A DNA stretch of 64,000 bases, from assembly GCA_963849325.1 (NCBI GenBank), contig CAWKHF010000013.1, positions 1 to 64,000 of the forward strand, read 5' to 3'. The translations under genes were made by a program, and so were the position numbers. Of this stretch, positions 1 through 64,000 are shown piece after piece. The notes beneath the pieces were generated by a model, which saw nothing but the letters and a program-made list of their open reading frames with translations, was not told the origin of the DNA and did not search any database. The number at the start of each line of letters is the position of its first letter. Positions within the stretch are counted from its first letter, which is position 1. The DNA comes from an uncultured Planctomycetota bacterium. Its GTDB lineage: Bacteria; Planctomycetota; Planctomycetia; Gemmatales; Gemmataceae.

Positions 1-335
1 CCCTGTAAAACCAAGAAGGACAAGGGGCTAGGATAAGGCAAGATTTGGCAAAATCCTTGGCAAAATCGGTACGGCAGACGAGGCTCCAGGGGTCAACCTG
101 AAGCCTCTTTCATTTCCTGTACTTTCCGTGACTTTCTAACAGTCCGGCGGTCAGATCGAGCAGGCGGGCCGTGAAATCTTGAAACTCCTGCCACTCAGGC
201 CGCACCCTACAAAATGGTGACAATTCCCCACAAGAGTACGCGAAGGGCCGGTAATGTCTTGTGGTGGATCAAATAGTAAATTGATATTTGACTTCCACTT
301 CAACGGATGACTCCGGTATGGCGAACAGGTGGCTT

Positions 336-1373
336 ATGCGACGAACCGTGCTGGTCGTACTGTTAGTCGTCACGGTGGGGGCGGCGGGCCTCTGGTGGTG
401 GTTCAACCATCGCGAGCGCGCGCCTCAGGAACTTGCGCTCTACGGCAATGTGGACTTGCGGCAGGTGCAGCTGGCTTTCAACAACAACGAGCGCATCGCC
501 GCGGTGCTGGTTCAGGAGGGCGACCGGGTGAAGCGCGGCCAGGTGCTGGCCCGGCTGGACACCAGTCGTTTAACGCCGCAGGTGGCGCAGGCGGAGGCCC
601 AGGTCGCGTCGCAGAGGCATATCGTGGAACGGATGCACAACGGCAGCCGCCCCGAAGAGATCGCCCAGGCGCGGGCGAATGTCGCGTCGGCGAAGGCGGA
701 CGCTGCCAACGCGCGACGACAATACCGACGGCTGCAAGCTTTATCCGCGGTGCGCCTCCGTGACGAATCCGAGGTGCGGGCGGTAAGTCAGGAGGATGTG
801 GACAACGCGAAGGCCGCCCTGGACGTGGCCGAGGCGAAGCTCGCCGTCAACCAGCAGGCACTGGAACTGGCGGTCGCCGGGCCGCGCAAGGAGGACATCG
901 CCCAGGCCGAGGCCCAGTTGCGGGCCAATGAGGCGCAGCTGGCCTTCCTGCGACAACAACTGGCGGACGCCGAACTGGTCGCGCCGACGACGTCCGTCGT
1001 CCGCACACGCCTCCTCGAACCGGGGGAGATGTCCTCTCCGCAGAAGGCCGTGTTCGCGCTGGCGATCACCGATCCCAAGTGGGTGCGGGCGTACGTCTCC
1101 GAGAGGGATCTGGGGAGAGTGCGCCAGGGGATGGGGGCGTCCGTGTCGGTGGACAGTTTCCCGGGCCGCCGTTTCGAGGGCTGGATCGGCTTCATCTCGC
1201 CTGTCGCGGAGTTCACGCCGAAGAGCGTGCAGACCGAGGAATTGCGGACAAGTCTTGTCTATGAAGTCCGTGTGTTCGTCAAGGACCCCTCGGACGAGTT
1301 GCGCCTCGGCACGCCGGCCACCGTCTACCTGCCGCTCGACCAGGGCGACTCGCGGGTCGAAGAGGGTCCGTGA
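336..1373 (+). CDS. HlyD-family membrane fusion protein (YbhG-like)
   Basis: N-terminal TM helix, 'LYGNVDLRQV', 'VQEGDRVKRGQVLARLD', coiled coil, 'FISPVAEFTPKSVQT'. Start uncertain (288/318/336). Confidence 0.9.
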   Translation: MRRTVLVVLLVVTVGAAGLWWWFNHRERAPQELALYGNVDLRQVQLAFNNNERIAAVLVQEGDRVKRGQVLARLDTSRLTPQVAQAEAQVASQRHIVERMHNGSRPEEIAQARANVASAKADAANARRQYRRLQALSAVRLRDESEVRAVSQEDVDNAKAALDVAEAKLAVNQQALELAVAGPRKEDIAQAEAQLRANEAQLAFLRQQLADAELVAPTTSVVRTRLLEPGEMSSPQKAVFALAITDPKWVRAYVSERDLGRVRQGMGASVSVDSFPGRRFEGWIGFISPVAEFTPKSVQTEELRTSLVYEVRVFVKDPSDELRLGTPATVYLPLDQGDSRVEEGP

Positions 1374-3142
1374 TGAGTACCGCCGCGGAGAACACACCGG
1401 TCCTGCTCGGCCGCGACATTCGCAAGACCTTTCGCCGGGACACCGGCGAGGTGGTGGCGGCGCTCGACGGCGTGTCCCTGGAGGCCGGCCAGGGCACGCT
1501 CACCGCCCTGGTCGGTCCGGACGGGGCCGGCAAGACGACGCTTATCCGCCTGGTCGCCGGGCTGATGCCAGCCGATGCGGGCGAGTTGAAGGTCCTGGGC
1601 GTCGATGTCGCCGCCGACCCGCAGCAAATCCAGGAACGCATCGGCTACATGCCGCAGAAGTTCGGATTGTACGAAGACCTGAGCGTCCAGGAGAACCTGG
1701 ACCTCTACGCCGACATGCACGGCGTCAGCGCCGCCCAACGGCGAGAGCGCTACCCGCGGCTCATGGAGATGACGGCGCTGGGCCCCTTCACGGACCGCCT
1801 GGCCGGTCGATTATCGGGCGGGATGAAGCAGAAGCTGGGGCTGGCCTGCACGCTGATCCGCTCGCCGGAACTGTTGCTGCTGGACGAGCCGACGGTCGGC
1901 GTCGATCCGCTGTCGCGGCGGGAGCTGTGGACGATCATTCTGCAGCTCGTCCGCGACCAAGGACTGACCGTGCTCCTGAGCACCTCGTACCTGGGCGAAG
2001 CCGAGCGGTGCGGTCACGTCGTCGTCTTGCACGAAGGCAGGGTGCTGGCGCAGGGGCGCCCGGCGGAAGTGAGCCGGTTGGCGGACGGCCGGACGTTCCT
2101 GGCCGAGCCGCCCGCCGGCCAGGCGGCCCGCAGGCTCCAGGCGCGCTTGCTGGACGATCCGGATGTGGTCGATGCGGTGCCCGAAGGCGGCCAGGTGCGG
2201 TTCGTGCGATCCGTCGAGGGAGATGGACGGCCAACGGCCGACGATCTTCTCCGCGGCGTGGCCGTCGTGCCGGCGCCGGCACGGTTCGAAGACGGCTTCA
2301 TGGTGCTCTTGCGGCGGACGACGGGGCGGGCAGCCCACGGCGAGTTGACTCTCGGCCGGCCGCCGGCGCGGCAGGACGGTGAAGCGGCCGTCGAGGTCCG
2401 CGATTTGGTTCGCCGCTTCGGGACCTTCACCGCCGTCGATCATGTCCACTTCGACGTGCGTCGGGGCGAGATGTTCGGCCTGCTGGGTCCCAACGGCGCG
2501 GGCAAGACCACGACGTTCCGCATGCTCTGTGGGCTATTGCCGGCCACGAGCGGCACGCTGCGCGTGGCGGGCGTGGACCTGCGGTCGCGCGCGGGCTTCC
2601 GCCCGCCAGCGGATCGGCTACGTGGCCCAGAAGTTCTCGCTCTACGGTCCGCTGACGGTCACCGAGAACCTGGAGTTCTTCGCCAGCGCGTACGGCCTGC
2701 GCGGCGGCCGGAAGCGCGCAGCGCATCGCCTGGGCGCTGGAGCAATTTGAGCTGACACGGCTGGCCCACCTGCCCAGCGGCCAGCTGCCCGGCGGCTACA
2801 AGCAACGGCTGGCGATGGCGGCGGCGCTGATGCACGAGCCGGAGATCCTGTTCCTCGATGAGCCGACCTAGCGGAGCGGACCCGCTGGCCCGCCGCGAGT
2901 TCTGGCGGCGGATCACCGCTCTGGCCGAGCAGGGCGTGACGGTGATCATCACGACTCACTTCCTGGAAGAGGCCGAATACTGCGACCACATCGCCATCAT
3001 GGACTCCGGACGAGTGCTGGCCCAGGGCACTCCCGCTGAGGTCCGCGGCCGCGCCCGGCCCGAACCCGGCCGCACGCCGACAATGGAGGACGCCTTTATC
3101 GCCATCGTCGAAGAGGCGCGCCAAGAACATCCCAACAGGTAG
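1373..3142 (+). CDS. Double ATP-binding-cassette protein (YbhF-like), frameshifted near 2590, 2720 and 2870
   Basis: Two Walker A motifs ([16 protein letters not shown]), [16 protein letters not shown]. The second domain continues across ORFs 2379-2750 and 2858-3142. Confidence 0.85.
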
Positions 3143-3161
3143 CCCAACCGGGAGGCGCCGT

Positions 3162-4314
3162 ATGCCGCTCTCTCCCGCCTCGCAGCGCCGTCCGCTTCTC
3201 GCCAAGGTGCGGCGCGTCTGGTCGCTGGTGCGCAAGGAAGCTCGCCAGATCCTCCGCGATCCCAGCAGCATCGCCATCGGCATCGTGCTGCCGGTGATCC
3301 TCATCCTGCTGTTCGGCTACGGGCTGTCGCTGGACGTGATGAACGTGCCGGTCGCCGTCGTCCTGGAGGATCCTTCGCCCGACGCGATGGAGCTGGCGGC
3401 CGGCTTCCAGCTCTCGCCGTACTTCGACGCGCAGCTCCTGACCTCGATGCCGCAGGCCCAGGAACTCATGCTCGCCCGGAAGGTGGACGGGATCGTCCGC
3501 ATCCGCCCGGACTTCGCCCGGCAGCTGGCCCTGGGCGATGTCGAGGTGCAGGTCCTCGTCCACGGCACCGACGCCAACCGCGCCCGCATCATCCAGGTCT
3601 ACGCCCAGGGAGCGATCGGCCAATGGGCGGCGCGGCGGGCCGCCGAAGGCCGCGCGTCCTCGGCCGGCCCCGTGTCGTTGCGCGATCAGCTCTGGTTCAA
3701 CAAAGCCAACGATAGCCACTACTTCCTGGTTCCCGGCCTGGTGGTGCTCGTCATGACGCTCATCGGCGCCATGCTCACGTCCCTGGTGATGGCCCGCGAG
3801 TGGGAGCGCGGCACGCTGGAGGCCCTGTTCGTCACGCCGGTTCGGGCCGACGAGATCCTGCTGGGCAAGACGGTCCCCTACTTCGTGCTGGGGATGATCG
3901 GGCTGGCGCTGTGCCTGCTGGCCGCCAAGTTCCTGTTCCACGTTCCGTTCCGCGGCTCGGTGACGGTGCTGGCCGGGGCGTCCATGCTCTACCTGCTGGT
4001 GGCGTTGGGCATCGGACTGCTGATCTCGTCGGCGACGCGAGAATCAATTCATGGCCAGCCAGTTGACGATGCTGGTCACGTTCCTGCCGGCATTCATGCT
4101 CTCGGGGTTCCTGTTTGATTTGCGCGGTATGCCGCCGGCCGTGCGGCTGCTCACGTACGTGCTGCCGGCGCGCTACTACGTCGCCCTGCTGCAAACGGTC
4201 TTCCTGGCCGGCGACGTCTGGAGCGTCATCGTTCCGAACGCGGCGGTGCTGGCCGGCATGGCCGTCGTGCTGCTTCTCCTGAGCCGAGGCGTAACCCGGA
4301 AGAGATTGGCCTGA
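3162..4314 (+). CDS. ABC-2 type permease (YbhS-like), frameshift near 4040
   Basis: 'KEARQILRDP', 'AREWERGTLEAL'. The C-terminus is in ORF 4051-4314. Confidence 0.85.
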
Positions 4315-4322
4315 GGTACACC

Positions 4323-5458
4323 ATGCTCGACGCGATCCTCCGTATCCTTGCCCTGACGCGCAAGGAACTGCTGGCCATTCTCAAGGACCCGCACAGCCGT
4401 TTCACCGTGTTTGTCCCGCCCATTCTCCAGTGCCTCATCTATGGCTACGTGGCGACCTACGACCTGAACGATGTGCCGTATGCCGCGCTCGATCAGGACC
4501 GCAGCGCCGCTTCGCGCGACCTGCTCGCCCGGTTGGACGGCTCCGGGATTTTCCGCCGCGTGGCCGACCTGCACCGGGCGGCGGAGGTGAAGTCTTCCAT
4601 CGACGAGCGCCGCGCTTTGCTCGTGATCCGGATCGACCAGGACTTCGAGAGGCGGCTGCTCCTGGGCCAGTCCGCCGACGTGCAAGCGATAGCCGACGGC
4701 CGAAACTCCAACACCGCCGGCACCGCGCTGGGCTATGTCGGTGCGATCGTCGAGACATTCAACGCCCGTTGCGCGCGGACCACCCTCTCTCGTCAACCTT
4801 CTCTCCCGCCGGGGGAGGGGTCCGGGTCACGACGCGGGCGTGGTTCAATCCGAACCTCGAAACCCGCTGGCACATGATCCCGAGCCTGATCGGCGTGCTG
4901 ACGCTGCTGGAGATGCTGCTGCTGACCGCCATGTCCGTCGCTCGGGAGCGCGAACAGGGGACGTTCGACCAGCTGCTGGTGACGCCTTTCCGCCCGGCCG
5001 AGATCATGGCCGGCAAGGCGCTGCCGTCGCTGCTGATCGGCATGGTCCAGGCGACGACCATTCTCCTGGTGGCCCAGTTTTGGTTCCGCATCCCGTTCGC
5101 CGGCTCCTTCGTGACCCTCTACGTGGGACTGAGCTTCTTCCTGCTGGCGGCGGTGGGGATCGGGCTGCTGGTCTCCTCCGTGGCGGCGACCATGCAGCAG
5201 GCGATGCTGTACTCGTTTATGCTGATGATGCCGTTCGCGCTCCTGTCGGGACTGGCCACTCCGCTCAGCAACATGCCCAAGTCCTTGCAGTACATCACGC
5301 TGGTCAACCCGCTGCGCTATGCGATCGAGATCGCGGAACGCACCTACCTGGAAGGAGCCGGACTGGACAGGCTATTGCCCGACCTGTGGCCCCTGGCCGT
5401 CATCGCGCTGGTGACGCTCTCGGCGGCCTCCTGGATGTTTCGCCACCGCCTCACCTGA
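4323..5458 (+). CDS. ABC-2 type permease (YbhR-like), frameshift near 4800
   Basis: 'RKELLAILKDP', 'DGRNSNTA', 'AREREQGTFDQLLVTP'. Confidence 0.85.
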
Positions 5459-5678
5459 GACCGGGCGGAACAAATCGGAGCGGGAGGCGTAGATCCCCGC
5501 TCCGGGAGTTTGGCGCACCGATCCCGAGTCGGTCTTGACTGGCCCGTTCGCCGACGCTATCTGGGGGGTCTCTGCTCCGATAGAACCGAGTTAACCGGCC
5601 CCCTAGGACGGTCCTGGAGTCGAGGGGTTCCAGGATCGGGTTTCGTGCATGGCCGCGGTCACACACGGCGGGGGCATT

Positions 5679-7259
5679 ATGAGCCATTCCGTTGGGACCC
5701 GACGCCCGCGGGCCGTTTCCTGCCGGGCAGCCAAGACGCTGGCCGGCTTCGCCCTGCTGGCCGGCGGTTGCACGACCCTCCAGGAATGGGTGCGGAACAG
5801 TTTCCAAGTCGGCCCGAACTACCAGAAACCTCCGGCAGCCGTCGCCCCGGCGTGGATTGATGCCGCCGACCCCCGCGTCGCCGGCAAGGCTGCGGAAGTC
5901 GATGCCTGGTGGGACGTTTTCCAGGACCCGGTGCTCAATTCCCTGATCGAGACCGCGTACCGCCAGAACCTGGACCTGAAGACCGTGGCGACGCGCGTCC
6001 TGCAAGCCCAGGCGCAGCGGAACATCACGGCCGGCAATCTCTTCCCGCAGTCGCAAAGCGCGCTCGGCGCCTACGCGCACGCCCAAATCAGCAAGAACCT
6101 CGGATTCTTTCCCACCACGCCCCTGGGAGGAGGCTTTCCGACCAACCTTAACCTGTGGGTCACCGGCTTCAACGCTTCCTGGGAACTCGATTTCTGGGGC
6201 CGGCTCCGCCGGGCCATCGAGTCCTCGAATGCGGAGCTAAGTGCCTCGGTCGAAAGCTACCATGACGCCCTGGTCACGCTGCTGGCCGACCTGGCCACCA
6301 ATTACGTGCAAATCCGCACATTCCAGCAGCGGATCGCCTATGCCCGCCGCAACGTCGAGATCCAGCGAGGCTCACTGCGCCTCGCCGAGGCGCGGTTGAA
6401 GCAGGGGAAGGCTACCGCGCTGGACGTGAAGCAGGCCCGCTCCAGCCTGGCCCAGACCGAGTCGTCGATTCCGCCCCTGGTGATCGCCTTGCGGCAGGCC
6501 AACAACCGCCTCTGCGTCTTGCTAGGCCAACCGGCCCAGGACCTCTGTCTCCACGAGGCGCCCATCCCGGCGACGCCCCCGGAAGTGGCGGTGGGTATTC
6601 CCGCCGAACTGCTCCAGCGCCGCCCGGACGTGCGGCGAGCGCTGCGAGAGGCAGCGGCCCAGAGTGCGCAAATCGGCGTGGCCGAAGCGGATTTTTATCC
6701 TCAGATCGGCATGACGGGTTTCATCGGCTATGTGGCGGATGACCTGCGGAGGCTTTTTGCGGCGGACAGTTTTACGGGCCTCATCCTCCCGAATTTCCAG
6801 TGGAAAATCCTGAACTACGGCCGCATCCGCAATAACGTCCGCGCACAGGATGCCCGCTTCCAGGAGAAGGTCTTGCAGTATCAACAAACGGCATTGACGG
6901 CCGGCCGGGAGGTGGAGGACGCCCTCGTGGCGTTCCTCCAGTACCAATTGCAAGCGCGCAGCCTGGAAGAGAGCGTGAAAGAGGCCGAGGATTCCGTGGA
7001 CCTCGTTCAAGCCCAGTACAAGGGAGGACTCGTCGATTTCAACCGTGTGTTCACCACGCAGTCCCAGCTCGTGTCCCAGCAGGATCAGCTGGCGGCCGCC
7101 CGCGGAAACATCGCCACCAGTCTGATCGCGGTCTACCGTGCCCTCGGCGGAGGATGGCAGTCCTTCACGAACGGCCCGGTGCCCCTGGCATGTACGATGC
7201 CTCCCGCGAAGCAAGCGGAAGAGACGGGGGCCGAAGATCAAGCCGCGGATTCGGAATGA
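5679..7259 (+). CDS. NodT/TolC-family outer-membrane efflux lipoprotein
   Basis: Lipobox 'LAGGC', 'VGPNY', 'WELDFWG', 'ELLQRRPDV', 'YRALGGGW'. Start could be 5649. Confidence 0.9.
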   Translation: MSHSVGTRRPRAVSCRAAKTLAGFALLAGGCTTLQEWVRNSFQVGPNYQKPPAAVAPAWIDAADPRVAGKAAEVDAWWDVFQDPVLNSLIETAYRQNLDLKTVATRVLQAQAQRNITAGNLFPQSQSALGAYAHAQISKNLGFFPTTPLGGGFPTNLNLWVTGFNASWELDFWGRLRRAIESSNAELSASVESYHDALVTLLADLATNYVQIRTFQQRIAYARRNVEIQRGSLRLAEARLKQGKATALDVKQARSSLAQTESSIPPLVIALRQANNRLCVLLGQPAQDLCLHEAPIPATPPEVAVGIPAELLQRRPDVRRALREAAAQSAQIGVAEADFYPQIGMTGFIGYVADDLRRLFAADSFTGLILPNFQWKILNYGRIRNNVRAQDARFQEKVLQYQQTALTAGREVEDALVAFLQYQLQARSLEESVKEAEDSVDLVQAQYKGGLVDFNRVFTTQSQLVSQQDQLAAARGNIATSLIAVYRALGGGWQSFTNGPVPLACTMPPAKQAEETGAEDQAADSE

Positions 7260-7336
7260 CCGAGGGCACAGAAGTCCGTCCAGGGTGCGCCAGCCGCCCC
7301 TGTACCAGAGGTTTGGTTAGAGGCACTAACCAAATA

Positions 7337-7402
7337 GGCGAGCGGGGGGCGTAAGCCCCCTGTTGACGGCGACAAACAGGGGGCTTACGCTCCCCGCTCG
7401 CC
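7337..7402. repeat. REP-like long intergenic palindrome
   Basis: GGCGAGCGGGGGGCGTAAGCCCCCTGTT ... AACAGGGGGCTTACGCTCCCCGCTCGCC between convergent genes. Confidence 0.8.
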
Positions 7403-7541
7403 AAACAGTTACCGCTTCTTAGGGTCTGTTTATGGGGTGGCATTTTGGTAGGGATGGGACGCTCGGCGCCGCTGCGCAGTGGTCCTGCATACAGATCGAT
7501 CTTCACCGCATGGAACAGCGGTCCGGACAGCGGTTGGCGAC

Positions 7542-8924
7542 TCAAACGAGTTCCGGCAGCGGGTTGGCGTCCTCCTCGGCCAGGTACTGCGGCCGGCCGG
7601 TGAGGTCCGGCAGCGTCGCCCGGTGGCAGTCGATCCCGAGGTTGTGGTAGAGGGTAGCGAACAACTCGCCCCACGTGACCGGCCGGGCGATCGCCTCTCC
7701 CGCGATCCGGTCGGTCGCCCCGATCACCTGCCCCGTCTTCATCCCGCCGCCGGCCAGCAGCGCACAGTTCACCTGCGGCCAGTGGTCGCGTCCGACCTGG
7801 GCGCTGATCTTCGGCGTCCGTCCGAACTCGCCCATGACCACTACCGTGCAGTCCTCGTCCAACCCCCGCTGGTGAAGGTCCTCGACCAGGGCGCTGACGC
7901 ACTGGTCGAAAACCGGGAAGTCCTCCGCCTCGCGTAAGAAGATGGAGTTGTCGGCGCGGCCCTCGACGTTCTTGCCGCCGTGCCAGTCCCACTTGCTGTA
8001 GTTGAGAGTGACCACCCGCGCCCCGGCCTCGACCAACCGCCGGGCCATCAGCAGGCTCTGGGGCACCCGCGGGGCGCCGTTGCCGTCCATGAACACCTTC
8101 GGGTTCCCGGTCCCGTACCGCTCGATCACGCGCACCGGCTCCTTCGACAGGTCGAGGGCGTCGGCCATGCGGGAGGACGTGAGCAGCCCGAACGCCTGTT
8201 CGGTGAAGGCGTCCATCGCCTTGACCGCGCCGTTGGCGTCGGCGTCGCGGCGCAGGTCGTCGAAGCGCTTGAGGAGCGTCTTGCGGTCGGCGAGGCGATC
8301 GACGGAGAGGCCGCGGAGGAGCATGTCTTCGCGGGTCTTGCCCATCGCGCGGAACGGGGCCATCGACGGTCCGAGGAACCCCGGCCCCGGCTCGTTGTAC
8401 GGGCCGTGGGTGCATGGGTAACACAGGCTGATAAACGGCGGGACGCTCGGATCGACCGGGCCTTGCAGCTTCGCCACCACGGAGCCGAACTGTGGCCACC
8501 CGCCGCTCGGAGTCGGCTTCCTGGGGTGGTGGCCGTTGTAGACCTGAATCGCGTCGTGGTCGGCCTGGTTGCCGACCAGCGAACGAACCACCACGAGCTT
8601 GTCCATGATCCGGGCGAGCCGGGGAAGGGCCTCGCAAATCCGCACCCCGGTGACGTTGGTTGCGGCCGGCTTCCACGGGCCGGCGACTTCCTTGGGGGCG
8701 CCAGGCTTGAGATCGAACAGGTCTTGGTGAGGCGGACCTCCGACCAGATAGATGAGGATGACCGACTTGTGGGACGAGCGGATCCCGGCGGCCGCCTCAG
8801 CCCGCAAGAGACCGGGGAGGGTGAGGCCGCCCAGGCCCAGGGCGCCGATCCGAAGGAAACCGCGGCGGGACAGGTGGTGCGGGACAAAGGGTACGGGAGC
8901 GGTGAGGTCGTGGCATGTCGGCAT
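7542..8924 (-). CDS. DUF1501 domain protein (Tat-type signal)
   Basis: 'SRRGFL', 'GGPPHQDLFDLKP', 'ARRLVEAG', 'GEFGRTP', 'GRDHW'. Confidence 0.9.
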   Translation of the reverse strand: MPTCHDLTAPVPFVPHHLSRRGFLRIGALGLGGLTLPGLLRAEAAAGIRSSHKSVILIYLVGGPPHQDLFDLKPGAPKEVAGPWKPAATNVTGVRICEALPRLARIMDKLVVVRSLVGNQADHDAIQVYNGHHPRKPTPSGGWPQFGSVVAKLQGPVDPSVPPFISLCYPCTHGPYNEPGPGFLGPSMAPFRAMGKTREDMLLRGLSVDRLADRKTLLKRFDDLRRDADANGAVKAMDAFTEQAFGLLTSSRMADALDLSKEPVRVIERYGTGNPKVFMDGNGAPRVPQSLLMARRLVEAGARVVTLNYSKWDWHGGKNVEGRADNSIFLREAEDFPVFDQCVSALVEDLHQRGLDEDCTVVVMGEFGRTPKISAQVGRDHWPQVNCALLAGGGMKTGQVIGATDRIAGEAIARPVTWGELFATLYHNLGIDCHRATLPDLTGRPQYLAEEDANPLPELV

Positions 8925-9309
8925 GGGTAGCCTCGGGAGCTAGGGAACGGCGGGTCTGGGCCGGTGCCGGATGCCGGCCGGTGCGCGGCGAGGTACAGGA
9001 ACTAGTTTCCCCGAGTTTCGCGCCCGGGTCAACGCCTTTGAGTGGATTTCGCTACTCGACACGCCGCTGCCGGCCCTGGCCTTGCAGCTCGCGATTCATG
9101 TAACGCTCTCGCGTTATTCGAAAGGACGGCATCCCCGGCTAAGGTAGCCTACCGAATGGCTCACGTCGCCCCTCGCTCGCCTTAAGTTTGCAAATAATCT
9201 TTGAAGCTTCGGCGGGACGATGCTAGGATGGGAGTGACTCGAAGCCTGCCCCTGCCGAACCTCCCGCGATGAGTTGCTCCCCACCGCGAGTACACCTGAG
9301 GGCGGAACG

Positions 9310-10779
9310 ATGAATCTTCGATCCCCCGGGTCCATCTTGATCGTCTCCTGCTACGAGTTGGGGCATCAACCGCTCGGGGTGGCCCTGCCCCTGGCGTTTC
9401 TGGAACGAGCCGGTTTCGCGCCGGATGCGTTGGACATCTCGGTGCAGGACTTCGACGAGGCCAAGGTCGCGCAGGCACGCCTGGTCGCTATCTCGGTCCC
9501 CATGCACACGGCCCTGCGCCTGGGCGTCCGCGTCGCCGAGCGCGTCCGGCAGCTTAATCCGGCCGCGGCGGTTTGTTTCTATGGACTGTACGCGGCCCTG
9601 AACGCCGACTATCTCCTCGAACACGGCGGCGACTACTGCATCGGCGGCGAATGCGAGACGCCGTTGGTCGCCCTCGCCGAAGCACTGGATGCCGGACGAA
9701 TCGGCGCCGTCGAGGGAGTCTATCAGCGCGGCCAAGCGGCTCAACCGTTTCTGCAGCGGCTGCCGTTCCCGCTGCCGGTCCGCTCGCCGCTGCCGCCGCT
9801 CGAAAAGTATGCTCGCCTCGAACACAAGGGCGAAAGCCGAGTGGTCGGCTACGTCGAGGCGAGCCGCGGCTGCCGTCACCTGTGTACGCATTGCCCGATC
9901 CCGCCCGTCTACGGCGGACGGTTCTTCATCATTCCGCGGGACGTCGTCCTGGAAGACATTCGCCGCCACGTCCGCGCGGGGGCCACGCACATCACGTTTG
10001 GCGATCCCGACTTCCTCAACGGTCCGGGACACTCCCTGAAGATCGTCCGCGCCCTGCACGCGGAGTTCCCCGAGCTGACTTTTGATTTCACTGCCAAGAT
10101 CGAGCACGTCTTGAAGCATCCCGAGGTGTTCCCCGAGTTGGGCGCCTCGGGCTGCCTGTTCATGGTCTCCGCGGTGGAGTCGCTCAGCGAGCGCGTGCTC
10201 ACGGTGCTGGAGAAGAACCACACGAGGGCGGACATCGAGAAGGCGCTGAAGATTGTCCATGCGGCCGGCATCGCGCTGCGGCCCACCTGGGTCGCCTTCA
10301 CGCCCTGGACCACCCTCGAGGACTATCGGGAAGTGCTGGAGTTCATCGAGGCGAATGGGCTGATCGACCACGTGGACCCCGTGCAGTACACTATCCGCTT
10401 GCTGGTCCCACCGGGTTCCTATCTGGCGGAGCGCCCCGCCATGCGGCCGTACCTGGGCCCGCTGGACGAAGCGGCGTTCAGCTACCACTGGGACCACCCC
10501 GACCCGCGCATGGACCGGCTGCAAAAAGCGGTCAGCAAGCTAGTCGAGGCGGACGCGACGTCGGGCGCGGACCCGGCCGATACCTTCTACCGCGTGCGCG
10601 ATCTGGCGGCCGGACGGAAGCCGAACGGTGTTGTGCATCCGCTGCCTCGGGATCGCATGAGAGCACCGCGGTTGAGTGAACCGTGGTTCTGCTGAGCGGA
10701 GCCGACCGAGGGTCAGTTGGACCCACTGCACAGCTCCAAAGCGATACTGCCCGTTGTCCCGATGCTGCCCACCGTTTAG
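9310..10779 (+). CDS. B12-binding-domain radical SAM (seleno)protein with CUAEP tail; in-frame TGA at 10693-10695 read as Sec
   Basis: CxxxCxxC motif 'CRHLCTHC'. After 'EPWFC' the TGA is followed in frame by AEPTEGQLDPLHSSKAILPVVPMLPTV to TAG 10777-10779, giving the C-U-A-E-P tail of the CUAEP/CCAEP family. Confidence 0.85.
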
Positions 10780-10794
10780 AAAGACTAACGCTCG

Positions 10795-11493
10795 ATGAAC
10801 ACGGCCCAGCAACTGCAAGACCTTCTTCAACTCCAGACGGCCCCGGTCGCGCTGGCCTTTCAGGACGCGCCACCGGCCCATCTTCCCCGCATGGCCGCGG
10901 CCGCGCCCTCCGGCTGCACGTTTTGGAAGCGTGCCGCCGCGGGGCAAGCCTTCTACACCGAAGTATCCGACCACTACAACTGCCCCATCGGGGCCTACAC
11001 CCACGGCGTCGATTTGCCGCCGGCGCAGGCGAAGGAGTTGCAAGACGTCGTGGAAACGATGATCCAGCTGGGCTATCTCCGGCCGGAAGAAGTTCCCGGC
11101 ATTCCACGCCGGCAGAGCAAGCTCGGCGTCGCTCTCTACGCGCCGCTGGCGACGGCGCCGTTCGAGCCGGAGGTCGTCCTCGTGTGCGGCAACGCCAAGC
11201 AGATCATGCTGCTGACGGAGGCGGCGCAAGCCGCCGGCGTCGGCGCCGAGGCGCCGCTGATGGGACGTCCCACCTGTGCGGCGGTCCCGACGGTCCTGCA
11301 AACCCAGCGCAGCGCGGCCAGTCTCGGCTGCATCGGCAACCGCGTTTACACCGAGATGGCCGATGACGAACTGTACTTCGCCCTGCCCGGCGGCCAACTC
11401 GGCCGAGTGGTGGAGAAGTTGGCAACGATCGTCAACGCGAACCGCGAGCTGGAGAAGTACCATCGTGCGAAACGAGCAACCCTAGGCGTTTGA
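10795..11493 (+). CDS. DUF169-family Cys-rich protein
   Basis: 'PVAL', 'GCTFW', 'CPIG', 'PTCAAVP', 'SLGCIGNR', 'DDEL' pattern. Confidence 0.75.
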   Translation: MNTAQQLQDLLQLQTAPVALAFQDAPPAHLPRMAAAAPSGCTFWKRAAAGQAFYTEVSDHYNCPIGAYTHGVDLPPAQAKELQDVVETMIQLGYLRPEEVPGIPRRQSKLGVALYAPLATAPFEPEVVLVCGNAKQIMLLTEAAQAAGVGAEAPLMGRPTCAAVPTVLQTQRSAASLGCIGNRVYTEMADDELYFALPGGQLGRVVEKLATIVNANRELEKYHRAKRATLGV

Positions 11494-11521
11494 CCCGATC
11501 CCCGGGAGAGGAGCCATTCTC

Positions 11522-12133
11522 ATGCAACACAGAATGTGGGCGGCCGCTCTGGGCCTGGTGTTTGGCGTCGCGCTGCCCGCCAGCGCCGAGATCATCAAGG
11601 GCCGCCTGGCCATCCGCGGCGCCGAAATGAGCTGATGAGGCGGGATGGCGTGTGACGCCATCGCACGTCAGTATGACGTGGACGCGGATTCGACGAAGCT
11701 CAATCGGCCCCAAGAACAAAAGGGCGGCTATCAGTTCGGCACCATCGAGTTTGTCGCCAAGAAGGGCAAGTCGATTGACCTGGACAAGATCCACGAGTCG
11801 ATCGCCGCCACGCGCCTGTCGGGCGGCACCAACATGCGCATGGATTACCTGGAAATCACGGCCAAAGGCGAGGTGATCGAGCGGGACAAGCAGCTGGTCT
11901 TGAAGGTGTCCGGCACGGGACAGGAATTCGTGCTGATCGAGGAACCCACGGCGAAGGACGCCCTGAAGCGTCTGCGCGAGGCCGTGGCGCGGGGGGACAA
12001 GGTGTCCACGGTCACGGGCCGCGTTCCCGGCTGGAACGGTCGTTTTCCCGATGTCCTGGCGGCGTGGGCGAAGACCCCCGACAGTCAGAAACGGAAGCTC
12101 GCGGTGGTGGATTTCAAGGTCGAGACGAAGTAA
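11522..12133 (+). CDS. Secreted HMA-like protein with tandem in-frame TGA-TGA (11633-11638); putative UU selenoprotein, 203 aa
   Basis: RBS GGAGAGGAG. The reading MQHRMWAAALGLVFGVALPASA-EIIKGRLAIRGAEMS-U-U-GGMACDAIA is continuous with ORF 11645-12133, and the signal peptide is present only upstream of the TGAs. Confidence 0.7.
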
Positions 12134-12157
12134 AGAACTGTCCCGCAATGACTTCCC

Positions 12158-12224
12158 CGTTTAGCCGCGACGCGCAGCGGAGCGCGGGCAGTGCCCGCGC
12201 TCCGCTGCGCGTCGCGGCTAAACG
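12158..12224. repeat. Perfect palindrome, family A copy 1 (33-bp arms)
   Basis: CGTTTAGCCGCGACGCGCAGCGGAGCGCGGGCA-G-TGCCCGCGCTCCGCTGCGCGTCGCGGCTAAACG. Confidence 0.9.
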
Positions 12225-12261
12225 AAGTTATTGCTGGACGCGTCCAATTAGAAAGACAACG

Positions 12262-12549
12262 ATGAGAGACCAGCTACGCAGCTTGTCCGGCGCTCTGCTC
12301 GCCGTGGCGGGCGCGGCGCCGACCTGAACGACGGCGGGGTTCCTGGCCCTGCTCGGGTTAGCGGGGAGCGCCACGGCCCGACTGGTGACCCACTGGCTTG
12401 CGCCGGTCCTGATCGGCCTGTCGGTGTTGTTCCTGCTGCGCTCGTTTTACATCCTGTACGTGCGGCGGCGCGGCACGCGGGTCAGCGCCGTCATTACCTG
12501 GATTTCGGCGGTCTTCGTTCTCGGCTTCTGGACCTGGCAGCTGATGTAG
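12262..12549 (+). CDS. MerT/MerF-like 3-TM membrane protein with in-frame TGA (12325-12327); putative selenoprotein, 95 aa
   Basis: MRDQLRSLSGALLAVAGAAPT-U-TTAGFLALLGLAGSATARLVTHWLAPVLIGLSVLFLLRSFYILYVRRRGTRVSAVITWISAVFVLGFWTWQLM. U lies at the end of TM1, where MerT/MerF have the Cys pair. Absent as a full-length ORF from the track. Confidence 0.75.
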
Positions 12550-12559
12550 AGGAGTTCCC

Positions 12560-13423
12560 GTGAACGCGCTTCGCATTGTGGGCTGCCTGTTGGCATCGTG
12601 CCTAATCGCCCAGGGATCCGCGCGCGGCCAGGACGCCGCCAAGGAGATCACCAACTCCATCGGGATGAAGCTGGTCCTGATTCCCGCGGGCAAGTTCGTC
12701 ATGGGTTCGCCGGCCGGCGAAGCCGAGCGCGACGCCGGTGAAGATCCGCACGAGGTCGTCCTCACGCGGCCGTTCTACCTCGGCGTCTACCCGGTCACGC
12801 AGGGCCAGTTCCAGAAAGTGATGGGCAAGAACCCGTCGTTCTTCCATCCGAAGAACGGCGGCAGTCTGGACCACCCGGCCGATCAGGTGCGGTGGGGCGA
12901 CGCCCGCGAGTTTTGCACGAAGCTCTCGGCGCTTGCCGAGGAGAAGAAGGCGGGCCGGACCTACCGCCTGCCGTCCGAGGCCGAATGGGAGTACGCCTGC
13001 CGCGCCGGCACCACCACGCCCTTCAACGTCGGCGACGCGCTCTCCTCCAAGCAGGCGAACTTCAACGGCAACTTCCCCTACGGCCGCGCTCCGAAAGGGT
13101 CTTTCTTGCGCCGGACGGTGAAGGTCGGCTCGTACCCGCCGAACGCCTGGGGCCTGTACGACATGCACGGCAACGTCTTGCAGTGGTGCAATGACTGGTA
13201 CGACCCGGATTACTACCAGAAGAGTCCCAGGGAAAATCCGAAGGGGCCGGACAAGGGCGTGGTTGCGACCGGCTTCCGGAGCGATTTCTTCGTGGTGGTC
13301 CGCGGCGGTTGCTGGCTGGACGAAGGTCGGGCCTGCCGTTCGGCCCGCCGTTTTCGGCTGCAGCAGAGTGAGCCTTATCGCTGGACCGGCTTTCGCGTGG
13401 CGTGCGACGTGGCCGGCAAGTGA
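12560..13423 (+). CDS. FGE-sulfatase (SUMF1) domain secreted protein
   Basis: 'NSIGMKLVLIPAGKFVMGS', 'RLPSEAEWEYACRAG', 'NAWGLYDMHGNV', 'GFRV'. RBS overlaps the upstream stop. Confidence 0.9.
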   Translation: MNALRIVGCLLASCLIAQGSARGQDAAKEITNSIGMKLVLIPAGKFVMGSPAGEAERDAGEDPHEVVLTRPFYLGVYPVTQGQFQKVMGKNPSFFHPKNGGSLDHPADQVRWGDAREFCTKLSALAEEKKAGRTYRLPSEAEWEYACRAGTTTPFNVGDALSSKQANFNGNFPYGRAPKGSFLRRTVKVGSYPPNAWGLYDMHGNVLQWCNDWYDPDYYQKSPRENPKGPDKGVVATGFRSDFFVVVRGGCWLDEGRACRSARRFRLQQSEPYRWTGFRVACDVAGK

Positions 13424-13444
13424 CAATCCGGCACATACCAGGAG

Positions 13445-13551
13445 AACCACGGATAACACGGATAAGAAAAGCAGAGAAAGCCGTATCCAGCCGGCACACC
13501 CTTGTTTCATCGGTATCATTAATATCCGCGTTATCCGTGTTATCCGTGGTT
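13445..13551. repeat. Inverted 9-mer tandem element, family B copy 1
   Basis: AACCACGGATAACACGGATAA ... TTATCCGTGTTATCCGTGGTT. Confidence 0.85.
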
Positions 13552-13573
13552 GAAGACCTTTGAGGGCGGTCCC

Positions 13574-13888
13574 ATGAAAAACGAGCTTCGCAGTGTGTCG
13601 GCCGCGATCATGAGCGTGCTTGCCGCGCTGCCGTGGTGAGCCATCACCTGAATGGTCCTTAATGGGACTTCAGCCCTGCTCGGGTTAGCGGGGAGCGTCA
13701 CAGCAACCGCCGTCAGCGGCTGGATTGCCCCAGTCCTGGTATGCGCTTCGATCGTCCTGATTGGACGGTCGTTCTACGTCATTTACGTGCGCGGCATTCG
13801 CACGCGAGCGACCGTCGTAATTGCATGGTCCGCTCTGGTGTTCATCATCGGCTTCTGGACGTGGCAGCTGACGATGGGCAGAGGGTGA
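13574..13888 (+). CDS. Second MerT/MerF-like membrane protein with two in-frame TGAs (13637, 13649; UxxxU)
   Basis: MKNELRSVSAAIMSVLAALPW-U-AIT-U-MVLNGTSALLGLAGS... is in frame with ORF 13652-13888. It is a clear paralog of 12262-12549 on both sides of the TGAs. Confidence 0.75.
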
Positions 13889-13918
13889 CCGCTTCCGCGT
13901 GGGTTTACGAGGTATTCT

Positions 13919-14302
13919 ATGTTCGGGCGAACGGGCGTGGCGTGGGTGCTGGCGGCCTCGGCGTTCTGGCTGTCCGCTTGCGGTCGGGTACACAAGCCGG
14001 AGAAGAGCTTACCGGCGGAGACGAAGGCGGAGTCTCCCGCCGCTGTGCAGCGGATCACGTTGCACGTGCCGGGCATGATCGACCGCCAGGGCATCACCTG
14101 ACTTACCTGAAAGAACGTCGTTCAAGAAGCCCTGTTAGGGCTTCCAGGCATCGAGAAGGTCGACGTCGATCTGAAAAAAGACCTGCTCCACGTTCGTTAC
14201 GATCCGGCCAAGGTGACACCAGAGCAGATGCTCCAGGAGATTGACAAGCTCGGGTACGAAGGGAAGATCCTTGCGGACGGCGACACCGCGTCCAAGCCTT
14301 GA
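13919..14302 (+). CDS. MerP/CopZ-like HMA lipoprotein with UxxU (TGA 14099, 14108), 127 aa
   Basis: Lipobox 'LSAC'. ITLHVPGM...GIT-U-LT-U-KNVVQEALLGLPGIEKVDVDLKKDLLHVRYDPAKVTPEQMLQEIDKLGYEG is a full HMA pattern only if both TGAs are read through. Confidence 0.85.
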
Positions 14303-14337
14303 GCGGTTCTCCCGCGACCAAGAGGGAGGTTTCGCCG

Positions 14338-14649
14338 ATGCGTGTACTGTTTCGATCCATCCTGGGAATGTTTATGGCCGACCGAGGTCCATCGGACAGC
14401 CCGCCGTCCCCCGCGGATGTGGTCGCCCACGTTCCGGGCCTGACCTGACCGCGCGGCTGACCGGATCGGGTGCGGAAAGCACTCGGTACTCTACCGTGGG
14501 TAGAGCAAGGCACGATTCAGATGAACTTCAAGGCCCGCGAGCTGAGGTTTTGCCTGAAAGACAAGAGCCAATGCGACGACGAGGCGCTCAAGAAGGCGCT
14601 CAAGGCCGAGGGGTTTCCGGACGTCCAGGTCCAAACCGGGCCGTCGTGA
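14338..14649 (+). CDS. HMA-domain protein with UxxxU (TGA 14446, 14458), 103 aa
   Basis: RBS GGGAGG. ...VVAHVPGLT-U-PRG-U-PDRVRKALGTLPWVEQGTIQMNFKARELRFCLKDKSQCDDEALKKALKAEGF. Absent from the ORF track. Confidence 0.8.
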
Positions 14650-14694
14650 CCACGTGGGGCCACGGTCCCGATACCGTAATCAAGGAGAGCATTG

Positions 14695-16077
14695 ATGTCC
14701 GCAATCCGCAGCGGCGCTTCCGTTGCACTCGGGCCGCAAGAACTGGGTCCGCCCGTGAACGTGGCGGAAGCCCCGGCCGCGACGCTCCGGGAGATCGTTC
14801 GCCGGCACGGGACGCCGACTTATGCCTACGATTTGCAGCGCATCCGCACGCAGGTGGACCGGCTGCGCGAATCCCTTCCGCGGCAGGTGGAGCTGTTCTA
14901 TTCGCTCAAGGCCAACCCCTCTTTAGGACTCTGCGGCTTCCTGGCGGACTGCGGCCTGGGAGCGGACGTCGCCTCGGCGGCCGAATTGGTGACGGCCCGC
15001 GAAGCGGGATTTGCCGCGCAGCGTCTCCTGGTGACCGGACCGGATCGTTCGTCCGCCTTGCTGGCCGAGCTGCGTTCCGTCCCCGAGGCGATCCTGTCCA
15101 TTGATTCGCTCAGCGAATTGCAGCAACTCGCCGGCCTGGGGCTGTCCCACCGCGCGCTGCTGCGTCTGCGGCCAGACTTCCCTTGCCAGGCGGTCTGCAC
15201 GGCCGGCCCGGACTCTCGTTTCGGCCTCCTTTTCGACGAGCTGGAACGCTGCCGGGAACACATCGGCCCCGGCGGCATCCGCGTCATCGGCTTCCATATC
15301 TTCGCGGGCTCGCAGGTGCTCGATGCCGCCGCCGTGGTCCAGCACCTGCGCGGCGCCCTGGACGAGTCGCTCCGCGCCGCCGAAGTGCTCGGCCTGGCTC
15401 CGGAGGTCATCGACCTGGGCGGCGGCTTCGGCGTCCCCTACGCGCCGGGAGAGCCTGAGCTGGATCTGGACCCCATCCGCGCAGCGCTGCACGCCATCGT
15501 CCAGGGGGCGCCGCAGAGCCGTATCTTCATGGAGCTGGGCCGGTACTTGGTGGCGCAGTCCGGCTGGTATCTGACCTCGGTGCTTGCGCTGCAACGGCAG
15601 GCCGGCCGCAAGGCGGTCGTGGTGGACGGCGGCACTCACCAACGAGGCGACATGTGCGGCATCGGTCTGCGCCACAAGGCGACCCCGGTATCTCTCGCGG
15701 ATCGGCCCGGTCCCGTCAGCCCGACGGATGTTCTCGGCTGCCTGAGCCATCCGGGGGACGTGTTGGCCGAGGCTTATCCGCTGCCGCCGCTGGCACCGGG
15801 CGACGTCGTGGCCTTTCCCAACGCCGGGGCTTACGGGCTGTGCGCCTCTCCCTGGTCCTTCAACGGACATCCCATCGCCGCCGAGGTGGTTTTCGATGGG
15901 GAGCGAATCGAAACCATCCGTTCGCGCCCGCCGACCCGTGCCGTCCTGGAGGGTCAGGTCCGCCTTCGCCCGGCGGAACCTTCGATCGCAAACGGCGAAG
16001 CGGCGCTGGAGCATTATACCGAGCTGAAAACCGTGACTGTTCAGCTGAGCCATACCGCCGCCGCACCCAAGGGTTGA
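14695..16077 (+). CDS. PLP-dependent fold-type III decarboxylase (LysA/ODC family)
   Basis: 'HGTPTYAYD', 'YSLKANP', 'DVASAAE', 'SRFG', 'GFHIFAGSQ', 'DLGGGFG', 'ELGRYLV', 'AGAYG'. Confidence 0.88.
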   Translation: MSAIRSGASVALGPQELGPPVNVAEAPAATLREIVRRHGTPTYAYDLQRIRTQVDRLRESLPRQVELFYSLKANPSLGLCGFLADCGLGADVASAAELVTAREAGFAAQRLLVTGPDRSSALLAELRSVPEAILSIDSLSELQQLAGLGLSHRALLRLRPDFPCQAVCTAGPDSRFGLLFDELERCREHIGPGGIRVIGFHIFAGSQVLDAAAVVQHLRGALDESLRAAEVLGLAPEVIDLGGGFGVPYAPGEPELDLDPIRAALHAIVQGAPQSRIFMELGRYLVAQSGWYLTSVLALQRQAGRKAVVVDGGTHQRGDMCGIGLRHKATPVSLADRPGPVSPTDVLGCLSHPGDVLAEAYPLPPLAPGDVVAFPNAGAYGLCASPWSFNGHPIAAEVVFDGERIETIRSRPPTRAVLEGQVRLRPAEPSIANGEAALEHYTELKTVTVQLSHTAAAPKG

Positions 16078-16107
16078 CGTTAAGGAGCCGTCCAACAACA
16101 AGTTCCC

Positions 16108-16172
16108 CGTTTAGCCGCGACGCGCAGCGGAGCGCGTCGGCCCCGCGCTCCGCTGCGCGTCGCGGCTAAACG
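16108..16172. repeat. Palindrome family A copy 2
   Basis: CGTTTAGCCGCGACGCGCAGCGGAGCGCG ... CGCGCTCCGCTGCGCGTCGCGGCTAAACG between convergent genes. Confidence 0.9.
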
Positions 16173-16201
16173 AAGTTATTTGTGGACGCGCCCTTATCCT
16201 C

Positions 16202-17329
16202 TCAGCCCAGGAGCTTTTCCAGCTGCGGATAAGCCAGCTGGCCGCTCCACTCATGGCCGCCCTCGAAGCGATCAACGAGCAGCCGATCCTTGGCGTCCAG
16301 CGCCGCATAGACGCGGCGCATGCGCGTCAGGGCGTCGTCCGCCCGGCGCGGCTCGATCAGTCCATCGCGCGAGCCGACCTCCCAGACCGCCGGCCGCGGC
16401 GCAATCAGTCCGCCAATCTCCGGCACGTCGCCATACTGGAGCAGGCCGGGGATGACCTGGGCGCCGCAGCTATAAGGCCCGGCGATGCGTTCCTGCATGA
16501 CGTTGAGGGCGCCGGAAACAACGGCGATACGGATGCGCGGCTCCAGGGCGGCGGTGAGCATGGCCATGCGTCCGCCGTAGGACAGGCCGACGCAGCCGAG
16601 ACGCTCGGCGTCTACGCGCGGGTGCCGGGCGAGCAGTTCCAGCGTCCACAGGCAATCGCGGAGGTTCTCGGCGATCAGCAGTTTGCCTAGCAGTTGCAAG
16701 CGGATGAAGGTGATGGCGCACGCATCCTGCTTGCCGTAGGCGTCGCGCGGACCCAGGCGATCGCCGAACGGCGTCAGACACGGCACCGCCACGACGTAGC
16801 CGCGACGGACCAGCTGCCGGCCGTAATCGTACTGGCAGTTCCGGATCGCCTGGGCGACGCCCGGCAGATCGTCGCGGCCGGCGACCGGGTGATGGCCGAA
16901 GGGTCCGTGTCCGTGGATCGCCAGCACGCCGGGACGCGGCTTGTCGGACTGGCCGCGCGGCAGCAACAGGTACAGCGGCAGCGACGGATGTCCCTCGCAC
17001 TCCAACCGCAACTGCTCGCGGCGATGGTCGTCCAGATCGACGGATTGCCGGACCACCGTTTTCCACTTCGCCGGCGGCGCATGGGGACCGAGCAGGGAGC
17101 GCAGCTTGGCGGCGAACTCGGCTTGCCACTTGTGGCCGTCCTCGGCCGTGCGGCCACGAAACTTCATCGCCAGTGGCGCCTTGTCCGCTTGCTGGCGAAT
17201 CCATTCGTCGGTGTCGCCGCGGCGAGGACTTTCCGCGGCATTCCCACGTGGAAGTGACGGCGCCGCCAGCACGGCGGACGCCCCCAACAGAAAGCGACGA
17301 CGGGAACGGTTCGTGTTGCGCTGGGCCAT
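16202..17329 (-). CDS. Tat-exported alpha/beta hydrolase
   Basis: 'SRRRFL' signal, 'HGHG', nucleophile elbow 'GLSYGG', 'GGHEW'. Confidence 0.85.
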   Translation of the reverse strand: MAQRNTNRSRRRFLLGASAVLAAPSLPRGNAAESPRRGDTDEWIRQQADKAPLAMKFRGRTAEDGHKWQAEFAAKLRSLLGPHAPPAKWKTVVRQSVDLDDHRREQLRLECEGHPSLPLYLLLPRGQSDKPRPGVLAIHGHGPFGHHPVAGRDDLPGVAQAIRNCQYDYGRQLVRRGYVVAVPCLTPFGDRLGPRDAYGKQDACAITFIRLQLLGKLLIAENLRDCLWTLELLARHPRVDAERLGCVGLSYGGRMAMLTAALEPRIRIAVVSGALNVMQERIAGPYSCGAQVIPGLLQYGDVPEIGGLIAPRPAVWEVGSRDGLIEPRRADDALTRMRRVYAALDAKDRLLVDRFEGGHEWSGQLAYPQLEKLLG

Positions 17330-17464
17330 GATTTCCTTCTCCGGGTGTTTCGCTTGCAACCGATTGTACACCGGCGAGCCGGCGGCGTCCGCCGGCCGCC
17401 TGTGTTGACGCCGCCCGAAGCCGCCCCTATCCTCTCTCCATCCCTTCCCGGATGGAGAGAGCCG

Positions 17465-19790
17465 GTGAACCTCCCCCGTCTATTGCTGCGAAGGCTGCTC
17501 GGCCTACGCTTGCCGTTTACGCAAGGCACTCTCCGCGTGCCGGGCCTGCAATCCCCTGTTCGTATCCACCGCGACCGCTGGGGCATTCCGCACATCGAGG
17601 CAGACAACGAGCGCGACGCCTATTTCGGCATCGGCTTCTGCCACGCCCAGGATCGCACCTTTCAGCTTGAACTCCTGCTGCGCGTCGTCCGCGGCACCCT
17701 GAGCGAGCTGGTCGGCGCCGAGGCTCTGCCGATCGATCGGCTGTCGCGGCGGATCGGCTTTCACCACGCCGCCCGCGAACAATGGCCGGTGCTCAACGCC
17801 GAGGTGCGGGGCATGCTCGACGCCTATGCGCGCGGCGTCTGCGCCGGCGCGACGCACGGCCTGCCGCGACGGCCACACGAGTTCGCCCTGCTGCGCTCGG
17901 CGCCGACGCCGTGGACGGCGCTGGACAGCCTCGGCGGCGTCAAGTTGATCTCGTTCACCCTGGCCAGCAACTGGGACATCGAGCTGGCCCGGCTGCGCGT
18001 GCTGCTCGAAGACGGACCCGAGGCACTGACGGCCCTCGATCCGGCCTATCCGCCGTGGCTGCCGGTGACGGCGCCGCCAGGGCGACAGGCCGGGCCGATG
18101 CTGGATCGTCTGGCTGAGGAGCTGAAGGCGTTCACCGCCGTCATGCGCCACCGGCGGCTCGAACAACTGGGCCGTCGCCGCCAGCCGCACCGCCACCGGC
18201 CGGCCGCTCCTGGCCAACGATCCGCACCTCGACGCGCGTTTGCCGCCGCACTGGTATCTGATCCACGCTCGCACACCGCAATGGTCGATGGCCGGAGCGA
18301 CCTTCCTCGGCGGTCCCGCCGTGCAGTGCGGCCACAACGGCTTCGCCGCCTGGGGCGTGACGGCCGGACTCATCGACAACACCGACCTGTTCCGCGAACA
18401 GATCGGCCCGGACGGCCGCAGCGTGCGCCAGGGTGACAGTTTCGTACCCTGCCCGGTGCGCGAGGAGGTCATCGCTGTGCGGGGCGCAGCCCGCGTCACC
18501 GAGCGCGTGCTGGTTACGCCGCGCGGCCCCATCGTCAGCCCGGCCCTGCGCGGCTGTGCCGAAGCGTTGTCGCTGCGAGCAGTGTGGCTCGATCCGCGGC
18601 CGCTGGACGGCCTGCTGCACTTGCATCGCGTCCGCAGCTTCGACGAGTTTCGCCGGGCCGCCGTGTACTGGCCGGCCGCGTCGCAAAACATGGTCTATGC
18701 CGACCAATCCGGCGCCATCGGCTGGCAGATGTTCGGCCAGGCGCCGAAGCGTCGCCGAGGCTGGGGACTGGTCCCGGCACCCGGTTGGGAACCGGACGCC
18801 GGCTGGGAGTCGGATCTGGTGCCGGCCGAGCAGCTGCCGCACGTCCAGGATCCGGCCGAGGGCTTCGTGGCCACGGCCAACAATCAACCGCTGCCCGATG
18901 GCGTCGGTCCCTTCCTCGGCGTGGACTGGCTCGATGGCTACCGCGTCGCCGCCATCGCCCGCGAACTGAGCGCCCGCGCCGATTGGGACGTGCCGCGCAC
19001 GCTGGCCTTGCAGATGGACCAGCACACCGTCGCCTGGGACGACCTGCGCGACGCCGTGCTGTCCGCTCCCGCCGGCGATGCCGACGCCCGGCAAGCCCTG
19101 GAGTTGCTGCGCCGCTGGGATGGCCGGGTGTCCGTCGATTCGCCGGCCGCGACCATGTATGAGTTGTTTCTGTCGGAGATGGAAGGCCGGGCGGCGCGGG
19201 CGAAGGCGCCGCGCACGTTCGCCACCGTCCTCGGCGAGCCGCTGGGTCCGATCACGCCGTACAACTTCCTCTGCTACCGCCGTACCGGCCATCTGGCCCG
19301 GCTGTTGCGCGAGCAGCCCGCCGGCTGGTTCCAACGTCCCTGGCCGGACGAAATCGCCGACGCGCTGTCCGCCGTGGTGCGCCGACTGCGGACGAAGCAC
19401 GGGACCGACCCGGCCCGCTGGGCTTTCGGTCGGCTGCGGAAGCTCATTCTGCGTCACCCGCTCGGCCGCGTCCGCTGGCTGGCGCCGATCTTCAATCGCG
19501 GGCCGATCCCCTATGGCGGCGATGCCGACACCATTAACCAGGGAGCCGTGCTGCCGCTCGATCCGCTGGCGGCGGTGGACACCATCGCCTCGCTGCGCAC
19601 CGTCCTCGATGTGGGCGCCTGGCACAACAGCCGTTTTTCCCTGCCCGGCGGCCAGTCCGGCAATCCGTTGTCTCCGCACTATGACGATCTGTTCCCTTTG
19701 TGGAAGCGAGGCGAGGGTGTGCCGATCGCCTGGACCGAGGAAGAGGTTCGCCAGGCGGCGGTTCGGACGCTCGAACTGACCCCGATTTAG
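17465..19790 (+). CDS. Penicillin acylase family Ntn-hydrolase, frameshift near 18145
   Basis: 'RDRWGIPHI', 'HAQDR', 'GGSNNWAV' and 'LANDPHL' in the shifted frame, 'GGQSGNPLSPHYDD'. Confidence 0.88.
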
Positions 19791-19839
19791 ACAGAGGAAT
19801 CGAGGACGTATTGCAGTCGTCGCGGAGTTCGCGGATGGC

Positions 19840-20160
19840 GGGCGTATCGACAGCTCCGCGAGGCCGCCGCCGAGTTGAGCAAGCAGCGACAGCGCGTCGC
19901 CGACCGTCTGGCGAAGAAAACGCAGAAACAGTTCGCGGACCTCGGCATGGTTGGGGCCAAGCTGGAGGCGGTGCTGGAGACAAATCCGCTGGGGGACGAT
20001 CCGGCCCAATCCGACGTTCCCTCCCGGGGGCGCCGATCAGTTGGAGCTGACGCTGGCGGCCAACCCCGGCGAACCGGCCTTGCCGCTGCGCAAGGTGGCG
20101 TCCGGCGGCGAGCTATCGCGCACCATGCTCGCCCTCAAGACCGTGCTCGCCGGACACGAT
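19840..20160 (+). pseudogene. recN: Internal/C-terminal fragment of DNA repair ATPase RecN
   Basis: '[25 protein letters not shown]', then after a frameshift '[40 protein letters not shown]'. No N-terminal Walker A and no DEID Walker B. Confidence 0.75.
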
Positions 20161-20433
20161 TCGCGGCACCCTCGTCTGCGGGTAGAGCGAATCGCTCCAT
20201 GAGCGACATCTCTCCCCGTCTCCCGATTGCCGGTTGTCTCCGCTCGGCCAGGAGGCGACATTTCCCGCCACTCTCTCTGGGTGGCCAAGTGGCAAACGGC
20301 CCAGTTATCCCCTAGCTGACCAACGACATAGCTGTTTGCCACCCCGTTTGCCCCGGCATAAACTGGCAAAATGCCGGTGGCTCGAAAACATCCTCTCGTT
20401 GGCCTTGGAGAGATACCAACCGTGACAAGCCGC

Positions 20434-21930
20434 ATGATTCGCGTCCGCACTCTCTTACTGTTCCTACTAGTCGGTCTGCTGTCCTTGCCCACCGCTCGCG
20501 CAGCGGAAGCGGCAGCGAAGGTATACGTCATCCTCTGGTTTGATACCGAGGATTATCTGCTGCCCGCCAGCGACGACGCGGCCCTGCATCTAGCGGACTT
20601 CCTCAGCAACGAAGGCGTTCGCGCCACCTTCAAGGTGGTCGGCGAGAAGGCGCGCACCCTGGAGCGCCGCAAACGCACCGATGTGATCGCCGCTCTGAAA
20701 AAGCACGAGATCGGTTTTCACTCCAACTGGCACAGCGTCCAACCCAGTCCGGCGCTGTACCTGTCTCAGCTCGGTTGGGACGAGGGCGTTGGGGAATTTG
20801 ACCGGCGTGAGGGACCCGGACGTGCCGACGTCGAGCGCGTTTTCGGCCAGGCGCCGACCTGCTACGGCCAGCCCGGCAGCTCGTGGGGACCGCAAAGTTA
20901 CGGCGCCATGAGCCGGTGGGGCATGAAGGTCTATCTCGACGCGGGCAGCCACGTCAACTTGAACGAACGGCCGTGCTATTACTGCGGCGTCCTGAATCTG
21001 TACAAGCTGGCCCACACGCTGCGGGCCAACCTCAATAACCCGAAGGAGCTGCCTCAAGCGGAGGAGCGTTTTGTCCGCGCTCGCCAGGAGTTGCTCGCCG
21101 AGGGCGGCGGCGTGGTCAGCATCTTCTATCACCCTTGCGAGTTCGTCCACAAGCAGTTCTGGGACGGCGTCAACTTCGCCAGGGGCCAGAACCCGCCGCG
21201 GACGCAGTGGAAGGAGCCGCCGGCCAAGACGGCCGAGGAAACACGCTCGTCTTACCAGGTCTTCGAGGAGTACGTTCGCTTCCTCAAACGCTTCCCCGAG
21301 GTGCGATTCATCACGGCGTCGGAGGCGGCCCGGCTGTACCGCGATCGCGCTCGTGGTCGTCGCTTCGGCGCCGCCGAGATCAAGACCCTCGCGGAGTCCG
21401 TCGGCGCGGACGTGACTTTCCAGACGTTCAAGGACCATGCGCTCTCGGCCGGCGAAGTGTTCACGCTGCTCAATGCGTATGTCGCGGAACGCGGCAACGG
21501 CCATGCTCCCGAACACGTCGAACTGAAGGAGACGCCGCTCGGGCCGACCGGACGGGTTCCCGTGCTGACGGAGGCGGTGACGACGGATGCCAGCCAGTTT
21601 CGGCGGACCAGCCTGGACGTCGCCGACTTTCTCCGCAAGCAGGGGCGCATCCCCACGGCCGTCTGGCTCGGCAGTCGGCCGGTGCCGCCCGAGGCGTACC
21701 TGGCCGCCCTGGCCCGCGTCGCTCAGACGCTGCTCGACGAAAAGGCCATGCCGGAGACGATCGAAGTCAAGCCGGCCAAGCTGACGGCGGCGAAGTACGT
21801 CGCCGACGATGACCCGAAGAAACTGTGGGGCTGGGTGATCTTCCCGCCCAACTTCCGGGCGCCGGCGCTGATGGAGTTGGCGAAAAAGCAAGCGTGGACG
21901 CTGAAGCCGGCGATCCTGGATCAAGAATAG
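20434..21930 (+). CDS. Secreted polysaccharide-deacetylase-like (NodB-fold) protein
   Basis: Signal peptide, 'WFDTEDY', 'ATFKVVG', 'HEIGFHSNWH'. Start uncertain. Confidence 0.7.
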   Translation: MIRVRTLLLFLLVGLLSLPTARAAEAAAKVYVILWFDTEDYLLPASDDAALHLADFLSNEGVRATFKVVGEKARTLERRKRTDVIAALKKHEIGFHSNWHSVQPSPALYLSQLGWDEGVGEFDRREGPGRADVERVFGQAPTCYGQPGSSWGPQSYGAMSRWGMKVYLDAGSHVNLNERPCYYCGVLNLYKLAHTLRANLNNPKELPQAEERFVRARQELLAEGGGVVSIFYHPCEFVHKQFWDGVNFARGQNPPRTQWKEPPAKTAEETRSSYQVFEEYVRFLKRFPEVRFITASEAARLYRDRARGRRFGAAEIKTLAESVGADVTFQTFKDHALSAGEVFTLLNAYVAERGNGHAPEHVELKETPLGPTGRVPVLTEAVTTDASQFRRTSLDVADFLRKQGRIPTAVWLGSRPVPPEAYLAALARVAQTLLDEKAMPETIEVKPAKLTAAKYVADDDPKKLWGWVIFPPNFRAPALMELAKKQAWTLKPAILDQE

Positions 21931-22026
21931 GGTTTAGGGTTTAGGGTTTAGGGTTTAGGGTGAAGAACAGCCAACCACGCTTGGCCTCTGTATCCCAAAC
22001 CCCTAAACCCTAAACCCTAAACCCTA
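21928..22026. repeat. Inverted heptamer tracts (TTTAGGG)4 ... (CCCTAAA)3
   Basis: TAGGG(TTTAGGG)4 at 21928-21960; (CCCTAAA)3CCCTA at 22001-22026. Confidence 0.9.
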
Positions 22027-22111
22027 CTCCGTTGGTCAACGCACGGCGAACCCATAAACTAAGAGCGACCCATGAGCGGTCTTCCGCCCGTTTCGTGAGC
22101 GAGGTACGCAC

Positions 22112-23407
22112 ATGACCCCTGCACCGATCCCCGGAAGATTGGCCTTGCTGGTCGGCGGCGGTCCAGCCCCGGGGATCAACGGCGTCATCAGTTCGGTGGC
22201 CATCGAGGCTGTCGAACAGGGCATCGAGGTGATCGGCTTCCGCGACGGGTTTCAATGGCTGGTCAAGGGCGACGCCGACCACCACCGCAAGCTGTCCATC
22301 GACGACGTCAAGGCCATCCACCTGCGCGGCGGCTCCATCCTCGGCACCTCGCGCACCAACCCCACCCGCTCCGAGCAGGACATGCAGAACGTGCTGGACG
22401 TGTTCCGCCGTCTGAACGTGACCATGCTGGTGACCATCGGCGGCGACGACACGGCCTATTCGGGCAGCCAGGTCTATCTCAAGGCGGCCGGGGCCGTCCG
22501 CGTCGCCCACGTGCCCAAGACCATCGACAACGACCTGCCTCTGCCCGGCTCGACGCCGACGTTCGGCTTCGAGACGGCCCGGCAGGTCGGCGTCGGCATC
22601 ATTCGCAACCTGGCCGAGGACGCGCGGACCACGTCGCGCTGGTATCTCATCATCAGCATGGGCCGGGCGGCCGGGCACCTGGCGCTGGGCATCGGCAAGG
22701 CGGCCGCGGCGACCTTGACCATCATCCCCGAGGAGTTCGGCGGCCGCCGCGTCACGCTCGACGAGGTGTGCGACATCCTCATCGGCAGCGTCATCAAGCG
22801 GCGCAGCATGCACGCCAATTACGGCGTCGCCGTGCTGGCGGAGGGATTGCTGGAGGCCATCGGCGAGACCGGCTTGCTGGAGTGCATGAGCACCGCTCAG
22901 CTCGGCCGCTACGGCCAGATCATCCGCGATCCGCACGGCCATCTCCGCCTCGGCGAAATCGAGTTCGGCCGCATGATCAAGGACCGCTTGTCGGCCCGCC
23001 TGGAGGAGATCAACCTGCCGGTCACGCTGATCGACAAGGACCTCGGCTACGAGATGCGCTGCGCCGACCCGATCCCGTTCGACGCCGAGTACACCCGCGA
23101 CCTCGGCTACGGGGCCGTCAAGTTCCTCCGCTCCGAGGAGGCCGGCCGGTTCGGGGCCATCATCAGCCTGGTGGGCGGCCATCTCGAACCGCTGCCGTTT
23201 ACGCAAATGATCAATCCGCAGACGCTGCGCATGCAGACGCGGCGGGTGGACGTCAACGGCGAAGGATATGAATGCGCCCGTCGTTACATGATCCGCCTGG
23301 AGCGCCGCGATTTCGACAACGCGCAGCGCCTGTCGCGGCTGGCCAGCGCCTCCGGCATGACCGCCGAGCAGTTCCGCCAGCGCTTCGAGTACCTCGTGGC
23401 GACATGA
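22112..23407 (+). CDS. pfp: Pyrophosphate-dependent 6-phosphofructokinase
   Basis: 'GGGPAPGIN', 'GGSILGTSR', 'IGGDDT' and 'PKTIDND' (PPi-type residues), 'MGR'. Confidence 0.85.
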   Translation: MTPAPIPGRLALLVGGGPAPGINGVISSVAIEAVEQGIEVIGFRDGFQWLVKGDADHHRKLSIDDVKAIHLRGGSILGTSRTNPTRSEQDMQNVLDVFRRLNVTMLVTIGGDDTAYSGSQVYLKAAGAVRVAHVPKTIDNDLPLPGSTPTFGFETARQVGVGIIRNLAEDARTTSRWYLIISMGRAAGHLALGIGKAAAATLTIIPEEFGGRRVTLDEVCDILIGSVIKRRSMHANYGVAVLAEGLLEAIGETGLLECMSTAQLGRYGQIIRDPHGHLRLGEIEFGRMIKDRLSARLEEINLPVTLIDKDLGYEMRCADPIPFDAEYTRDLGYGAVKFLRSEEAGRFGAIISLVGGHLEPLPFTQMINPQTLRMQTRRVDVNGEGYECARRYMIRLERRDFDNAQRLSRLASASGMTAEQFRQRFEYLVAT

Positions 23408-23554
23408 CACGATCTCGCCTCGCCTCGGTTCGGGACGGAGAGAATCGTTCAACCCCCCATGATGGATTGTTTCGCCCTCCTTCCGACGGCCTGCCCTCCG
23501 AGTTGGACCCTCAGACCCCGACGCCCGCTGTCGTATTTCGCGGAGAACGTTCTC

Positions 23555-26407
23555 ATGCTCGATTGCTCCCGGCGGCATCCGCCCCGTAGGTCGTCGCTGC
23601 TTCTGCTCCTTGCGGTGTCTCTCCTTTCCACTGGGGCAAACAGTCATGCCGCCGACACGCCCGCGAAGCCGGCCAAACCGGATGGGCACCCGGTCGTCCC
23701 CGGCTTCGAGCGCTTTTACGCTGCCTCCGGTGCGGATGCGGTCCAGGGCGGACGACTGTTGCTGGGCGAGTTGAACTGCATCAGCTGCCACAAGCCGGAG
23801 GCGGGCCAGGAAGGCTCGCTTCCGCGCAAGCAGGCGCCGATCCTCGATGGCGTGGCCGGCCGCGTGCGGCGCAGCTATCCTGCGCAAGTATCCTGAGCCG
23901 ATCCGCAGGCGGTCAAGCCGGGCACCACCATGCCCAACCTCTTCGCCGCTCTGCCGGAGGTGGAACGGCGGGCGCAGGTCGAGGCGCTCGTCCACTTCCT
24001 CGCCTCGACCGGCACGCTCCGGCAGGAACGTCCCGACAGGAAGCCGATCGCTCCGGGCAAGCAACTCTATCACCAGGTCGGCTGCGTCGCCTGCCACGGC
24101 ACGCGCGACAAGGCCGGCAACGCCGGACAAGCTGCTGCCGACCTCCGTGCCGCTGGGCGATCTGCGGGCGAAGTATTCGATCGCCAGCCTGGCGGCTTTC
24201 CTGGAGAATCCGCACGCCGTGCGCCCCTCCGGCCGCATGCCCGGCATCCTCAACGCCAAGGAGGCGCAAGCAGGTCGCCAACTACCTGTTGCAGGGTCTG
24301 GCTCTCGCCGAGCCGTCGCCGAACATGACCTACGCCTACTACGAAGGGCAGCTGGGACCGGCTGCCGGACTTCGCCAGCTCAAGCCGATGGCCACGGGGA
24401 AGACGGACGGCTTCGACCTGAGCGTGGCCCGCCGGTCGGCGACAATTTCGCCCTGCGCTTCGAGGGCTATCTGCGGATCGAGCGGGCGGGCGAATATCGC
24501 TTCCACCTGACCAGCGACGACGGCAGCAAGCTGTTCCTCGATGACAAGCTGGTCGTCGCCAACGACGGCGTCCATGCGCCGAGCACGGTCTCCGGGTCGG
24601 TGAAGCTGACGAAGGGCGTGCACAAGCTGACGGCGGACGTGTTCAATGCCGGCGGCGGCGTCGAGTTGAGCGTGGAGATCGAGGGGCCGGGCCTGGGCCG
24701 GCAGGACGTCACGCCGCTCGTCACCCTGACGCCCGAGGGCAATCCGAAGGTCGCCGTCAAGCCGATCGATCCCGGCGAAGACGATGATTTCCCGATCGAG
24801 CCGGAATTGGCGGCGAAGGGCCGCGAGCTGTTCGCGTCGCTCGGCTGCGCCGGCTGCCATCAACTGAACGCCGAGCAAGAAGCCGCTCGCGTCCGCCTTG
24901 AAGGCTCCCCGCTTGGGCAAGCTCCGTCCCGAGGGCGGCTGCCTGGCGCCGGAGCCGGCCAAGGGGCTGCCCTGGTATTCGCTCAACGCCGCCCAGCGGA
25001 GCGCCCTCGCTGCGGCTGTCCGGTCGCCAGTGCCCGCCGGCTCGCCCCGGTCCCCGCGGAAGTCGTCGCTCGGACGCTGACGACCTTCAACTGCTACGCC
25101 TGCCACGAGCGCGACAAGGTCGGCGGCCCGGAGGAGGGCTTCAACTCCCTCTTCACCACCACGCAGCCGGAGATGGGCGAGGAGGGCCGCATGCCGCCGC
25201 CGCTCGACGGCGTCGGCGCCAAGCTCAACGGCAGGATTACCTCACGACACATCCTCGACCAGGGCGCTCACGATCGGCCCTACATGCTCACGCACATGCC
25301 GGGCTTCGGCGCGGCGAACCTGCCCGGACTGGCCGCGGCGTTCGAGACGCTCGACAAGGACACGGTGGAGCCGGTCGCCAAGGTGACGTTCACGGAACCT
25401 CTGGCGCCGCGTCAAGACGGAGGCCCGGCACATGGTCGGCGGCACGTCGCTGGGCTGCGTCAAGTGCCACACCTTCGCCGGCCACAAGGCCGAGGGCGTG
25501 CAGGGCATCGACATGCTGCTCATGCCGCAGCGTCTGCAAGCACGACTGGTTCTATCGCTACCTCCTCGATCCGCAGAAACTGCGGCCCGGCACGCGCATG
25601 CCGACCGCCTGGACCAACGGCATGACCGTCTTGCCGGACGTCCTCGGCGGCTCCACCGCCAAGCAGATCGAGGCCATCTGGGTCTACCTGTCAAGACGGC
25701 AGCAAGGCCGCGCTGCCGCTGGGAATCAACAAGCACTTCATCCCGCTGGTGCCCGACAAGGAGGCGATCATCTACCGCAACTTCCTCGAGGGCGCGGGCC
25801 GCGGGCCATCGGCGTCGGCTACCCCGAGAAGGCGCACCTGGCCTTCGACGCCAACGAGCTGCGGCTGGCGCATGATCTGGCAGGGGGCATTTCATCGACG
25901 CCGCGCGGCACTGGACCGACCGCGGCGTCGGCTTCGAGCCGCCGCTGGGCGACAACGTCCTGCATCTGCCTGCCGGGGTCAGCTTCGCCGTGCTCGCCAA
26001 GCGCCGACGAGGCCTGGCCGACGAAGTCGGCGACGGAGCTGGGCTACAAGTTCCACGGCTACCGCCTGACGGCGGACGAGCGGCCGACGTTCCTCTATTC
26101 CTGCCACGGCGTCCGCATCGAGGACTTTCCCAACGCCGTGGCCAGCGTGCCCAATCCCGTCGATCCGCCGCACGCTGACACTGACCGCCGAAAGGCCGTG
26201 GACAACCTCTGGTTCCGGGCCGCGGTCGCCGACAAGATCGAACCGGCTGGCGACAAAGGCTGGTATCGCATCAACGGCGAATGGACGATGAAGATCGATG
26301 CCGGCGCCGCGCCGCAGGTCCGCAAGAGCGGCGGCAAGGTGGAACTGCTGGTGCCGGTGCGTTTCCAGGACGGCAAGGCCCGCATCGTTCAGGAGTTTGT
26401 GTGGTGA
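23555..26407 (+). CDS. Large secreted multi-haem cytochrome c / PA14-domain protein, multiply frameshifted
   Basis: CxxCH motifs CISCH, CVACH, CAGCH, CYACH and CVKCH across successive frames; PA14-like 'YRFHLTSDDGSKL'. Confidence 0.75.
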
Positions 26408-26412
26408 ATTAT

Positions 26413-26477
26413 GTTTAGCCGCGACGCGCAGCGGAGCGCGGGACTCTCCCGCGCTCCGCTGCGCGTCGCGGCTAAAC
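26413..26477. repeat. Palindrome family A copy 3
   Basis: GTTTAGCCGCGACGCGCAGCGGAGCGCGGGA ... TCCCGCGCTCCGCTGCGCGTCGCGGCTAAAC. Confidence 0.9.
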
Positions 26478-26524
26478 CTGAAAGAGAATTGTTTGGACGA
26501 TCTCATTTTTCCGACGAGATCCTC

Positions 26525-28088
26525 ATGAGACGAACCTACCTCGTTTGCTGCGGCGTTCTCTTCCTCGCGGCCGTCCCGCTGCGGGCCGCGGATAAGCCAC
26601 CGACGGAGGAGGACTATTACAAAATCCTCCGCTACGACGTCGCCGAAGGGCGAGGTGCTGGAGGCCGGCGCCATCGAGTTCATGCCCGACGGCCGGCTCG
26701 CCGTCGGCACGCGCCGCGGCGAAATCTGGATGGTCGCACAACGCCCTCGCCGCCGACCCGAAGGAGGCGAAGTTCACGCGCTTCGCCCACGGCCTGCACG
26801 AAGTCCTCGGCCTGGCCGCCAAGGGCGGCTGGCTCTACGTCACGCAGCGCCGCGACGTGTCGCGCATCAAGGACAGCAACGGCGACGGCAAGGCCGACGT
26901 CTTCGAGGTCGTCAGCGACGACTGGGAGATCAGCGGCGACTACCACGAATACGCCTTCGGCTCGCGCTTCGACAAGGACGGCAACCTGTGGGTGGCCCTG
27001 TGCCTGACCGGCTCGTTCACCAGCGACAGCAAGTTCCGCGGCTGGTGCCTGCAACATCACGCCCGACGGCAAGATCGTCCCGACGTCCAGCGGCGTCCGC
27101 TCGCCGGGCGGCATCGGCTTCAACGCCGAGGGCGACATCTTCTACACCGACAACCAGGGCCCGTGGAACGGCACCTGCGACCTGAAGCACCTCGTGCCGG
27201 GCGGCTTCATGGGCCACCCCGACAGCTTCAAGTGGTATCCGACCAGGCCAAGGACCTCGGCCCCGCGCCGGAGGTGCCCAAGAGCAACAGCCGCATCATG
27301 ACCGAGGCCAAGCGCATCCCGCAACTACGTCCCGCCGGCGATCCTGTTCCCCTACGGCAAGATGGGCCAGTCCGCCAGCGGCATCGACTGCGACCTGTCC
27401 GGCGGCAAGTTCGGCCCGTTCGCGAAGCAACTGTTCGTCGGCGACCAGACGCACAGCACGGTCATGCGCGTCTTCCTGGAGAAGGTCAACGGCCGCTATC
27501 AGGGGGCGTGCTTCCCCTTCCGCTCGGGCTTCGGCTCGGGCAACGTGCCGATGCGGTTCGCCCCGGACGGCTCGCTGATCGTCGGCGGCACCAATCGCGG
27601 CTGGGGCTCGCGCGGGCCGAAGCCGTTCGCCCTGGAGCGGCTGGTGTGGACCGGCAAGACGCCGTTCGAGATCCACGAGATGCACGCCAAGCCCGACGGC
27701 TTCGAGCTGACCTTCACCCAGCCGGTCGATCCGAAGACGGCCGGCGATCCGAAGTCGTACTCGATGAAGACGTTCACCTACATCTATCGCGCCGAGTACG
27801 GCAGCCCGGAGGTCGATCAGACGACGCCGACGATCGATCGCGTCGACGGTCGGCGCCGACGGCAAGAGCGTGCGGCTGTACGTGAACGAGTTGCAGGAGG
27901 GCCACATCCACGACCTGAGCGCGGCGGGCGTGCGTTCGGCGGCCGGGCTGCCGCTGCTGCACAAGGAGGCGTATTACACGCTCAATTACATCCCCGCGGA
28001 GAAAGGAGAGGTAGGGACAAAGGGCCTTCGCTCAAAAAATTCCGTTCTTCCTTGTAAGGATTGGACACGTCCCCCGACTAAGAGCTAA
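26525..28088 (+). CDS. Secreted beta-propeller (glucose/sorbosone dehydrogenase-like, PVC-type) protein, multiply frameshifted
   Basis: Signal peptide, 'TRRGEIW', 'DSNGDGKAD', 'YHEYAFG', 'TNRGWG', 'AYYTLN'. End approximate. Confidence 0.7.
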
Positions 28089-28132
28089 TGGAAAAACTTC
28101 CGGAACGGTGAGCGTCAGCCCCCTCCGCATGG

Positions 28133-28537
28133 CTACGAGGAACGTCCGTTGTCTTCCAGGCCGAGTTCTTGCAAGGATGAAGCCTTGAGCACGGCGCGTA
28201 ACAGTTCCTCCAATCGCTCCGCCGGCCAGGCGTCCAGGTGCTGCAATACGGAGGGACTCAACGCGCCGAACTTCTCTTCCAACTGTACCCGCACGGCCTG
28301 GCGCATGCCTTGGGCCAAGCCTTTCTCCCACGTGGTCATTGCCATCGTCACCACCTCCCGGTACGGTTCCGTGTTGAGCAACCGTTCATATTCTCGTTGT
28401 TGCTCCTCGTCCAACTCCAGGTATGCCTCGACGCACTCGCGCAGCAGGAAACGGCGATATTCGTTCTCCGGACATTCCAGCCAAACCCGCCGCAACGCCT
28501 CGCTGCGCAACCACGCCTGCCGATCGTGTTCGGCCAT
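28133..28537 (-). pseudogene. Rpn/DUF4351-like protein C-terminal remnant
   Basis: 'MTTWEKGLAQG...QLEEKFG...ERLEELL...ASSLQELGL' is a typical Rpn-family tail. The N-terminal nuclease domain is absent. Confidence 0.55.
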
Positions 28538-28683
28538 GTCGTCGTCCCTCCGTGGCCGCGTTCGTCCTCCGAGTGTAGGCGACGCCAGCGACAGCGCGAA
28601 GAGCAACCGTCTCGCCTTTCGTCCGGCGGCCGAATTATAATGAGGCCGAGTGAGGATCGCCGGAACGGGAGAGATCGAAGCCG

Positions 28684-29355
28684 ATGCCGCCGGATGAAAT
28701 CGTCAGCTTCCTCTTTCGCCATCCCGTCAGCGCCGGTACGCATCTGCTCTGGTGTGTGCTGGGCATATACATCACGGGCCTGCTGTGGCGGCTCAGTCGC
28801 GGCGATCGGCTGCGCCAGCTGAGCACCGGGGCGTTTGGCCTGAGCATGGTCCTGCTCTACGGCGCCAGCGCCGCCTACCACGCCGTTCCCGGCCAGGAGC
28901 CGCTGCTGCCCTACCTCCGCAAGCTCGATCATAGCGCCATCTACGTTCTGATCGCCGGCACCTACACGCCGGTGTTCGCCGTCCTTCTGAGCGGCCGACT
29001 GCGCCTCGTCTTGCTGGCGCTGGTGTGGGGACTGGCCGGCGTGGGCATCGCGGCCAAGTGGCTGCTGCCGTGGCCGCCATACGGGCTGACGGTGTCCCTG
29101 TACGTCGCCATCGGCTGGATCGGCTTGGTGCCGGCCTGGCAGCTCGTCCGCGCCGTCGGTGTGCCCGCCATGCTCTGGGGTTTGCTCGGCGGCGTTCTCT
29201 ACACCTTCGGCGGCATTTGCGATGCGGCCCAATGGCCGATCCTGCTTCCCGGCGTCATTGGCTATCATGAAGTGCTGCACCTGGCCGACATGGGCGGCAC
29301 CCTCGTCCACGTCTTCTTCATCGTTCGCTACGTCCTGCCGTTCCAGCGCTCGTAG
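28684..29355 (+). CDS. Hemolysin III / PAQR family membrane protein
   Basis: 'ASAAYH', 'LDHSAIYVLIAGTYTP', 'GYHEVLH'. Confidence 0.9.
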   Translation: MPPDEIVSFLFRHPVSAGTHLLWCVLGIYITGLLWRLSRGDRLRQLSTGAFGLSMVLLYGASAAYHAVPGQEPLLPYLRKLDHSAIYVLIAGTYTPVFAVLLSGRLRLVLLALVWGLAGVGIAAKWLLPWPPYGLTVSLYVAIGWIGLVPAWQLVRAVGVPAMLWGLLGGVLYTFGGICDAAQWPILLPGVIGYHEVLHLADMGGTLVHVFFIVRYVLPFQRS

Positions 29356-29373
29356 AGCGAAAACGCGAACCGA

Positions 29374-29428
29374 GTAGGTGCCGCGAGCCGAGCGGCACTC
29401 GTCGTCCGGCTCGGCTCACCGGACCTAC
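29374..29428. repeat. REP-like element bounded by GTAGG...CCTAC
   Basis: GTAGGTGCCGCGAGCCGAGCGG ... CCGGCTCGGCTCACCGGACCTAC. Confidence 0.55.
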
Positions 29429-29622
29429 CCGGTTGGCTCCGCCGACCACCGGAAACCGCTCACTCACCCACCCGAAAAAATTATCACATTTTCTCATTGA
29501 CGGGCGGCGTCGGCGCGTTAAATTGATGCGCGCATCGGCTGGGCCTTCGTTACTCGCTGCTCTGTCCTCTTCACGGAGCGCGAAGGTCGCCGAGAGAGCC
29601 ATCTCAACAAGGAGTGTGCGGC

Positions 29623-31524
29623 ATGTTTCACTGGACTCGGATGCTGCGGAAGCTGTTCACTGCTCCCTCCCTGAACAAAAAGCCATTAAAGCGATCTCCA
29701 TTTAGATCACTGGCTGAGCGGCCGAAATCGCGCCGCACCAATCCGACGGTGAAACCGAGTTTGGAGAGCTTGACAGATCGAATTTAGCCGTCGGCTTCGT
29801 CTTTGGCCCTGGCGTTGCCGCCGACTTCCCCCGCGATGGCGACCCATGCCGCGCCTCCTGTCCTGCCTCTCGTTGCGGATGCGGCACCGCACACAGCCTC
29901 GACGATGGGGCCGTGGAGCCATCGGACGGCGATCCTGAATACGCTCGATACCGCCACAAAACTGCCGGGCAGCGGTTCGGGCAGCGGCAGCGGCGCCCCG
30001 ACGACGGCCCACAACGCCGTCGGACATCCCGTCCCCCTCGCCACCGCGCATTCCGGCAGCGGTTCGGGCAGCGGCGCGACGACGACGGTTCACGAAGCGG
30101 CCTCTGCTCAAACGTCTGGCTCGAACGCCTCCAAGGGCGGGATGATGACGATGGCCGGCAGTAGTGGCTCCTCTGGAAGCAGTGGCTCCTCCGGCAGCAT
30201 CGGTTCCATCGGATCGGCCAGCGTCAGCGGTTGGGTGTGGCTGGACAACAACGGGGATGGCAGCGTGGACGAAGACGAACAGGGTTACCAGGGGGTCATT
30301 GTTTACCTTGAGTCCGCTTCGACGGGACAGGTACTAGCGTCCGCGACAACCGACGACGCCGGCGACTACACGATGGGTGGTATCGCTCCGAATGCTGAGG
30401 GTGGGTATCAAATCCAGGTCGTCTTCCCGCCGGCGTTTCAGGCTACGAAGGAGGGCGCCGACAGCGACATCGACGCCGATGGCTACTCCCCTGTGTTCGC
30501 CTTGGCCTCCCGAGAAGCGTTCAACGCCGGGTGGGCTGGGATAGATTCGATGCAGGTCACCACGACCCAAGATGACGCCAACGGCGCCATTCCAGATAAG
30601 GTGACGCTGCGGGATGCCATCAGGGTAGGGAACAATGATGGCGGCCCTGCGGTCACGTTTGCAGCGAATGTAAGCGGAACGATCTCTCTGCAGGCCGTGC
30701 TTGATCCCATCAAGGCGAGTTATGATATCGATGGGCCAGGAGCCTCCACTCTCACCGTCCAGGGTAACGGCAACGCCGGCAATCCTTACCGGATTTTCAC
30801 CATCGATGCCAACGTCGCTACGGTGATCGACAACCTCACGCTCATGGGAGGCTACTCGGATAGAACGGGGGGCGGCGCGATCTATAACAACGGCACCCTG
30901 ACCCTTGTATCCGACGTGATCCAGAACAATTTTTCGTCGCAGGACGGCGGGGGCGTCTACAACGACTTGAACGCCACCCTGGACTTGAACAACGTCGTCA
31001 TCCGGGACAACAACGCCTGGATGAACGGGGGCGGGATTGAAAACCGCGGCACTCTCAACCAAGACGGGGGCAATACAAGAATCTTCTCCAACTGGGCCAT
31101 GGGCGGGAGCGGGGGCGGTATCTACAACTCCGGCCAGGTGAATTTCGAGAACTCCAGCAGCATGTCCAACGTGTACATCGGAAACAACACCGCGGCCGAC
31201 TTCGGCGGGGGCGTCTCCAACTCAGTCTTCGGCACTTTCCAGATGGGCTACGTTGGCTCCATCGCCAACAACAGTGCCCAGCAGGGCGGCGGGATGTACA
31301 ACTTTGGGACGGCGACGCTGGACGACGGCATGACGGTATCGGGGAACCAGGCGAACGACGGCGGAGGCATGTACCTCGAAGCTGGCTCGACGACCACCCT
31401 CACCGCGATGACCATCCAAAACAACGTCCTGAACCCCGGTGGGATGGGGAAAGGCATCTACCAGGCCAACGGGGCCACCCTAAACAAAGATCCGAGCGTC
31501 GTTGACCCGGACGATGCGAACTGA
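29623..31524 (+). CDS. Planctomycete surface protein (LExLxDR motif, SdrD-B-like domain, GGAIYN beta-helix repeats) interrupted by in-frame TAG at 29785-29787
   Basis: RBS AAGGAG. MFHWTRMLRKLF...KPSLESLTDRI*PS is in frame with ORF 29803-31524. 'SVSGWVWLDNNGDG', 'VTLRDAI', GG(A/G)xYN repeats. Confidence 0.7.
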
Positions 31525-31727
31525 TTTGTGCAGGCGCGAGCTGGAAGGTTCTTCCGGCTCGCGCCTCGTCTCTCACCCCTCGACGGCGCGATGACGAGTT
31601 GCCTCCGCCTCGAGCGGTCGGCACCAGAGGAATTTGCAACGGTCCTGCCCGAGATCTCTAATCCTTCAGGCCGATGGCTTTCGCATGTTGGGGGATGCGG
31701 TTTGAGGCATCATTTGAGGAGAATACT

Positions 31728-33092
31728 ATGAGAAGTATAGTTGCTGTTTTGGGAGAGATGCTGCTGGCTTCCGCCATCTTGGCTGCCCCCGCCCCCCGGC
31801 CTTTCGGGTCGGATTGGGGCAAGCTTTCGGACCCGGACAAGAACTGTAAGTTCATTCGTGGCAGGGATTCGCTGACCATCGAGATGCCCGGAGCAGACCA
31901 CGACTTCGACCTCCGCCGTGATCGTCTCAACGCCCCCTGCCTCCTCCGCGAAATCGAAGGAGATTTCGTCATGCAGGTCCGGGTCCGGATTGATTGTCGC
32001 CCGTCGGCCGAATCGACCGTCACGGGACAGCCCCCGTCGGTGTCGGGCGGCTTCCTGATCGTCCTGCCCGCAAACGCCTGTATCCGGCTGGAGTACGGCG
32101 TCCGTTCGCAAGGGCCGGGGACGAAGGGCTACATAGCCCTGAAGGAGCGCGACGTGCTGGGTGGACAGATGAACTGCGTCGGGGACGAGCGTTGGAAAGG
32201 CTGGCCGTTGGGAGCCAAGGCTGAGAATGCCTACCTGCGGTTGGAACGGCGGGGCCACATACTCTACTTCTCCCTCGGCCCGGACGGCGAGAAGTGGACA
32301 TCGCTGACCGGCCATCTAACGAAGGAGATACCCGCAAAGCTCAAGATCGGCCTGGCCGCCTACTCGACCTTATCCGAGCCGTCCAAGGCCCGGTTTGATG
32401 AATTCAAACTCACCCAAGGAGAGAAAGCCGACCACGGCCCCCAACCTCTTGGGGAGGATTGGGATAAGCCTTTGGATCCGGACAAGGACTGTAAGTTCCT
32501 ACGCGATCGAGATTCCCTAACCATCGAGATGCCCGGCAGCGATCACGATTTTGACATCCGCCGCGGTCGTCTCAACGCCCCTCGCCTCCTCCGCGAAATC
32601 GAAGGGGATTTCGTCATGCGCGTCCGGGTCCGACTTGAGTGCAGCCCAACGTCCGAATCAACCATCGTAGGAGAGCCCACGTCGGCGTCGGGCGGCTTCC
32701 TGATCGTCCTGTCCGAGAACGCCTGCATCCGCCTGGAGTACGGTATCCGCCCGCGATGGGTCAAGGCGAAGGGTTACGCCGCTCTGATAGATTGCCAACC
32801 CCCGGCCCGGAAGGGGCAGATAGACGGCAAGTGGGACGAGCGTTGGAAACACTGGCCGTTGACGGCCAAGGCCGAGCATGCCTACCTGCGGCTGGAGCGA
32901 CGAGGTAAAGTGCTGTACCCTGCCATTAGTCCAGACGGCGATAAGTGGGAGCCCTTGATCGGCAGCTACTGGTATGAGGATCTGCCCGAGAAACTCAAGG
33001 TCGGTCTGGCCGCCTTCTCGACCTCAACCAAGCCATCCAAAGCCCGGTTTGATGAGTTCAAGCTCACCCAAGGAAAGAAGCAGGGGCGCTAA
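31728..33092 (+). CDS. Secreted protein with two tandem DUF1349-like (concanavalin-fold) domains
   Basis: Two highly similar halves, 'DPDKxCKF...LNAPxLLREIEGDF...YLRLERRG...KARFDEFKLTQG', at about 31811-32420 and 32456-33074. Confidence 0.7.
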   Translation: MRSIVAVLGEMLLASAILAAPAPRPFGSDWGKLSDPDKNCKFIRGRDSLTIEMPGADHDFDLRRDRLNAPCLLREIEGDFVMQVRVRIDCRPSAESTVTGQPPSVSGGFLIVLPANACIRLEYGVRSQGPGTKGYIALKERDVLGGQMNCVGDERWKGWPLGAKAENAYLRLERRGHILYFSLGPDGEKWTSLTGHLTKEIPAKLKIGLAAYSTLSEPSKARFDEFKLTQGEKADHGPQPLGEDWDKPLDPDKDCKFLRDRDSLTIEMPGSDHDFDIRRGRLNAPRLLREIEGDFVMRVRVRLECSPTSESTIVGEPTSASGGFLIVLSENACIRLEYGIRPRWVKAKGYAALIDCQPPARKGQIDGKWDERWKHWPLTAKAEHAYLRLERRGKVLYPAISPDGDKWEPLIGSYWYEDLPEKLKVGLAAFSTSTKPSKARFDEFKLTQGKKQGR

Positions 33093-33136
33093 CAGAGAAC
33101 CAACGCTCCTTCACCGCTATTTCACAAGCTTCACCC

Positions 33137-34468
33137 ATGCAGCGATCCATCCTGACGCGATTCATTTTCCCCGCCCTCCCTGGAGTCCTGCTGTGTTTGC
33201 TCGTGACTTTTACCCTAACCGCGTCTCAGGGGAGCGTCGAAGAGGCTTCCGGCAAAACCATCGACAAACTCGTCGCGGAACTCGGCAGCGACCGATTTGA
33301 GACTCGCGAGGCGGCAACGCGCGCGCTGAAGGAACGAGTGGAAGCGATCCCCGCGCTACGCAAAGCTCGGCGGTCGGCCGATCTCGAGGTTCGGCGTCGT
33401 GTGAAAGATATTTTGAAGGATCTGGAGCCAAGACGAGCGTTACAGAGCGTCCGCAAGGCCAAGGCACTCGGCCAAGCCGGGCGGGCCGTGGAGGCGGCCG
33501 ACCGACTTGCCTTCGCGGCAGAATGCGATGTCGCCGGAGACGAGGGCTGGGACGGCCTGTCGCAACTCGCCGATCGGGTGATTAAATGCGCAAATCCCCA
33601 ATTTTCATCCCGTTGCGGAATTTACCCCCATCAAGGATACCCCATAGGAGAATTTCGTCGCTACGCCAAGCTGAATAACCCCAAGGAGATCGCGGCACGT
33701 ACGGTCGAGATTGACCTGGGAGGCATTCCGAGTATGATTGCCCCGAAGGACGTAAAAGTGATAGCCTCGCGCGCTTTAATCGCCAATACAGGGGGCAGAC
33801 TTCTTCTCCGTGGCAAAAAAGTATCGTTCACAACGCACGGCAACCCCGAGTTTATGTGCGGCGGCATGATTGCATCCTCGGGGGACGTCCAAATCCATGG
33901 CGCGCATTGCAGCGTCATTGTCGCGGGAGGAAACATAAAAAATGCCACTAATCTGATAAACTGCGTCCTTATCTGTGATGGCGACGTGGAATTCTTGAGT
34001 AAAGGAGTGGCGATTAATACGTCGATCATCGTGGCGCGCGGGAAAGTCACCTGCAAAGGGGACGAAATCAGGAACTGCCTTATTCGCAGCGGCCACACGC
34101 TGCATTTGCCCAACTGGCCTCTCTCTCACGCAAAAACGATTGACCTAAACGACGGCACACCTAATCCGCTCGCCTTCGTGAAGTTTTTTGAACTCGCCGA
34201 CGTGGGACTCGCTGCCGAGGATCTCGTTCGTCGCGAGAATTCGGGGGCCGAGGGCGTGCGACTCCAGGCCGTGGGCAAGGAATCACCGTTCGCCGCCGGA
34301 TTGCACGCCGGCGATGTGATAACCGCGATCGAGGAGGAAAAGACGCCAACTACCGAAATCTTCCGCAGAGTTTTGCGGCGAAAGCTCGCCCAAGGCGGTC
34401 CCCTCCTCACCGTCACCGTGCGGCGTTCCGGGAAAACAATGGACGTGCCCCTCCCCGTGAAAGACTGA
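33137..34468 (+). CDS. Hypothetical secreted protein with N-terminal HEAT-like segment and C-terminal PDZ domain
   Basis: 'LGSDRFETREAATRAL'; 'SPFAAGLHAGDVITAI...VTVRR'. Confidence 0.6.
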   Translation: MQRSILTRFIFPALPGVLLCLLVTFTLTASQGSVEEASGKTIDKLVAELGSDRFETREAATRALKERVEAIPALRKARRSADLEVRRRVKDILKDLEPRRALQSVRKAKALGQAGRAVEAADRLAFAAECDVAGDEGWDGLSQLADRVIKCANPQFSSRCGIYPHQGYPIGEFRRYAKLNNPKEIAARTVEIDLGGIPSMIAPKDVKVIASRALIANTGGRLLLRGKKVSFTTHGNPEFMCGGMIASSGDVQIHGAHCSVIVAGGNIKNATNLINCVLICDGDVEFLSKGVAINTSIIVARGKVTCKGDEIRNCLIRSGHTLHLPNWPLSHAKTIDLNDGTPNPLAFVKFFELADVGLAAEDLVRRENSGAEGVRLQAVGKESPFAAGLHAGDVITAIEEEKTPTTEIFRRVLRRKLAQGGPLLTVTVRRSGKTMDVPLPVKD

Positions 34469-34474
34469 GAGCCA

Positions 34475-34537
34475 GGCGAACGGCCGGCGTCAGCCGGCTG
34501 GTGGGAGGAACCAGCCGGCTGACGCCGGCCGTTCGCC
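34475..34537. repeat. REP-like perfect palindrome
   Basis: GGCGAACGGCCGGCGTCAGCCGGCTGGT ... ACCAGCCGGCTGACGCCGGCCGTTCGCC. Confidence 0.8.
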
Positions 34538-34560
34538 ACGAAATCTAACCAGACACTCCC

Positions 34561-36510
34561 ATGCCTCCCAAGTCGTCGCGTTGTGTCATCCTCGTGCCGG
34601 TCGAGCGTGCCATCGACCCCGGCTGCGAGGACGGCCTGCGCGAACTGGAGCGACGCGGTTATCCCGTATGGCGCGTGCATGGCTACTCCGCCATCGACGC
34701 CGCGCGCAACCAGTTGGCCAACGACGCCCTCGCCCAGGGCTTCGACGAACTCATGTGGATCGACGCCGACATCGTTTTCGATCCCGACGACGTCGAGGAG
34801 CTGCGCCGGCACGACCTGCCGTTGGTGTGCGGACTCTACCCCAAGCAATCGTGCCGCCAATTCGCTTGCTCCTTCCTCCCTCCGACGCGCCAGGTCTTGC
34901 TCGGGACCAGGGGCGATCTGATCGAGATCCTCTACTGCGGCTTCGGCTTCGTCCTCACTCGCCGCGTGCTGTACGAGACCATGCAGCGGCAGCTGGAGCT
35001 GCCCACGTGCAACCAGCGTTTCCAGACGCCGCTGGTGCCGTACTTCACACCGCTGATCGCCGGCGAAGGCGAACAAGCGTGGCTGCTGAGCGAAGATTAT
35101 TCGTTCTGCGAACGCGCCCGCCGCTGCGGCTTTCGCGTCATGGCCGACACGACCCTGCGCCTGTGGCACGTCGGACCCTATCGCTACGGCTGGGAAGACG
35201 CCGGCCGCGACGCCGAACGCTTCACCGATTACACCTTTCACGTCAGCGATCCCGAGATGCCGGCCGCGCCAACTCAGGGGGCTGACGCCCCCCGCTCCGA
35301 GGACCGACCGACGCGAAACACCTTGCACGAGACCGTCGCAGCGCTGCCGGCTTCGTTTCCCCGCTTCCGCGCCTATTTCGTCAGCTACCCCGCCAATCAC
35401 GCAAGCCTGCAGAAAACCCTGGCCTCCTTTCGCGCCAGCGATTGGGGCGAGGAGCCGGTCGTCTTCATGCAGCCGGAGGACTGGCCGCTCGGCATGGCCT
35501 CCTCCTCACGCAATTACCAACGCGCCCTCGAACACGCCGCGGCGGACGGCTGTGACTTTGCCGTGCTCCTGGAAGACGACGTGCGCGTTAACCGTTATTT
35601 GCGTGCCAATCTGCGGGCCATCCCCCTGCTGCGCCGCGACCAGTGCGATTATTTCAGCTTGTTCATGCCCGATTTAATTGCCTCGCCGTGGGAGCGACAG
35701 GAAGAGCACCTGGGCTACCGCCTGGCCCGGCCGCTGTACCACGGTCCCGACCGCATCTGGACGAAATACCGTCTGTGGGGAGCGCAGGGATACGTGTTAT
35801 CGCGGCGCTTCATTCGGGAGGCGTTGGAACATTGGGATGGCTTGAAGGGAGGAAAAGACGGCCGCGTGCTTACGATCTGCCGGCGGCGTCAATTGCCGTT
35901 GTGGTATTCGGCCCCCTGCCTGGTGCAACATGCGCCGATGCGTTCGGTGTATGCGACGCCCTTCACCACCGCCGCCGATTTCCGCGAGGACTTCCGCTTT
36001 CACGTCGGTCCCGGTTTTCAGCCGCCCGAAGCGGTGCCGGGCGAATTGACCGTGGAGGAAGGCCGCTTGCTGTGGCAGTGGGCCGCGGGGCGATCCGTCC
36101 TGGAGTTGGGGACGGCGGCGGGACGGTCTACCGTATGCTTGGCTCAGCAAGCCAAGCGGGTCATGACGGTGGACGTGCCGGACCAGGCCGAAGCGCGGGA
36201 GTGGGCGCGGCGTTACGGCGTCGCGGAGCGGGTGGTGTTTCGCCAGGGGGAGGCGGAGGCGATCTGCCGCGGCTTGGCGGAGCGTTTCGACCTGGTGTTC
36301 GTGGACACCGAACCGGAGGCGATAAGCGTGCGGCGCGACCTCGAAGCGCTGTTGCCGTTACTGGCGCCGGGCGGCCTGGTGGCCTTCCACGATTACCCGG
36401 ACCCGAGCTGGCCGGACGTGCGGCGGATCGTGGACGAATACGCGGCCCGTCACCGATGGCGGCGCGTGGCCCAGGCGGATTATCTGGGAGTATTTCAAGT
36501 GGAGTCGTAA
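34561..36510 (+). CDS. Fusion of two glycosyltransferase-like (GT-A) domains and a class I SAM methyltransferase
   Basis: 'WIDADI'/'LSEDYSFC'; 'LLEDD'/'WGAQGYVLS'; 'VLELGTAAGRST', 'FDLVFVD', 'GGLVAFHDY'. Confidence 0.65.
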   Translation: MPPKSSRCVILVPVERAIDPGCEDGLRELERRGYPVWRVHGYSAIDAARNQLANDALAQGFDELMWIDADIVFDPDDVEELRRHDLPLVCGLYPKQSCRQFACSFLPPTRQVLLGTRGDLIEILYCGFGFVLTRRVLYETMQRQLELPTCNQRFQTPLVPYFTPLIAGEGEQAWLLSEDYSFCERARRCGFRVMADTTLRLWHVGPYRYGWEDAGRDAERFTDYTFHVSDPEMPAAPTQGADAPRSEDRPTRNTLHETVAALPASFPRFRAYFVSYPANHASLQKTLASFRASDWGEEPVVFMQPEDWPLGMASSSRNYQRALEHAAADGCDFAVLLEDDVRVNRYLRANLRAIPLLRRDQCDYFSLFMPDLIASPWERQEEHLGYRLARPLYHGPDRIWTKYRLWGAQGYVLSRRFIREALEHWDGLKGGKDGRVLTICRRRQLPLWYSAPCLVQHAPMRSVYATPFTTAADFREDFRFHVGPGFQPPEAVPGELTVEEGRLLWQWAAGRSVLELGTAAGRSTVCLAQQAKRVMTVDVPDQAEAREWARRYGVAERVVFRQGEAEAICRGLAERFDLVFVDTEPEAISVRRDLEALLPLLAPGGLVAFHDYPDPSWPDVRRIVDEYAARHRWRRVAQADYLGVFQVES

Positions 36511-36561
36511 GGTGGGCCTCGCAAGCTCGGCCCACCCTACAAACGGAAAGGAAGGGCCGCT

Positions 36562-37800
36562 ATGAACATTATGATTCTTGGGGGCGACGGTTTCTCCGGT
36601 TGGCCAACGTCCCTGCATTTGTCCCGTCGGGGACACGACATTCTTATCCTCGACAATCTATCCCGGCGCCGCATTGATAACGAATTGGGTGTGATGTCTC
36701 TGACGCCGATTCAGCCCTTGGAGACGCGCCTGAATGCGTGGCGTGAAGTCAGCGGCCGAACGATCGCTTTTCAGAACGTGGACGTGGCTCGCCACTATGA
36801 CCGCTTGCTTGAGCTTGTGCGGGAGTACCGGCCGCACGCCATCATCCATTTCGCGGAGCAGCGGGCGGCGCCCTATTCGATGAAGTCTTCCCACCACAAA
36901 CGTTACACAGTGGATAACAACATTAATGCCACTCATAACGTACTGGCGGCCATTGTCGAGAGCCGGCTCGACATTCATCTCGTCCACCTGGGCACGATGG
37001 GCGTATATGGTTACGGAACGACGGCGGGACGGATCCCCGAGGGGTATTTGCCGGTGAGCGTGGCAGCGGAGGATGGGACGCGCACAAACTTGGAAATCCT
37101 TCACCCCGCTTACCCGGGCAGCGTCTATCACATGACCAAGGCGCTCGATCAGTTGATGTTTCAGTTTTACAATGCCAATGACGGCGTTCGTATTACGGAC
37201 CTTCATCAAGGGATCATTTGGGGTACGCAGACGGAGGAAACGGCGCGGGACATCCGCCTGATCAATCGTTTCGATTATGATGGCGATTACGGCACGGTCC
37301 TGAACCGTTTTCTGATGCAAGCCGCCATTGGTCATCCTCTCACCGTGCATGGCAGCGGCGGGCAAAAGCGCGCTTTTATCCACATTCAAGATACCGTTCG
37401 TTGCCTGGAACTGGCGGTCCACAATCCCCCCGCCACGGGCGAGAAGGTGCGAATTCTCAATCAGATGACCGAGATCCACCGCGTCGGCGACCTGGCCCGA
37501 ATCGTCGCCGATCAAACCGGGGCGGAGGTTCGCTTTCTGGAAAACCCTCGCAAGGAGGCGGCCTCGAACGACCTCGATGTTTCCAACGCGACCTTGCTGC
37601 GTTTCGGTCTCCAACCGATCACCTTGAGCGATGGCCTGCTGCGGGAAATCACCGACATTGCTCGCGTCTATGCTGGCCGCTGTGACCGGAGCAAGATTCC
37701 GGCAACAGCGCGATGGACCCTGCCGGGAAAGTTCGGCCCGGTATCAACGGCGAAGGCCTGTGTCCCTGCCGAAACCCTTGTCCGAGCGCATCAAGAGTGA
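36562..37800 (+). CDS. sqdB: UDP-sulfoquinovose synthase
   Basis: 'GGDGFSGWPT', 'HFAEQRAAPYSMKS', 'HLGTMGVYG', 'YHMTK', 'RFDYDGDYGTVLNRF'. Confidence 0.9.
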   Translation: MNIMILGGDGFSGWPTSLHLSRRGHDILILDNLSRRRIDNELGVMSLTPIQPLETRLNAWREVSGRTIAFQNVDVARHYDRLLELVREYRPHAIIHFAEQRAAPYSMKSSHHKRYTVDNNINATHNVLAAIVESRLDIHLVHLGTMGVYGYGTTAGRIPEGYLPVSVAAEDGTRTNLEILHPAYPGSVYHMTKALDQLMFQFYNANDGVRITDLHQGIIWGTQTEETARDIRLINRFDYDGDYGTVLNRFLMQAAIGHPLTVHGSGGQKRAFIHIQDTVRCLELAVHNPPATGEKVRILNQMTEIHRVGDLARIVADQTGAEVRFLENPRKEAASNDLDVSNATLLRFGLQPITLSDGLLREITDIARVYAGRCDRSKIPATARWTLPGKFGPVSTAKACVPAETLVRAHQE

Positions 37801-37923
37801 CGCCCCAGCCGCTTGCTAGAGGCGTGCTCGCCCAACTTCATCCCTGCTGACGCTTTTCTCCCACTTTCCATCTCTTTCTATCGCCATCTTTCGCGTAATC
37901 TGAAATTTCTTGGAAGATCCTTC

Positions 37924-37953
37924 TTGACATTCGGTTGCCATCACCCGTAAATT
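37924..37953 (+). promoter_or_regulatory. Putative sigma70 promoter of the BMC operon
   Basis: TTGACA (37924-37929), 18-nt spacer, TAAATT (37948-37953), in an AT-rich intergenic region. Confidence 0.5.
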
Positions 37954-38006
37954 AGCATAAGGTGTAACAAATTGCCAGGATTCACTCATCGGAACAAGGC
38001 TGCGCC

Positions 38007-38786
38007 ATGCTGGTGGAGGAACGTCGTCAACGAGTGCTGGATCTGGTTAGTGAACGCGGGTTCATTGCGCTCACGGATCTGGCGCAGACGATCGACGTCT
38101 CCGAATCGACGCTGCGACGCGATCTCGATTACTGGCACAAGCAGGGGTTGCTGCGGCGGACGCACGGCGGAGCCATGTTCGTCGGCGACGCGGCGACGCT
38201 GCCGGCCCTGGAGGAGCGCTCGGCCAGCCAGCTCGACGAGAAGCGGACCATCGCCCGTGCCGCGGTCGCCCGCATCCAGGACGGCGAGACCATCCTGCTC
38301 GACGGCGGCACGACGACGCTGGAAGTCGCCCGGCTGCTGGTCGGCCGCTCGCTGCAGATCGTCACCAACAGTCTGCCCATCGCCAGCCTGTTCGCCTCCA
38401 GCCGCGAGACCGATCTGGTCATCCTCGGCGGCTACGTCTATCCCAAGACCGGCGTCGCCCTCGGGCCGCTGACGGTGCGCATGATGGAAGACATCCACGT
38501 CCATCAACTCGTCATGAGCGTCGGCGGCATCACCGGCAAGGGGCTGTTCAACAGCAACCTGCTGCTGGTCGAGACGGAACGGCAGATGATGCGCTGCGCC
38601 GACGAGGTGGTGGTCGTGGCCGACCACACCAAGATCGGCCGGCAGGCGCTGGCCTTTCTGTGCGACCTGGCCGCCATCGACACGCTGATCGTGGACGCCG
38701 ACCTGAGCCCGGCGCAGCGCGACATGCTCGATCAGACGGACGTCCGGCTGCTCGTGGCCGGCGAAACGGAGAACAACCACTCATGA
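38007..38786 (+). CDS. DeoR/GlpR-family regulator
   Basis: 'VSESTLRRDL', 'RTHGGA', 'LDGGTT', 'VADHTK'. Confidence 0.93.
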   Translation: MLVEERRQRVLDLVSERGFIALTDLAQTIDVSESTLRRDLDYWHKQGLLRRTHGGAMFVGDAATLPALEERSASQLDEKRTIARAAVARIQDGETILLDGGTTTLEVARLLVGRSLQIVTNSLPIASLFASSRETDLVILGGYVYPKTGVALGPLTVRMMEDIHVHQLVMSVGGITGKGLFNSNLLLVETERQMMRCADEVVVVADHTKIGRQALAFLCDLAAIDTLIVDADLSPAQRDMLDQTDVRLLVAGETENNHS

Positions 38787-39476
38787 GCACGGCGACCCTG
38801 GATCGTGCCCTGATCGAACGGCTGGTGCGTGCGGCCCTGGTGGAGCAGACCGGCAACGGTCACGCCGCCAACGGCAAGGCCGCCCCCGCGAGGCGGACGG
38901 CGCCGAAGCTGGTCGTCAACGTCTCGGCCCGGCACTGCCACGTCACGCAGGAAGACCTCGAACGCCTCTTCGGCAAGGGCCACAAGCTGACGCCGTACAA
39001 GGCGCTCTACCAGGATGGCTTCTTCGCCGCCGAGGAGACGGTGACGATGATCGGGCCGCGGCACCGCATGATTACGGGCCTGCGCATCCTCGGTCCGTGC
39101 CGCGATCACAGCCAGGTCGAGCTGGCCTTCACCGACGCCATCACGCTCGGCCTGGACATTCCCGTCCGCAAGAGCGGCGATCACCGCGATTCGCCCGGCG
39201 CCTACCTGCTCGGCCCGGCCGGCATGATCCAGCCTGGAGCGCGGCGTCATCCGCCACGAGCGCCACGTCCACATGGGGCCGGCGGACGCGGCCTACTACG
39301 GCGTCAAGGACGGCGATCGGCTCAACCTGCGGGTCGAGAGCGATTGCGCGGCGGTGCTGGAGGGATTGCTGGTGCGGCTGGCGCCGGCGTCGAAGCTGGA
39401 AGTGCATCTGGACACGGACGAGGGCAACGCCTGTCACGTGAGCCGGGCGACTCATTTTGAATTGTTCAAACCGTAG
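38783..39476 (+). CDS. pduL: PduL-type phosphate propanoyltransferase, frameshift near 39230
   Basis: 'VSARHCH', 'RILGPCR', 'RHVHM', 'HLDTDEGNA'. Confidence 0.85.
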
Positions 39477-39516
39477 CCGCTTGCGGCTTAGCGTGTCTTC
39501 GCTAACCGCAAGCGGC
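39474..39516. repeat. Short REP-like palindrome (half copies at 43571-43590 and about 62732-62748)
   Basis: TAGCCGCTTGCGGCTTAGCG-TGTCTT-CGCTAACCGCAAGCGGC. Confidence 0.65.
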
Positions 39517-39536
39517 CCTGAACCTGGAGACCCAAC

Positions 39537-39855
39537 ATGGCTAGTTCCCACATGGAAGCCCTTGGCATGATCGAGACCAAGGGACTGGTGCCGCTGGTCG
39601 AGGCCAGCGACGCCATGCTGAAGGCCGCCAACGTGACGTTGATCGGCTGGCAGAAGATCGGCAGCGGCATGGTGACGGCGCTGGTGGTCGGCGACGTGGC
39701 GGCGGTCAAGGCCGCCATCGACGCCGGCAGCCGCCGCGGCGGCGCGCGTCGGCGAGGTCGTCGGCGTGCAGGTCATTCCCCGTCCGCACGAAGACCTCGG
39801 CGCCGTCCTGCCGCTGGCCGGCAAGAAGGCGGCGGCCGCGCCCGCCGGTGTCTAA
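39537..39855 (+). CDS. BMC hexamer shell protein, frameshift near 39730
   Basis: '[10 protein letters not shown]', 'DAMLKAANV', 'GDVAAVKAA', 'VIPRPH'. Confidence 0.9.
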
Positions 39856-39891
39856 CCTCAAACCGAACACTCTTTTTCCGAGGAAATTCCT

Positions 39892-40194
39892 ATGGCGATC
39901 TCCAACAACGCCGGCCGCAACGGCAACGGCGAAGCCCTGGGCCTGATCGAGACCAAGGGCCTGATTGCGACCATCGCGGCCACCGATGCCATGTGCAAGG
40001 CGGCCAACATCACCCTGGCCGGCCAGGTGCAGATCGGCAACGCTTTCGTGACGACGTTCGTTCGCGGCGACGTCGGCTCGGTGCGTGCGGCCGTCGATGC
40101 CGGCGCCCAGGCCGCCAGCGCCAACGGCGAGCTGGTCAGCGCCCACGTCATCCCGCGTCCCGAGCGCGACGTGCTGGAGACGTTTTTGAAGTAA
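39892..40194 (+). CDS. BMC hexamer shell protein
   Basis: 'ALGLIETKG', '[11 protein letters not shown]', 'HVIPRP'. Confidence 0.93.
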
Positions 40195-40311
40195 AGGCGT
40201 CCAGGCTCACGGGCCGGCCCGTGAGCCGTTCGCAATCCGTCGGCTTCTGAAACGAGGGAGCATGGCCATGGCGCGTGGTGACGATTTGCCGCCGAGCGGA
40301 CGACTCACGGG

Positions 40312-40507
40312 ATGGATGGCTTCTTCGCCAACACCCACATCGTCCTGCTCATCCTTTTCGAGCTTCTGTTGCAGCTACATCGGCCTCATCCTGGGGATTG
40401 TGGGTCTGGTCACCTGCAAGGACCCCAAGGCCAAGCAGAACGCGACCATTACGACGATCCTGTCCGCGGTCTTCGCCGTCCTGGGCACCGTCGGAATATT
40501 ACGCTGA
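40312..40507 (+). CDS. Small membrane protein, probable frameshift near 40360
   Basis: MDGFFANTHIVLLILF joined to FCCSYIGLILGIVGLVTCKDPKAKQNATITTILSAVFAVLGTVGILR. Confidence 0.5.
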
Positions 40508-40539
40508 GGCGGTAAGAAAGCCCGAGGAGAGGCTCCGTC

Positions 40540-41730
40540 GTGAAAATCCTGGTCGCTAACCTGGGCAGCACCAGCTTCAAGTATCGGCTGTTCGACATGG
40601 CCGACGAGCGGGTGCTGGCGCGCGGCGGCGTCGAGCGCATCGGCTCGCCGCAGTCGCGCTGCTTCGTCGAGGCCGGCGGCCAGCGCGAGGAGGCCGACGG
40701 TCGAGGCGCGCGACCACGCCGCGGCGGTGCGGCTCTGCCTGCAGCAGTTGGCCGATCCGAAACGGCGCTGTTTGCGAGATCCGTCGGAGCTGGCGGCCAT
40801 CGGCTTCAAGGCGGTCCACGCCCAGGGAGTCAGCGGCGTGCAGCGCGTCGACGAGCGCGTGCTGGCGGCGATGGAGGCGTACGCCGACGTCGCCCCGGCC
40901 CACAATCCGCCCTACGTCCCGGCCATGCGTCTGTTGGCGAAGGAGTTGCCGCAAATTCCGCTGGTGGCCGCGTTCGAGACGGGCTTTCACCAGACCATCC
41001 CGCCGGCCGAGCGCTCCTACGCCGTGCCGCTGGAGTGGGCCGAGAAGCACGGCATCCGCAAGCACGGCTTCCACGGCGCCAGCCATCGCTACATCGCCGG
41101 CCGCACAGCCCAGCTGCTTGAACAAGCCCGAGGCGAAGATCATCTCGTGTCACCTGGGCGGCAGCTCGTCGCTGTGCGCCATCCAGGACGGCCAATCGCG
41201 GGCCAGCAGCCTGGGCATGAGTCCGCAGAGCGGTCTGCCGCACAACAACCGCGTCGGCGACTTCGATCTGTTCGCCCTGCCCGCCCTGATGCGGGCCACC
41301 GGCAAGACGCTGGAGCAACTGCTCGACGATCTGGCCAATCGCTCCGGTCTGCTCGGGCTTAGTGGCGGCCGCAACGACCTGCGCGACATCGAGGCGGCGG
41401 CCGAGTCCGGCGATGCCGACGCCCGGCTGGCCCTCGACGTGTTCGTCGCCTCGGTGCGGCACTACCTGGGGGCGTATCTGCTGCTCCTGGACGGGGCCGA
41501 CGCCATCGTCTTCACCGGCGGCATCGGCGAGAACTCGTCGCGCATGCGTCAGGACGTGTCTGCGCCGACCTCGACTGGTTCGGCATTCGCCTGGATCGCC
41601 GGAAGAACGACAGCGGCCAAGGGCGAGATGGCGATTCATGCCGACGATAGCCGGGTGCAGATTGTGGATCATGCCGACCAACGAGGAGCTGGTCGTCGCC
41701 CGGCAGGCGAAGGCGCTGCTGGAGGGGTGA
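40540..41730 (+). CDS. ackA: Acetate/propionate kinase, multiply frameshifted
   Basis: 'NLGSTSFKY', 'APAHNP', 'GFHGASH', 'CHLGGSSS', 'FTGGIGENS', 'TNEELVVA'. Confidence 0.88.
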
Positions 41731-41733
41731 ATC

Positions 41734-42054
41734 ATGTTCCTGGCCCGAGTCACCGGCGTGGTGGTGGCGACGCAGAAGGTCGCCTCGATGACCGGCCACA
41801 AGCTGCTGACCGTCGAGCCGCTGCGCGTCGAGCCGCAGACCCGCGATCGCCTGGTCGGCACCGGCCGCAGCTTCGTCGTGGTCGATACGGTCGGCGCCGG
41901 CCAGGACGAAATGGTGCTGATCGTGCAGGGCTCCAGCGCCCGCCTGACGCCGGAGACCGAGAAACTGCCGGTGGACGCCACCATCATCGGCATCGTGGAC
42001 ACCGTCAACGTCGAGAACCGAACGATCTTCTCGGCAAAAATTAACCACGGATAA
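41734..42054 (+). CDS. EutN/CcmL BMC pentamer
   Basis: 'MFLARVTG', 'DTVGAG', 'GSSAR', '[11 protein letters not shown]'. Confidence 0.92.
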
Positions 42055-42119
42055 CACGGATAACACGATAAAGAAATAAATATTCTTTTTTATCCGTGTT
42101 ATCCGTGTTATCCGTGGTT
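42043..42119. repeat. Inverted 9-mer tandem element, family B copy 2
   Basis: AACCACGGATAACACGGATAACACG ... ATCCGTGTTATCCGTGTTATCCGTGGTT. Confidence 0.85.
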
Positions 42120-42142
42120 CAATCTTCTTCGGGATGTAAACC

Positions 42143-43573
42143 ATGCAAGTGACCGACGATCTGATCCGCGGCGTGGTCCAGCAAGTGCTGTCGCAGATGC
42201 GCAACGGCCAACCGCCCGCCGCGCCCGGCCGCAACGGCCACGCGGCGCAGCGCGGCGTCTTCGCCGACGTCGAGACGCGCCGTCGCCGCCGCTCGCGCGG
42301 CCCAGAAGGAGTTCGAAGCGCGCGGCCTGGAAGACCGCCGCAAGGCCGTCGCCTGCATCCGCAAGATTTGCAGCGAGCAGGCCGAGACAGCTCGGCCGCG
42401 AGGAACTGGAAGAGACGAAGATCGGCCGGCTCGTCCACAAGATCGAGAAGCTGAAGGTCATCGCCGACCGCATCCCCGGCGTCGAGTTCCTGCGGACCGA
42501 CGCCTTCAGCGGCGAGAACGGCGTGTCGCTGCAGGAATACGCCCCCTTCGGCGTCATCGGCGTCATCACGCCGGTGACGCACTCGCTGCCGACGCTGGCC
42601 TGCAACGCCATCAACATGCTGGCCGCCGGCAACGCCCTGGTCTGCAACCCGCACCCCGTCGGGCGCGCGCATCGCCTGCAAGGGCGTGCAGCTGTTCAAC
42701 CAAGCGATCTACGAGGCCATCGGCATCGACAACCTGCATCACCATCATCGAGCAAGCCGACGCTGGAGTCGGCCCAGGCGATCTTCGACCATCGCGACGT
42801 CCGCATGCTGTGCGTCACCGGCGGCCCCGCCGTCGGCCGCGCCGCCCTGCGCAGTCCGAAGCGCGCCATCGTCGCCGGGCCCGGCAATCCGCCGGTCGTC
42901 GTCGATGAGACGGCCGACCTCGACAACGCCGCCCGCTCCATCGTCGCCGGCGGCGGCTACGACAACAACCTGCTGTGCATCGGCGAGAAGGAAGTCTTCG
43001 CCGTCGCCGCCATCTTCGACGAGTTGATGCGAGGCGATGACGCGCTACAAGGCCGTGCGCCTCGACGCCGGCCAGATCGAGGCGCTGACGAAGGCCGCCT
43101 TCGTCAAGGACGACAAGGGCCACGAGATGGTCAACAAGGACCTCATCGGCCAGGACGCCGCCGTGCTGGCCGAGCACGCCGGCGTCAAGGTGCCGGCCGA
43201 CACGGAACTGCTGTTCGGCGAGACGGACGAATCGCATCCGTTCGTCGATCACGAGCAGATGATGCCGTTCGTGCCGTTCGTGCGCGTGCCGGACGTGGAC
43301 ACGGCCATCGCGCTGGCCAAGAAGTACGAACACGGTTTCAAGCATACGAGCCTCATCCACTCGCGCAACGTGGAGACGATCACGCGCATGGGCCGCGAGA
43401 TGGACACGACGCTGTTCGTGCAGAATGGCCCGAGCATGGCCGGCCTGGGCAGCGGCGGCGAGGGCTATCTGAGCTTCAGCATCGCCACGCCGACCGGCGA
43501 GGGCGTGACGACGCCGCTGACGTTCACGCGGCAGCGGCGCTCGACGACGGTGCGGGCATTGCGGGTCCTCTAG
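42143..43573 (+). CDS. BMC acylating aldehyde dehydrogenase (EutE/PduP-like), multiply frameshifted
   Basis: '[12 protein letters not shown]', 'VTGG', 'AGPGNPP', '[10 protein letters not shown]', 'EQMMP', 'TPTGEG'. Confidence 0.88.
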
Positions 43574-43601
43574 CCGCTTGCGGCTTAGCGGGAGGTGTCG
43601 C

Positions 43602-43856
43602 ATGCAAATCGGTCGTGTCGTCGGTCATGCGGTTTCGACGGTGAAGCATCCCAGCTTGCAGGGCTGGAAACTGCTGCTCGTGCAACTGCTTGGCACCGAC
43701 GGCAAACCCGACGGCGAGCCGATCCTGGCCATCGATCGTCTCGGCGCGGGTGCCGGCGATCGCGTGGTTGTATGCAACGACGGGGCTGAGGCGCGGGCGA
43801 TGGTCGGGGCGAAGAACTCGCCGGTGCGCTGGTTCGTGATGGGCCTGGCGGATTGA
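43602..43856 (+). CDS. EutN/CcmL BMC pentamer
   Basis: 'MQIGRVVG', 'KH...KLL', 'DRLGAGAGD'. Confidence 0.88.
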
Positions 43857-44310
43857 TGAACGGCAACGGACAAGCTGGGTCTGGCTGGGGTTATGCCGTC
43901 GAGGGCCGGCCCTCGACGATGCTGCAAATCGCCTTGCACGCCGCGCATCGCAAGGAGCATCCGCCGCAGACGCTGCCGGAGTGCAACGGCGAGACGTGCG
44001 ACTGGGTGCGGCGCGTGGCGGAGTGTCTGCGCAGTGGTCGCTGCCGCACGGCGTTGTTGTTCTGCCGCGATGCCTGCCTGGCGTGCTGCGTCGCCAACAA
44101 GGTGCCGGGCGTGCGGGCGGCCGCGGTAGGACGGTGGGACAAGCGGCGCGAGCGCTGGAGCAGCTAGGGGCGAACCTGCTCGTCGTGGAGATGGCGGATC
44201 GCACTTACTTCGAGTGCAAGGAAATGCTGCGGCTCTGCGGCGATGGCGCCGCCTGCCCGCCCGGTGTGGCGTGCATCCTGGAGGAGCTGGACGGCCATGC
44301 GCATCGCTGA
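43856..44310 (+). CDS. RpiB/LacA-like hypothetical BMC-locus protein, frameshifted
   Basis: 'CVANKVPGVRAA', 'LGANLL'. Confidence 0.6.
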
Positions 44311-44587
44311 GGTGATCGGCAACGTGACGCTGTCCCGCGTGCATCCGAGCCTGACCGGCGCGCGCTGGTCATCGGCGTGCCGTTCAGCCTGAAGGCGCTG
44401 CAGACTGGACGGGCTCGCCGATGGCGAGGACGTGGTGATCTACGACAACCTCGGCGCCGGCGTCGGCGCCCGCATCGGCTTCAGCGAGGGCGGCGAGGCG
44501 GCGGCGCCGTTCCACCCGGAGAAGAAGCCCGTCGATGCCTACTGTGCGTGCATTCTGGATACGGTGAGGATCAACGACGGAGAGTGA
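44297..44587 (+). CDS. EutN/CcmL BMC pentamer, frameshifted
   Basis: MRIAEVIGNVTLSRVHP ... YDNLGAGVG ... PVDAYCACILD. Confidence 0.8.
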
Positions 44588-44590
44588 ACC

Positions 44591-45453
44591 ATGAACGAAT
44601 ACAAGCTGAAAGAACAGATGTGCGAGATCGGCCGGCGGCTGTACGCCAAGGGCTTCGCGGCCGCCAACGACGGCAACATCACCGTCCGCCTCAACGAGCG
44701 CGAAGTCCTGTGCACGCCGACGATGGTGTCCAAGGGCTTCTTGAAGCCGGAAGACATCTGCAAAGTGGACATACGAGGGCAAGCAGCTGGCCGGCACCAC
44801 GCAAGCGCACCAGCGAGGTGCTGCTTGCACCTGGCCATCTACAAGCAGCGGCCCGACGTGATGGCGGCCGTCCACTGCCATCCGCCGCACGCCACCGCCT
44901 TCGCCGTCGCCCACGAGCCGATCCCCAAGTGCATCCTGCCCGAGGTCGAGGTCTTCCTCGGCGAGGTGCCCATCGCCGTCTACGAGACGCCCGGCGGCCA
45001 GAAGTTCGCCGACACCGTCGTGCCCTACGTCAAGGACTGCAACACCATCATCCTGGCCAACCACGGCACCGTGACGTTCGGGCCGGACCTGGAGAAGGCG
45101 TACTGGAACACGGAGATCATCGACGCCTATTGCCGAATCCTGATCCTCGCCAAGCAGCTGGGCCGTATCAATTACTTCGACGAGCAGAAGACGCGCGAGC
45201 TGCTGGAGCTGAAAAAGCGGCTGGGCTACGACGACGTCCGCTTTCACGACGACAGACTGCCCCATCTGCGGCGACAGCAGCTTTGACGAGTCCTACACTG
45301 ATTTCGTGCCCCGGCCGCATGCCTTCCGGCGCGACGCCTGTTCGTTGCAGGCATCGCCGCAACGGCCAGGCCGGCGGCGGCGTGGACATGGACGAATTGG
45401 TGCGGACGATCACCGATCAGGTCATGGCCGCCCTTAACGGGGTGGCCGTTTGA
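44591..45453 (+). CDS. Class II aldolase (FucA/RhaD-like), frameshifted, with C-terminal encapsulation-like peptide
   Basis: 'DGNITVR', 'HCHPPHAT', 'LANHG'; tail 'DMDELVRTITDQVMAAL'. Confidence 0.87.
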
Positions 45454-45498
45454 CAGGTCGGCGGTCGCCGCGGCGACGCGATTGCGGCGAGGCGAGCG

Positions 45499-45844
45499 AT
45501 GTTCAATTTTCGTCGAGACAAGGCCGGCTTCTTCATCACGCTGATTCTGTTGACCATCGTGACGGGCACGGCCGATCAGCACGTTGGTCCTGCTGATCGT
45601 GGGCATCGCGCAAGGCGACTGGCAAGCGCACCTGACCTCGACCAAAGTGGTGCTCGGCTCGGCCTGGGTGGCGTGCATCATCACCGTGCTCATCCGGCTG
45701 AAGATTTTCAAATGGCAGCACGATCGAGCGCTGCGGCAGCGTGGTCTCGACAAAGCCGAGGAGACGCCGGGCGGCGACATACCCGAAGAGAAACCGAGGG
45801 GCGACCTCGGCGAGCCGGAGGGATTTCGAGGAGCACCAGGTTAG
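45499..45844 (+). CDS. Small hypothetical membrane protein, frameshifted
   Basis: Hydrophobic segments in ORF starts 45499 and 45584. Confidence 0.45.
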
Positions 45845-45861
45845 AAAGGCGGTGGATCATC

Positions 45862-46089
45862 ATGGCCGGTGGAAGCATTGAAGAGCGTCTCGCGGCTGTG
45901 GAAGCGGAGTTGCTTCGCTTGAAACAGATGGTCGAACCGGAGAAGGCAGATTCGTGGGTGGAAGAATGGGCCGGGGCCTTTCTGAACGATCCATATTTTG
46001 AGAAGGCCATGAAGTACGGACGCCAGTACCGAGAATCGCTGCGACCGAAAAAAACGGCCAAACGAAAACGATCTCCTGGTGATTCTTGA
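45862..46089 (+). CDS. Small hypothetical protein, antitoxin-like, 75 aa
   Basis: MAGGSIEERLAAVEAELLRLK...WVEEWAGAFLNDPYFEKAMKYGRQYRES. Lower GC than its neighbours. Confidence 0.55.
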   Translation: MAGGSIEERLAAVEAELLRLKQMVEPEKADSWVEEWAGAFLNDPYFEKAMKYGRQYRESLRPKKTAKRKRSPGDS

Positions 46090-46126
46090 TATGGATCTCC
46101 AGGGCCAACATTCAACGAGTGAAACC

Positions 46127-47140
46127 ATGAAAGTCAGCATCATCGGCGGCGGCGGACTGGTCGGCAGCATGGCCGCCTACGCCTTGCAGTGCGGCGGCAT
46201 CGTCAATCATCTTTGCCTCATCGACGCCAACGCCGACGCGGCCAAGGGCCACGCCCTGGAGCTGCTGCACGGCGCCGCCTTGACCAGCGACCAGCGTCTC
46301 AGCGCCGGCACGATGGAAGACGTGGCGACGAGCAACATCGTCGTCATCACGGCCGGCCTGCGCCGCAAGCCCGACGAGAGCCGGCTCGACCTCATCAACC
46401 GCAACGTCGATCTGTTCCTGGCGCTGCTCGACCAGGTCAAGGCGGCCGGCCTGAAGGACAGACGCCTACCTCGTCGTCGTCAGCAACCCGGTGGACGTGC
46501 TGACGTACCTGGCGGTGCAGCGCAGCGGCCTGCCGTGGCAGCGCGTCCTCGGCCTGGGCACGCAGCTGGACACGGCCCGTTTCCGCGGCTATCTCGCCAA
46601 GCGCCTCGAAGTGCCGGCCACGCAGGTGCAGGCGATGATCCTCGGCGAGCACGGCGACAGCATGGTGCCGATCTGGTCCAGCGCCACCGTCGCCGGCCTG
46701 CCGCTGGAGCAATGGCCGGGCTTCACGCCGGCTGTGCAGAGCGAGGTGTTCGAGGACACGAAGACGGCCGGAGCGCAGCTCATCAAGCTCAAGGGCGGCT
46801 CCGGCTTCGCGCGTCGGCTTGTCGATCCGCGAAGTCGTCGAATCGCTGGCCCGCGACAGCCGGCGCGTGCTGCCGGTCAGCACGCTTGCAGCAGGGGTTG
46901 TACGGCATCCGCGACGTGTGCCTGTCGGTGCCGACCGTGGTCGGCTGCGGCGGCGTCCGCCAGCAGATCGAGTTGCCGCTGACGCCGAAGGAGCGGCTGG
47001 CGATGCAGCAATCGGCGCGCGTGCTGCGCGAGACGATCGATCAGGTCGAGGCGCGGATCGGCAAGGTGAGGGCCAACCACGCTGCAACGCCCGCCCCGCG
47101 CGGCAACGCTATCCCGCGCTCGGCGTGGCAAAGAACATAA
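46127..47140 (+). CDS. L-lactate/malate dehydrogenase family, frameshifted
   Basis: 'IIGGGGLVG', 'ITAGLRRKPDESRLDL', 'NPVD', 'LDTARF', 'GEHGDS'. Confidence 0.88.
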   Translation: MKVSIIGGGGLVGSMAAYALQCGGIVNHLCLIDANADAAKGHALELLHGAALTSDQRLSAGTMEDVATSNIVVITAGLRRKPDESRLDLINRNVDLFLALLDQVKAAGLKDRRLPRRRQQPGGRADVPGGAAQRPAVAARPRPGHAAGHGPFPRLSRQAPRSAGHAGAGDDPRRARRQHGADLVQRHRRRPAAGAMAGLHAGCAERGVRGHEDGRSAAHQAQGRLRLRASACRSAKSSNRWPATAGACCRSARLQQGLYGIRDVCLSVPTVVGCGGVRQQIELPLTPKERLAMQQSARVLRETIDQVEARIGKVRANHAATPAPRGNAIPRSAWQRT

Positions 47141-47160
47141 ACCGTCTAGAAGAATTAAGT

Positions 47161-47253
47161 AACCACGGATAACACGGATGAACACGGATGAAGAACAAAA
47201 CACAATGAATTCTATTTTTGTCTTATCCGTGTTCATCCGTGTTATCCGTGGTT
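47161..47253. repeat. Inverted 9-mer tandem element, family B copy 3
   Basis: AACCACGGATAACACGGATGAACACGGAT ... ATCCGTGTTCATCCGTGTTATCCGTGGTT. Confidence 0.85.
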
Positions 47254-47272
47254 ATTTTTGAGGATCGCCATA

Positions 47273-48523
47273 ATGCAGAAATCGCTCGACCTCAAGCTGG
47301 CCCGCATCCACGCCGACCCGCACGGCTGCAAGGACTTCATCCTCGCCGACGCCAAGGACGCCGACATGGCCCTGGCCATCGGCGCCCCCGGCCGTTCGCC
47401 GGAGTCCCACAGCGGCGAGCTGCGCTATCGCACCCTGGCCGAGTTCCGCGACATCATCGCGCAGATCGTCGAAGCAAAGCTGGTGGACATCATGCTCATG
47501 TCCGCCAGCACCAGCGAAGTGCTGACCATCCACAAGCGGCTCTTCGACAACAGCCCCGTCACGCCCGCCGCCCGCGCCAACGACACCACCGACATTCACA
47601 TCATCCGCGGCAGCAAATATCCGACATCGCCGTCGCTGCCCTTCCGCACCGCCACGCTCGATCATATCCAGTGCGGCCATCTCGACTGCAAGCCGGAGGA
47701 ACGTCCGCTCGGCGCCAACCTCGGCCTGTACAGCATCACCTTCAACAACGATACGGTGCTCGACCGCGCCGCCCTGGAGGAGTACAAGCAGTTCCGCCTG
47801 GAGGCCGAGCGCAAGGGCTTCCGCCACTTCCTCGAAGTGTTCGATCCCAACCGGCCGGAGGCGGTCGAGGCCGAGCCAGCTGCCCGGCTTCATCAACGAC
47901 GCCATCGTCCGCACGCTCGGCGGCGTCACCAGCCAGGGCCGGCCGCTGTTCCTCAAGATGGTCTACCACGGCCCGCAGGCGATGGAGGAGCTGGTCCACT
48001 ACGACCCGCACCTGGTCGTCGGCATCCTCGGCGGCTCGGCCGGCACCACCTACGATGCCTTCAAGCTGCTGAGCGAGGCGAAGAAGTACGGCGCTCGCGT
48101 TGCTCTGTTCGGCCGCAAGATCAACAACGCGGAGAACCAGCTCGCTTTTATCCGCTTCCTGCGTCTCATCGCCGACGGCGAAATCAGCGCCGAGGAGGCC
48201 GTGCGGGCGTATCACGGCGTCTTGCAGCATCTCGGCATCAAGCCGCAGCGCTCGCTGGCCGACGACATGCAGTTGCAAACCAACGTCATGAGCTACGGCG
48301 GCAACGGCGTCGTCATCAGCGTGCCGTCCCGTCCCGCGCGACGAACCAGCCGAAGCAGCCGGCCGCTGCCTGCGCGTGCAAGAGCACCGCGCACGCCGCC
48401 TGCGCCTGTGCGGAGAAGAAGCCAGGCAAGGCGGAGACGAACGGCACGGTGGACTTCACGAAGATGACGGCGGCGCAAAAGGTCGCCTACCACAAGGCCC
48501 GCTGGGACCGCATCCTCGGTTGA
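47273..48523 (+). CDS. Hypothetical aldolase-like (TIM-barrel) protein following the BMC locus, frameshifted
   Basis: 'FILADAKDADMA', 'FLEVFDPN', 'VGILGG', 'ALFGRKI'. Confidence 0.6.
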   Translation: MQKSLDLKLARIHADPHGCKDFILADAKDADMALAIGAPGRSPESHSGELRYRTLAEFRDIIAQIVEAKLVDIMLMSASTSEVLTIHKRLFDNSPVTPAARANDTTDIHIIRGSKYPTSPSLPFRTATLDHIQCGHLDCKPEERPLGANLGLYSITFNNDTVLDRAALEEYKQFRLEAERKGFRHFLEVFDPNRPEAVEAEPAARLHQRRHRPHARRRHQPGPAAVPQDGLPRPAGDGGAGPLRPAPGRRHPRRLGRHHLRCLQAAERGEEVRRSRCSVRPQDQQRGEPARFYPLPASHRRRRNQRRGGRAGVSRRLAASRHQAAALAGRRHAVANQRHELRRQRRRHQRAVPSRATNQPKQPAAACACKSTAHAACACAEKKPGKAETNGTVDFTKMTAAQKVAYHKARWDRILG

Positions 48524-48551
48524 GGCGACGGCCAACACGGGACGGACGGCC

Positions 48552-49082
48552 ATGAATCTTATCGCTCAAGTCCAGACGCCACGTCTGCTCCTCCGTCGCA
48601 TGGGCGCGGAAGACCTCGACAACCTGACGCGGATGCACCTCGATCCGCGGGTGATGGCCACGATGGGCGGCGTCCGCTCGCCGGCCGAGACGAAGGAATG
48701 GCTCGTCCGCCAGACGGACCACTGGGAGCGTTGCGGCTTCGGTTTGTGGATGGCCTGCGACCGCACTAGCGGCGAGTTCGTCGGGCGCGGCGGATTGCAT
48801 CACGTCGAGATCGACGGCCGCGACGAGATCGAGGTCGGCTACTGTTTCCTCGCGGACTTCTGGGGTCGCGGCCTGGCGACGGAGTTGGCCCGCGAAAGCG
48901 TGCGCGTGGCCTTCGAGGCGCTGGGTTTCTCCGATCTCGTCTGCTTCACCCTGCCGACCAATCTCGCCTCGCAGCGCGTCATGCAAAAGGCCGACTTCCG
49001 CTACGAGCGCGAAACGGTCTACAAGGATCTTCCTCACGTCTTGTACCGTCTCCGTTCCGGAGAGAGAGCCTTGCACAGCTAG
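48552..49082 (+). CDS. GNAT (RimJ/RimL-type) acetyltransferase
   Basis: 'TPRLLLR', 'EVGY', 'WGRGLATE', 'NLASQRVMQK'. Confidence 0.9.
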   Translation: MNLIAQVQTPRLLLRRMGAEDLDNLTRMHLDPRVMATMGGVRSPAETKEWLVRQTDHWERCGFGLWMACDRTSGEFVGRGGLHHVEIDGRDEIEVGYCFLADFWGRGLATELARESVRVAFEALGFSDLVCFTLPTNLASQRVMQKADFRYERETVYKDLPHVLYRLRSGERALHS

Positions 49083-50413
49083 GACGTGCGGCGTTCGGTC
49101 AGTACGGTGTCGAGGATGCGCACGGCTATCTCGACCTGTTCGGCGCTGATGCACAGCGGCGGGCAGAAGCGGACGGCGCTCTCGCCGCAGCCCAGCAGCA
49201 GCAGCCCATGTCGGAAGGCCGACTGCACCACGGCGTCGCGCAGCGCCGCGGCCGAGCCGCCGTCGCGCTCGCCGGCCAGGTCCAGGGCGACCATCAGACC
49301 CAGGCCGCGCACTTCGCGGATCTGCGGGTGTCGGGGCTGGAGGCGGAGCAGCGCTTGCTTGAGCTGTTCGCCGCGCTGGGCGGCGTTGGCGATGTAGCCG
49401 CCTTCGAGCAGGTCGAGCGTGGCCAGGGCGGCGCGGCAGCTGACGGGGTTGCCGCCGAACGTGCTGGCGTGGCTGCCCGATGGCCAATCCATGACCTCCT
49501 CGCGCGCGACGATGGCGCCCAGCGGCATGCCGCTGGCGATGCCCTTGGCCAGGCAGAGGATGTCCGGCTCGACGTCCCAGTGTTCGACGGCGTACAGCTT
49601 GCCGGTGCGGCCCATGCCGCTCTGCACCTCGTCGGCGACCAGCAAAAAGCCGTGACGGTCGCACAGTGTACGCAGAGCGGGCAGAAAGCCGGGCGGCGGA
49701 ACGTAGTAGCCGCCCTCGCCCTGGATCGGCTCGACGAAGATGGCGGCGACCTCGTCCGGCGGCGCGATGCGACGCAGCACCGTCTCCTCGATCTGGCGGA
49801 CGCACTCACAGCCGCCCTCGCCCCGGTCGCAGCCGTGGCAGCCGCGCGGATAGGGGACGTGGTGGATGTCCGGCACCAGCGGGGCGAAGCCGCGGCGATG
49901 CACCAGCTTGGAGCCGGACAGCGACATGGCGCCATAGGTGCGACCGTGGAAGGCGCCGAAGAAGGCGATGACGCGCGAGCGGCCGGTGTGCCAGCGGGCC
50001 AGCTTCAGGGCCGCCTCCAGCGCCTCGGCGCCGCTGTTGGTGAAGAAGACGCGCTTGGGCGATGTGCCGGGTCCGCTCTCGGCCAGGCGCTGGGCCAGGT
50101 CGATCTGCGGCTGGTAGTAGAAATCGGTGCCGGACATGTGCAGCAGCTTGTGTGCCTGGTCCGTGATGGCCGCGACGACGTGCGGGTGACAGTGGCCGGT
50201 GGACGTCACGGCGATGCCGGCGGTGAAGTCGAGGAACAGGTTGCCGTCCACGTCCTGGATGACGGCGCCGCTGCCGCGCTCGACCACCAGCGGATAGACG
50301 CGCGTGTACGAGGGCGACATGAAGCGCGCGTCGCGCTGGAGCAGCGCCTGCGCCTTGGGGCCAGGCAGCGGCGTGCGGATGTTCGGGACGGTTTCCTTCT
50401 CGAAAAGCCACAT
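49079..50413 (-). CDS. Class III aminotransferase (GabT/ArgD-like)
   Basis: 'NSGAEA', 'FHGRT', 'EPIQGEGG', 'DEVQSGMGRTG', 'AKGIASG'. Confidence 0.92.
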   Translation of the reverse strand: MWLFEKETVPNIRTPLPGPKAQALLQRDARFMSPSYTRVYPLVVERGSGAVIQDVDGNLFLDFTAGIAVTSTGHCHPHVVAAITDQAHKLLHMSGTDFYYQPQIDLAQRLAESGPGTSPKRVFFTNSGAEALEAALKLARWHTGRSRVIAFFGAFHGRTYGAMSLSGSKLVHRRGFAPLVPDIHHVPYPRGCHGCDRGEGGCECVRQIEETVLRRIAPPDEVAAIFVEPIQGEGGYYVPPPGFLPALRTLCDRHGFLLVADEVQSGMGRTGKLYAVEHWDVEPDILCLAKGIASGMPLGAIVAREEVMDWPSGSHASTFGGNPVSCRAALATLDLLEGGYIANAAQRGEQLKQALLRLQPRHPQIREVRGLGLMVALDLAGERDGGSAAALRDAVVQSAFRHGLLLLGCGESAVRFCPPLCISAEQVEIAVRILDTVLTERRTS

Positions 50414-50436
50414 GGACGATCCTCCTTGAACTAGAT

Positions 50437-50592
50437 AAGAATTTCACCACGGAACACACGGAATACACGGAAAAAGACAAAAATAAAAGGATCGGAACGA
50501 TCAGGGAGAGCGAGGTGTGCATTTGTTATGCATAACCTATCCTCCTTTTTGTCTTTTTCCGTGTATTCCGTGTGTTCCGTGGTGAAATTCTT
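50437..50592. repeat. Inverted 9-mer tandem element, family B variant, with 47-bp perfect arms
   Basis: AAGAATTTCACCACGGAACACACGGAATACACGGAAAAAGACAAAAA (50437-50483) and its exact reverse complement (50546-50592). Confidence 0.88.
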
Positions 50593-50602
50593 TGTGATCC
50601 TT

Positions 50603-52114
50603 TTACGCTGGGCCGCCCTCAATGTCGGTCGTCAACCCCTGGGCCATCTTGACCTCGGTGCCGTGGTTGACCGTCCACGCCGTCTTGTGCGTGACCGTCT
50701 CGATCAGCCCGGCGGCGGAGGGATGGCCGTTGCCGCTCTTCTTGACGCCGCCGAACGGCAGGTGGACCTCGGCGCCGATGCACGGCAGATTGACGTAGCC
50801 CATGCCGTACTCGCACTCGTCGCGGAACCAACGCATGGCCCGGTAGTCTTCCGTCACCACCGCCATCGACAACCCGTAGTGCGTGTCGTTGTAGATGCGT
50901 ACCGCGTCCTCGTTGTTCTTGAAGGGGACCAGCGCCAGATGCGGGCCGAACACCTCTTCGCGCAGCACGCGCACCCCGCGGCGATGCTCCATGCGGTAGA
51001 CGAACGGCGACAGGTAGCAGCCGGCGGCGTGCTCGCCGCCGGTCATGCGGCCGCCGTCGAGCAGTACCGTGGCGCCTTCCTGGCGGGCCAGGGCGTTGTA
51101 ACGCTCGACCTTCTCGACCGCGTCGCGGTGGATGACAGGGCCAGTGAAGTTGCCGGGGTCGAGCGGGTCGCCGATGCGCAGCCGTTTCGCCGCGGCCACC
51201 AGCTTGTCGGCGAAGCGGTCGAAGATCGACTCGGCGACGAGGATACGGCCGGCCGAGACACAGCGCTGGCCGCTGGTCTTGAAGGCGCTGACCAGGGCAC
51301 AGTTGACGGCCAGGTCGAGCCGGGCGTCGGCGCAGACGATGACGGCGCTTTTGCTGCCCATCTCGCAGGCGACGATGCGATCGTAATGCTCGGCGGACAG
51401 CTGCTGGATGCGCTGGCCGACGTCGTAGCTGCCGGTGAACAGCACGACGTTGACGTCCGCGTCGCGGACCAGCGCCTCGCCGGTCTCGGCCGCTCCGTGT
51501 ACGAGGTTGACCGTACCGGCGGGGAAGCCGGCCTCCTCGAACAACTCGGTCAGGCGCTGGCCGATGGCCGGCGTGTCCTCCGAAGGCTTGAAGACGACCG
51601 TGTTGCCTTCGAGCAGGCTCGGCCCGAGCATCCACAGCGGCACGGCGAAAGGGAAATTCCACGGCGTAATGACGGCGACGACGCCCCAGGGCTTGCGGCG
51701 CATGAAGGCGTCCTTCTCGGCGATCTCCGAGGCCAGCACGTCGCCGATCGGCATGCGGCCGGTGCCGAAGACGTATTGAACCATGTGCAAGCCTTCGATC
51801 ACCTCGGCCCGGCACTCGCTGACAACCTTGCCGCACTCGCGGGCCATCAGCCGGGCCAGCTCGTCGGCCTCGCGCTTGACGATCTGGGCGAGGTTGTCGA
51901 ACAGTTCGGCGCGGTGGATGCGACTGGCGCGGCGCCAGGCGGGGAAAGCGGCGCGGGCGGCGGCGACGGCCTGCCGTGCCGCCTCGACGCCGCTGTCGGG
52001 GAAGACGCCGAGGACCTCGCTCTCGCGGGCGGGGCTACGGCTCTCGAAGCGGACGCCGTTGGCGGGCTGCCAACGGCCGGCAATCAGGTTGCGTCCGGTG
52101 ATGATGGCGGACAT
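50603..52114 (-). CDS. NAD(P)-dependent aldehyde dehydrogenase
   Basis: 'ITPWNFP', 'FTGS', 'EMGSKS', 'GQRC', 'EEVFGP', 'PFGGVKKSG'. Confidence 0.93.
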   Translation of the reverse strand: MSAIITGRNLIAGRWQPANGVRFESRSPARESEVLGVFPDSGVEAARQAVAAARAAFPAWRRASRIHRAELFDNLAQIVKREADELARLMARECGKVVSECRAEVIEGLHMVQYVFGTGRMPIGDVLASEIAEKDAFMRRKPWGVVAVITPWNFPFAVPLWMLGPSLLEGNTVVFKPSEDTPAIGQRLTELFEEAGFPAGTVNLVHGAAETGEALVRDADVNVVLFTGSYDVGQRIQQLSAEHYDRIVACEMGSKSAVIVCADARLDLAVNCALVSAFKTSGQRCVSAGRILVAESIFDRFADKLVAAAKRLRIGDPLDPGNFTGPVIHRDAVEKVERYNALARQEGATVLLDGGRMTGGEHAAGCYLSPFVYRMEHRRGVRVLREEVFGPHLALVPFKNNEDAVRIYNDTHYGLSMAVVTEDYRAMRWFRDECEYGMGYVNLPCIGAEVHLPFGGVKKSGNGHPSAAGLIETVTHKTAWTVNHGTEVKMAQGLTTDIEGGPA

Positions 52115-52381
52115 GCGGTCGGTCCTCCTGAACTACAAGGCTGGCGGCCCTTCCCGGCCGGGGGCGGGACGATCGCGCCGGGGGAGAATCGAGGGAGATT
52201 TGACACGCGGGTTCGATCGTTCCATCGTTATTATATCGGAAGGGACAATCCTCTCAACCACAAGCGCGGCGGCGGGCCGGGCGACTTCCTCCCGTCGGGG
52301 TTGCCTTCACCGCGTCCGGTGTGGATAATGGATCGAAACGGTGACTAATTCCGGTAGCACGATCCTGCGAGGGACACGGCC

Positions 52382-52882
52382 ATGTGGACAGCCCTGGTGG
52401 TGAGTTTGGTGCTCGGCGCTCCGCCGACGAAGGAGACCCCGGCCAAACGGGACGAAGACCGGGACTTGAAAATCCTGGCTCGCGGCGTCTGGCCCGTCCG
52501 TCAGCGGACGCCGGCGCAGCTGGTAATCCGCAACGGCGAAGAGCTGGCGCTGGCCCATCGCATCGACGCGGAGCACGCCAAGCAGATGCGCATGCAGATG
52601 GCCACCGAGAAGGACGTTGCCGCCCTGCTCAAGGTCAAGACCATCGACTGGAGAAAGCACATGCTCGTGGTTGTCGCGGCCGGCACACGACCCACGGGAG
52701 GCTATGGCGTGGAAGTGCTCACGCTGCCGATCCGGGAGAAGTCCCTCACCATACACTGGAAGCTCAACCGTCCCGCGCCGGGCTCGGTTGTGTCGCAGGG
52801 GATGACGTATCCGGCGCAGATGGTGCTGGTCGAGTGCTTCAAAGGTACCGTCCAATTCAACCCCCCCATCAAGGATCGGTGA
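52382..52882 (+). CDS. PrcB C-terminal-domain secreted protein
   Basis: 'IDWRKHMLVVVAAGTRPTGGYGV', 'VSQGMTYP'. Confidence 0.65.
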   Translation: MWTALVVSLVLGAPPTKETPAKRDEDRDLKILARGVWPVRQRTPAQLVIRNGEELALAHRIDAEHAKQMRMQMATEKDVAALLKVKTIDWRKHMLVVVAAGTRPTGGYGVEVLTLPIREKSLTIHWKLNRPAPGSVVSQGMTYPAQMVLVECFKGTVQFNPPIKDR

Positions 52883-52893
52883 AGGGGCAATAT

Positions 52894-52960
52894 GGTTTAG
52901 GGTTTAGGGTGAAGAAGGGGAGCCTGGCCGATGTCCCGAACCCTCCTACCCTAAACCCTA
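52894..52960. repeat. Second inverted TTTAGGG/CCCTAAA element
   Basis: GGTTTAGGGTTTAGGGTGAAGAA ... ACCCTAAACCCTA. Confidence 0.8.
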
Positions 52961-54553
52961 CCGAGACGGCCGAGGCGGCTCGACACCTTGCAGCCTCAGC
53001 GTGCTCACCGCCTTGGTTTCCACGTCGATCACCTGGATACGGTGGGCGTTGGTGTCGGCGACATACAGCTTGCCGTTGGCGTAGCTGATGCCGCCCGGCT
53101 CGTTGAACAACTTCGTCTTCTTGTCGCCCACGAAGGTCGTGCAGGCGCGCGTGCTCGGATCGAGCACCTTGATCTTGCTGTTGTAGGTGTCGGCCACGTA
53201 CAGCTTGCCCTCCACGAAGACGATGCCCAGCGCATGTTGCAGCCGCGCTCGCGGGCCGACGCCGTCGTCGTCGCCGAAGTCGAACAGGCCGGTGCCGACC
53301 AGCGTGGACACGTCGCCCTTGCCGTCGAGGGGGACGGCGCGGATGGCGCTGACCTCGCTGTCGGCGACGAACAGAGTCAGAGCATTGGCCGCCAGGCCGC
53401 TGGGCTGAGCGAAACAGCTGCCCGGCCGCGGCCCGTCCACCAGGTTCTCGAAGCCGGTCCCGGCGAAGGGGACGACCACGCGCTTGACCAAATCCATCAC
53501 CCAGATTTGATGGTGGCCGGCCATGGCGATGTACAGATAGCCGTCGCGGACGAGCAGGCCCCACGGGCTGTTCAAGCCGGTACTCAGGGCCGGGCCGCCG
53601 CGGCGGATGTCCGTGCCCTGGCGGCCGACGCCGGCGACGACTCGCACCGTCTGCTTGCGCAGGTCGAGGGCGCGGATCATGTGGTTCTTGCAATCGGCCA
53701 CGTACAGCGTCTGACCGTCGAGGGCCAATCCCTGCGGGTCGTTGAACGAGGCCCGCCCGAAGGGACCATCGGCGTGGCCCGGCTTGCCGATGCCGGCGAT
53801 GGCGAGTTTCTTGCCGTCCAGGTCGGTGACGACGATGCGGTGGTGCGTGCTGTCGGCGATGAACAGTCGTCTGCCAGCAGCGTCGGCCAGCACCTTGCCG
53901 GGGAAGTACAGCGGACTGTTCGTCGCCTTCTCCGCCTTTTCCTTGGTGAAGTGGATCGGCTTCTCGTTGAGCGTGCGGTTGGCCCGGTGAGTGCGGATGA
54001 GCTTGTCGATGACCGGCACGGCGTCGTGGTAGATGTGCTCGAGCTTCGAGCCGGCGACGATGAAGCCCTCCGGGTCGATCACGGCCACGGTCGGCCACGA
54101 ATCGACGCCGTAGGCCGTCCAGATTTTGCGATCGGCGTCGTTGACGACCGGGTGGTCGATCTCGTAGCGCTGCATCGCCTTTTCGATACTTTTAGGGTCT
54201 TTTTCGTTGTCGAACTTCGGGGAGTGGACGCCGATGACGACCAGTTCGTTGGGATACTTCTTCTCCAGCCTGACCAGGTCGGGGAAGAGGTGCAGGCAAT
54301 TAATTCAGCACAGCGTCCAGAAGTCGAGGAGAACGATCTTGCCGCGCAGGTTGGCGAGCTTGATCGGCTTATCGCTGCCGAGATAGCCAACGGCGCCATT
54401 GAGTTCGGGGGCCTTGATGCGCTCGGCCGCCTGGGCATGTACGTGCGGCAGAGCCGACGAGGGTAGGCCGGCAAGGGTCAGGCCCACACAGACGGGAAGT
54501 GCGATGGCGAAGAGTCGCCGACGCATCCGGTCCGATGAGAAGAAGGTACACAT
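52958..54553 (-). CDS. Thioredoxin-like + NHL-repeat protein (NHLRC2/SOQ1-like) with in-frame TGA at 54307-54305; putative selenoprotein, 531 aa
   Basis: [46 protein letters not shown] joins ORFs 54305-54553 and 52958-54175 in one frame. The family motif is DFWTYCCINC. Confidence 0.85.
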
Positions 54554-54734
54554 GAACGCTCTCCGTTGGGCGCGGGGTCATGCGGGCGGATCGACGCCCG
54601 AGGTGTCTCCTCTCACTGTACCCGGAATGGGCAGCGCGTGCAATTTGGGCGCGAGGTGATGCCCGATTCGTCAGATTCGCGCGGACGGGGGACCGTCTTG
54701 CGGTTTCGGCGCAATGCCGAGCGCCCCTGGGCCG

Positions 54735-55019
54735 TCAAAGATCGCCGAGTTGGTCGCGATACTTTTCCAAGATCATGTCCAAACCTTCGCGGATCAGGTC
54801 GGCCTTGCTACGCTCCAGACGTATCGCGGCTTGCTTCACTTTGGCGAGCTTTTCGGGTTCGATGGAGTAGCTATCGAGGATCTTCCGGCTCTTGATCTGT
54901 TCCCGCCGATGCGGATCGAGAGGGTGGACGGTGCTGTCCCCCAGACCCTCCGCGATAATAAGGACGGTATCGAGACTGTCGCTCCGGGGCATTTCGGAGT
55001 TGTGTTGCGGCTGACTCAT
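54735..55019 (-). CDS. Ribbon-helix-helix domain protein
   Basis: 'SYSIEPEKLAKVKQAAIRLERSKADLIREGLDMIL'. Confidence 0.65.
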   Translation of the reverse strand: MSQPQHNSEMPRSDSLDTVLIIAEGLGDSTVHPLDPHRREQIKSRKILDSYSIEPEKLAKVKQAAIRLERSKADLIREGLDMILEKYRDQLGDL

Positions 55020-55411
55020 GGTGTCTCCTTCTTTACGAATACCTGAACTGTTCGCTGGGCGATGATATCTCCATCTGCCAAGAGACGAACTTGATAACGT
55101 CCTTCCACGGGGAAAGACAGGGATCCACGAAAGAGGACGCGGACCTCCTGGAGAGGATCGGAGAAAGTCGCCGGAAGATCGCGGGTCAAGAGTTCATCGA
55201 GCGTATCGGGCCGCACAACTTCCAAGCGGATCTGGCCGTCACCGAGGCCATCTGTGAGCCACGCATAAACAATGAAGCGCTGAGGTTCGGAAGGAACCGC
55301 TTTCACTCGCAAGCGCGTTAAACAGTTGACGAGGGTGATGTTGTGCGTCTTCTCCTCGACGATTACCTGCTCGCACACGGCCAGTCCTGTGGCTGCAGGT
55401 CGCTGAATCAT
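55016..55411 (-). CDS. Hypothetical beta-sandwich protein (DUF6941-like)
   Basis: 'LAVCEQVIVE', 'LSFPVEGRYQVRL'. 4-bp overlap with the RHH gene. Confidence 0.6.
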   Translation of the reverse strand: MIQRPAATGLAVCEQVIVEEKTHNITLVNCLTRLRVKAVPSEPQRFIVYAWLTDGLGDGQIRLEVVRPDTLDELLTRDLPATFSDPLQEVRVLFRGSLSFPVEGRYQVRLLADGDIIAQRTVQVFVKKETP

Positions 55412-55449
55412 GCGCGCCTCCGAACAAGGGAATGGCCCAACTTAGCTAT

Positions 55450-55477
55450 ATTATATAATCTTCTACGAGAAGGTCAA
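55450..55477 (-). promoter_or_regulatory. Putative sigma70 promoter for 55411-54735
   Basis: Minus strand TTGACC (55477-55472), 16-nt spacer, TATAAT (55455-55450). Confidence 0.45.
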
Positions 55478-55645
55478 TAGAATCAGGCGTGACGCCGAAG
55501 AAGGGAATGGTTCGGTCTTCTCCGTGCTGCTTGTCCGCCCTTTCATTCTTTCAGACCCCGGCCGGAAAGAGGCGATCATCGCTCTAGCTTCGCAAAAAGG
55601 TTCCGATGCCTATTTTCCGCGGCTTTTTGGGAGTATCCTGGGGGC

Positions 55646-56668
55646 ATGAGTCGAGCCAAGCCAACGCCGATGCCGCTGTGGGAGCTGACCCCTGGCCAGC
55701 ACGCCGACTTCTTCGCACTGTTGGCCGAAAAGACCCGAGGCACAACGCGCGAGGGCAAACCGTACTACGCCTGCCGCTTCCGCGATGCTCGCCGCGGTGT
55801 CGCCTTCATGGCCTGGCAGGACAGCAGCTGGTTCGAGCCCTGTGAACGCGACTGGCAGGTCGGCCAGTTCTACAAGCTCCGCGCCGCCTACGGCGAACAC
55901 GAGCGCTACGGCCCGCAGCTGATCGAGCTGCACGCCATCCGGCCCGTCAACGACGCCGACCGCGCCGACGGCTTCGATCCGCTCTCGTTCGTCGAGCATT
56001 CGCGCTACGACGCCGCGGTGATGTTCGCCGAGTTAAAGGCGCTGGCCGAGACGAACATCGCCGACGAGCCGCTGCGCCGTCTGGTGCTGACGCTGCTGGA
56101 TCGCCACGCCGAGCCGTTGCAGCGTCTGCCGGCGACGCGCGATCGCTTTTACCCCTTCGCCGGCGGTCTGCTCGAACACACGCTGTCGGTGACGCGCTCG
56201 TGCCTGCACTTGGCGGAGCGCTACGCGGCCCACTACACCGAGCTGCGTCCGCCGCTGAACCGCGACCTGATCGTGGCCGGGGCGATCCTGCACGACATCG
56301 GCCGCGTGCTGGAGTTCGGCGAGGCGGTCCCCGGCGTCAGTCCGGCGTATACCGTGCCGGGTCGGCTGGTCGGCCATCTGATCCTCGGCCGCGATCTGGT
56401 GCGCGACACGGCCCGCGAACTGGGCGACGTCAACCCGGAGTTGGTGCAGATGCTCGAACACATCCTCCTGAGCCATTTGGCCCTGCCGGAGTGGGGTTCG
56501 CCGCGTCTGCCGCTGGTGCCGGAGTGCCTCATCATTCATCACGCCGACGATCTGGATGCGAAGCTGGAGATGTACGCGCGCTGCCTCAGCCGCGACCGGG
56601 CCGAGGGGCCGTTCACGGACCGCGATCCGGTGCTCAACCGCAATCTGTTCAAGGGACGGAGTGTGTGA
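55646..56668 (+). CDS. OB-fold + HD-domain protein (YhaM/Cbf1-like 3'-5' exonuclease)
   Basis: 'TREGKPY', 'GGLLEHT', 'LHDIG', 'LVGHL', 'HHADDLDAK'. Confidence 0.85.
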   Translation: MSRAKPTPMPLWELTPGQHADFFALLAEKTRGTTREGKPYYACRFRDARRGVAFMAWQDSSWFEPCERDWQVGQFYKLRAAYGEHERYGPQLIELHAIRPVNDADRADGFDPLSFVEHSRYDAAVMFAELKALAETNIADEPLRRLVLTLLDRHAEPLQRLPATRDRFYPFAGGLLEHTLSVTRSCLHLAERYAAHYTELRPPLNRDLIVAGAILHDIGRVLEFGEAVPGVSPAYTVPGRLVGHLILGRDLVRDTARELGDVNPELVQMLEHILLSHLALPEWGSPRLPLVPECLIIHHADDLDAKLEMYARCLSRDRAEGPFTDRDPVLNRNLFKGRSV

Positions 56669-56892
56669 AGAGAGTAAAGGAGCAATGAATCATTGCATCA
56701 TTCTCAGAATTCGGCGCGAGTTGATCCCACGGCGACGAAAGTGCAGGCCGACTTTCGGGAGGCGAAGGCATTTGAGGAATTGAATTGGCGGCGGAAATGG
56801 GTGTTTGCTCCATCAAGCATTTGGAGGAAGCTGGGGCAGGAGGCGGACCTGTGGCGCGGCAGAGCTTAAGACGGTTTTGAAGATGCTACGCG

Positions 56893-58159
56893 TGGACTGC
56901 TCCCCAAAAAGTGGTCCAGGTGCTATGAGAGTCTCTGAGGCCCTTCGCGGGCCAGGAGACGAACCATGAAACGACACACGGCCGAAGAGATCATCCCCAA
57001 GCTGCGACAAGCCGAGGCCGACCTCGCCCAAGGCTTGACCATCGCCCAGGTCTGCCAACGCCTGGCCATCAGCGAGCAGACCCTGCATCGCTGGCGCAAC
57101 CAGTACGGCGGACTCAAGGCCGACGAGGCCAAACGCCTCAAGGAACTGGAAGCCGAGAACGCACGCCTCAAGCGTCTCGTCGCCGAGCTGGCCCTGGACA
57201 AGCAGATGCTCCAGGAGGTCGCCCAAAAAAAGTGCTGACCGCCGCCCAGCGTCGCCAGGCCGTGCGTCAACTCCAGGAGACCTTCGGCGTGTCGCAACGT
57301 CGCGCCTGCCGTGTGCTGGGGCAACCACGCTCCACGCAGCGGCAGACGCCCAAAACCTCCGAGGAGGAGGGGCGGTTGGTGCGGCGGATGTTGGAGATGG
57401 TGCGGCAGCATCCGCGTTGGGGCTACCGCCGCATCACGGTGTTGCTGCGGCGGGAAGGCTGGCGTGTCAACCGCAAGCGGGTGTACCGGCTGTGGCGGCA
57501 GCAAGGGCTGAAAGTGCCGCGAAAGCAGCGAAAAAAGCGGCGGCTGGGTCACAGCGGCAACAGTTGCGTGCGGCGGCCGGCGGAGCACAAGGACCATGTG
57601 TGGACGTGGGATTTCCTGCACGATCGGACGAGCGACGGCCGGCCTTTGAAGTGGTTGACGCTGATCGACGAGTACACGCCGCGAGTGCTTGGCGTTGGAG
57701 GTGGATCGGGGCATGACGGCCCAGGCGGTGAAGACGGTGCTGGCGGGCGTGGTGCAGCAGCGTGGCGTGCCGGTGCATATCCGCAGCGACAACGGCTCGG
57801 AGTTCATCGCCGCGGCCATCCGGACCTGGATGACGGCGGCGGGGTTGGAGACGTTGTACATTGCTCCGGGGGCGCCGTGGGAGAACGGCTACGCCGAGTC
57901 GTTCAACAGCAAGGTGCGGGACGAGCTGTTGAACGCGGAGGAGTTTGGCAGCGTGCTGGAGGCGAAGGTGCTGGCCAAGGAGTGGCGGCAGGAATACAAC
58001 CATGTCCGTCCTCACAGTTCGTTGGGGTATCGGACGCCAGCGGAGTTCGGGGAGATGTGTCCTCGGCCCGACTCCGCTGCGCTACGCCGGGCCGAGGACA
58101 CATCTGTAACGATTGATCCGACTCTCACAGCGCCTGGTACATAAAATGGGGGCAAGCCA
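56893..58159 (+). mobile_element. IS3-family (IS407-like) insertion sequence, 1267 bp, 4-bp TSD CGCG
   Basis: TG...CA ends. Imperfect IRs TGGACTGCTCCCCAAAAAGTGGTCCAGGTGCTATGAGAGTC / GACTCTCACAGCGCCTGGTACATAAAATGGGGGCAAGCCA. CGCG at 56889-56892 and 58160-58163. Confidence 0.92.
56966..58144 (+). CDS. IS3-family transposase OrfA/OrfB; -1 slip site A7G at 57225-57232 and an extra frameshift near 57680
   Basis: OrfA HTH 'ISEQTLHRWRNQYGG'. OrfB 'WGYRR', 'WTWDF', 'IRSDNGSEF', 'PWENGYAESFN', 'RPHSSLGY'. Confidence 0.9.
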
Positions 58160-58500
58160 CGCGAGCACAGGTAGAAAAAGAAGAGACGAATGGCCTGAAG
58201 GGTGAAATGTAATCGCCGAAAGGGGGAGGCAAGGGTTTCGGCCCCGCGAGAAGCAGTGAAATATGTACATAAGGTTTTGCCAATTAATGAGTTGCGATTA
58301 TTAATCTGGATTCGCTGAGAAACGGATGAGTAAGAGCATAATTTTTTCTTTTTTTCCTTGCGGATGAGAGAGAGGAGGCGTATACTTACGATCCTAACTC
58401 TACAGCAATTTGTACATCCCGAGCAGATCTCGAATCTGCTCAGTTCACTAAGGGCATTGCCCAGCACCTCAAGCTGGGCCATTTCAGAAGGAGTATCGCC

Positions 58501-60513
58501 ATGAGGACAACTTGTCTCTCCTGCCGGACTTTAGTCGTCGTATTCGGGCTTCTGCTATCGCTCGTCACGGATGCCTGGGCTGGACTATTTCAAAATATGC
58601 GAGTAGCAGCAGGCTCATACCCCATCCGAGTGTCTACCGGTTCCCGGGTAAGGCGGGCTTACATACCCGCATTTTGCATCAACGAGAAGTTGGCTACGCC
58701 TTCCCGTTCCGACAATTTTGGCAGCGCATCGAAGTCGATGAAACTCGTCGGAATTAGAGGCGGGACTAAAGTCAGCGAGATTCCTCTAGAACAGGCCATA
58801 CATGATGGTATCATTCGTCTGCCCGGAAGCGATGACTTCAGGGGGGTTGAGGCAGAACTGATGAAACCGGAAGCGGGAGTTGATTATTCGATCAACGTAA
58901 CAGGAGTGGGAATTCTCGGAGAGAAAGCCTCTGACGTGAAAAAGTCGGAGGAGATGCTGAAGCCCTTCATGGACAGTATTAAAACGCTCGATAATTATGA
59001 AGCAAGATTAAAATCGGTTTTTGGTGATGAAAGCAGAATCGCACGACAATTTCATGATAGTAAATGGAGAGTCGAATGGGAATGGGCCCAGGCTCAACCC
59101 AATGATGCTCCCGCCTTGGTGAAGAAGTATATCGATGATTTTCGCAAGTCGGTAGCGAAAGACGATGGCAAAAAGGCGACACGCTATTTGAGTGTGTTAC
59201 AAGGCCGGCCACTCACCGAAGCCGAAATCAAACTCGCGCAAGCAATTGGGTCTCGAACTTGCCGAAGTGAAATATGAGGAGTGGTTTATCCATGGATTAA
59301 AAACATATTTCGAGCAGTCGGAAAAACTCGCGCTGCTCTTGGGGACAATGACCCATTACCTCGAAGGTTTGAGACTAGTGTTATTCGTTTGTACGGTTCG
59401 ACAGGAGATATTACGTGGGCAAGAAATATTGCTGCGCTGGAACTCCTCCCTCCTTACCTGAGGAAGACAAAAGCAGCGAGAGGTATCATAGAGTTGGAAC
59501 TGGGAAGAGAACTTACTCCAGATCAGGCCCGTACGTTGTCTGCAATTACGGGTGTGAAAATGGGAGAAGTGGAAGACCGGTTTGATAGATTCGTGATGAT
59601 TCGTATGTTGCCGCATGACCGAGTGCAATTGAATACCAGAAAATCGTCAAGAGTGGTGGAATTACAGAACATTGATCAGGCATTGCGGGTCCAACTCTCT
59701 GCGACTCCTCAAGTAGTAATCGACGGTCCCATTGATGGTGCCCTCGCGGAAAAACTCAGCCGAGCAAAAATTAAAGTTGTTCGCAATCTGGAATCTCTAG
59801 CTGTTGACTCCGAGAAGGAACCGAAACGTGTCAAACTGATCTTTGTGATTTCGCAAGATCGTAAGGTTGCTCGCCAATTATGGGGCTCTTTTGACGTCCC
59901 AGGAGTAGTGAGGGATGCAAAAACAATTCATGATAAGAAATTGGGGCTGATCGTCCAGAATCGTACTGAACTGAACGAAGCCCTGAAGAGTGTTGGTGAC
60001 GATGAAAAGCCAGTTGTGGTATTTAATGCGGGTGAAGAGGGGATTATGTTTGATAAGCCGATGAGCGTCGAAGAGCTTCAACGGCTGGCAAAAAAACCTG
60101 ATGCTCTTGCCTGTAATACCTATGAGTGGGACCAGCTGCTTCCAGACGACGGATTACATCTATCTGAAAGAGATGGTTGCCGCATTAGATCGCACGGTGA
60201 AGCAGTGCGCCCCTGTTGGCAATAGTGGAACTGGCAGTACTGGTGGTAATGCGGGAACGGGAGACGGGGGAAGGGCGGCTCTTTCGCGGGTTCCGCTGAC
60301 TTTTTCTCAAGATTCAACGACAATTACGGTTCGGAATTAGTGCGATCGAAGAAGAAGGCTGGAACTGTCGTCTTCATTATCGGTTCGGCTTTTGCCGGGG
60401 CCATCGTCAAGGTTTACTCCATCGGCCAGGAAGACGACAAGAAAAAGAGAAAGGATAACAAGGGTGGAGATAAACAAAACAAGAAAGGGAACGGCGGAGC
60501 GGGAAATCATTAA
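58501..60513 (+). CDS. Low-GC hypothetical exported/membrane protein, multiply frameshifted
   Basis: Signal peptide ending AWA. Consecutive ORF pieces 58501-59277, 59281-60225 and 60101-60340, plus a hydrophobic tail ending at TAA 60511-60513. Confidence 0.45.
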
Positions 60514-60628
60514 GGTGGAAGGACAGGACATGGAGTCTTCTCTGACCCCCGCCCAAAAGGATCGCGAGCTTCATCGAGTTACACTGTCTTTGCAATTGGG
60601 TTCCTCAGAAGACGAGGAGATGTAGACC

Positions 60629-60880
60629 GTGATCACTTTTTTTGGACAGACAGTTCAAGAAACATGGAGAGCACTTACTAAAGGTGTCCACGCCGGAAAG
60701 CCAGCGCCACCCCCTCCTCCTCAGGTTCAGCCTGGGGATAAAATCAAGGCCGCTGTCCGGATTGTCCTCTCGGCTGTGTTGCTGCTAATCGGTACTTACT
60801 TTGTCGCTTCGGGAGATGAGCGTTCGCAGAAGATTGGAGGGTCGATTATCTCCGCTGTCATCGGGTATTGGCTGCGGTAA
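60629..60880 (+). CDS. Small 2-TM hypothetical protein
   Basis: C-terminal hydrophobic pair 'IVLSAVLLLIGTYFV' and 'IGGSIISAVIGYWLR'. May start at 60530 across an in-frame TAG (60623-60625). Confidence 0.5.
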   Translation: MITFFGQTVQETWRALTKGVHAGKPAPPPPPQVQPGDKIKAAVRIVLSAVLLLIGTYFVASGDERSQKIGGSIISAVIGYWLR

Positions 60881-60903
60881 CCAATCCTACTTCTTGCTTG
60901 CGG

Positions 60904-61154
60904 TGCATCCGTCACTGAACCGCGACCTGATCGTGGCCGGAGCAGTCCTGCACGACACCGGCCACATGCTGGAATTCGGAGAAGCGGTCTCCGCTGTCAA
61001 CCCGGCGTATAAAAGGCCGGGCCGGTTAGTCGGTGGTCTGACTCCCGGTCGCGACCTAGTGCTCGACATGGTCCGCGAGTTGAGCGACGTCAATCCATTC
61101 ACCGACCGCGATCCGTTGCTGAATCGGAACCTCTTCAAGGGACGGAGTGTCTGA
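60904..61154 (+). pseudogene. Decayed, internally deleted duplicate of the 3' part of the HD gene (56244-56668)
   Basis: LNRDLIVAGAVLHDTG...[22 protein letters not shown] matches the gene, minus 56438-56611. Confidence 0.85.
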
Positions 61155-61169
61155 CGGTGGCCGGCATTC

Positions 61170-62701
61170 TCACTTCACTTCCGGCTTGTTGTTGCCGTAG
61201 GACCACGGCTGGCCGCTGAAAGGCAGTGGTCGTGGCGGCGTGGGCACCGGCCCCGGCTTGAGCTGTTTGGCCAGCTCCAGCCCGGCGTCGCGCATCTGCC
61301 GTCCGGCCGTGATCTCCAGGTTGCTGTAGCTGGTCAGGCGTGTCTCGTAACCGCCGCCGCTCGGGTCCGAAGGCGTCCTCGGTCGGCACGTAGCCGACGC
61401 AGCCGTTGGCCAGCGACACGGGGAAGGTGAAGGCGAAGCCGCTCCGCGCCTTCTGCTCCAGGCCGAAGCGGCAGAAGTATTCCGCCGGCGTGGTCAAAAA
61501 GAGCGCCGGCCCAACCTGCACCGCCTGCACCTCGACTTCGACCGTCGGCTCTTTCTTCAACTTGGCGTCCAGCAGCACGATTTCCTTGGCGAAGGTCCAC
61601 TCCGTCTGGATCGCCGCGCGCCGGCTCCTTTTGCACCAGCTCCAGACATTCCTGGACGCGCTCCGGCGCCGGCGCGCGGCGCCGGATTGGCAGCAGGCTC
61701 GTTCGCGCCGTGACGGGCAGCCAGCGTCCCCGGCTCCATCGTCAGCAGCACCTTCAGCGCCTCCGCCCCCACCTTGCCGCCGACCCGCTGCGCCCAGCGC
61801 TCGCCGTCGGGATACTTGTACGGACTTCGATTGTCCACCTGCGTCACGTCGCCGGACGCCCCGTTGAGGAAGACGACGACCGCGTCCTTGCCGTAATAGC
61901 CCTGAATGACCTTTTCCAGATAGTAAATATAGTTGGCGGAGATGCCGCCGGGGCTGGTCGTGGCGTGGCAGGAGAAGTTGACGACGCAGCCGAGGAACTT
62001 CTTCTTCTCGTCCCAGGCGCCGAGGACGCCGACCTCCGGGTCGGTCGGGCCGGCCGGCTCCACGATGTCGGGGTTTCCCTGGCCGGGATGGGTGACGGTT
62101 CGGCCGTCGCGCATCTTGAAACGGCGGTTAAAGGCCACCGTCTTCTCGATCCCCTTGCCGATGCCGGCGCGGGCGGCGACGCGGGACTCGTCGGCCTGGC
62201 AGACCGCCTCGACGATGGCTTTTTCGACCTTCGCCAGGTATTTCGCATCGGCGCAGGTGGAGACGCTGGTAGGCCAGCCGTCGCACCAACTCGGGGGCGT
62301 GGTCGTACTCGCCGGGCATGACGCCGGACATGGGGCCGGACGAGTGCGAATGCGAAGCACCTAGCAGGATCGAACCTTCGGGGATGCCGGTCTTCGCGGC
62401 GATGGCCTTGCGGACGTTTTGCACCGTCTGCCGGTGGATGAACAGCGCGTCCAGGCCGACGAGGGCGATGCGATTTTTGCCGTCGTCGAAGACGGCCACC
62501 CGCACCTTGCAGGGGTCGTGCAGAGATCGGTGATAGGACTTGCCGTAGCCGCCGGGCGCCTCGCAGCCGATCTCCGGCGTGATGTCGCGCTCGGCGAAGC
62601 CGGCCTTGAAAGGCGGCGCATCCGACCCAGCGTACACCGGCGGCTCCGGCAACGATCGTCAGGACCGCGAGGACGACGGTTTGGAGTCTGGGAATGAACA
62701 T
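61170..62701 (-). CDS. Neutral/alkaline ceramidase-like planctomycete protein, multiply frameshifted
   Basis: '[10 protein letters not shown]', 'ASHSHS', 'FNRR', 'GPTDPEV', 'NFSCH', 'GASGD', 'GYVPT'. Confidence 0.7.
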
Positions 62702-62764
62702 GATTTCTCCCGGTTGCCTCTTGCGACTGATCGCTAAGCCGCCAGCGGTCCTCGCAACAGACCC

Positions 62765-64000
62765 TCAATCATTCAACGGCTGCGTGCTGCGCAGGTAGGC
62801 GAACAGGTCGCGCACCTGCTGATCGGTGAGACCCTTCAGCAGTCCTTCGGGCATCAGCGATTTCTTGTGCGGCGTCATCTCCTCGATCTGCTCCTGGCGG
62901 ACGGTGACGGTCTGACCGTCGGCACCGCGGAGGACGACGACGCGGTTGTCCTTGTCCACCAGCAGGCCGGCCAGCAATCGGCCGTCCTTGGTCTCGATCT
63001 GGTAGGTCTCATAGCCCTCGCGGACCTCGGCGCTGGGGTTGACGACGTGCAGCAGCATGTTGGCGACGTCGTTGCGCTGGAAGGTCGTCAGATCGGGTCC
63101 GACCTTGCCGCCCTGGCCGAACAGGGTGTGGCACTTGGCGCAGGAGTTGAGAAACAGCTTCTTGCCGGGGTAGGGGCTGCCGGCGCCGCCGCGCAGCACG
63201 CCCTCCAGCCGGGCGATCTCCTGCTGCATCTCGGCCGTCGTCGCTCCTTCCACCTTGCCCCAGTGCTTGGCGACCAGGCGAGCGATGCGCTCGTCGCGGT
63301 GGGCCGCCAGCTTCCGCACCGTCTCGGCGGGCACCGTGGCGCGATCGATCTGCTCCTTGTCCACCGCTTCGAGCAGCTGCAACGCCCAGACCTTACGACT
63401 GGCCAACAGCGTCCGAGCGACGTCGCGCACGTCGTCGTTGAATTTGCCGTAGAGCCGAAGGACGGTCGCGCCGATCTCCGGGCGGTCGTACTGCTGGAGC
63501 GCCGTCAGGGCCGCCATGCGCAGGACGTCGTCGCGGGTGTGCTCGATAAGATCGAGCAGGACCGGCAGCGCTCGCGGTTGCCGAATTTCGCCGAGAATCT
63601 GGACGTACTGCAAGCGCTCGTTGACGTCGGCGCGGGCGTCGGCGACGACGGCCAGCGCCTTGGCGACGGACTCCGGCCGATTCTGACGCAGGCCGAGCAC
63701 GACGGAACTGCCGGCGTACTTGGCCAGCGCCTCGGCCAGTTCGGCCGGCAGGTCGCCGAGCGGCCGGCCGTGGAACGCCTCCTCGAAGCCGCGCAGCAGT
63801 CGCTTGGCGCACTCGGCATCAGGGGCCAGCCGCAGCAGGCGGGCGCAGGTGAGCAGATCCTTGCGGGTGCCTGCCGCCGCGTAACGCCGCATCAGACGGT
63901 GCAAGAGGTGCGTCCGCACCATCGGCAGCCGCCACACCGCCGAGTCCTCCAGCAGCGCCACGACCCGATCGCGGTCGGATGTACACTTGGACTCGATCGC
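62765..64000 (-). CDS. PVC-type haem-binding CxxCH protein, C-terminal part (5' end outside window)
   Basis: 'CAKCH...GGKVGPDLT', 'PSAEVREGY', 'SLMPEGL', 'DLFAYL'. Confidence 0.88.
   Translation of the reverse strand, partial: AIESKCTSDRDRVVALLEDSAVWRLPMVRTHLLHRLMRRYAAAGTRKDLLTCARLLRLAPDAECAKRLLRGFEEAFHGRPLGDLPAELAEALAKYAGSSVVLGLRQNRPESVAKALAVVADARADVNERLQYVQILGEIRQPRALPVLLDLIEHTRDDVLRMAALTALQQYDRPEIGATVLRLYGKFNDDVRDVARTLLASRKVWALQLLEAVDKEQIDRATVPAETVRKLAAHRDERIARLVAKHWGKVEGATTAEMQQEIARLEGVLRGGAGSPYPGKKLFLNSCAKCHTLFGQGGKVGPDLTTFQRNDVANMLLHVVNPSAEVREGYETYQIETKDGRLLAGLLVDKDNRVVVLRGADGQTVTVRQEQIEEMTPHKKSLMPEGLLKGLTDQQVRDLFAYLRSTQPLND

What the first reader, a model, noticed from the sequence alone, without database searches (positions are those of the whole stretch)
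10681..10779. Radical SAM enzyme ends in a C-U-A-E-P tail
Seen: the called stop after 'EPWFC' is followed in frame by AEPTEGQL... to TAG 10777. A hairpin GGGTC-AGTTG-GACCC starts about 14 nt after the TGA. Established (from memory of family definitions): CUAEP/CCAEP-tail B12-domain radical SAM proteins are a named, functionally uncharacterised family related to ArsL, the arsinothricin enzyme that uses a Cys-rich tail to hold As(III). Inference: the vicinal Cys-Sec pair binds the metal(loid) substrate. This gene is the best independent anchor for reading the neighbouring TGAs as Sec.
Basis: partly seen in the sequence, partly recalled or inferred. Interest (0 to 1): 0.8.

Follow-up and report, generated by a model that had tools for sequence, protein, structure and literature searches.

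The report
Selenocysteine-tailed ArsL-like radical SAM enzyme
This gene encodes a named but uncharacterised radical SAM enzyme whose apparent stop codon is really selenocysteine, and its relatives and neighbours suggest it builds an unusual metal- or metalloid-bearing amino acid.

Summary
ORF ATG 9310 reaches TGC-TGA at 10690-10695 ('...EPWFC-stop') and continues in frame as AEPTEGQL... to TAG 10777-10779, giving 489 aa.

The read-through product scores 704 bits (cut-off 500) on NCBIfam NF040546, 'CUAEP/CCAEP-tail radical SAM (seleno)protein'. The alignment runs through the tail.

The genome has tRNA-Sec (UCA), SelA, SelB and SelD, though selA and selB look frameshifted in this assembly.

Among 84 homologous loci with a readable tail, 66 have TGA and 18 have a Cys codon at this position. 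All continue as [A/S/V]EP.

The hairpin 14 nt after the TGA covaries. It is present (5 or more bp) in 55 of 66 TGA forms and in 0 of 17 Cys forms. So TGA 10693 is selenocysteine.

The closest characterised relative is ArsL: 40% identity and 348 bits, below its cut-off of 450. ArsL's CCxxC tail holds As(III). This protein is not ArsL.

Conserved partners are a DUF169 protein, an Nfu-type Fe-S carrier and an L-amino-acid-ligase ATP-grasp. A homologous ATP-grasp also sits in ArsL clusters.

Best reading, which is inferred: ArsL-like transfer of SAM's aminocarboxypropyl group to a soft metal(loid) held by the Cys-Sec pair.

The family is already known, its function is open, and the substrate is unknown.

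The parts
9310..10779 (+). CDS of the CUAEP-tail B12-domain/radical SAM selenoprotein (489 aa, Sec462), stop codon included
   Evidence: Translation with TGA=U. NF040546 scores 704 bits against a cut-off of 500, over residues 9-471. It is the only copy in the genome and is read through 1 TGA.
9340..9675 (+). N-terminal B12-binding-like (Rossmann) domain, residues 11-122
   Evidence: Pfam PF02310, 36.8 bits. The model's best fold matches are AprD4, TsrM and OxsB. Cobalamin binding itself was not testable.
9856..10278 (+). Radical SAM core, residues 183-323
   Evidence: Pfam PF04055, 49 bits.
9871..9894 (+). CxxxCxxC motif for the [4Fe-4S] cluster (Cys188, Cys192, Cys195)
   Evidence: Read from the sequence. 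Invariant in 41 of 41 aligned family members.
10690..10704 (+). Tail motif Cys461-Sec462-Ala-Glu-Pro
   Evidence: C461, position 462, E464 and P465 are invariant in alignment A2. The motif occurs in all 84 loci with a readable tail.
10693..10695 (+). UGA read as selenocysteine (codon 462)
   Evidence: 66 homologous loci have TGA here and 18 have TGC/TGT. The genome holds tRNA-Sec, SelA, SelB and SelD.
10710..10724 (+). SECIS core hairpin: 5-bp stem GGGUC/GACCC with loop AGUUG
   Evidence: Covariation on 65 distinct sequences. Pair 21-29 is CG 22, GC 16, UA 12; 0 of 500 shuffles reach the score. Five or more contiguous pairs occur in 55 of 66 TGA forms and 0 of 17 Cys forms.
10698..10737 (+). 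Possible lower stem extending the SECIS (GGAGC/GCUCC)
   Evidence: Single-sequence fold only, -16.3 kcal/mol, z -1.05. Not supported by covariation.
10777..10779 (+). True stop codon TAG
10795..11493 (+). DUF169 gene, 16 nt downstream; the most frequent immediate neighbour in this clade
   Evidence: Pfam PF02596, 104 bits. A homolog lies in 31 of 83 family loci. Four Cys are invariant or nearly so. No clear fold match.
11522..16077 (+). Downstream gene set kept with the rSAM-DUF169 pair in two other Planctomycetota loci (L033, L037). It comprises a secreted protein with adjacent Sec-Sec (11522-12133), MerT-like selenoproteins (12262-12549, 13574-13888), an FGE-like protein (12560-13423), HMA/MerP-like UxxU proteins (13919-14302, 14338-14649) and a PLP-dependent decarboxylase (14692-16077).
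   Evidence: Family scans. tblastn to L033 and L037 with the stop pairs conserved. Linkage to the rSAM rests on synteny in 3 related loci only.

Best explanation
Shown:
- Gene 9310-10779 encodes a genuine member of NCBIfam NF040546, the CUAEP/CCAEP-tail B12-domain radical SAM family.
- UGA 10693 is decoded as selenocysteine by SelB and tRNA-Sec, directed by the hairpin 14 nt downstream.
- Translation then runs 27 codons further to UAG 10777.

Inferred, by homology with ArsL and from gene context:
- The enzyme reductively cleaves SAM at its [4Fe-4S] cluster (Cys188/192/195).
[quoted passage not shown] That substrate is held by the invariant vicinal Cys461-Sec462 pair on a C-terminal arm.
- The product is an element-carbon-bonded alpha-amino acid.
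- That amino acid is then processed by an L-amino-acid-ligase-type ATP-grasp in most lineages, or by the PLP decarboxylase in this window. It is exported by an MFS or other transporter.
- The Nfu-type protein services the Fe-S cluster. DUF169, which is rich in cysteine, is a candidate substrate or cluster chaperone.

The substrate is probably not the three-coordinate As(OH)3 that ArsL uses. Only two chalcogen ligands are invariant, and no arsenic genes accompany the family.

My odds:
- Family membership: 0.98.
- Sec recoding: 0.95.
- ArsL-like ACP transfer to a tail-bound soft element: about 0.45.
For: Membership:
- 704 bits against a cut-off of 500, with the alignment running through the tail.

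Sec machinery in the genome:
- tRNA-Sec at 72 bits with anticodon TCA.
- SelB 313.7, SelA 286.7 and SelD 386.9 bits, all over their cut-offs.

Recoding:
- In the regex count, 66 loci have TGA and 17 a Cys codon. L083, with CCVEP, makes an 18th Cys form.
- All 9 matches found in 401 genomes of the phylum are read through 1 TGA.
- At least 4-5 Sec/Cys switches are needed on a quick tree of 81 rows.

SECIS:
- 77.4% of cells are paired, against 67.7% in shuffles.
- 64 cells are changed on both sides, against 27.7 in shuffles; 0 of 500 shuffles reach this.
- The hairpin is found in 55 of 66 TGA forms and 0 of 17 Cys forms.
- The Cys forms still keep AEPTxxQ. The extension therefore matters as protein, not only as a host for the RNA element.

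Likeness to ArsL:
- 348 bits on NF040542 over profile positions 1-409 of 423.
- 40% identity over 414 aa, E 3e-103, to an RCCLKC-tail protein beside arsM and ArsN1.
- ArsL makes an ACP radical or organometallic species. Removing or mutating its CCxxC tail abolishes As(III) binding and product formation but not SAM cleavage (bioRxiv 10.1101/2024.02.01.577332 passages; 10.64898/2026.04.29.721666 abstract and section 6).

Context pointing to an amino-acid product:
- An LAL-type ATP-grasp (ATP-grasp_4 + LAL_C2) lies in 34 of 83 family loci, spread over 7 phylum-level labels.
- A homologous ATP-grasp (26% identity over 368 aa, E 1e-20; same Pfam architecture) lies 3-5 kb from the rSAM in 3 of 3 ArsL-family plasmid clusters examined.
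- A PLP decarboxylase is kept in the window, L033 and L037.
- Nfu-type genes lie in 32 of 83 loci, mostly directly downstream.
- DUF169 lies in 31 of 83 loci.

Tail:
- AF2 places residues 451-460 at pLDDT 88 and 461-470 at 69. The arm is modelled as docked rather than disordered up to about residue 474.
Against: - No biochemical datum exists for any family member in the library searched.
- What makes ArsL form ACP rather than 5'-deoxyadenosyl radicals is not known from sequence. The chemistry is therefore not readable from this protein.
- The ArsL tail (three Cys, about 12 residues after the conserved HPDPR motif) and this tail (Cys-Sec, about 50 residues later) do not align. They may not be equivalent.
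- I could not get model coordinates, so the distance from the tail to the cluster is unmeasured.
- Context is patchy. 29 of the 59 loci with 2.5 kb or more downstream have neither DUF169 nor the ligase in that stretch.
- Many loci are close kin, for example 14 Poribacteria.
- No close ligase homolog was found in this genome, which is 84.69% complete (best 26.6 bits).
- The selA match is split over three reading frames and selB over two. One 1-nt gap lies inside a conserved SelA stretch.
- I read these as assembly indels, because a penicillin-acylase-like gene in the window is split the same way. A decaying Sec system in this organism is not excluded.
Confidence: 0.5

Rival explanations
1. Redox arm. 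The vicinal Cys-Sec pair cycles as a selenenylsulfide on a flexible C-terminal arm, like the Gly-Cys-Sec-Gly tail of animal thioredoxin reductase (recalled). It would deliver or remove electrons, or resolve an enzyme-product adduct, rather than hold the substrate.
For: - Sec/Cys interchange at one position, with 4-5 switches on the tree, is typical of redox-active residues.
- Only two chalcogens are invariant in the tail.
- The arm follows a long linker, and confidence falls from residue 461 on.
- A dedicated Nfu protein in 32 of 83 loci would also fit an enzyme whose cluster chemistry needs repair or reduction.
Against: - The nearest characterised homolog uses its Cys tail to bind substrate.
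- In this window the cluster is surrounded by metal-handling selenoproteins, MerT-like and HMA UxxU, not by redoxins.
- Haft's preprint groups CU motifs with heavy-metal chemistry in HgcA and MerB-like proteins.
Confidence: 0.2
2. Ordinary class-B chemistry. The enzyme is a cobalamin-dependent radical SAM methyltransferase or another 5'-dA-radical enzyme acting on an organic substrate such as an amino acid or peptide. The tail would then ligate an auxiliary metal or cluster.
For: - B12-binding domain hit, 36.8 bits.
- Best fold matches include the cobalamin enzymes TsrM, OxsB, TokK and CysS.
- Weak hits to many B12-rSAM methylase models.
Against: - Those hits score 16-46 bits, against 348 bits for ArsL.
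- The top fold match, AprD4, has the same N-domain; that it carries no cobalamin is recalled.
- The 2024 ArsL paper text holds no mention of B12 or cobalamin (0 occurrences).
- The shared ATP-grasp partner links the family functionally to ArsL clusters.
Confidence: 0.15
3. Still arsenic. The two-ligand Cys-Sec tail binds methylarsenite, or another two-coordinate As(III) species. ACP transfer would then give arsinothricin directly, without a following ArsM step.
For: - Homology to ArsL.
- Two thiolates suffice for methylarsenite in other arsenic proteins (recalled).
- ATP-grasp and MFS partners occur as in ArsL clusters.
Against: - I saw no arsenic-specific family (ArsM, ArsR, ACR3, ArsC, ArsD/A, ArsN1, MIP) among the 108 ORFs scanned from 12 family loci, nor among the window's neighbours.
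- All 3 ArsL-family clusters examined are embedded in such genes.
Confidence: 0.1
4. TGA 10693 is a real stop and the protein ends at Cys461. The downstream conservation would be non-coding or coincidental.
For: - Gene callers end the homologs there.
- selA and selB look frameshifted in this assembly.
- Single-sequence fold statistics are not significant.
Against: - The amino-acid motif is conserved in frame after the TGA in 66 loci and continues uninterrupted in 18 Cys-codon forms.
- The curated profile includes the tail.
- The hairpin covaries and occurs only with TGA.
Confidence: 0.03

Closest known systems
NCBIfam NF040546, CUAEP/CCAEP-tail radical SAM (seleno)protein
   Same: Full-length profile match above the curated cut-off, covering the tail motif, the domain order and the Sec/Cys position. 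Homologs at 76-79% identity carry this name in NCBI records. A Sec-form member exists in the cultured Thermomicrobium roseum DSM 5159.
   Different: Nothing in the defining features differs. The downstream set of MerT-like, HMA UxxU and Sec-Sec selenoproteins is seen only in this window and two related Planctomycetota loci.
ArsL, arsinothricin biosynthesis radical SAM enzyme (NF040542, RCCLKC-tail family)
   Same: Same two-domain architecture. 40% identity over 414 aa. Cysteine-type residues sit on a C-terminal tail. The gene is linked to a homologous LAL-type ATP-grasp and to transporters.
   Different: - Score 348 bits, below the cut-off of 450.
- The tail is C-U-A-E-P plus a conserved TxxQ, about 50 residues further from the core. 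ArsL instead has R-C-C-L-K-C at the very end.
- Two invariant chalcogens instead of three.
- No arsM or other ars genes nearby.
Dph2 (diphthamide synthesis), the other ACP-radical-forming [4Fe-4S]/SAM enzyme
   Same: Only the proposed chemistry, by way of ArsL (passage read).
   Different: Per that passage, Dph2 lacks the CxxxCxxC motif and modifies a protein histidine. No homology to it was tested here.
C-terminal vicinal-cysteine arm of mercuric reductase MerA, and the Gly-Cys-Sec-Gly arm of thioredoxin reductase (both recalled, not tested)
   Same: A vicinal Cys-Cys or Cys-Sec pair on a mobile C-terminal arm that hands a soft metal or electrons to a buried active site. In this window MerT-like and MerP-like proteins lie beside the gene.
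   Different: Unrelated folds (flavoprotein disulfide reductases). The likeness is one of working principle only.
CU-motif selenoproteins of organometallic biochemistry (HgcA, MerB-like SAO proteins) in Haft's 2022 preprint
   Same: The rare Cys-Sec dipeptide. The preprint lists NF040546 beside them and argues for heavy-metal interaction.
   Different: Different protein families. The preprint gives no function for NF040546.

Membership tests
NF040546 CUAEP/CCAEP-tail radical SAM (seleno)protein | Whole-protein score at or above the curated cut-off (500 bits) | tested here: met
   704 bits, E 7.9e-212, profile positions 1-467 of 468. 697.6 bits in the six-frame genome search, read through 1 TGA.
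NF040546 CUAEP/CCAEP-tail radical SAM (seleno)protein | C-(U/C)-A-E-P motif near the C-terminus | tested here: met
   Residues 461-465 are C-U-A-E-P. The motif is conserved in 84 loci.
NF040546 CUAEP/CCAEP-tail radical SAM (seleno)protein | B12-binding-like N-domain plus radical SAM core with CxxxCxxC | tested here: met
   PF02310 and PF04055. Cys188/192/195 are invariant.
Bacterial selenoprotein (Sec recoding) | Genome encodes tRNA-Sec, SelA, SelB and SelD | tested here: met
   All four are found above their cut-offs. Caveat: selA and selB are split over frames in this assembly.
Bacterial selenoprotein (Sec recoding) | Hairpin (SECIS) shortly downstream of the UGA, supported by covariation; Cys-codon homologs exist at the same position | tested here: met
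   The usual spacing and loop-G rule for bacterial SECIS is recalled, not tested. No Rfam family matches.
ArsL (NF040542, equivalog) | Score at or above the curated cut-off (450 bits) | tested here: not met
   348 bits.
ArsL (NF040542, equivalog) | C-terminal R-C-C-L-K-C motif with three As(III)-binding cysteines | tested here: not met
   The tail here is EPWFCUAEPT. An ArsL-family member ends in KRCCLKC.
ArsL (NF040542, equivalog) | Arsenic gene context (arsM, arsQ-type permease, ars regulators or resistance genes) | tested here: not met
   None among the window's neighbours 5649-17371, nor among 108 ORFs of 12 family loci. Present in 3 of 3 ArsL-family plasmid loci examined.
ArsL (NF040542, equivalog) | SAM cleaved at the C-gamma-S bond to give an ACP species and methylthioadenosine | not testable with these tools
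   Needs an enzyme assay.
Class B (cobalamin-dependent) radical SAM enzymes | Binds cobalamin in the N-terminal Rossmann domain | not testable with these tools
   The domain is present. The fold is nearest AprD4, then TsrM and OxsB. Cofactor binding cannot be read from this.

The most novel reading that the evidence does not exclude
The rSAM, Nfu, DUF169 and L-amino-acid-ligase cassette is a widespread, unrecognised pathway that forges a carbon-element bond other than C-As. The element could be Se, Te, Sb, Bi or Hg. ACP chemistry would act on a substrate clamped by Cys-Sec, giving a new class of organo-element amino acids or dipeptide antimetabolites.

In this window the substrate would be brought in by a dedicated selenoprotein relay, analogous to MerP-MerT-MerA hand-over. 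The relay comprises a secreted Sec-Sec protein, HMA UxxU lipoproteins and MerT-like membrane proteins. The product would then be decarboxylated to an aminopropyl-element compound.
Probability: 0.25. Interest if true: 0.85.

Novelty: new member of a known kind. Interest (0 to 1): 0.5.

Why it matters
- The family is large. At least 593 genome stretches encode relatives, and all 8000 scored metagenome candidates passed E 1e-20.
- It spans soil, groundwater, sponge-symbiont and marine phyla.
- Protein databases routinely cut it off at the Sec codon, so its most telling residue is missing.
- Its only characterised relative performs a very unusual reaction: C-As bond formation by a non-canonical SAM cleavage.
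- If the Cys-Sec-tailed family does the same with another element, it would open new organometal(loid) natural products and a new use of selenocysteine, as a substrate clamp.
- The analysis yields a testable package. It names the partner genes (Nfu, DUF169, LAL ligase, MFS). It identifies natural Cys forms that can be expressed without Sec machinery. It also points to a cultured host, Thermomicrobium roseum DSM 5159.
- For this window, the gene firmly anchors the reading of the neighbouring TGA codons as selenocysteine.

Tried and rejected
- Single-sequence folding of the region after the TGA is not significant (z -0.54 and -1.05).
- Rfam gave no hit at gathering thresholds for the whole window. 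With E up to 10 on 10660-10800 it gave only two chance hits.
- ARAGORN found no tRNA in the window.
Whether the two proteins bind is untested.
- The AF2 model's coordinates are not readable from the script box. I could not measure how near the tail lies to the cluster.
- DUF169 has no PDB sequence relative (best E 0.054). Foldseek gave no match at E 0.001 or better. The best VIA-align Z was 5.9, within the noise stated by the tool. Its fold therefore gives no functional lead. Papers mention DUF169 only in passing (listing; single passages).
- The PDB holds no ArsL-like structure by sequence; the best hit is AprD4 at E 3.9e-07.
- A close homolog of the ligase was not found in this genome (best 26.6 bits; genome 84.69% complete).
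- Sequencing runs: 1 run held 0.06 of the sampled words of the selA/selB stretch. Its contigs laid only as short fragments of relatives. None bridges the apparent frameshifts, so the frameshift question stays open.
- The careful tree did not finish, so I used the quick tree (SH-aLRT only).
- I built no joint phylogeny with ArsL and outgroups.
- My first tail script timed out. My tail regex missed L083 (CCVEP), which I found by eye.
- I considered the MerT/HMA link as a family-wide feature and rejected it. It occurs in 3 of 83 loci only.
Full report
**1. The observation**

The ORF starts at ATG 9310 and reaches TGC 10690-10692 and TGA 10693-10695 ('...LSEPWFC', 461 codons). It then continues in frame as AEPTEGQLDPLHSSKAILPVVPMLPTV to TAG 10777-10779. 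That gives 489 residues with U at 462, exactly as reported.

GGGTC-AGTTG-GACCC lies at 10710-10724, 14 nt after the TGA.

Taken alone this proves little. Folding energies of the region are ordinary for its composition (z -0.54 and -1.05). An open stretch of 27 codons is unremarkable in G+C-rich DNA.

**2. Family**

- The read-through product (P0001, with U passed on as C) scores 704 bits on NCBIfam NF040546, 'CUAEP/CCAEP-tail radical SAM (seleno)protein' (curated cut-off 500). It aligns from profile position 1 to 467 of 468, so through the tail.
- The next model is ArsL (NF040542) at 348 bits, below its cut-off of 450. That alignment covers only profile positions 1-409 of 423, so without the tail.
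- Pfam finds B12-binding (residues 11-122) and Radical_SAM (183-323).
- The CxxxCxxC cysteines are 188, 192 and 195 (nt 9871-9894).
- The gene is the only copy in the 8.16-Mb, 14-contig genome.
- The best database proteins are 71-94% identical. The named ones carry the family name and 'Gemmataceae' or 'Planctomycetes' labels. They cover only 89-94% of the query. 3 of 3 that I fetched end in ...EPWFC, so gene callers stop at the TGA.

**3. Is the TGA selenocysteine?**

Machinery in the genome:
- tRNA-Sec at 72 bits (cut-off 47), with anticodon TCA by ARAGORN.
- SelB 313.7 bits, SelA 286.7 bits and SelD 386.9 bits, all over their cut-offs.

Homologous DNA:
- In a sample of 401 genomes of the same phylum, 9 (this one included) have a match over the cut-off. 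All 9 are read through exactly one TGA.
- A scan of one genome per species found at least 593 stretches encoding relatives. The best 80 were kept.
- Across the window and 88 loci, my pattern found the tail in 83: 66 with TGA and 17 with a Cys codon (11 TGC, 6 TGT).
- Of the 6 without a tail, L083 proved on inspection to be a Cys form with CCVEP. The other 5 end at a contig edge before the tail (coordinates).
- The consensus is E-x-W-F/Y-C-[U/C]-[A/S]-E-P-T-x-x-Q-[F/L].
- In a 41-sequence alignment, W459, C461, position 462, E464 and P465 are invariant, and F460, A463, T466 and Q469 are at 90% or more. I gave 41 of 81 eligible sequences, because with all of them was too large to print.
- Cys forms are mostly Nitrospirota (12-13). 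There are two in Acidobacteriota, one in Bacteroidota and one in Chloroflexota (the labels are mine, taken from record titles).
- A quick ML tree of 81 rows (2 of 83 left out for length; SH-aLRT only) needs 5 Sec/Cys changes, at least 4 of them forced by well-supported branches. It puts the window in an all-Sec clade of 22 Planctomycetota and Poribacteria rows.

**4. The hairpin**

- I aligned 65 distinct 51-nt stretches starting at the TGA. 4 of the 5 pairs show compensatory changes.
- For a 7-pair version, 77.4% of cells pair, against 67.7% in shuffles. 64 cells are changed on both sides, against 27.7 in shuffles. 0 of 500 shuffles reach the observed values, and every slid register is worse, at 60% or less.
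- Pair 21-29 is CG in 22 sequences, GC in 16 and UA in 12. The 12 'CC' cases are Rokubacteria-type sequences that pair one register over, with a 4-nt loop.
- The decisive control is this. Five or more contiguous pairs in either register occur in 55 of 66 TGA forms and in 0 of 17 Cys forms, where the maximum is 3. Yet the Cys forms keep the same amino-acid motif.
- The hairpin is therefore an RNA feature tied to the TGA, which makes it a SECIS. The conserved peptide after it is a protein feature.

Caveat on the Sec machinery:
- The selA match is split over three reading frames and selB over two.
- One break is a 1-nt gap inside a conserved SelA stretch (the motif is recalled).
- A penicillin-acylase-like gene in the window is split in the same way. 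I therefore read these as assembly indels.
- Public reads could not settle it.

**5. What it resembles**

- No structure of an ArsL-type enzyme is in the PDB by sequence.
- The AF2 model built on 41 sequences has pLDDT 92.2 and pTM 0.91. The tail is modelled with moderate confidence: residues 451-460 at 88, 461-470 at 69, and 475-489 below 50.
- The model is nearest AprD4 (E 3.4e-19, TM 0.65), then TsrM and OxsB.
- On plasmids, tblastn found 37 records. One is the Thermomicrobium roseum DSM 5159 megaplasmid (55.6% identity, annotated with the family name). Its annotated CDS stops at the TGA, and its tail reads ESWFCUAEPLEDPSGP.
- One of these, from Alicyclobacillus, is 40% identical over 414 aa (E 3e-103). 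It ends in ...KRCCLKC and sits beside arsM, an MFS transporter, ArsN1 and an ATP-grasp gene.

From the ArsL papers:
- ArsL cleaves SAM to methylthioadenosine and an ACP radical.
- Deleting the RCCLKC tail leaves SAM cleavage intact but abolishes product formation (passages read).
- Intact-protein MS shows As bound by the three tail cysteines.
- An Fe-C(gamma) organometallic species is proposed (abstract and section 6).

**6. Context**

In the window the gene is followed, after 16 nt, by a DUF169 gene (10795-11493). Then come:
- a secreted protein with two adjacent in-frame TGAs;
- two MerT-like small membrane proteins with in-frame TGAs;
- an FGE-like protein;
- two HMA/MerP-like proteins with UxxU-type pairs;
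- a PLP-dependent decarboxylase.

This set recurs with the rSAM-DUF169 pair in two other Planctomycetota loci (L033, L037), with the stop pairs conserved. It recurs nowhere else among 83 loci.

Family-wide I clustered ORFs around 83 loci. Only 59 of them have 2.5 kb or more downstream. The results were:
- An ATP-grasp in 34 loci, over 7 taxon labels. In all 5 members scanned, its Pfam architecture is that of L-amino acid ligases (ATP-grasp_4 + LAL_C2).
- A DUF169 protein in 31 loci, over 6 labels.
- An Nfu-type Fe-S carrier (Nfu_N + NifU) in 32 loci, over 7 labels, mostly starting 30-600 nt after the tail.
- 55 of 83 loci have DUF169 or the ligase.
- Four loci (L047, L056, L073, L097) have all three partners.
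- MFS transporters, SDRs and aminotransferases recur in particular lineages.
- Many loci are close kin, so these counts overstate independence.
- 29 of the 59 long loci have neither DUF169 nor the ligase within 2.5 kb downstream.

The most telling point concerns the ligase. In 3 of 3 ArsL-family plasmid clusters that I opened, an ATP-grasp gene lies 3-5 kb from the rSAM. It has the same Pfam architecture. The Alicyclobacillus copy is homologous to the ligase of CUAEP loci (26% identity over 368 aa, E 1e-20). Those clusters are full of arsenic genes: arsM, ArsR, ACR3, ArsC, ArsD/A, ArsN1 and a MIP channel. I saw none of these among the 108 ORFs of 12 CUAEP loci or among the window's neighbours.

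**7. Mechanism**

- Shown: membership, Sec recoding, the SECIS, homology to ArsL, and the partner genes.
- Inferred: the enzyme works like ArsL. That means ACP transfer from SAM to a thiophilic element presented by the C-terminal arm.
- Amino-acid-processing partners (ligase, decarboxylase, aminotransferase), exporters and an Fe-S carrier fit an amino-acid product.
- Two invariant chalcogens instead of three, one of them selenium, argue for a substrate other than As(OH)3. So do the absence of ars genes and, in this window, the MerT/MerP-like selenoprotein set.
- Which element is the substrate, I cannot tell.
- Rivals are a TrxR-like redox arm, ordinary cobalamin-type chemistry on an organic substrate, a methylarsenite substrate, and a true stop.

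**8. Novelty**

- The family, its tail and its selenoprotein nature are already curated (NF040546). They are mentioned in print as uncharacterised. Searches for 'CUAEP', 'CCAEP', and ACP with radical SAM and selenocysteine found no functional study. bioRxiv supplements were closed and may hold more.
- This gene is one more member of that family.
- New here are:
  - the covariation test of the SECIS against natural Cys forms;
  - the partner set (Nfu, DUF169, LAL ligase);
  - the ligase shared with ArsL clusters;
  - the contrast in arsenic context;
  - the local link to metal-handling selenoproteins.

Noticed in passing
window 11522-12133 (+), TGAs at 11633 and 11636: A secreted protein of no known family has two adjacent in-frame TGA codons ('GAEMS-U-U-GGMAC'). 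The pair is kept as two adjacent stops in the L033 and L037 homologs ('GAEMH**GG'). An 8-bp hairpin follows it. A vicinal Sec-Sec pair would be very unusual.
   Followed up: partly
window 12262-12549 and 13574-13888 (+): Two small membrane proteins resemble MerT only weakly (NF033560 at 29.4 and 27 bits against a cut-off of 130). They have in-frame TGAs in the first helix ('APTUTTAG' and 'LPWUAITUMVL'). Each TGA is followed by a hairpin.
   Followed up: partly
window 13919-14302 and 14338-14649 (+): A lipoprotein-like HMA domain protein carries 'GITULTUKN'. It scores 63 bits on NF041115, the UxxU metal-binding selenoprotein model, below the cut-off of 95. The UxxU is conserved in L037. A second, weaker HMA/MerP-like protein carries 'GLTUPRGUP'.
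   Followed up: partly
G000 contig 12, about 1294100-1297500 (locus L014): selA is matched in three reading frames and selB in two, which are apparent frameshifts. One is a 1-nt gap inside a conserved SelA stretch. This could be assembly indels or decay of the Sec machinery. Public reads did not resolve it.
   Followed up: partly
window 17345-18436 and 18240-19790 (+): A penicillin-acylase-like gene appears split into two overlapping frames. This is consistent with indel errors in the assembly.
   Followed up: no
L113 (Thermomicrobium roseum DSM 5159 plasmid NC_011961.1), locus 7956-9470: A cultured organism carries a Sec-form family member. Its annotated CDS ends at the TGA, and the tail ESWFCUAEPLEDPSGP follows. 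Its neighbours are a PLP aminotransferase, an MFS transporter and a GNAT-ABC fusion protein.
   Followed up: partly
L114, L115, L116 (Bacillota plasmids): RCCLKC-tail (ArsL-family) genes lie near a gene pair encoding a carboxymuconolactone-decarboxylase-family protein and an LAL-type ATP-grasp, in 3 of 3 clusters opened. This hints that arsinothricin-type amino acids are further ligated in these bacteria. The passages of the ArsL papers that I read do not mention this.
   Followed up: partly
L083, L055, L096: Record labels disagree with sequence affinity. L083 ('Enterobacteriaceae') has a Nitrospira-type tail. L055 ('Clostridia') groups with Blastocatellia. L096 ('Nitrosotalea', an archaeon) groups with a Dormibacterota row beside Rokubacteria. 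Binning errors are likely.
   Followed up: no
window 7545-8924 (-) and 5649-7259 (+): Upstream lie a DUF1501 protein (279 bits) on the opposite strand and a NodT-type outer-membrane efflux subunit (331 bits). No link to the rSAM gene was seen in other loci.
   Followed up: no

Follow-up and report, generated by a model that had tools for sequence, protein, structure and literature searches.

A nine-gene cluster with ten predicted selenocysteine codons in Gemmataceae-like planctomycetes and a putative selenol relay for a soft metal or metalloid

A co-directional cluster of nine genes, six of which carry a total of 10 predicted selenocysteine (Sec, U) sites, was found at positions 9310..16077 of the plus strand in DNA from a soil, Gemmataceae-like planctomycete (the window, i.e., the whole stretch of 64,000 nucleotides analysed). 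Comparison with related loci showed that the ten TGAs are to be read as Sec codons and that the nine genes make up one conserved set, a real and self-contained unit that some Gemmataceae-like planctomycetes carry. It apparently serves for the capture of a soft metal or metalloid and for its attachment to a carbon chain, a chemistry that is barely explored. In the literature, no account was found of the cluster, of a link among its parts, or of adjacent UU sites. The CUAEP-tail radical SAM, MerT-like and MerP/HMA UxxU selenoprotein families had already been predicted by others; therefore the term "hidden" used in the first-pass annotation holds for the cluster as a whole and not for its single families.

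The ten TGA codons and their decoding

All ten in-frame UGAs that the first-pass annotation had reported in six of nine genes were recovered: a TGA was present at each Sec position listed below, and the reading frame ran past each of them to a later stop. Its gene list was matched by Pfam and NCBIfam profile searches with small corrections, and its gene starts were revised to 13574 (MerT2), 14338 (UxxxU gene) and 14695 (decarboxylase), which are likely because of the N-termini of orthologues.

9310..10782, plus strand: CUAEP-tail radical SAM selenoprotein with B12 domain (rSAM); U462 at 10693; cluster Cys C188, C192 and C195; tail WFCUAEPTEGQ
10710..10724, plus strand: SECIS-like hairpin of the rSAM gene; 5-bp stem, loop AGTTG
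10795..11493, plus strand: DUF169 protein; PF02596, 104 bits; true TGA stop
11522..12133, plus strand: secreted two-domain Sec-Sec protein (UU protein); U38 and U39 at 11633 and 11636; motif GAEMSUUGG
11644..11662 and 11664..11680, plus strand: two conserved hairpins after the UU codons
12262..12549, plus strand: MerT-like small membrane selenoprotein 1 (MerT1); U22 at 12325; motif APTU
12348..12365, plus strand: conserved hairpin after the MerT1 TGA; loop CGGGTT
12560..13423, plus strand: secreted FGE/PvdO-fold protein, without Sec; PF03781, 169 bits
13574..13888, plus strand: MerT-like small membrane selenoprotein 2 (MerT2); Sec at 13637 and 13649; motif PWUAITU
13675..13692, plus strand: hairpin of the MerT2 gene, motif as in MerT1; 26 nt 3' of the second TGA
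13919..14302, plus strand: HMA lipoprotein (UxxU protein); Sec at 14099 and 14108; lipobox LSAC
14126..14144, plus strand: conserved hairpin after the UxxU codons; 8-bp stem
14338..14649, plus strand: HMA-like protein (UxxxU protein); Sec at 14446 and 14458
14466..14486 and 14489..14505, plus strand: two conserved hairpins after the UxxxU codons
14695..16077, plus strand: fold-III PLP decarboxylase, BtrK-like; PF02784, 126 bits

The Sec machinery, the presence of which had been proposed as a check, was found in the host genome: selA, selB and selD scored above their profile cut-offs, and tRNA-Sec was detected at 72 bits and called SeC(tca) by ARAGORN. When the loci of 13 other Gemmataceae-like genomes were compared in per-gene alignments, TGA was present at both sites of the UU protein in 14 of 14 family copies, at the Sec column of MerT1 in 13 of 14 copies and of rSAM in 9 of 9 family-loci copies, and at both sites of the UxxU and UxxxU proteins in 5 of 5 and 8 of 8 copies, respectively. 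The first site of MerT2 was TGA in 5 of 5 copies; the second was TGA in two copies and an alignment gap in three, because these have WUU instead of WUxxxU. This recurrence of in-frame TGAs at the same columns in other genomes is far beyond chance.

The other part of that check, homologues with Cys at the same columns, was also borne out, and the predicted Sec residues were shown to occupy columns of metal-binding Cys in relatives, as had been claimed. Among 75 loci across phyla, 57 had TGA and 18 had Cys at column 462 of rSAM, in the C-terminal tail. The Sec column of MerT1 corresponds to LPWCC in full-length Cys homologues, the U columns of MerT2 align with PWCC of Cys homologues, and U61 and U64 of the UxxU protein fall on the CxxC columns of metal-binding domains from Cu-ATPases.

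A conserved hairpin was found 3' of every TGA group. In the rSAM gene, compensatory changes occurred in four of five pairs (58 sequences), and the hairpin was more stable in TGA members than in Cys members (-17.5 and -13.5 kcal/mol, respectively; p=0.005). The UU hairpins had compensatory changes in three pairs (15 sequences). The MerT1 hairpin kept six pairs, none with changes on both sides (13 sequences), and the sequence CCCTGCTCGGGTTAGCGGGG was common to the MerT1 and MerT2 hairpins and kept in 6 of 6 MerT2 copies with a TTA-to-TCA loop variant. The UxxU stem was kept in seven sequences, with changes from G-C to G-U only, while the second UxxxU stem was almost invariant, synonymous sites included (nine sequences). 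Synonymous sites were unusually conserved just 3' of the Sec codons: over the 20 codons that follow UU, identical codons made up a fraction of 0.91, compared to 0.63 elsewhere (p=1.4e-6), and codon identity after Sec was 0.81 compared to 0.69 in the UxxU gene (p=0.034) and 0.81 compared to 0.70 in the UxxxU gene (p=0.015). MerT1 codons 29-33 were identical in every copy counted at those codons.

Taken together, the Sec machinery, the conservation of the TGAs, the downstream hairpins and the Cys residues in homologues strongly support the predicted selenocysteine reading, with decoding by SelB. An artefact (sequencing errors, pseudogenes, or TGA being sense everywhere) might be suspected from the assembly, which is 84.7% complete and has frameshifts elsewhere, but it is a negligible possibility given that the same TGAs occur in 13 other assemblies, that TGA is the real stop of the DUF169, MerT2 and UxxU genes, where the orthologues end, and that homologues have Cys, not Trp or Gly, at the Sec columns. 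No frameshift was seen in the nine genes, as first annotated; the accompanying claim of breaks elsewhere held in part, for two cases, a penicillin amidase in the window broken over two frames and the selA gene of the genome, which is broken in three, the pieces being in different frames. That the cluster genes escape gene callers was evident from shortened database homologues of MerT2 (78 aa) and the UU protein (162 aa), those examined beginning at the Met that follows the last TGA.

Protein families and their characterised relatives

The rSAM protein matched the CUAEP-tail model NF040546 of NCBIfam at 704 bits (cut-off 500), and its tail was unchanged in nine phylum orthologues. The next-best model was that of ArsL (NF040542), at 348 bits over residues 9-410 (cut-off 450), and a Pfam B12-binding domain was found at 36.8 bits (cut-off 32.1). 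Judged by these matches, rSAM is an uncharacterised sibling of ArsL, the arsinothricin enzyme of arsQML, with which it has in common a B12-like N-terminal domain, a CxxxCxxC core and a short chalcogen-rich C-terminal tail. [quoted passage not shown] In contrast, rSAM remains under the ArsL cut-off, its WFCUAEP tail has one Cys and one Sec where ArsL has the three Cys of RCCLKC, and the cluster lacks ArsM and ArsQ, the partners being a decarboxylase, DUF169 and Mer-like selenoproteins. With two chalcogen ligands in the tail instead of three Cys, the carry-over of ArsL chemistry is uncertain.

The DUF169 protein has four Cys (C41, C63, C161 and C179) that were invariant in 12 orthologues; across phyla, 21 of 80 loci have its gene 3' of that for rSAM. 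Of 85 loci in other phyla, 30 have an ATP-grasp L-amino-acid ligase together with rSAM. With a BtrK-like decarboxylase here and this ligase elsewhere, the partners of rSAM probably act on amino acids. The decarboxylase had been annotated as LysA-type; it is a decarboxylase, but its best solved relatives were BtrK (7ru7 and 2j66, E ~2e-51) compared to ~1e-37 for DAP decarboxylases, and it scored 198.6 bits against the lysA model (cut-off 297.9). In butirosin biosynthesis, BtrK acts as the L-glutamyl-[BtrI carrier protein] decarboxylase; its substrate is an alpha-amino acid that is bound to a protein thiol through the gamma position, a geometry that resembles a protein-held 2-amino-4-(element)butanoate. 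Unlike the BtrK system, the cluster has neither a carrier protein nor an ATP-grasp ligase, and its proposed substrate is inferred. The FGE/PvdO-fold protein has four invariant Cys (C119, C147, C210 and C259); its best solved relative was PvdO (5hha, E=5e-24), and its alignment to true FGE does not extend past residue 235 into the C-terminal part.

The UU protein, the signal peptide of which ends at ASA|E, matched no family of Pfam or NCBIfam. In its predicted structure (pLDDT 86.6), UU lies where beta1 meets alpha1 in a ferredoxin-like domain, and the model resembled HMA domains weakly (Z 6.0-6.7, a range called common by the tool). The UxxU protein matched PF00403 at 52.6 bits and NF041115 (UxxU_metal_bind) at 63 bits (cut-off 95), and the UxxxU protein scored 18.6 bits against PF00403, under the cut-off of 24.8; orthologues of the latter have a lipobox, in which the window copy has D in place of their C. 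The label "MerT-like" stands as a weak resemblance, with 29.4 bits for MerT1 and 26.8 bits for MerT2 against merT_RC607, far under the curated cut-off of 130, and without a Pfam MerT match. In other genomes the MerT2 motif is PWUU, and in some metagenome relatives MerT2 is fused to an HMA protein (P0120, P0122, P0124).

Sec in place of Cys in HMA- and MerT-type proteins is also a feature of NF041115, of NF045683 (MerT/CopZ fusion-like) and, in the GOS survey, of MerP and MerT selenoproteins (PMC2398784). The cluster proteins scored below the cut-offs of both models (21.5 against 375 for NF045683), and neither model covers the spacings UU and UxxxU or the family of the UU protein. In the part of their preprint that was available, Haft and Gwadz named NF040546 as an uncharacterised CU-motif selenoprotein, mentioned a small group of MerT-family selenoproteins, and described SAO, the selenocysteine-assisted organometallic locus of anaerobes (bioRxiv 10.1101/2022.07.06.499078). 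SAO/HgcAB is likewise a multi-gene system with several selenoproteins, its CU or CC motifs being proposed there for heavy-metal, carbon-metal chemistry (10.1101/2022.07.06.499078). In contrast, SAO as described in that part has an ABC transporter, the MerB-like SaoL, SaoE and others, families that the nine proteins do not match, and is exclusively anaerobic, whereas the present cluster was seen only in one planctomycete family, with relatives in soil metagenome runs.

The likeness to the mer system lies in a periplasmic HMA-fold carrier with paired ligands and a small membrane protein whose first helix bears a ligand pair. The cluster differs in having selenols for thiols and in the number of its parts, with two proteins in the membrane and three carriers in the periplasm. 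MerT has a second, cytoplasmic Cys pair, which was not seen in the MerT-like proteins of the cluster. Mer-like resistance or sequestration, in which Hg(II) or another toxic cation would be imported and held with no ACP-element bond and rSAM would be a B12-dependent methylase or unrelated, is consistent with the weak MerT/MerP resemblance, the B12-binding domain and the earlier prediction of MerP- and MerT-type selenoproteins. We consider it rather unlikely: MerA, MerB, MerR and an efflux gene are all absent from the cluster, the decarboxylase is left without explanation, and the N-terminal domain is common to ArsL, since the ArsL model matches from residue 9, while the accessible portion of the ArsL preprint has no occurrence of the word cobalamin (10.1101/2024.02.01.577332).

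Conservation of the nine genes as a unit

As the first-pass annotation had proposed to check, the neighbourhood is conserved: the nine genes stay together, though in permuted order. Complete sets were found in seven loci (the window, L157, L158, L161, L162, L164 and L166), with at least two gene orders, and eight of the nine genes were found in L160; four cluster loci end at contig ends and two are decayed. Among 201 family genomes, the UU protein was present in 14 and rSAM in 12, both in 11, UU only in three and rSAM only in one, a co-occurrence somewhat overstated because related genomes are not independent. Two of these four exceptions were explained by a contig end or decay, and in a third (rSAM only) the gene is near a contig end in a genome 79% complete. 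No further conserved neighbour was found, nor a conserved regulator or efflux gene pointing to an element.

Outside the family, tblastn placed rSAM beside Mer-like genes in 0 of 80 cross-phylum and 0 of 8 phylum loci, so that its substrate there evidently arrives without such a relay. The absence of Mer-like genes elsewhere, together with the four kilobases between the rSAM and Mer-like parts in L164, would suit an accidental adjoining of two unrelated modules, rSAM-DUF169(-decarboxylase) and the Mer-like selenoprotein set. However, rSAM lies amid the Mer-like genes in L158, L161 and L162, and the joint occurrence of rSAM and UU, even if inflated by kinship, also makes this very unlikely.

A putative selenol relay and its cargo

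The first-pass annotation had proposed a selenol relay feeding a soft metal or metalloid into a cytoplasmic modification. This idea is partly supported and coincides with our best reading; it gains from rSAM being a sibling of ArsL, from the nine genes staying together despite shuffling, and from the co-occurrence of rSAM and UU. We give an even chance to this reading, a periplasm-to-cytoplasm selenol relay followed by formation of a carbon-element bond by rSAM and decarboxylation. A thiophilic metal or metalloid would be captured outside the cytoplasm by three selenol proteins, the UU, UxxU and UxxxU HMA-type (lipo)proteins, and handed over to the two small MerT-like membrane proteins, with U or UU in the first membrane helix, for passage inward. 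In the cytoplasm the element would end on the C-terminal Cys-Sec pair of rSAM, which, like ArsL, would move the ACP group of SAM onto it to give a 2-amino-4-(element)butanoate. Removal of the alpha-carboxylate by the BtrK-like decarboxylase, possibly while a protein selenol or thiol still holds the substrate, would then yield a 3-aminopropyl-element compound. DUF169 and the periplasmic FGE/PvdO-fold protein would be accessory parts. As rSAM keeps a B12-binding domain, methyl transfer is conceivable.

It is improbable, though conceivable, that the selenols carry Se (or Te, S) as Se-Se or S-Se adducts and not a metal, ACP being placed on the chalcogen to give a selenohomocysteine-type compound that would be decarboxylated to an aminopropyl selenol. 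A bridging chalcogen would fit the two-ligand Cys-Sec tail, the lone-pair nucleophile required in the ArsL mechanism agrees with it, 30 of the 85 loci from other phyla have a NifU-like gene 3' of rSAM, and two relatives have, inserted among the cluster genes, one for a thioredoxin-fold protein that carries UU or UxxU. On the other hand, HMA and MerT-type proteins are known carriers of cations, the 18 rSAM members with Cys at column 462 have Cys-Cys, and no selenium-metabolism gene was found in the cluster with Pfam or NCBIfam.

As to the element carried, a soft cation such as Hg(II), Cu(I), Ag(I) or Au(I) and the group of As(III), methyl-As(III) and Sb(III) appear, in rough terms, equally plausible, each somewhat short of an even chance; Se or Te would be a less likely cargo, and any other element a doubtful one.

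Selenocysteine codons and their decoding

The window is contig C13 of a 14-contig, 8.16-Mb assembly with a completeness of 84.7%, and its G+C content is approximately 65%. Nine genes follow one another in the same direction on the + strand at positions 9310-16077, separated by gaps of approximately 10-150 bases, and the cluster is single-copy in this genome. The nearest public relative of its radical SAM (rSAM) gene is titled 'Gemmataceae bacterium' (70% identity). In a promoter and terminator scan, 0 promoters were found, and 7 terminator-like sites compared to 5.0 expected. TGA was found at all ten positions where the first-pass annotation had placed in-frame TGA codons.

Genes of the cluster in window order (9310-16077, + strand); U, selenocysteine (Sec)
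rSAM, B12-domain radical SAM protein: 489 aa; U462, TGA read as Sec
DUF169 protein: 232 aa; no Sec
UU protein, secreted, adjacent Sec-Sec: 203 aa; U38 and U39, TGA read as Sec
MerT1, MerT-like membrane protein: 95 aa; U22, TGA read as Sec
FGE-domain protein, secreted: 287 aa; no Sec
MerT2, second MerT-like membrane protein: 104 aa from the ATG at 13574; two Sec in PWUAITU
UxxU protein, HMA lipoprotein: 127 aa; UxxU
UxxxU protein, HMA-like: approximately 103 aa; UxxxU
PLP decarboxylase: 461 aa; no Sec

The first-pass annotation had read these codons as Sec and had proposed a search of the genome for the decoding machinery and of homologues for conserved TGA codons or Cys at the same columns. 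All three were found. The genome carries selB (313.7 bits), selA (286.7 bits, in three pieces), selD (386.9 bits) and tRNA-Sec (72 bits; ARAGORN call SeC(tca)). When the UU protein was searched against 200 further genomes of the family, 13 matched; among the 16 matches listed, including the window's own, 15 have two in-frame TGAs and the sixteenth does not cover that part. In the fetched family loci, the codon at each Sec column was TGA in 14/14 copies at both sites of the UU gene, 13/14 for MerT1, 5/5 at the first site of MerT2, 5/5 at both sites of UxxU, 8/8 at both sites of UxxxU and 9/9 for rSAM. MerT2 occurs in two forms, PWUxxxU and PWUU.

Cysteine was found at the Sec columns of rSAM (18 of 75 loci), of the MerT-like proteins and of the HMA domain. 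The U or UU of the MerT-like proteins aligns with the CC of PWCC homologues, and among the 108 proteins recovered by a profile search with the MerT-like alignment, the full-length ones have LPWCC exactly at this site. In the lipoprotein, U61 and U64 occupy the CxxC columns when it is aligned with the metal-binding domains of copper ATPases. For the UU protein, no Cys form was recovered.

Conserved hairpins were present downstream of the Sec codons in all six selenoprotein genes. When the rSAM copy of the window was aligned with 57 members that carry TGA and come from many phyla, the hairpin proved to have 5 bp and an AGTT loop and to lie 17 nt past the TGA, with compensatory changes at 4/5 pairs. 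It was absent from the Cys-form members (n=18), in which the mean folding energy was -13.5 kcal/mol compared to -17.5 kcal/mol (p=0.005). The UU codons are followed by two conserved hairpins, in which 3/13 pairs change on both sides despite altered residues, and the UxxU, UxxxU and MerT TGAs likewise have hairpins downstream. When the 20 codons past the last Sec were compared with the rest of the gene, codon identity was 0.91 versus 0.63 for UU (p=1.4e-6), 0.81 versus 0.70 for UxxxU (p=0.015) and 0.81 versus 0.69 for UxxU (p=0.034); for MerT1 the difference in this test was not significant (0.71 versus 0.66, p=0.31). Rfam yielded 2 chance-level matches, and no bacterial SECIS was among its hits; the evidence for the hairpins is therefore our own alignments. 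They are candidate SECIS-like stem-loops shortly past the UGA, as for SelB-decoded selenoproteins. Tandem UU, UxxU and UxxxU sites with hairpins offer natural test cases for SelB decoding of closely spaced UGAs.

Two other origins of the TGAs were considered. A changed genetic code is excluded, since the DUF169, MerT2 and UxxU genes end at TGA as an ordinary stop. Indel errors do seem to be present in the assembly: selA (G000:C12:1294158-1295519) is broken into three pieces in different frames, probably by assembly indels, a penicillin amidase gene (window 17258-19787) is spread over two overlapping ORFs, and a LysA-like gene (G000:C2:574164-575355) was matched as two separate pieces. No such break occurs in the nine-gene stretch, as the first-pass annotation had observed, and indels cannot account for TGAs common to 13 other assemblies. 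In sequencing runs, the highest share of sampled words in any run was 0.16. Four of 24 listed runs gave contigs of relatives that are 85-95% alike across the cluster; some come from RNA libraries, which can hold DNA (e.g. over 13909-14217). Among 40 listed of approximately 1,550 differences between these contigs and the window, none fell in a TGA codon. These contigs are taken neither as evidence of transcription nor as a check, at the level of reads, on the TGAs of the window itself. Machinery, codon conservation, RNA structure and Cys homologues agree, and it is close to certain that the TGAs are selenocysteine codons.

Composition and distribution of the cluster

Complete nine-gene sets were found in six fetched loci (L157, L158, L161, L162, L164 and L166); counting the window, seven genomes carry the full set. 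In L160, 8/9 genes are present, and contig ends cut the cluster in L156, L159, L165 and L168. Decayed remnants are what is left in L163 and L167, and two cluster genes lie on the 3-kb contig L169. The first-pass annotation had proposed to look for a conserved gene order: the set is kept together in all seven genomes, but its order varies, with the rSAM gene between FGE and MerT2 in L158, L161 and L162. Across the fetched loci, nothing else is kept next to the nine genes, and no regulator, reductase or efflux gene that would name the element was found there.

In 201 sampled family genomes, the UU protein was found in 14, rSAM in 12 and both in 11; the related genomes are not independent, and 9-11 genera are involved. 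The exceptions are G584, where the rSAM start lies at a contig end, the decayed G479 and G519, and G407, with rSAM near a contig end. The UU protein was not found in 400 other genomes of the phylum, 8 of which have rSAM without Mer-like neighbours. These findings support well that the nine genes form one unit.

With selA present in 183/201 family genomes, the possibility that this cluster is the sole reason for the Sec trait was rejected; the trait is widespread in the family and the cluster is rare.

Several loci carry further genes. In L157 (11359-13437, - strand) and L164 (2787-4977, + strand), a gene inserted within the cluster codes for a thioredoxin-fold (AhpC/TSA, redoxin) domain surrounded by HEAT repeats; the redox motif reads F-U-U and G-U-L-V-U, respectively. 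It is probably a further selenoprotein, which would bring these clusters to 12 Sec codons each. The genome of L157 has two UU paralogues, and between MerT1 and the second of these lies an inserted aldehyde dehydrogenase gene (6632-8128, - strand; 613 bits). Upstream of the cluster in the window are two genes that are not conserved beside it in other genomes:
5607-7256, + strand, outer-membrane efflux (OEP) protein
7545-8939, - strand, DUF1501 protein

Protein families of the cluster

The rSAM protein is a member of NF040546, the 'CUAEP/CCAEP-tail radical SAM (seleno)protein' family (704 bits, cut-off 500), and its residues 9-471 match profile positions 1-467 of 468. The family comprises at least 581 loci in many phyla and is termed uncharacterised in the accessible text of Haft and Gwadz (10.1101/2022.07.06.499078). 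The CxxxCxxC cluster motif (C188, C192 and C195) is invariant, as is the tail W-F/Y-C-U-A/S-E-P-T, found in 9/9 orthologues. Beyond the cluster motif and the tail there is no other invariant Cys, and in the tail, PWFCUAEP, the only invariant chalcogen residues are C461 and U462.

The next-best model was ArsL (NF040542), the radical SAM enzyme of the arsinothricin pathway, at 348 bits and below its cut-off of 450. [quoted passage not shown] In contrast to this As(III)-binding tail, that of rSAM has one Cys and one Sec.

In cross-phylum loci, the genes downstream of rSAM encode a NifU-like protein in 30/85 and an ATP-grasp L-amino-acid ligase in 30/85; DUF169 was found in 19/85 by clustering and 21/80 by tblastn. 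Mer-like genes were never found downstream of rSAM in these loci (85 by clustering, 80 by tblastn). Partners that act on amino acids would fit an amino-acid product. The NifU-like and ligase genes occur together in 20/85 cross-phylum loci (L060-L139), and an ATG22-like MFS transporter gene is found in 7. Outside the family, the grouping of rSAM with these two genes resembles a compact biosynthetic cassette whose product would be a modified amino acid or dipeptide.

Visual inspection of the sequences for signal peptides and lipoboxes places the UU, UxxU, UxxxU and FGE-fold proteins outside the cytoplasm; an N-terminal signal of this kind is lacking in rSAM, DUF169 and the decarboxylase. In the window's UxxxU protein (14338-14400), D stands at the lipobox Cys of its orthologues (GMFMADRG versus G-C in six other genomes). 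This protein may therefore be without lipidation, or the D may be an assembly error.

The two MerT-like proteins resemble MerT weakly, with scores of 29.4 and 26.8 bits against NF033560 (cut-off 130) and no Pfam hit at E≤0.01, PF02411 having been looked for. In MerT, the CC pair is located in helix 1. In some metagenome relatives, MerT2 is fused to the HMA protein. Against the HMA family PF00403 (gathering cut-off 24.8), the UxxU protein scored 52.6 bits, above the cut-off, and the UxxxU protein 18.6 bits, below it; no hit was obtained for the UU protein. The UxxU protein also scored 63.1 bits against NF041115, below the cut-off of 95.

In NCBIfam and Pfam searches the UU protein belonged to no family. 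In its structural model (pLDDT 86.6), the N-terminal domain has a beta-alpha-beta-beta-alpha-beta topology, and U38 and U39 follow strand 1 and lie where helix 1 starts, which is the position of the HMA CxxC (the beta1-alpha1 junction). HMA domains were among its best structural matches by VIA-align, with Z of only 6.0-6.7. Since Foldseek found no PDB match at E≤0.001 and the VIA-align Z did not exceed 7, the model weakly suggests an HMA-like fold.

The FGE protein has an FGE-sulfatase domain (PF03781, 169 bits) and is nearest to PvdO. Its alignment to solved FGE stops at residue 235, short of the C-terminal part, which in FGE holds the catalytic copper-binding Cys pair; C259 is invariant and C251 is present in 8/12 sequences. 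DUF169 has four invariant Cys and no solved relative by sequence. The decarboxylase scored 198.6 bits against LysA (TIGR01048), below the cut-off of 297.9, and a separate LysA-like gene is present on contig C2. The best solved relative of the cluster decarboxylase was BtrK (E approximately 2e-51), compared to approximately 1e-37 for DAP decarboxylases; BtrK is an L-glutamyl-carrier-protein decarboxylase to which the cluster enzyme is related in sequence.

A putative selenol relay and its relation to known systems

The simplest scheme for these proteins is a plausible selenol relay followed by ACP transfer and decarboxylation, every step of which is drawn from family resemblance and gene linkage. 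Periplasmic selenol carriers would capture a thiophilic element, which would then move to the U/UU sites that the MerT-like proteins bear in their first helix, and onward to the Cys-Sec tail of rSAM. The enzyme would attach an aminocarboxypropyl group to the element, and the decarboxylase would then yield an aminopropyl derivative. As to the element, Hg, Cu, Ag or Au, as linear two-coordinate cations, are favoured by the two-ligand tail and the HMA/MerT-type carriers, As, Sb or methyl-As by the kinship with ArsL, and a bridging Se or Te atom is possible.

Taken further, it is possible, though less likely than not, that aerobic soil planctomycetes import a soft metal or metalloid in a Sec-dependent manner through an all-selenol relay, adjacent Sec-Sec sites included, and form a carbon-element bond from the aminocarboxypropyl group of SAM before decarboxylation. 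If true, this would be a new biological route to organometallic compounds, beside methylation and arsinothricin synthesis, and its aminopropyl organometal(loid) products would form a new metabolite class. Such chemistry would extend what is known of how organisms in soils form carbon-metal(loid) bonds, with consequences for the speciation of Hg, As, Sb, Se or Te and for their mobility.

Earlier surveys predicted selenoproteins of the MerT, MerP and UxxU types, as far as their accessible text goes (PMC9312934, PMC2398784), and NCBIfam models cover the CUAEP-tail rSAM as well as two selenoproteins, one UxxU metal-binding and the other a MerT/CopZ fusion. The nearest concepts are the selenocysteine-assisted organometallic (SAO) locus and HgcAB, in the accessible text of 10.1101/2022.07.06.499078. 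The cluster differs in that none of its nine proteins matched the SAO hallmarks (MerB-like SaoL, the ABC transporter SaoABP and SaoE) in the NCBIfam and Pfam searches. In the openly readable main texts searched, no account was found of the nine-gene cluster, of a UU protein or of a link between an ArsL-like rSAM and a Mer-like relay, in line with the first-pass annotation, which knew of no described precedent. The cluster can be regarded as a selenoprotein-rich metal(loid)-handling locus, a new composition of a known concept, and six selenoproteins with ten Sec codons in a single cluster are exceptional for bacteria. It gives the CUAEP-tail rSAM family a testable context, that of an ArsL-like enzyme with a dedicated uptake relay before it and a decarboxylase after it. 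The first-pass annotation had also expected gene callers to fragment or miss these genes; the public homologues are indeed truncated stubs, and the cluster shows how standard annotation conceals whole pathways.

Follow-up and report, generated by a model that had tools for sequence, protein, structure and literature searches.

Bacterial SECIS elements differ between gene families. In the account given by Haft, the element to be expected has a 7-bp stem and a G-containing loop (GGU) (Haft, 2022, bioRxiv). Selenoproteins of the MerT family are known as well, namely, ABB16073.1, annotated as 'putative mercuric transport protein', CU-motif MerT proteins such as WP_250634603.1, and NF045683, as far as the descriptions in these sources extend (Zhang, 2022, PMC9312934; Haft, 2022). 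Neither MerT-family selenoproteins nor bacterial SECIS elements are new as such; what is new is a hitherto unannotated family, represented by two genes, A and B, in the 64,000-nt stretch of DNA analyzed here (the window; positions 1 to 64,000, forward strand, of contig CAWKHF010000013.1), which belongs to the 8.16-Mb genome of an uncultured Gemmataceae (Planctomycetota; GCA_963849325.1). Both genes carry the same 20-nt hairpin, which is, in all probability, the bacterial SECIS element of these MerT-like membrane selenoproteins.

When TGA is translated as Sec (U), gene A (12262 to 12549; plus strand, as for all features below unless stated) encodes a MerT-like membrane selenoprotein of 95 aa, whose only Sec stands in the motif AAPT-U-TTAG, the in-frame UGA being codon 22 (Sec22, 12325 to 12327). 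Gene B (13574 to 13888), translated in the same way, encodes a MerT-like membrane selenoprotein of 104 aa in which the motif reads LPW-U-AIT-U, the UGAs being codon 22 (Sec22, 13637 to 13639) and codon 26 (Sec26, 13649 to 13651). These paralogs are diverged, sharing 64% of their DNA (183/285 aligned bases) and 52% of their residues (49/95), and the identical residues use the same codon in 33 of 49 cases, including all eight codons of ALLGLAGS. As originally observed, they nonetheless have in common an exact 25-mer, GCCCTGCTCGGGTTAGCGGGGAGCG, at 12346 to 12370 and 13673 to 13697, which begins 18 nt past the last TGA in gene A and 21 nt past it in gene B, within the 18 to 21 nt first reported. 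A search of the 8.16-Mb genome allowing up to three mismatches returned these two copies only. The core of the 25-mer, starting one base into it and hence 19 nt (A) and 22 nt (B) after the last UGA, is the putative SECIS hairpin, with a 7-bp stem and a 6-nt loop (CCCUGCU/CGGGUU/AGCGGGG), for which conservation, pair counts, RNAalifold and a synonymous-site test are the evidence. It is found at 12347 to 12366 in gene A and, with 20 identical bases, at 13674 to 13693 in gene B, and in both genes it is internal to the coding sequence, where it covers the codons for A-L-L-G-L-A-G.

The homologs assembled around these two genes comprise 95 sequences of the Sec form, 94 of them distinct, the majority of which come from metagenomes and from Planctomycetota or Gemmataceae genome bins. 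Members of the family found in genomes number 27 genes in 16 genomes, namely, 15 of the 267 genomes of the order plus one from another family (G091), and the in-frame TGA is kept in all of them, including the homologs of gene A in other genomes. A phylum-wide search matched 6 of 401 genomes, the five matches besides the source genome being weak and without TGA, and the further members found in scans of genome contigs were all Sec forms from Planctomycetota genome bins. At least one TGA is present in 96 of 97 unique sequence windows from metagenomes and genomes, which divide into 63 of A type with a single U (TGA in 63/63) and, for B type, 28 with UU, four with UxxxU, one with CU and one with CC, so that homologs of gene B mostly read LPW-UU. 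The spacing between UGA and hairpin is 19 nt in 63/63 A-type windows, 22 and 19 nt in 28/28 UU-type windows, and 34 and 22 nt in 4/4 UxxxU-type windows; it is therefore exact to the base within each class in 96/96 windows with a TGA. Across the 95 Sec-form sequences the hairpin bases are 0.90–1.00 conserved, except for four at 0.64–0.89, and the second and third bases of the apical loop CGGGUU are G in 95/95. These data bear upon the possibility that the 25-mer is the trace of a recent gene conversion or recombination, with no function at the RNA level. The two copies lie only 1.3 kb apart on the same strand, and their identity is exact, as such an event would leave them. However, the 20 bases are retained throughout the Sec-form set, in many genomes and metagenomes, and also in lineages whose A-type gene has no B-type gene within about 3 kb of it, while silent sites have diverged in both flanks, which makes conversion extremely improbable as the explanation.

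The UGAs themselves could be true stops, the products then being the annotated downstream proteins of 54–78 aa, perhaps together with a 21-aa leader peptide. Database annotation follows this course: at least 508 database proteins match the A/B family, and most of the best 120 of them are 64–80 aa long, that is, cut at the UGA, and are called 'hypothetical protein' where the source is named. Against this, the 21 codons that precede the UGA show protein-level conservation in the same frame, with silent variation; in many A-type genes no start codon immediately follows the UGA, and the downstream frame of gene A begins only at the GTG at 12385, inside the second helix; and some homologs have Cys at the UGA position. 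Moreover, the Sec machinery, searched for in the source genome as selA, selB and tRNA-Sec, is present, with selB (313.7 bits; C12:1295614-1297495) and selA (286.7 bits) adjacent on contig C12, both above their cut-offs, and tRNA-Sec(TCA) at C6:239940-240031. The selA gene is also found in 15/15 genomes of the order that have A/B genes. We therefore give almost no credence to termination at these codons. Contigs of relatives (88–95% alike) from soil RNA libraries span the UGAs, containing all of gene A and the first part of gene B, although their presence there does not show transcription.

In 94 unique near-full-length genes, synonymous codon identity is 0.81 in the seven hairpin codons versus 0.45 in 60 other informative columns (Mann-Whitney p = 5.6e-5), the best sliding window coincides exactly with the hairpin block, and the same pattern is recovered from the 27 genome genes. 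Third codon positions inside the hairpin are 0.82–0.99 conserved, with one exception at 0.64 (G or A), whereas the eight nearest third positions outside it are 0.38–0.62 conserved. Silent sites are thus frozen only within the 20 bases, which bears out the original prediction of conservation at the RNA level. The two observations that it had named as speaking to the contrary were not encountered: silent-site identity is far from uniform along the genes, and the hairpin is kept, at fixed spacing, in all homologs with TGA.

Could the peptide ALLGLAG and translational codon choice alone, with no RNA element, account for such a block? The peptide is nearly invariant among the homologs, and in a non-significant hhalign alignment it resembles the LG-x-x-G that follows the Cys pair of MerT. 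But equally conserved P, S, Y, V and R columns are free at their third positions (identity 0.27–0.66), and the frozen codons are disfavored in this genome, TTA being 1.3% of Leu codons, hence rare as first claimed, and GGG 13.9% of Gly codons, as roughly counted in open frames of at least 500 codons. In addition, the xCC codon preceding the motif retains its C whether Ala, Ser, Pro or Thr is encoded. The sole all-Cys homolog with DNA in hand (L126, 'PWCC'; n = 1) encodes ILGLAG by different codons, with TCA ATC CTT GGC CTG GCT GGT at the hairpin site, and has neither the sequence nor the hairpin; in this one Cys form, the constraint at the RNA level is absent. Other homologs with Cys at the Sec position are rare, namely, L117 ('CU') and the database proteins P0008 and P0076, the DNA of which was not recovered in one metagenome scan. 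Taken together, conservation through the peptide alone is very unlikely. Two antisense open reading frames over the hairpin (12228 to 12374 and 13540 to 13701, minus strand) were also considered and set aside, as the M-x-LPANPSRA with which both begin is no more than that conserved block in reverse translation.

The structure of the proposed element was evaluated by pair counts, alignment-based folding and single-sequence folding, with the following results. First, 97.4% of cells are paired in the proposed helix, compared with 40–66% when the partners are slid by one to three columns, and RNAalifold independently returns the same helix, CCCTGCT-CGGGTT-AGCGGGG, that was originally drawn from the two paralogs. 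Second, six of the seven pairs vary on one side only, mostly in ways that preserve pairing (U-G to U-A, U-A to U-G, C-G to U-G); for instance, a G-to-A change in 32/94 sequences converts a U-G pair to U-A and, by our own reading of the fold, would break the alternative single-sequence register. Third, no compensatory double change was found in any of the seven pairs, and a shuffle control reaches the observed scores in 483–500 of 500 shuffles. The covariation to which the original prediction had looked is consequently absent, and the structure is supported by conservation and by pair-preserving single changes. Single-sequence folding is no better than that of shuffled sequences (z from −0.2 to −1.1), and the minimum-energy folds differ between the paralogs, that of gene A taking another register; thermodynamics alone is therefore uninformative.

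A hairpin in this place could also be another RNA or DNA element, such as a pause site in membrane insertion, the target of an RNase or a small RNA, or a site bound by a protein, with the recoding signal elsewhere. The lack of covariation would suit such an element, as would binding by SelB being a prediction, and the spacing of 19–22 nt is longer than that of the minimal E. coli fdhF element, which we take to be 11 nt. Furthermore, a covariance model of the hairpin run on the whole genome finds genes A and B only, the next three matches having E values of 0.4 or worse and no in-frame UGA, which implies that the sequence is specific to this family rather than a genome-wide SECIS consensus, and that other selenoprotein genes use different sequences. 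Such differences are, however, known among bacterial SECIS elements. Moreover, the distance to the UGA is fixed to the base in every TGA-containing window, the hairpin is missing from the all-Cys form, and the interval between UGA and hairpin contains no other conserved element, its third positions being 0.38–0.48 conserved. We thus consider a different kind of element quite unlikely. A weak Rfam match to SECIS_3 at 13156 to 13195 (E 0.54), inside the gene for a protein with an FGE-sulfatase domain, was disregarded.

On the SECIS reading, we infer that the hairpin would bind SelB with Sec-tRNA(Sec), such that the UGA 19 nt upstream, together with the one at 22 nt in UU forms, is read as Sec. 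The first two positions of each codon are then dictated by the peptide and the third by the RNA, which explains how two diverged paralogs come to have 25 identical bases. The encoded proteins would be small, three-helix MerT-like selenoproteins of the inner membrane, with their selenols where the first hydrophobic helix is broken, the place of the Cys-Cys pair in MerT.

The relationship to MerT suggested by these sequences is weak. The NCBIfam model merT_RC607 (NF033560, cut-off 130 bits) is matched by gene A (E 7.7e-7, 29.4 bits) and gene B (E 4.6e-6, 26.9 bits), and by 10/10 members over almost all of their own length, in all cases far below the cut-off. Pfam MerT (PF02411) is matched by none of the ten, even at E values up to 10, Pfam yielding noise only, and hhalign to MerT of Tn21/R100 gives a probability of 0.27%, which is not significant, although U22 falls on the first Cys of the MerT CC pair in that alignment. 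The MerT/CopZ fusion-like model NF045683 (cut-off 375 bits) is reached by gene A at E 0.1 and 12 bits and not at all by gene B, and neither is fused to an HMA domain. The loop between TM2 and TM3, YVRRRGTR in A and YVRGIRTR in B, has no Cys or Sec. A sequence search found no solved structure, and the AlphaFold model of B places helices at 2–18, 22–30, 32–44, 51–71 and 78–102, with a mean pLDDT of only 59. The initial label of MerT/MerF-like proteins is thus sustained by NF033560, with matches below threshold throughout, and not by Pfam.

Genes A and B belong to a conserved cluster in which six selenoprotein genes carry ten Sec codons between them. Upstream, a B12-binding radical SAM selenoprotein (9274 to 10779; C-U-AEP tail, TGA at 10693 to 10695) matches NF040546 with 683 bits (cut-off 500) and, as next best, ArsL (NF040542) with 348 bits. 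It is followed by a DUF169 protein (10795 to 11493; Pfam PF02596, E 1.3e-29) and, directly 5' of gene A, by a secreted 203-aa protein (11522 to 12133) with the motif GAEMS-U-U-GG (TGA TGA at 11633 to 11638). The latter has no match in NCBIfam and none above cut-off in Pfam, and the UU is found in 55/56 unique homolog N-termini. Between A and B lies the gene for a secreted protein with an FGE-sulfatase domain (12560 to 13423; Pfam PF03781, E 2e-49), into which gene A runs in frame in one genome (G022). Two HMA genes lie on the 3' side of gene B, an arrangement shared by most B-containing loci. The first (HMA1, 13919 to 14302) encodes a MerP/CopZ-like HMA lipoprotein with UxxU (TGA at 14099 and 14108; Pfam HMA, E 6e-14), which scores 63 bits against NF041115 (UxxU_metal_bind), below the cut-off of 95; the second (HMA2, 14338 to 14649) encodes an HMA-like protein with GLT-U-PRG-U (TGA at 14446 and 14458) and weak matches to MerP (E 2.4e-5) and HMA (E 1.9e-3). 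Proteins of this MerP-like, Sec-pair kind are thus conserved neighbors. Among the eight proteins scanned from 9274 to 14649, no merR match was found, and merA (PRK13748) was matched only far below threshold, by the HMA domain of HMA1.

The paralogs do differ in having a single U and UxxxU, as first noted, but UxxxU is itself rare (4/34 unique B-type windows) and derives from UU, the ancestral pair. The insertion by which UU becomes UxxxU encodes an extra hairpin, GGUCCU-UAAU-GGGACU (13654 to 13669). The 21-nt stretch that holds it (13652 to 13672) folds with −7.4 kcal/mol (z −2.86; 2/200 shuffles as good), and a hairpin is found at the same place in all three distinct UxxxU sequences, despite their differing letters. 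The distance of 34 nt between the first UGA of gene B and the conserved hairpin counts against the SECIS reading.

The A and B proteins would, most likely, receive an ion of a soft metal or metalloid from the adjacent periplasmic Sec-pair proteins and carry it across the membrane. It is tempting to go further, and to read the order radical SAM (CU), DUF169, UU protein, A (U), FGE-like, B (UU or UxxxU), HMA (UxxU) and HMA (UxxxU) as a relay made of selenolates throughout, which we put forward as a possible but rather doubtful scheme. In this scheme the soft metal or metalloid would be captured in the periplasm, pass through the Sec-lined MerT-like channels, and reach an ArsL-like B12 radical SAM enzyme for the formation or cleavage of a carbon-metal(loid) bond. 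The same scheme would have two adjacent UGAs routinely decoded by one SECIS element, and the inserted 16-nt hairpin of the UxxxU variant serve either as a second SECIS element or as a folding spacer, which, once folded, would shorten the distance to the first UGA from 34 to an effective ~18 nt.

Recognition of the Sec codons restores the metal-binding helix of a whole family of at least 508 database proteins. The family also provides a natural experiment, in which one invariant hairpin follows single UGAs at 19 nt, tandem UGAs at 22 and 19 nt and, where a further hairpin is inserted, UGAs at 34 and 22 nt, such that spacing tolerance and repeated use of SelB on one element are directly testable. 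In addition, a cluster that includes a secreted UU protein of no known family suggests that soil and marine Planctomycetota have a selenium-dependent metal or metalloid chemistry still to be explored. These habitats are taken from sequencing-run records for soil, none of the runs having more than 0.13 of the sampled words, and from the contig name of the all-Cys homolog for marine sediment.

When compared with bacterial SECIS elements of the fdhF type (bSECIS model, Zhang and Gladyshev), the A/B hairpin is likewise a stem-loop within a coding sequence, a short way past an in-frame UGA and with G in its apical loop, in a genome with selA, selB and tRNA-Sec, and its 7-bp stem and GGU-containing loop agree with the description given by Haft, as far as this goes. 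It differs in that its 20 bases are almost invariant across the family, down to about 40% protein identity, in that one hairpin would have to serve two adjacent UGAs (22 and 19 nt) in most B-type genes, and in that no Rfam family matches it. Compared with MerT (Tn21/R100, PF02411; RC607 type, NF033560), the A and B proteins are similarly small, of about 100 aa, with three putative hydrophobic helices. They would carry two vicinal chalcogens (UU, in the B types) where a Pro-containing break interrupts helix 1; L-G-x-x-G comes next, and a MerP-like periplasmic HMA gene adjoins. Unlike MerT, however, they lack the second Cys pair in the TM2-TM3 loop (RRRGTR), have a single Sec in the A type, and remain at 29 bits against the NF033560 cut-off of 130, with no match to Pfam MerT.

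The known MerT-family selenoproteins are, according to their published descriptions, also MerT-related transporters with Sec at the metal-binding site. Those descriptions, which cover Pfam-MerT proteins, CU motifs or MerT-CopZ fusions, set them apart from the A/B family, whose members have U or UU, rarely UxxxU or CU, and are unfused. SAO and other multi-selenoprotein organometallic loci, as these are outlined by Haft (Haft, 2022), resemble the present cluster in having several selenoproteins with paired Cys/Sec in a conserved neighborhood, together with transport components, metal carriers and a radical SAM or organometal enzyme, yet the gene families, the phylum (here Planctomycetota) and the habitat differ from those of that outline, and no SAO family was detected among the neighbors scanned. 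Finally, as in NF041115, MerP and CopZ, the neighbor at 13919 to 14302 is an HMA lipoprotein, with UxxU replacing CxxC, and it would act as a MerP toward the MerT-like protein.

Gene A (12262-12549, forward strand) contains one in-frame TGA (12325-12327) and gene B (13574-13888, forward strand) two (13637-13639 and 13649-13651). As originally observed, they are diverged paralogues, with 64% DNA identity and 52% protein identity, that share an exact 25-mer, GCCCTGCTCGGGTTAGCGGGGAGCG, at 12346-12370 in A and 13673-13697 in B; across the 8.16 Mb genome, allowing up to three mismatches, it occurs only at these two places. The same codon is used at 33 of the 49 identical residues, and at eight out of eight in the segment ALLGLAGS. 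By a crude count over long open frames of this genome, TTA provides 1.3% of Leu codons, which bears out its expected rarity, and GGG 13.9% of Gly codons.

The hairpin within this 25-mer was evaluated in 95 Sec-form windows of 48 nt each (alignment A3). Its 20 bases, CCCTGCTCGGGTTAGCGGGG, are 0.90-1.00 conserved except at four positions (0.64-0.89). Third codon positions within it reach 0.82-0.99, with one exception of 0.64 where G and A alternate, versus 0.38-0.62 for the eight closest third positions outside. Among 27 genes from genomes, synonymous identity at the seven hairpin codons was 1.00, 1.00, 0.92, 0.93, 1.00, 0.52 and 0.78. In 94 unique near-full-length genes, the block averaged 0.81, compared with 0.45 for 60 other informative columns (Mann-Whitney p 5.6e-5), and the best seven-column window is exactly the block, so that synonymous variation is suppressed there. 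Gene conversion between A and B, which would make the two 25-mers identical, cannot explain this pattern: silent identity does not run along the whole pair, dropping from as much as 1.00 in the block to 0.19 and 0.41 at the flanking codons (27 genome genes), and conversion does not account for conservation across genomes. Constraint on the peptide alone cannot explain the block either, as it does not account for the third positions.

The hairpin is retained in the TGA-containing homologues (95 Sec-form windows) at a distance from the UGA that is constant to the base within each class, namely, 19 nt in single-U (type A) genes, 22 and 19 nt in UU genes, 34 and 22 nt in UxxxU genes, and 19 nt in the CU gene. 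The sole all-Cys homologue with readable DNA, L126 (PWCC...ILGLAG), reads TCA ATC CTT GGC CTG GCT GGT at the hairpin site. This marine-sediment gene is of type B, with a C-C pair, has lost the hairpin and is flanked by none of the cluster neighbours in the 3 kb to each side. Another type B gene, L117, encodes C-U (TGT TGA) and retains the hairpin.

Two of the checks originally proposed, for covariation and for folding of single sequences, did not add support. In the helix CCCUGCU/AGCGGGG, 97.4% of alignment cells are standard pairs, against 40-66% when the partners are slid by one to three columns, and RNAalifold independently yields the inner six pairs. Stem variation is one-sided and preserves pairing (U-G 59 and U-A 32; U-A 76 and U-G 16; C-G with a few U-G); no pair is altered on both sides in the 95 windows, and shuffles score as high as the observed data. 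Single-sequence folding energies of the hairpin are ordinary, and in gene A the fold of lowest energy adopts a different register, which, on our reading of the fold, the common G-to-A change would disrupt. The proposed structure rests on sequence conservation, not on covariation.

The genome carries genes for Sec insertion. On contig C12, selB (313.7 bits) adjoins selA (286.7 bits), both exceeding curated cut-offs, and ARAGORN found a tRNA-Sec(TCA) on contig C6. Across the order, selA exceeds its cut-off in 243 of 267 genomes, among them each of the 15 with A/B-family genes, which is compatible with Sec reading, yet not discriminating. TGA also terminates ordinary genes here, the FGE gene for one, as well as gene B, and the code is therefore not reassigned. 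Because silent sites are frozen, rare codons are used, the distance after a conserved UGA is fixed, selA, selB and tRNA-Sec are present, and the hairpin is missing where Cys replaces Sec (L126), the comparative evidence well supports the initial view that conservation at RNA level, including silent positions, reflects a SECIS element; the 20-nt hairpin is very probably one of the bacterial kind. Its 7-bp stem and G-rich loop agree with the SECIS description quoted by Haft (Haft 2022, bioRxiv 10.1101/2022.07.06.499078). A covariance model of the hairpin found no copy in the whole genome beyond A and B, and Rfam gave no match.

Of 101 related genomes, eight proved to have the family in a six-frame search with stops read through; with a 10-sequence profile, 15 of the order's 267 genomes did. 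A phylum sample of 401 genomes gave six matches, one being the window's own genome and the other five weak and without TGA. Metagenome contigs contributed a further 72 loci, with 99 family matches. Names and record titles point to Gemmataceae, Gemmatales and 'Planctomyces sp.' bins, and every complete family gene from the genomes contains TGA. One genome, G044 (L021/L026), holds a degraded B-like copy, in two frames and lacking the N-terminal Sec region, still adjoined by HMA genes; it looks like a decaying copy.

Two types recur, A with AP(T/N)-U and one Sec, and B with LPW-UU. When all sources are pooled, 97 windows are unique: 63 of type A (single U), and 28 UU, four UxxxU, one CU and one CC of type B. 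Thus, the contrast first noted between a single-U and a UxxxU paralogue holds in the window, but UxxxU, carried by G000, G006, G022 and the metagenome locus L058, is a rare derivative of the commoner UU. Its insertion of four or five codons 3' of the second UGA has its own hairpin in all three distinct sequences: GGUCCU-UAAU-GGGACU in the window (within the 21 nt of 13652-13672, folding z -2.86), GGUGUU-CAAU-GGCACC, and GGC(G)GCC-AAU-GGC(A)GCU. Between the first two, one pair changed on both sides through synonymous substitutions, which, with three sequences only, is suggestive and no more. This extra hairpin might serve the first UGA as a SECIS of its own, or act as a spacer that folds up and shortens the distance (34 - 16 = 18 nt).

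A large protein database holds at least 508 matches; the best 120 are, by length, mostly of 64-80 aa, cut after the UGA, and those bearing a source name are labelled 'hypothetical protein'. At the Sec position of 11 of these proteins we found Cys in two full-length sequences (P0008, P0076), W or WW in two, R in two and L in one; four were truncated or partial. Single-base changes of TGA would explain the full-length homologues with Arg or Leu (P0006, P0007, P0010), whether these are inactive variants, polymorphisms between strains or products of sequencing error.

The evidence for the proposed MerT/MerF relationship is weak. All ten profile members match NF033560 (merT_RC607, NCBIfam) over nearly their full length (best E 2e-7), scoring 27-29 bits where the cut-off is 130. 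Neither A, B nor the profile members match Pfam MerT, and hhalign against R100 MerT is not significant (probability 0.27%), although its alignment places APT-U-TTA...LLGLAGS over AST-C-CLG...ALGFSGA. A low-confidence predicted structure (pLDDT 59) has a broken first helix followed by two further long helices, and the cytoplasmic loop of A and B lacks a second Cys pair. These data weakly support MerT-likeness, and hence we name the proteins MerT-like rather than filing them as MerT.

Comparison of the window's neighbours with all loci by tblastn revealed a conserved cluster around A and B: a CUAEP-tail B12 radical SAM selenoprotein (TGA at 10693; NF040546, 683 bits), followed by a DUF169 protein; a secreted 203-aa UU protein (11522-12133) directly 5' of A; an FGE-sulfatase-domain protein between A and B; and two HMA proteins 3' of B. 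The 5.4 kb of 9274-14649 thus contain six selenoprotein genes and, in all, ten in-frame TGA codons; the genes are the radical SAM (C-U-AEP), UU protein, A (U), B (UxxxU), HMA1 (UxxU) and HMA2 (UxxxU). The UU protein starts with a signal peptide and bears the motif GAEMS-U-U-GG (TGA TGA at 11633-11638), both omitted from the called frame (11645-12133). It matches no Pfam family above cut-off and no NCBIfam family, 55 of its 56 unique homologues retain UU, and its sequence probably represents an unrecognised selenoprotein family. Gene callers break HMA2 (14338-14649; GLT-U-PRG-U) into two short frames, 14299-14448 and 14470-14649, and a strong hairpin, UCGGGUGC-GGAAA-GCACUCGG, lies 3' of its second UGA (65-nt stretch, z -2.07).

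Most loci of sufficient length preserve the cluster, though with some reshuffling: the HMA genes are usually 3' of B and the UU protein always 5' of A. No B lies within about 3 kb of the marine-type A genes (PN-U). In G022 (L024) no stop separates the A-type gene from the FGE-sulfatase-domain gene, and the two form one 376-aa reading frame; this fusion is either natural or an assembly error and, if real, would tie the two proteins functionally. By analogy with the established MerP-to-MerT relay, the likeliest role for the cluster would be the selenolate-based relay of some soft metal or metalloid.

Soil RNA-library contigs of relatives (88-95% alike), whose coverage does not prove transcription, span all of gene A (X14, 12262-12536) and, for gene B, its first part (X11, 13570-13793); one runs from the end of the UU-protein gene through A into the FGE gene. 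Three copies of a palindromic repeat, each about 63 nt long, lie at 12160-12222, 16110-16170 and 26414-26476 (six arm matches, with 0 expected), and the repeat resembles an insertion of the REP or MITE kind. The one lying 5' of A, after the UU-protein gene, is absent from a relative's RNA-library contig, where 13 other letters replace a 117-nt stretch containing it.

Full-text searches of the literature on selenoproteins, MerT, Planctomycetes SECIS and CUAEP turned up no account of the planctomycete family or cluster, one on consecutive UGA with SelB and SECIS yielded nothing, and the main text of one planctomycete paper (PMC4807772; S9 Table aside) mentions neither mercury nor MerT. MerT-type selenoproteins are tabulated in a review (Zhang 2022, PMC9312934), and Haft (2022, bioRxiv 10.1101/2022.07.06.499078) could validate just one transporter family of selenoproteins besides them and notes the CUAEP radical SAM family as uncharacterised. 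Both MerT-type selenoproteins and bacterial SECIS elements are already known, and the A/B family with its hairpin is a new and unannotated case.
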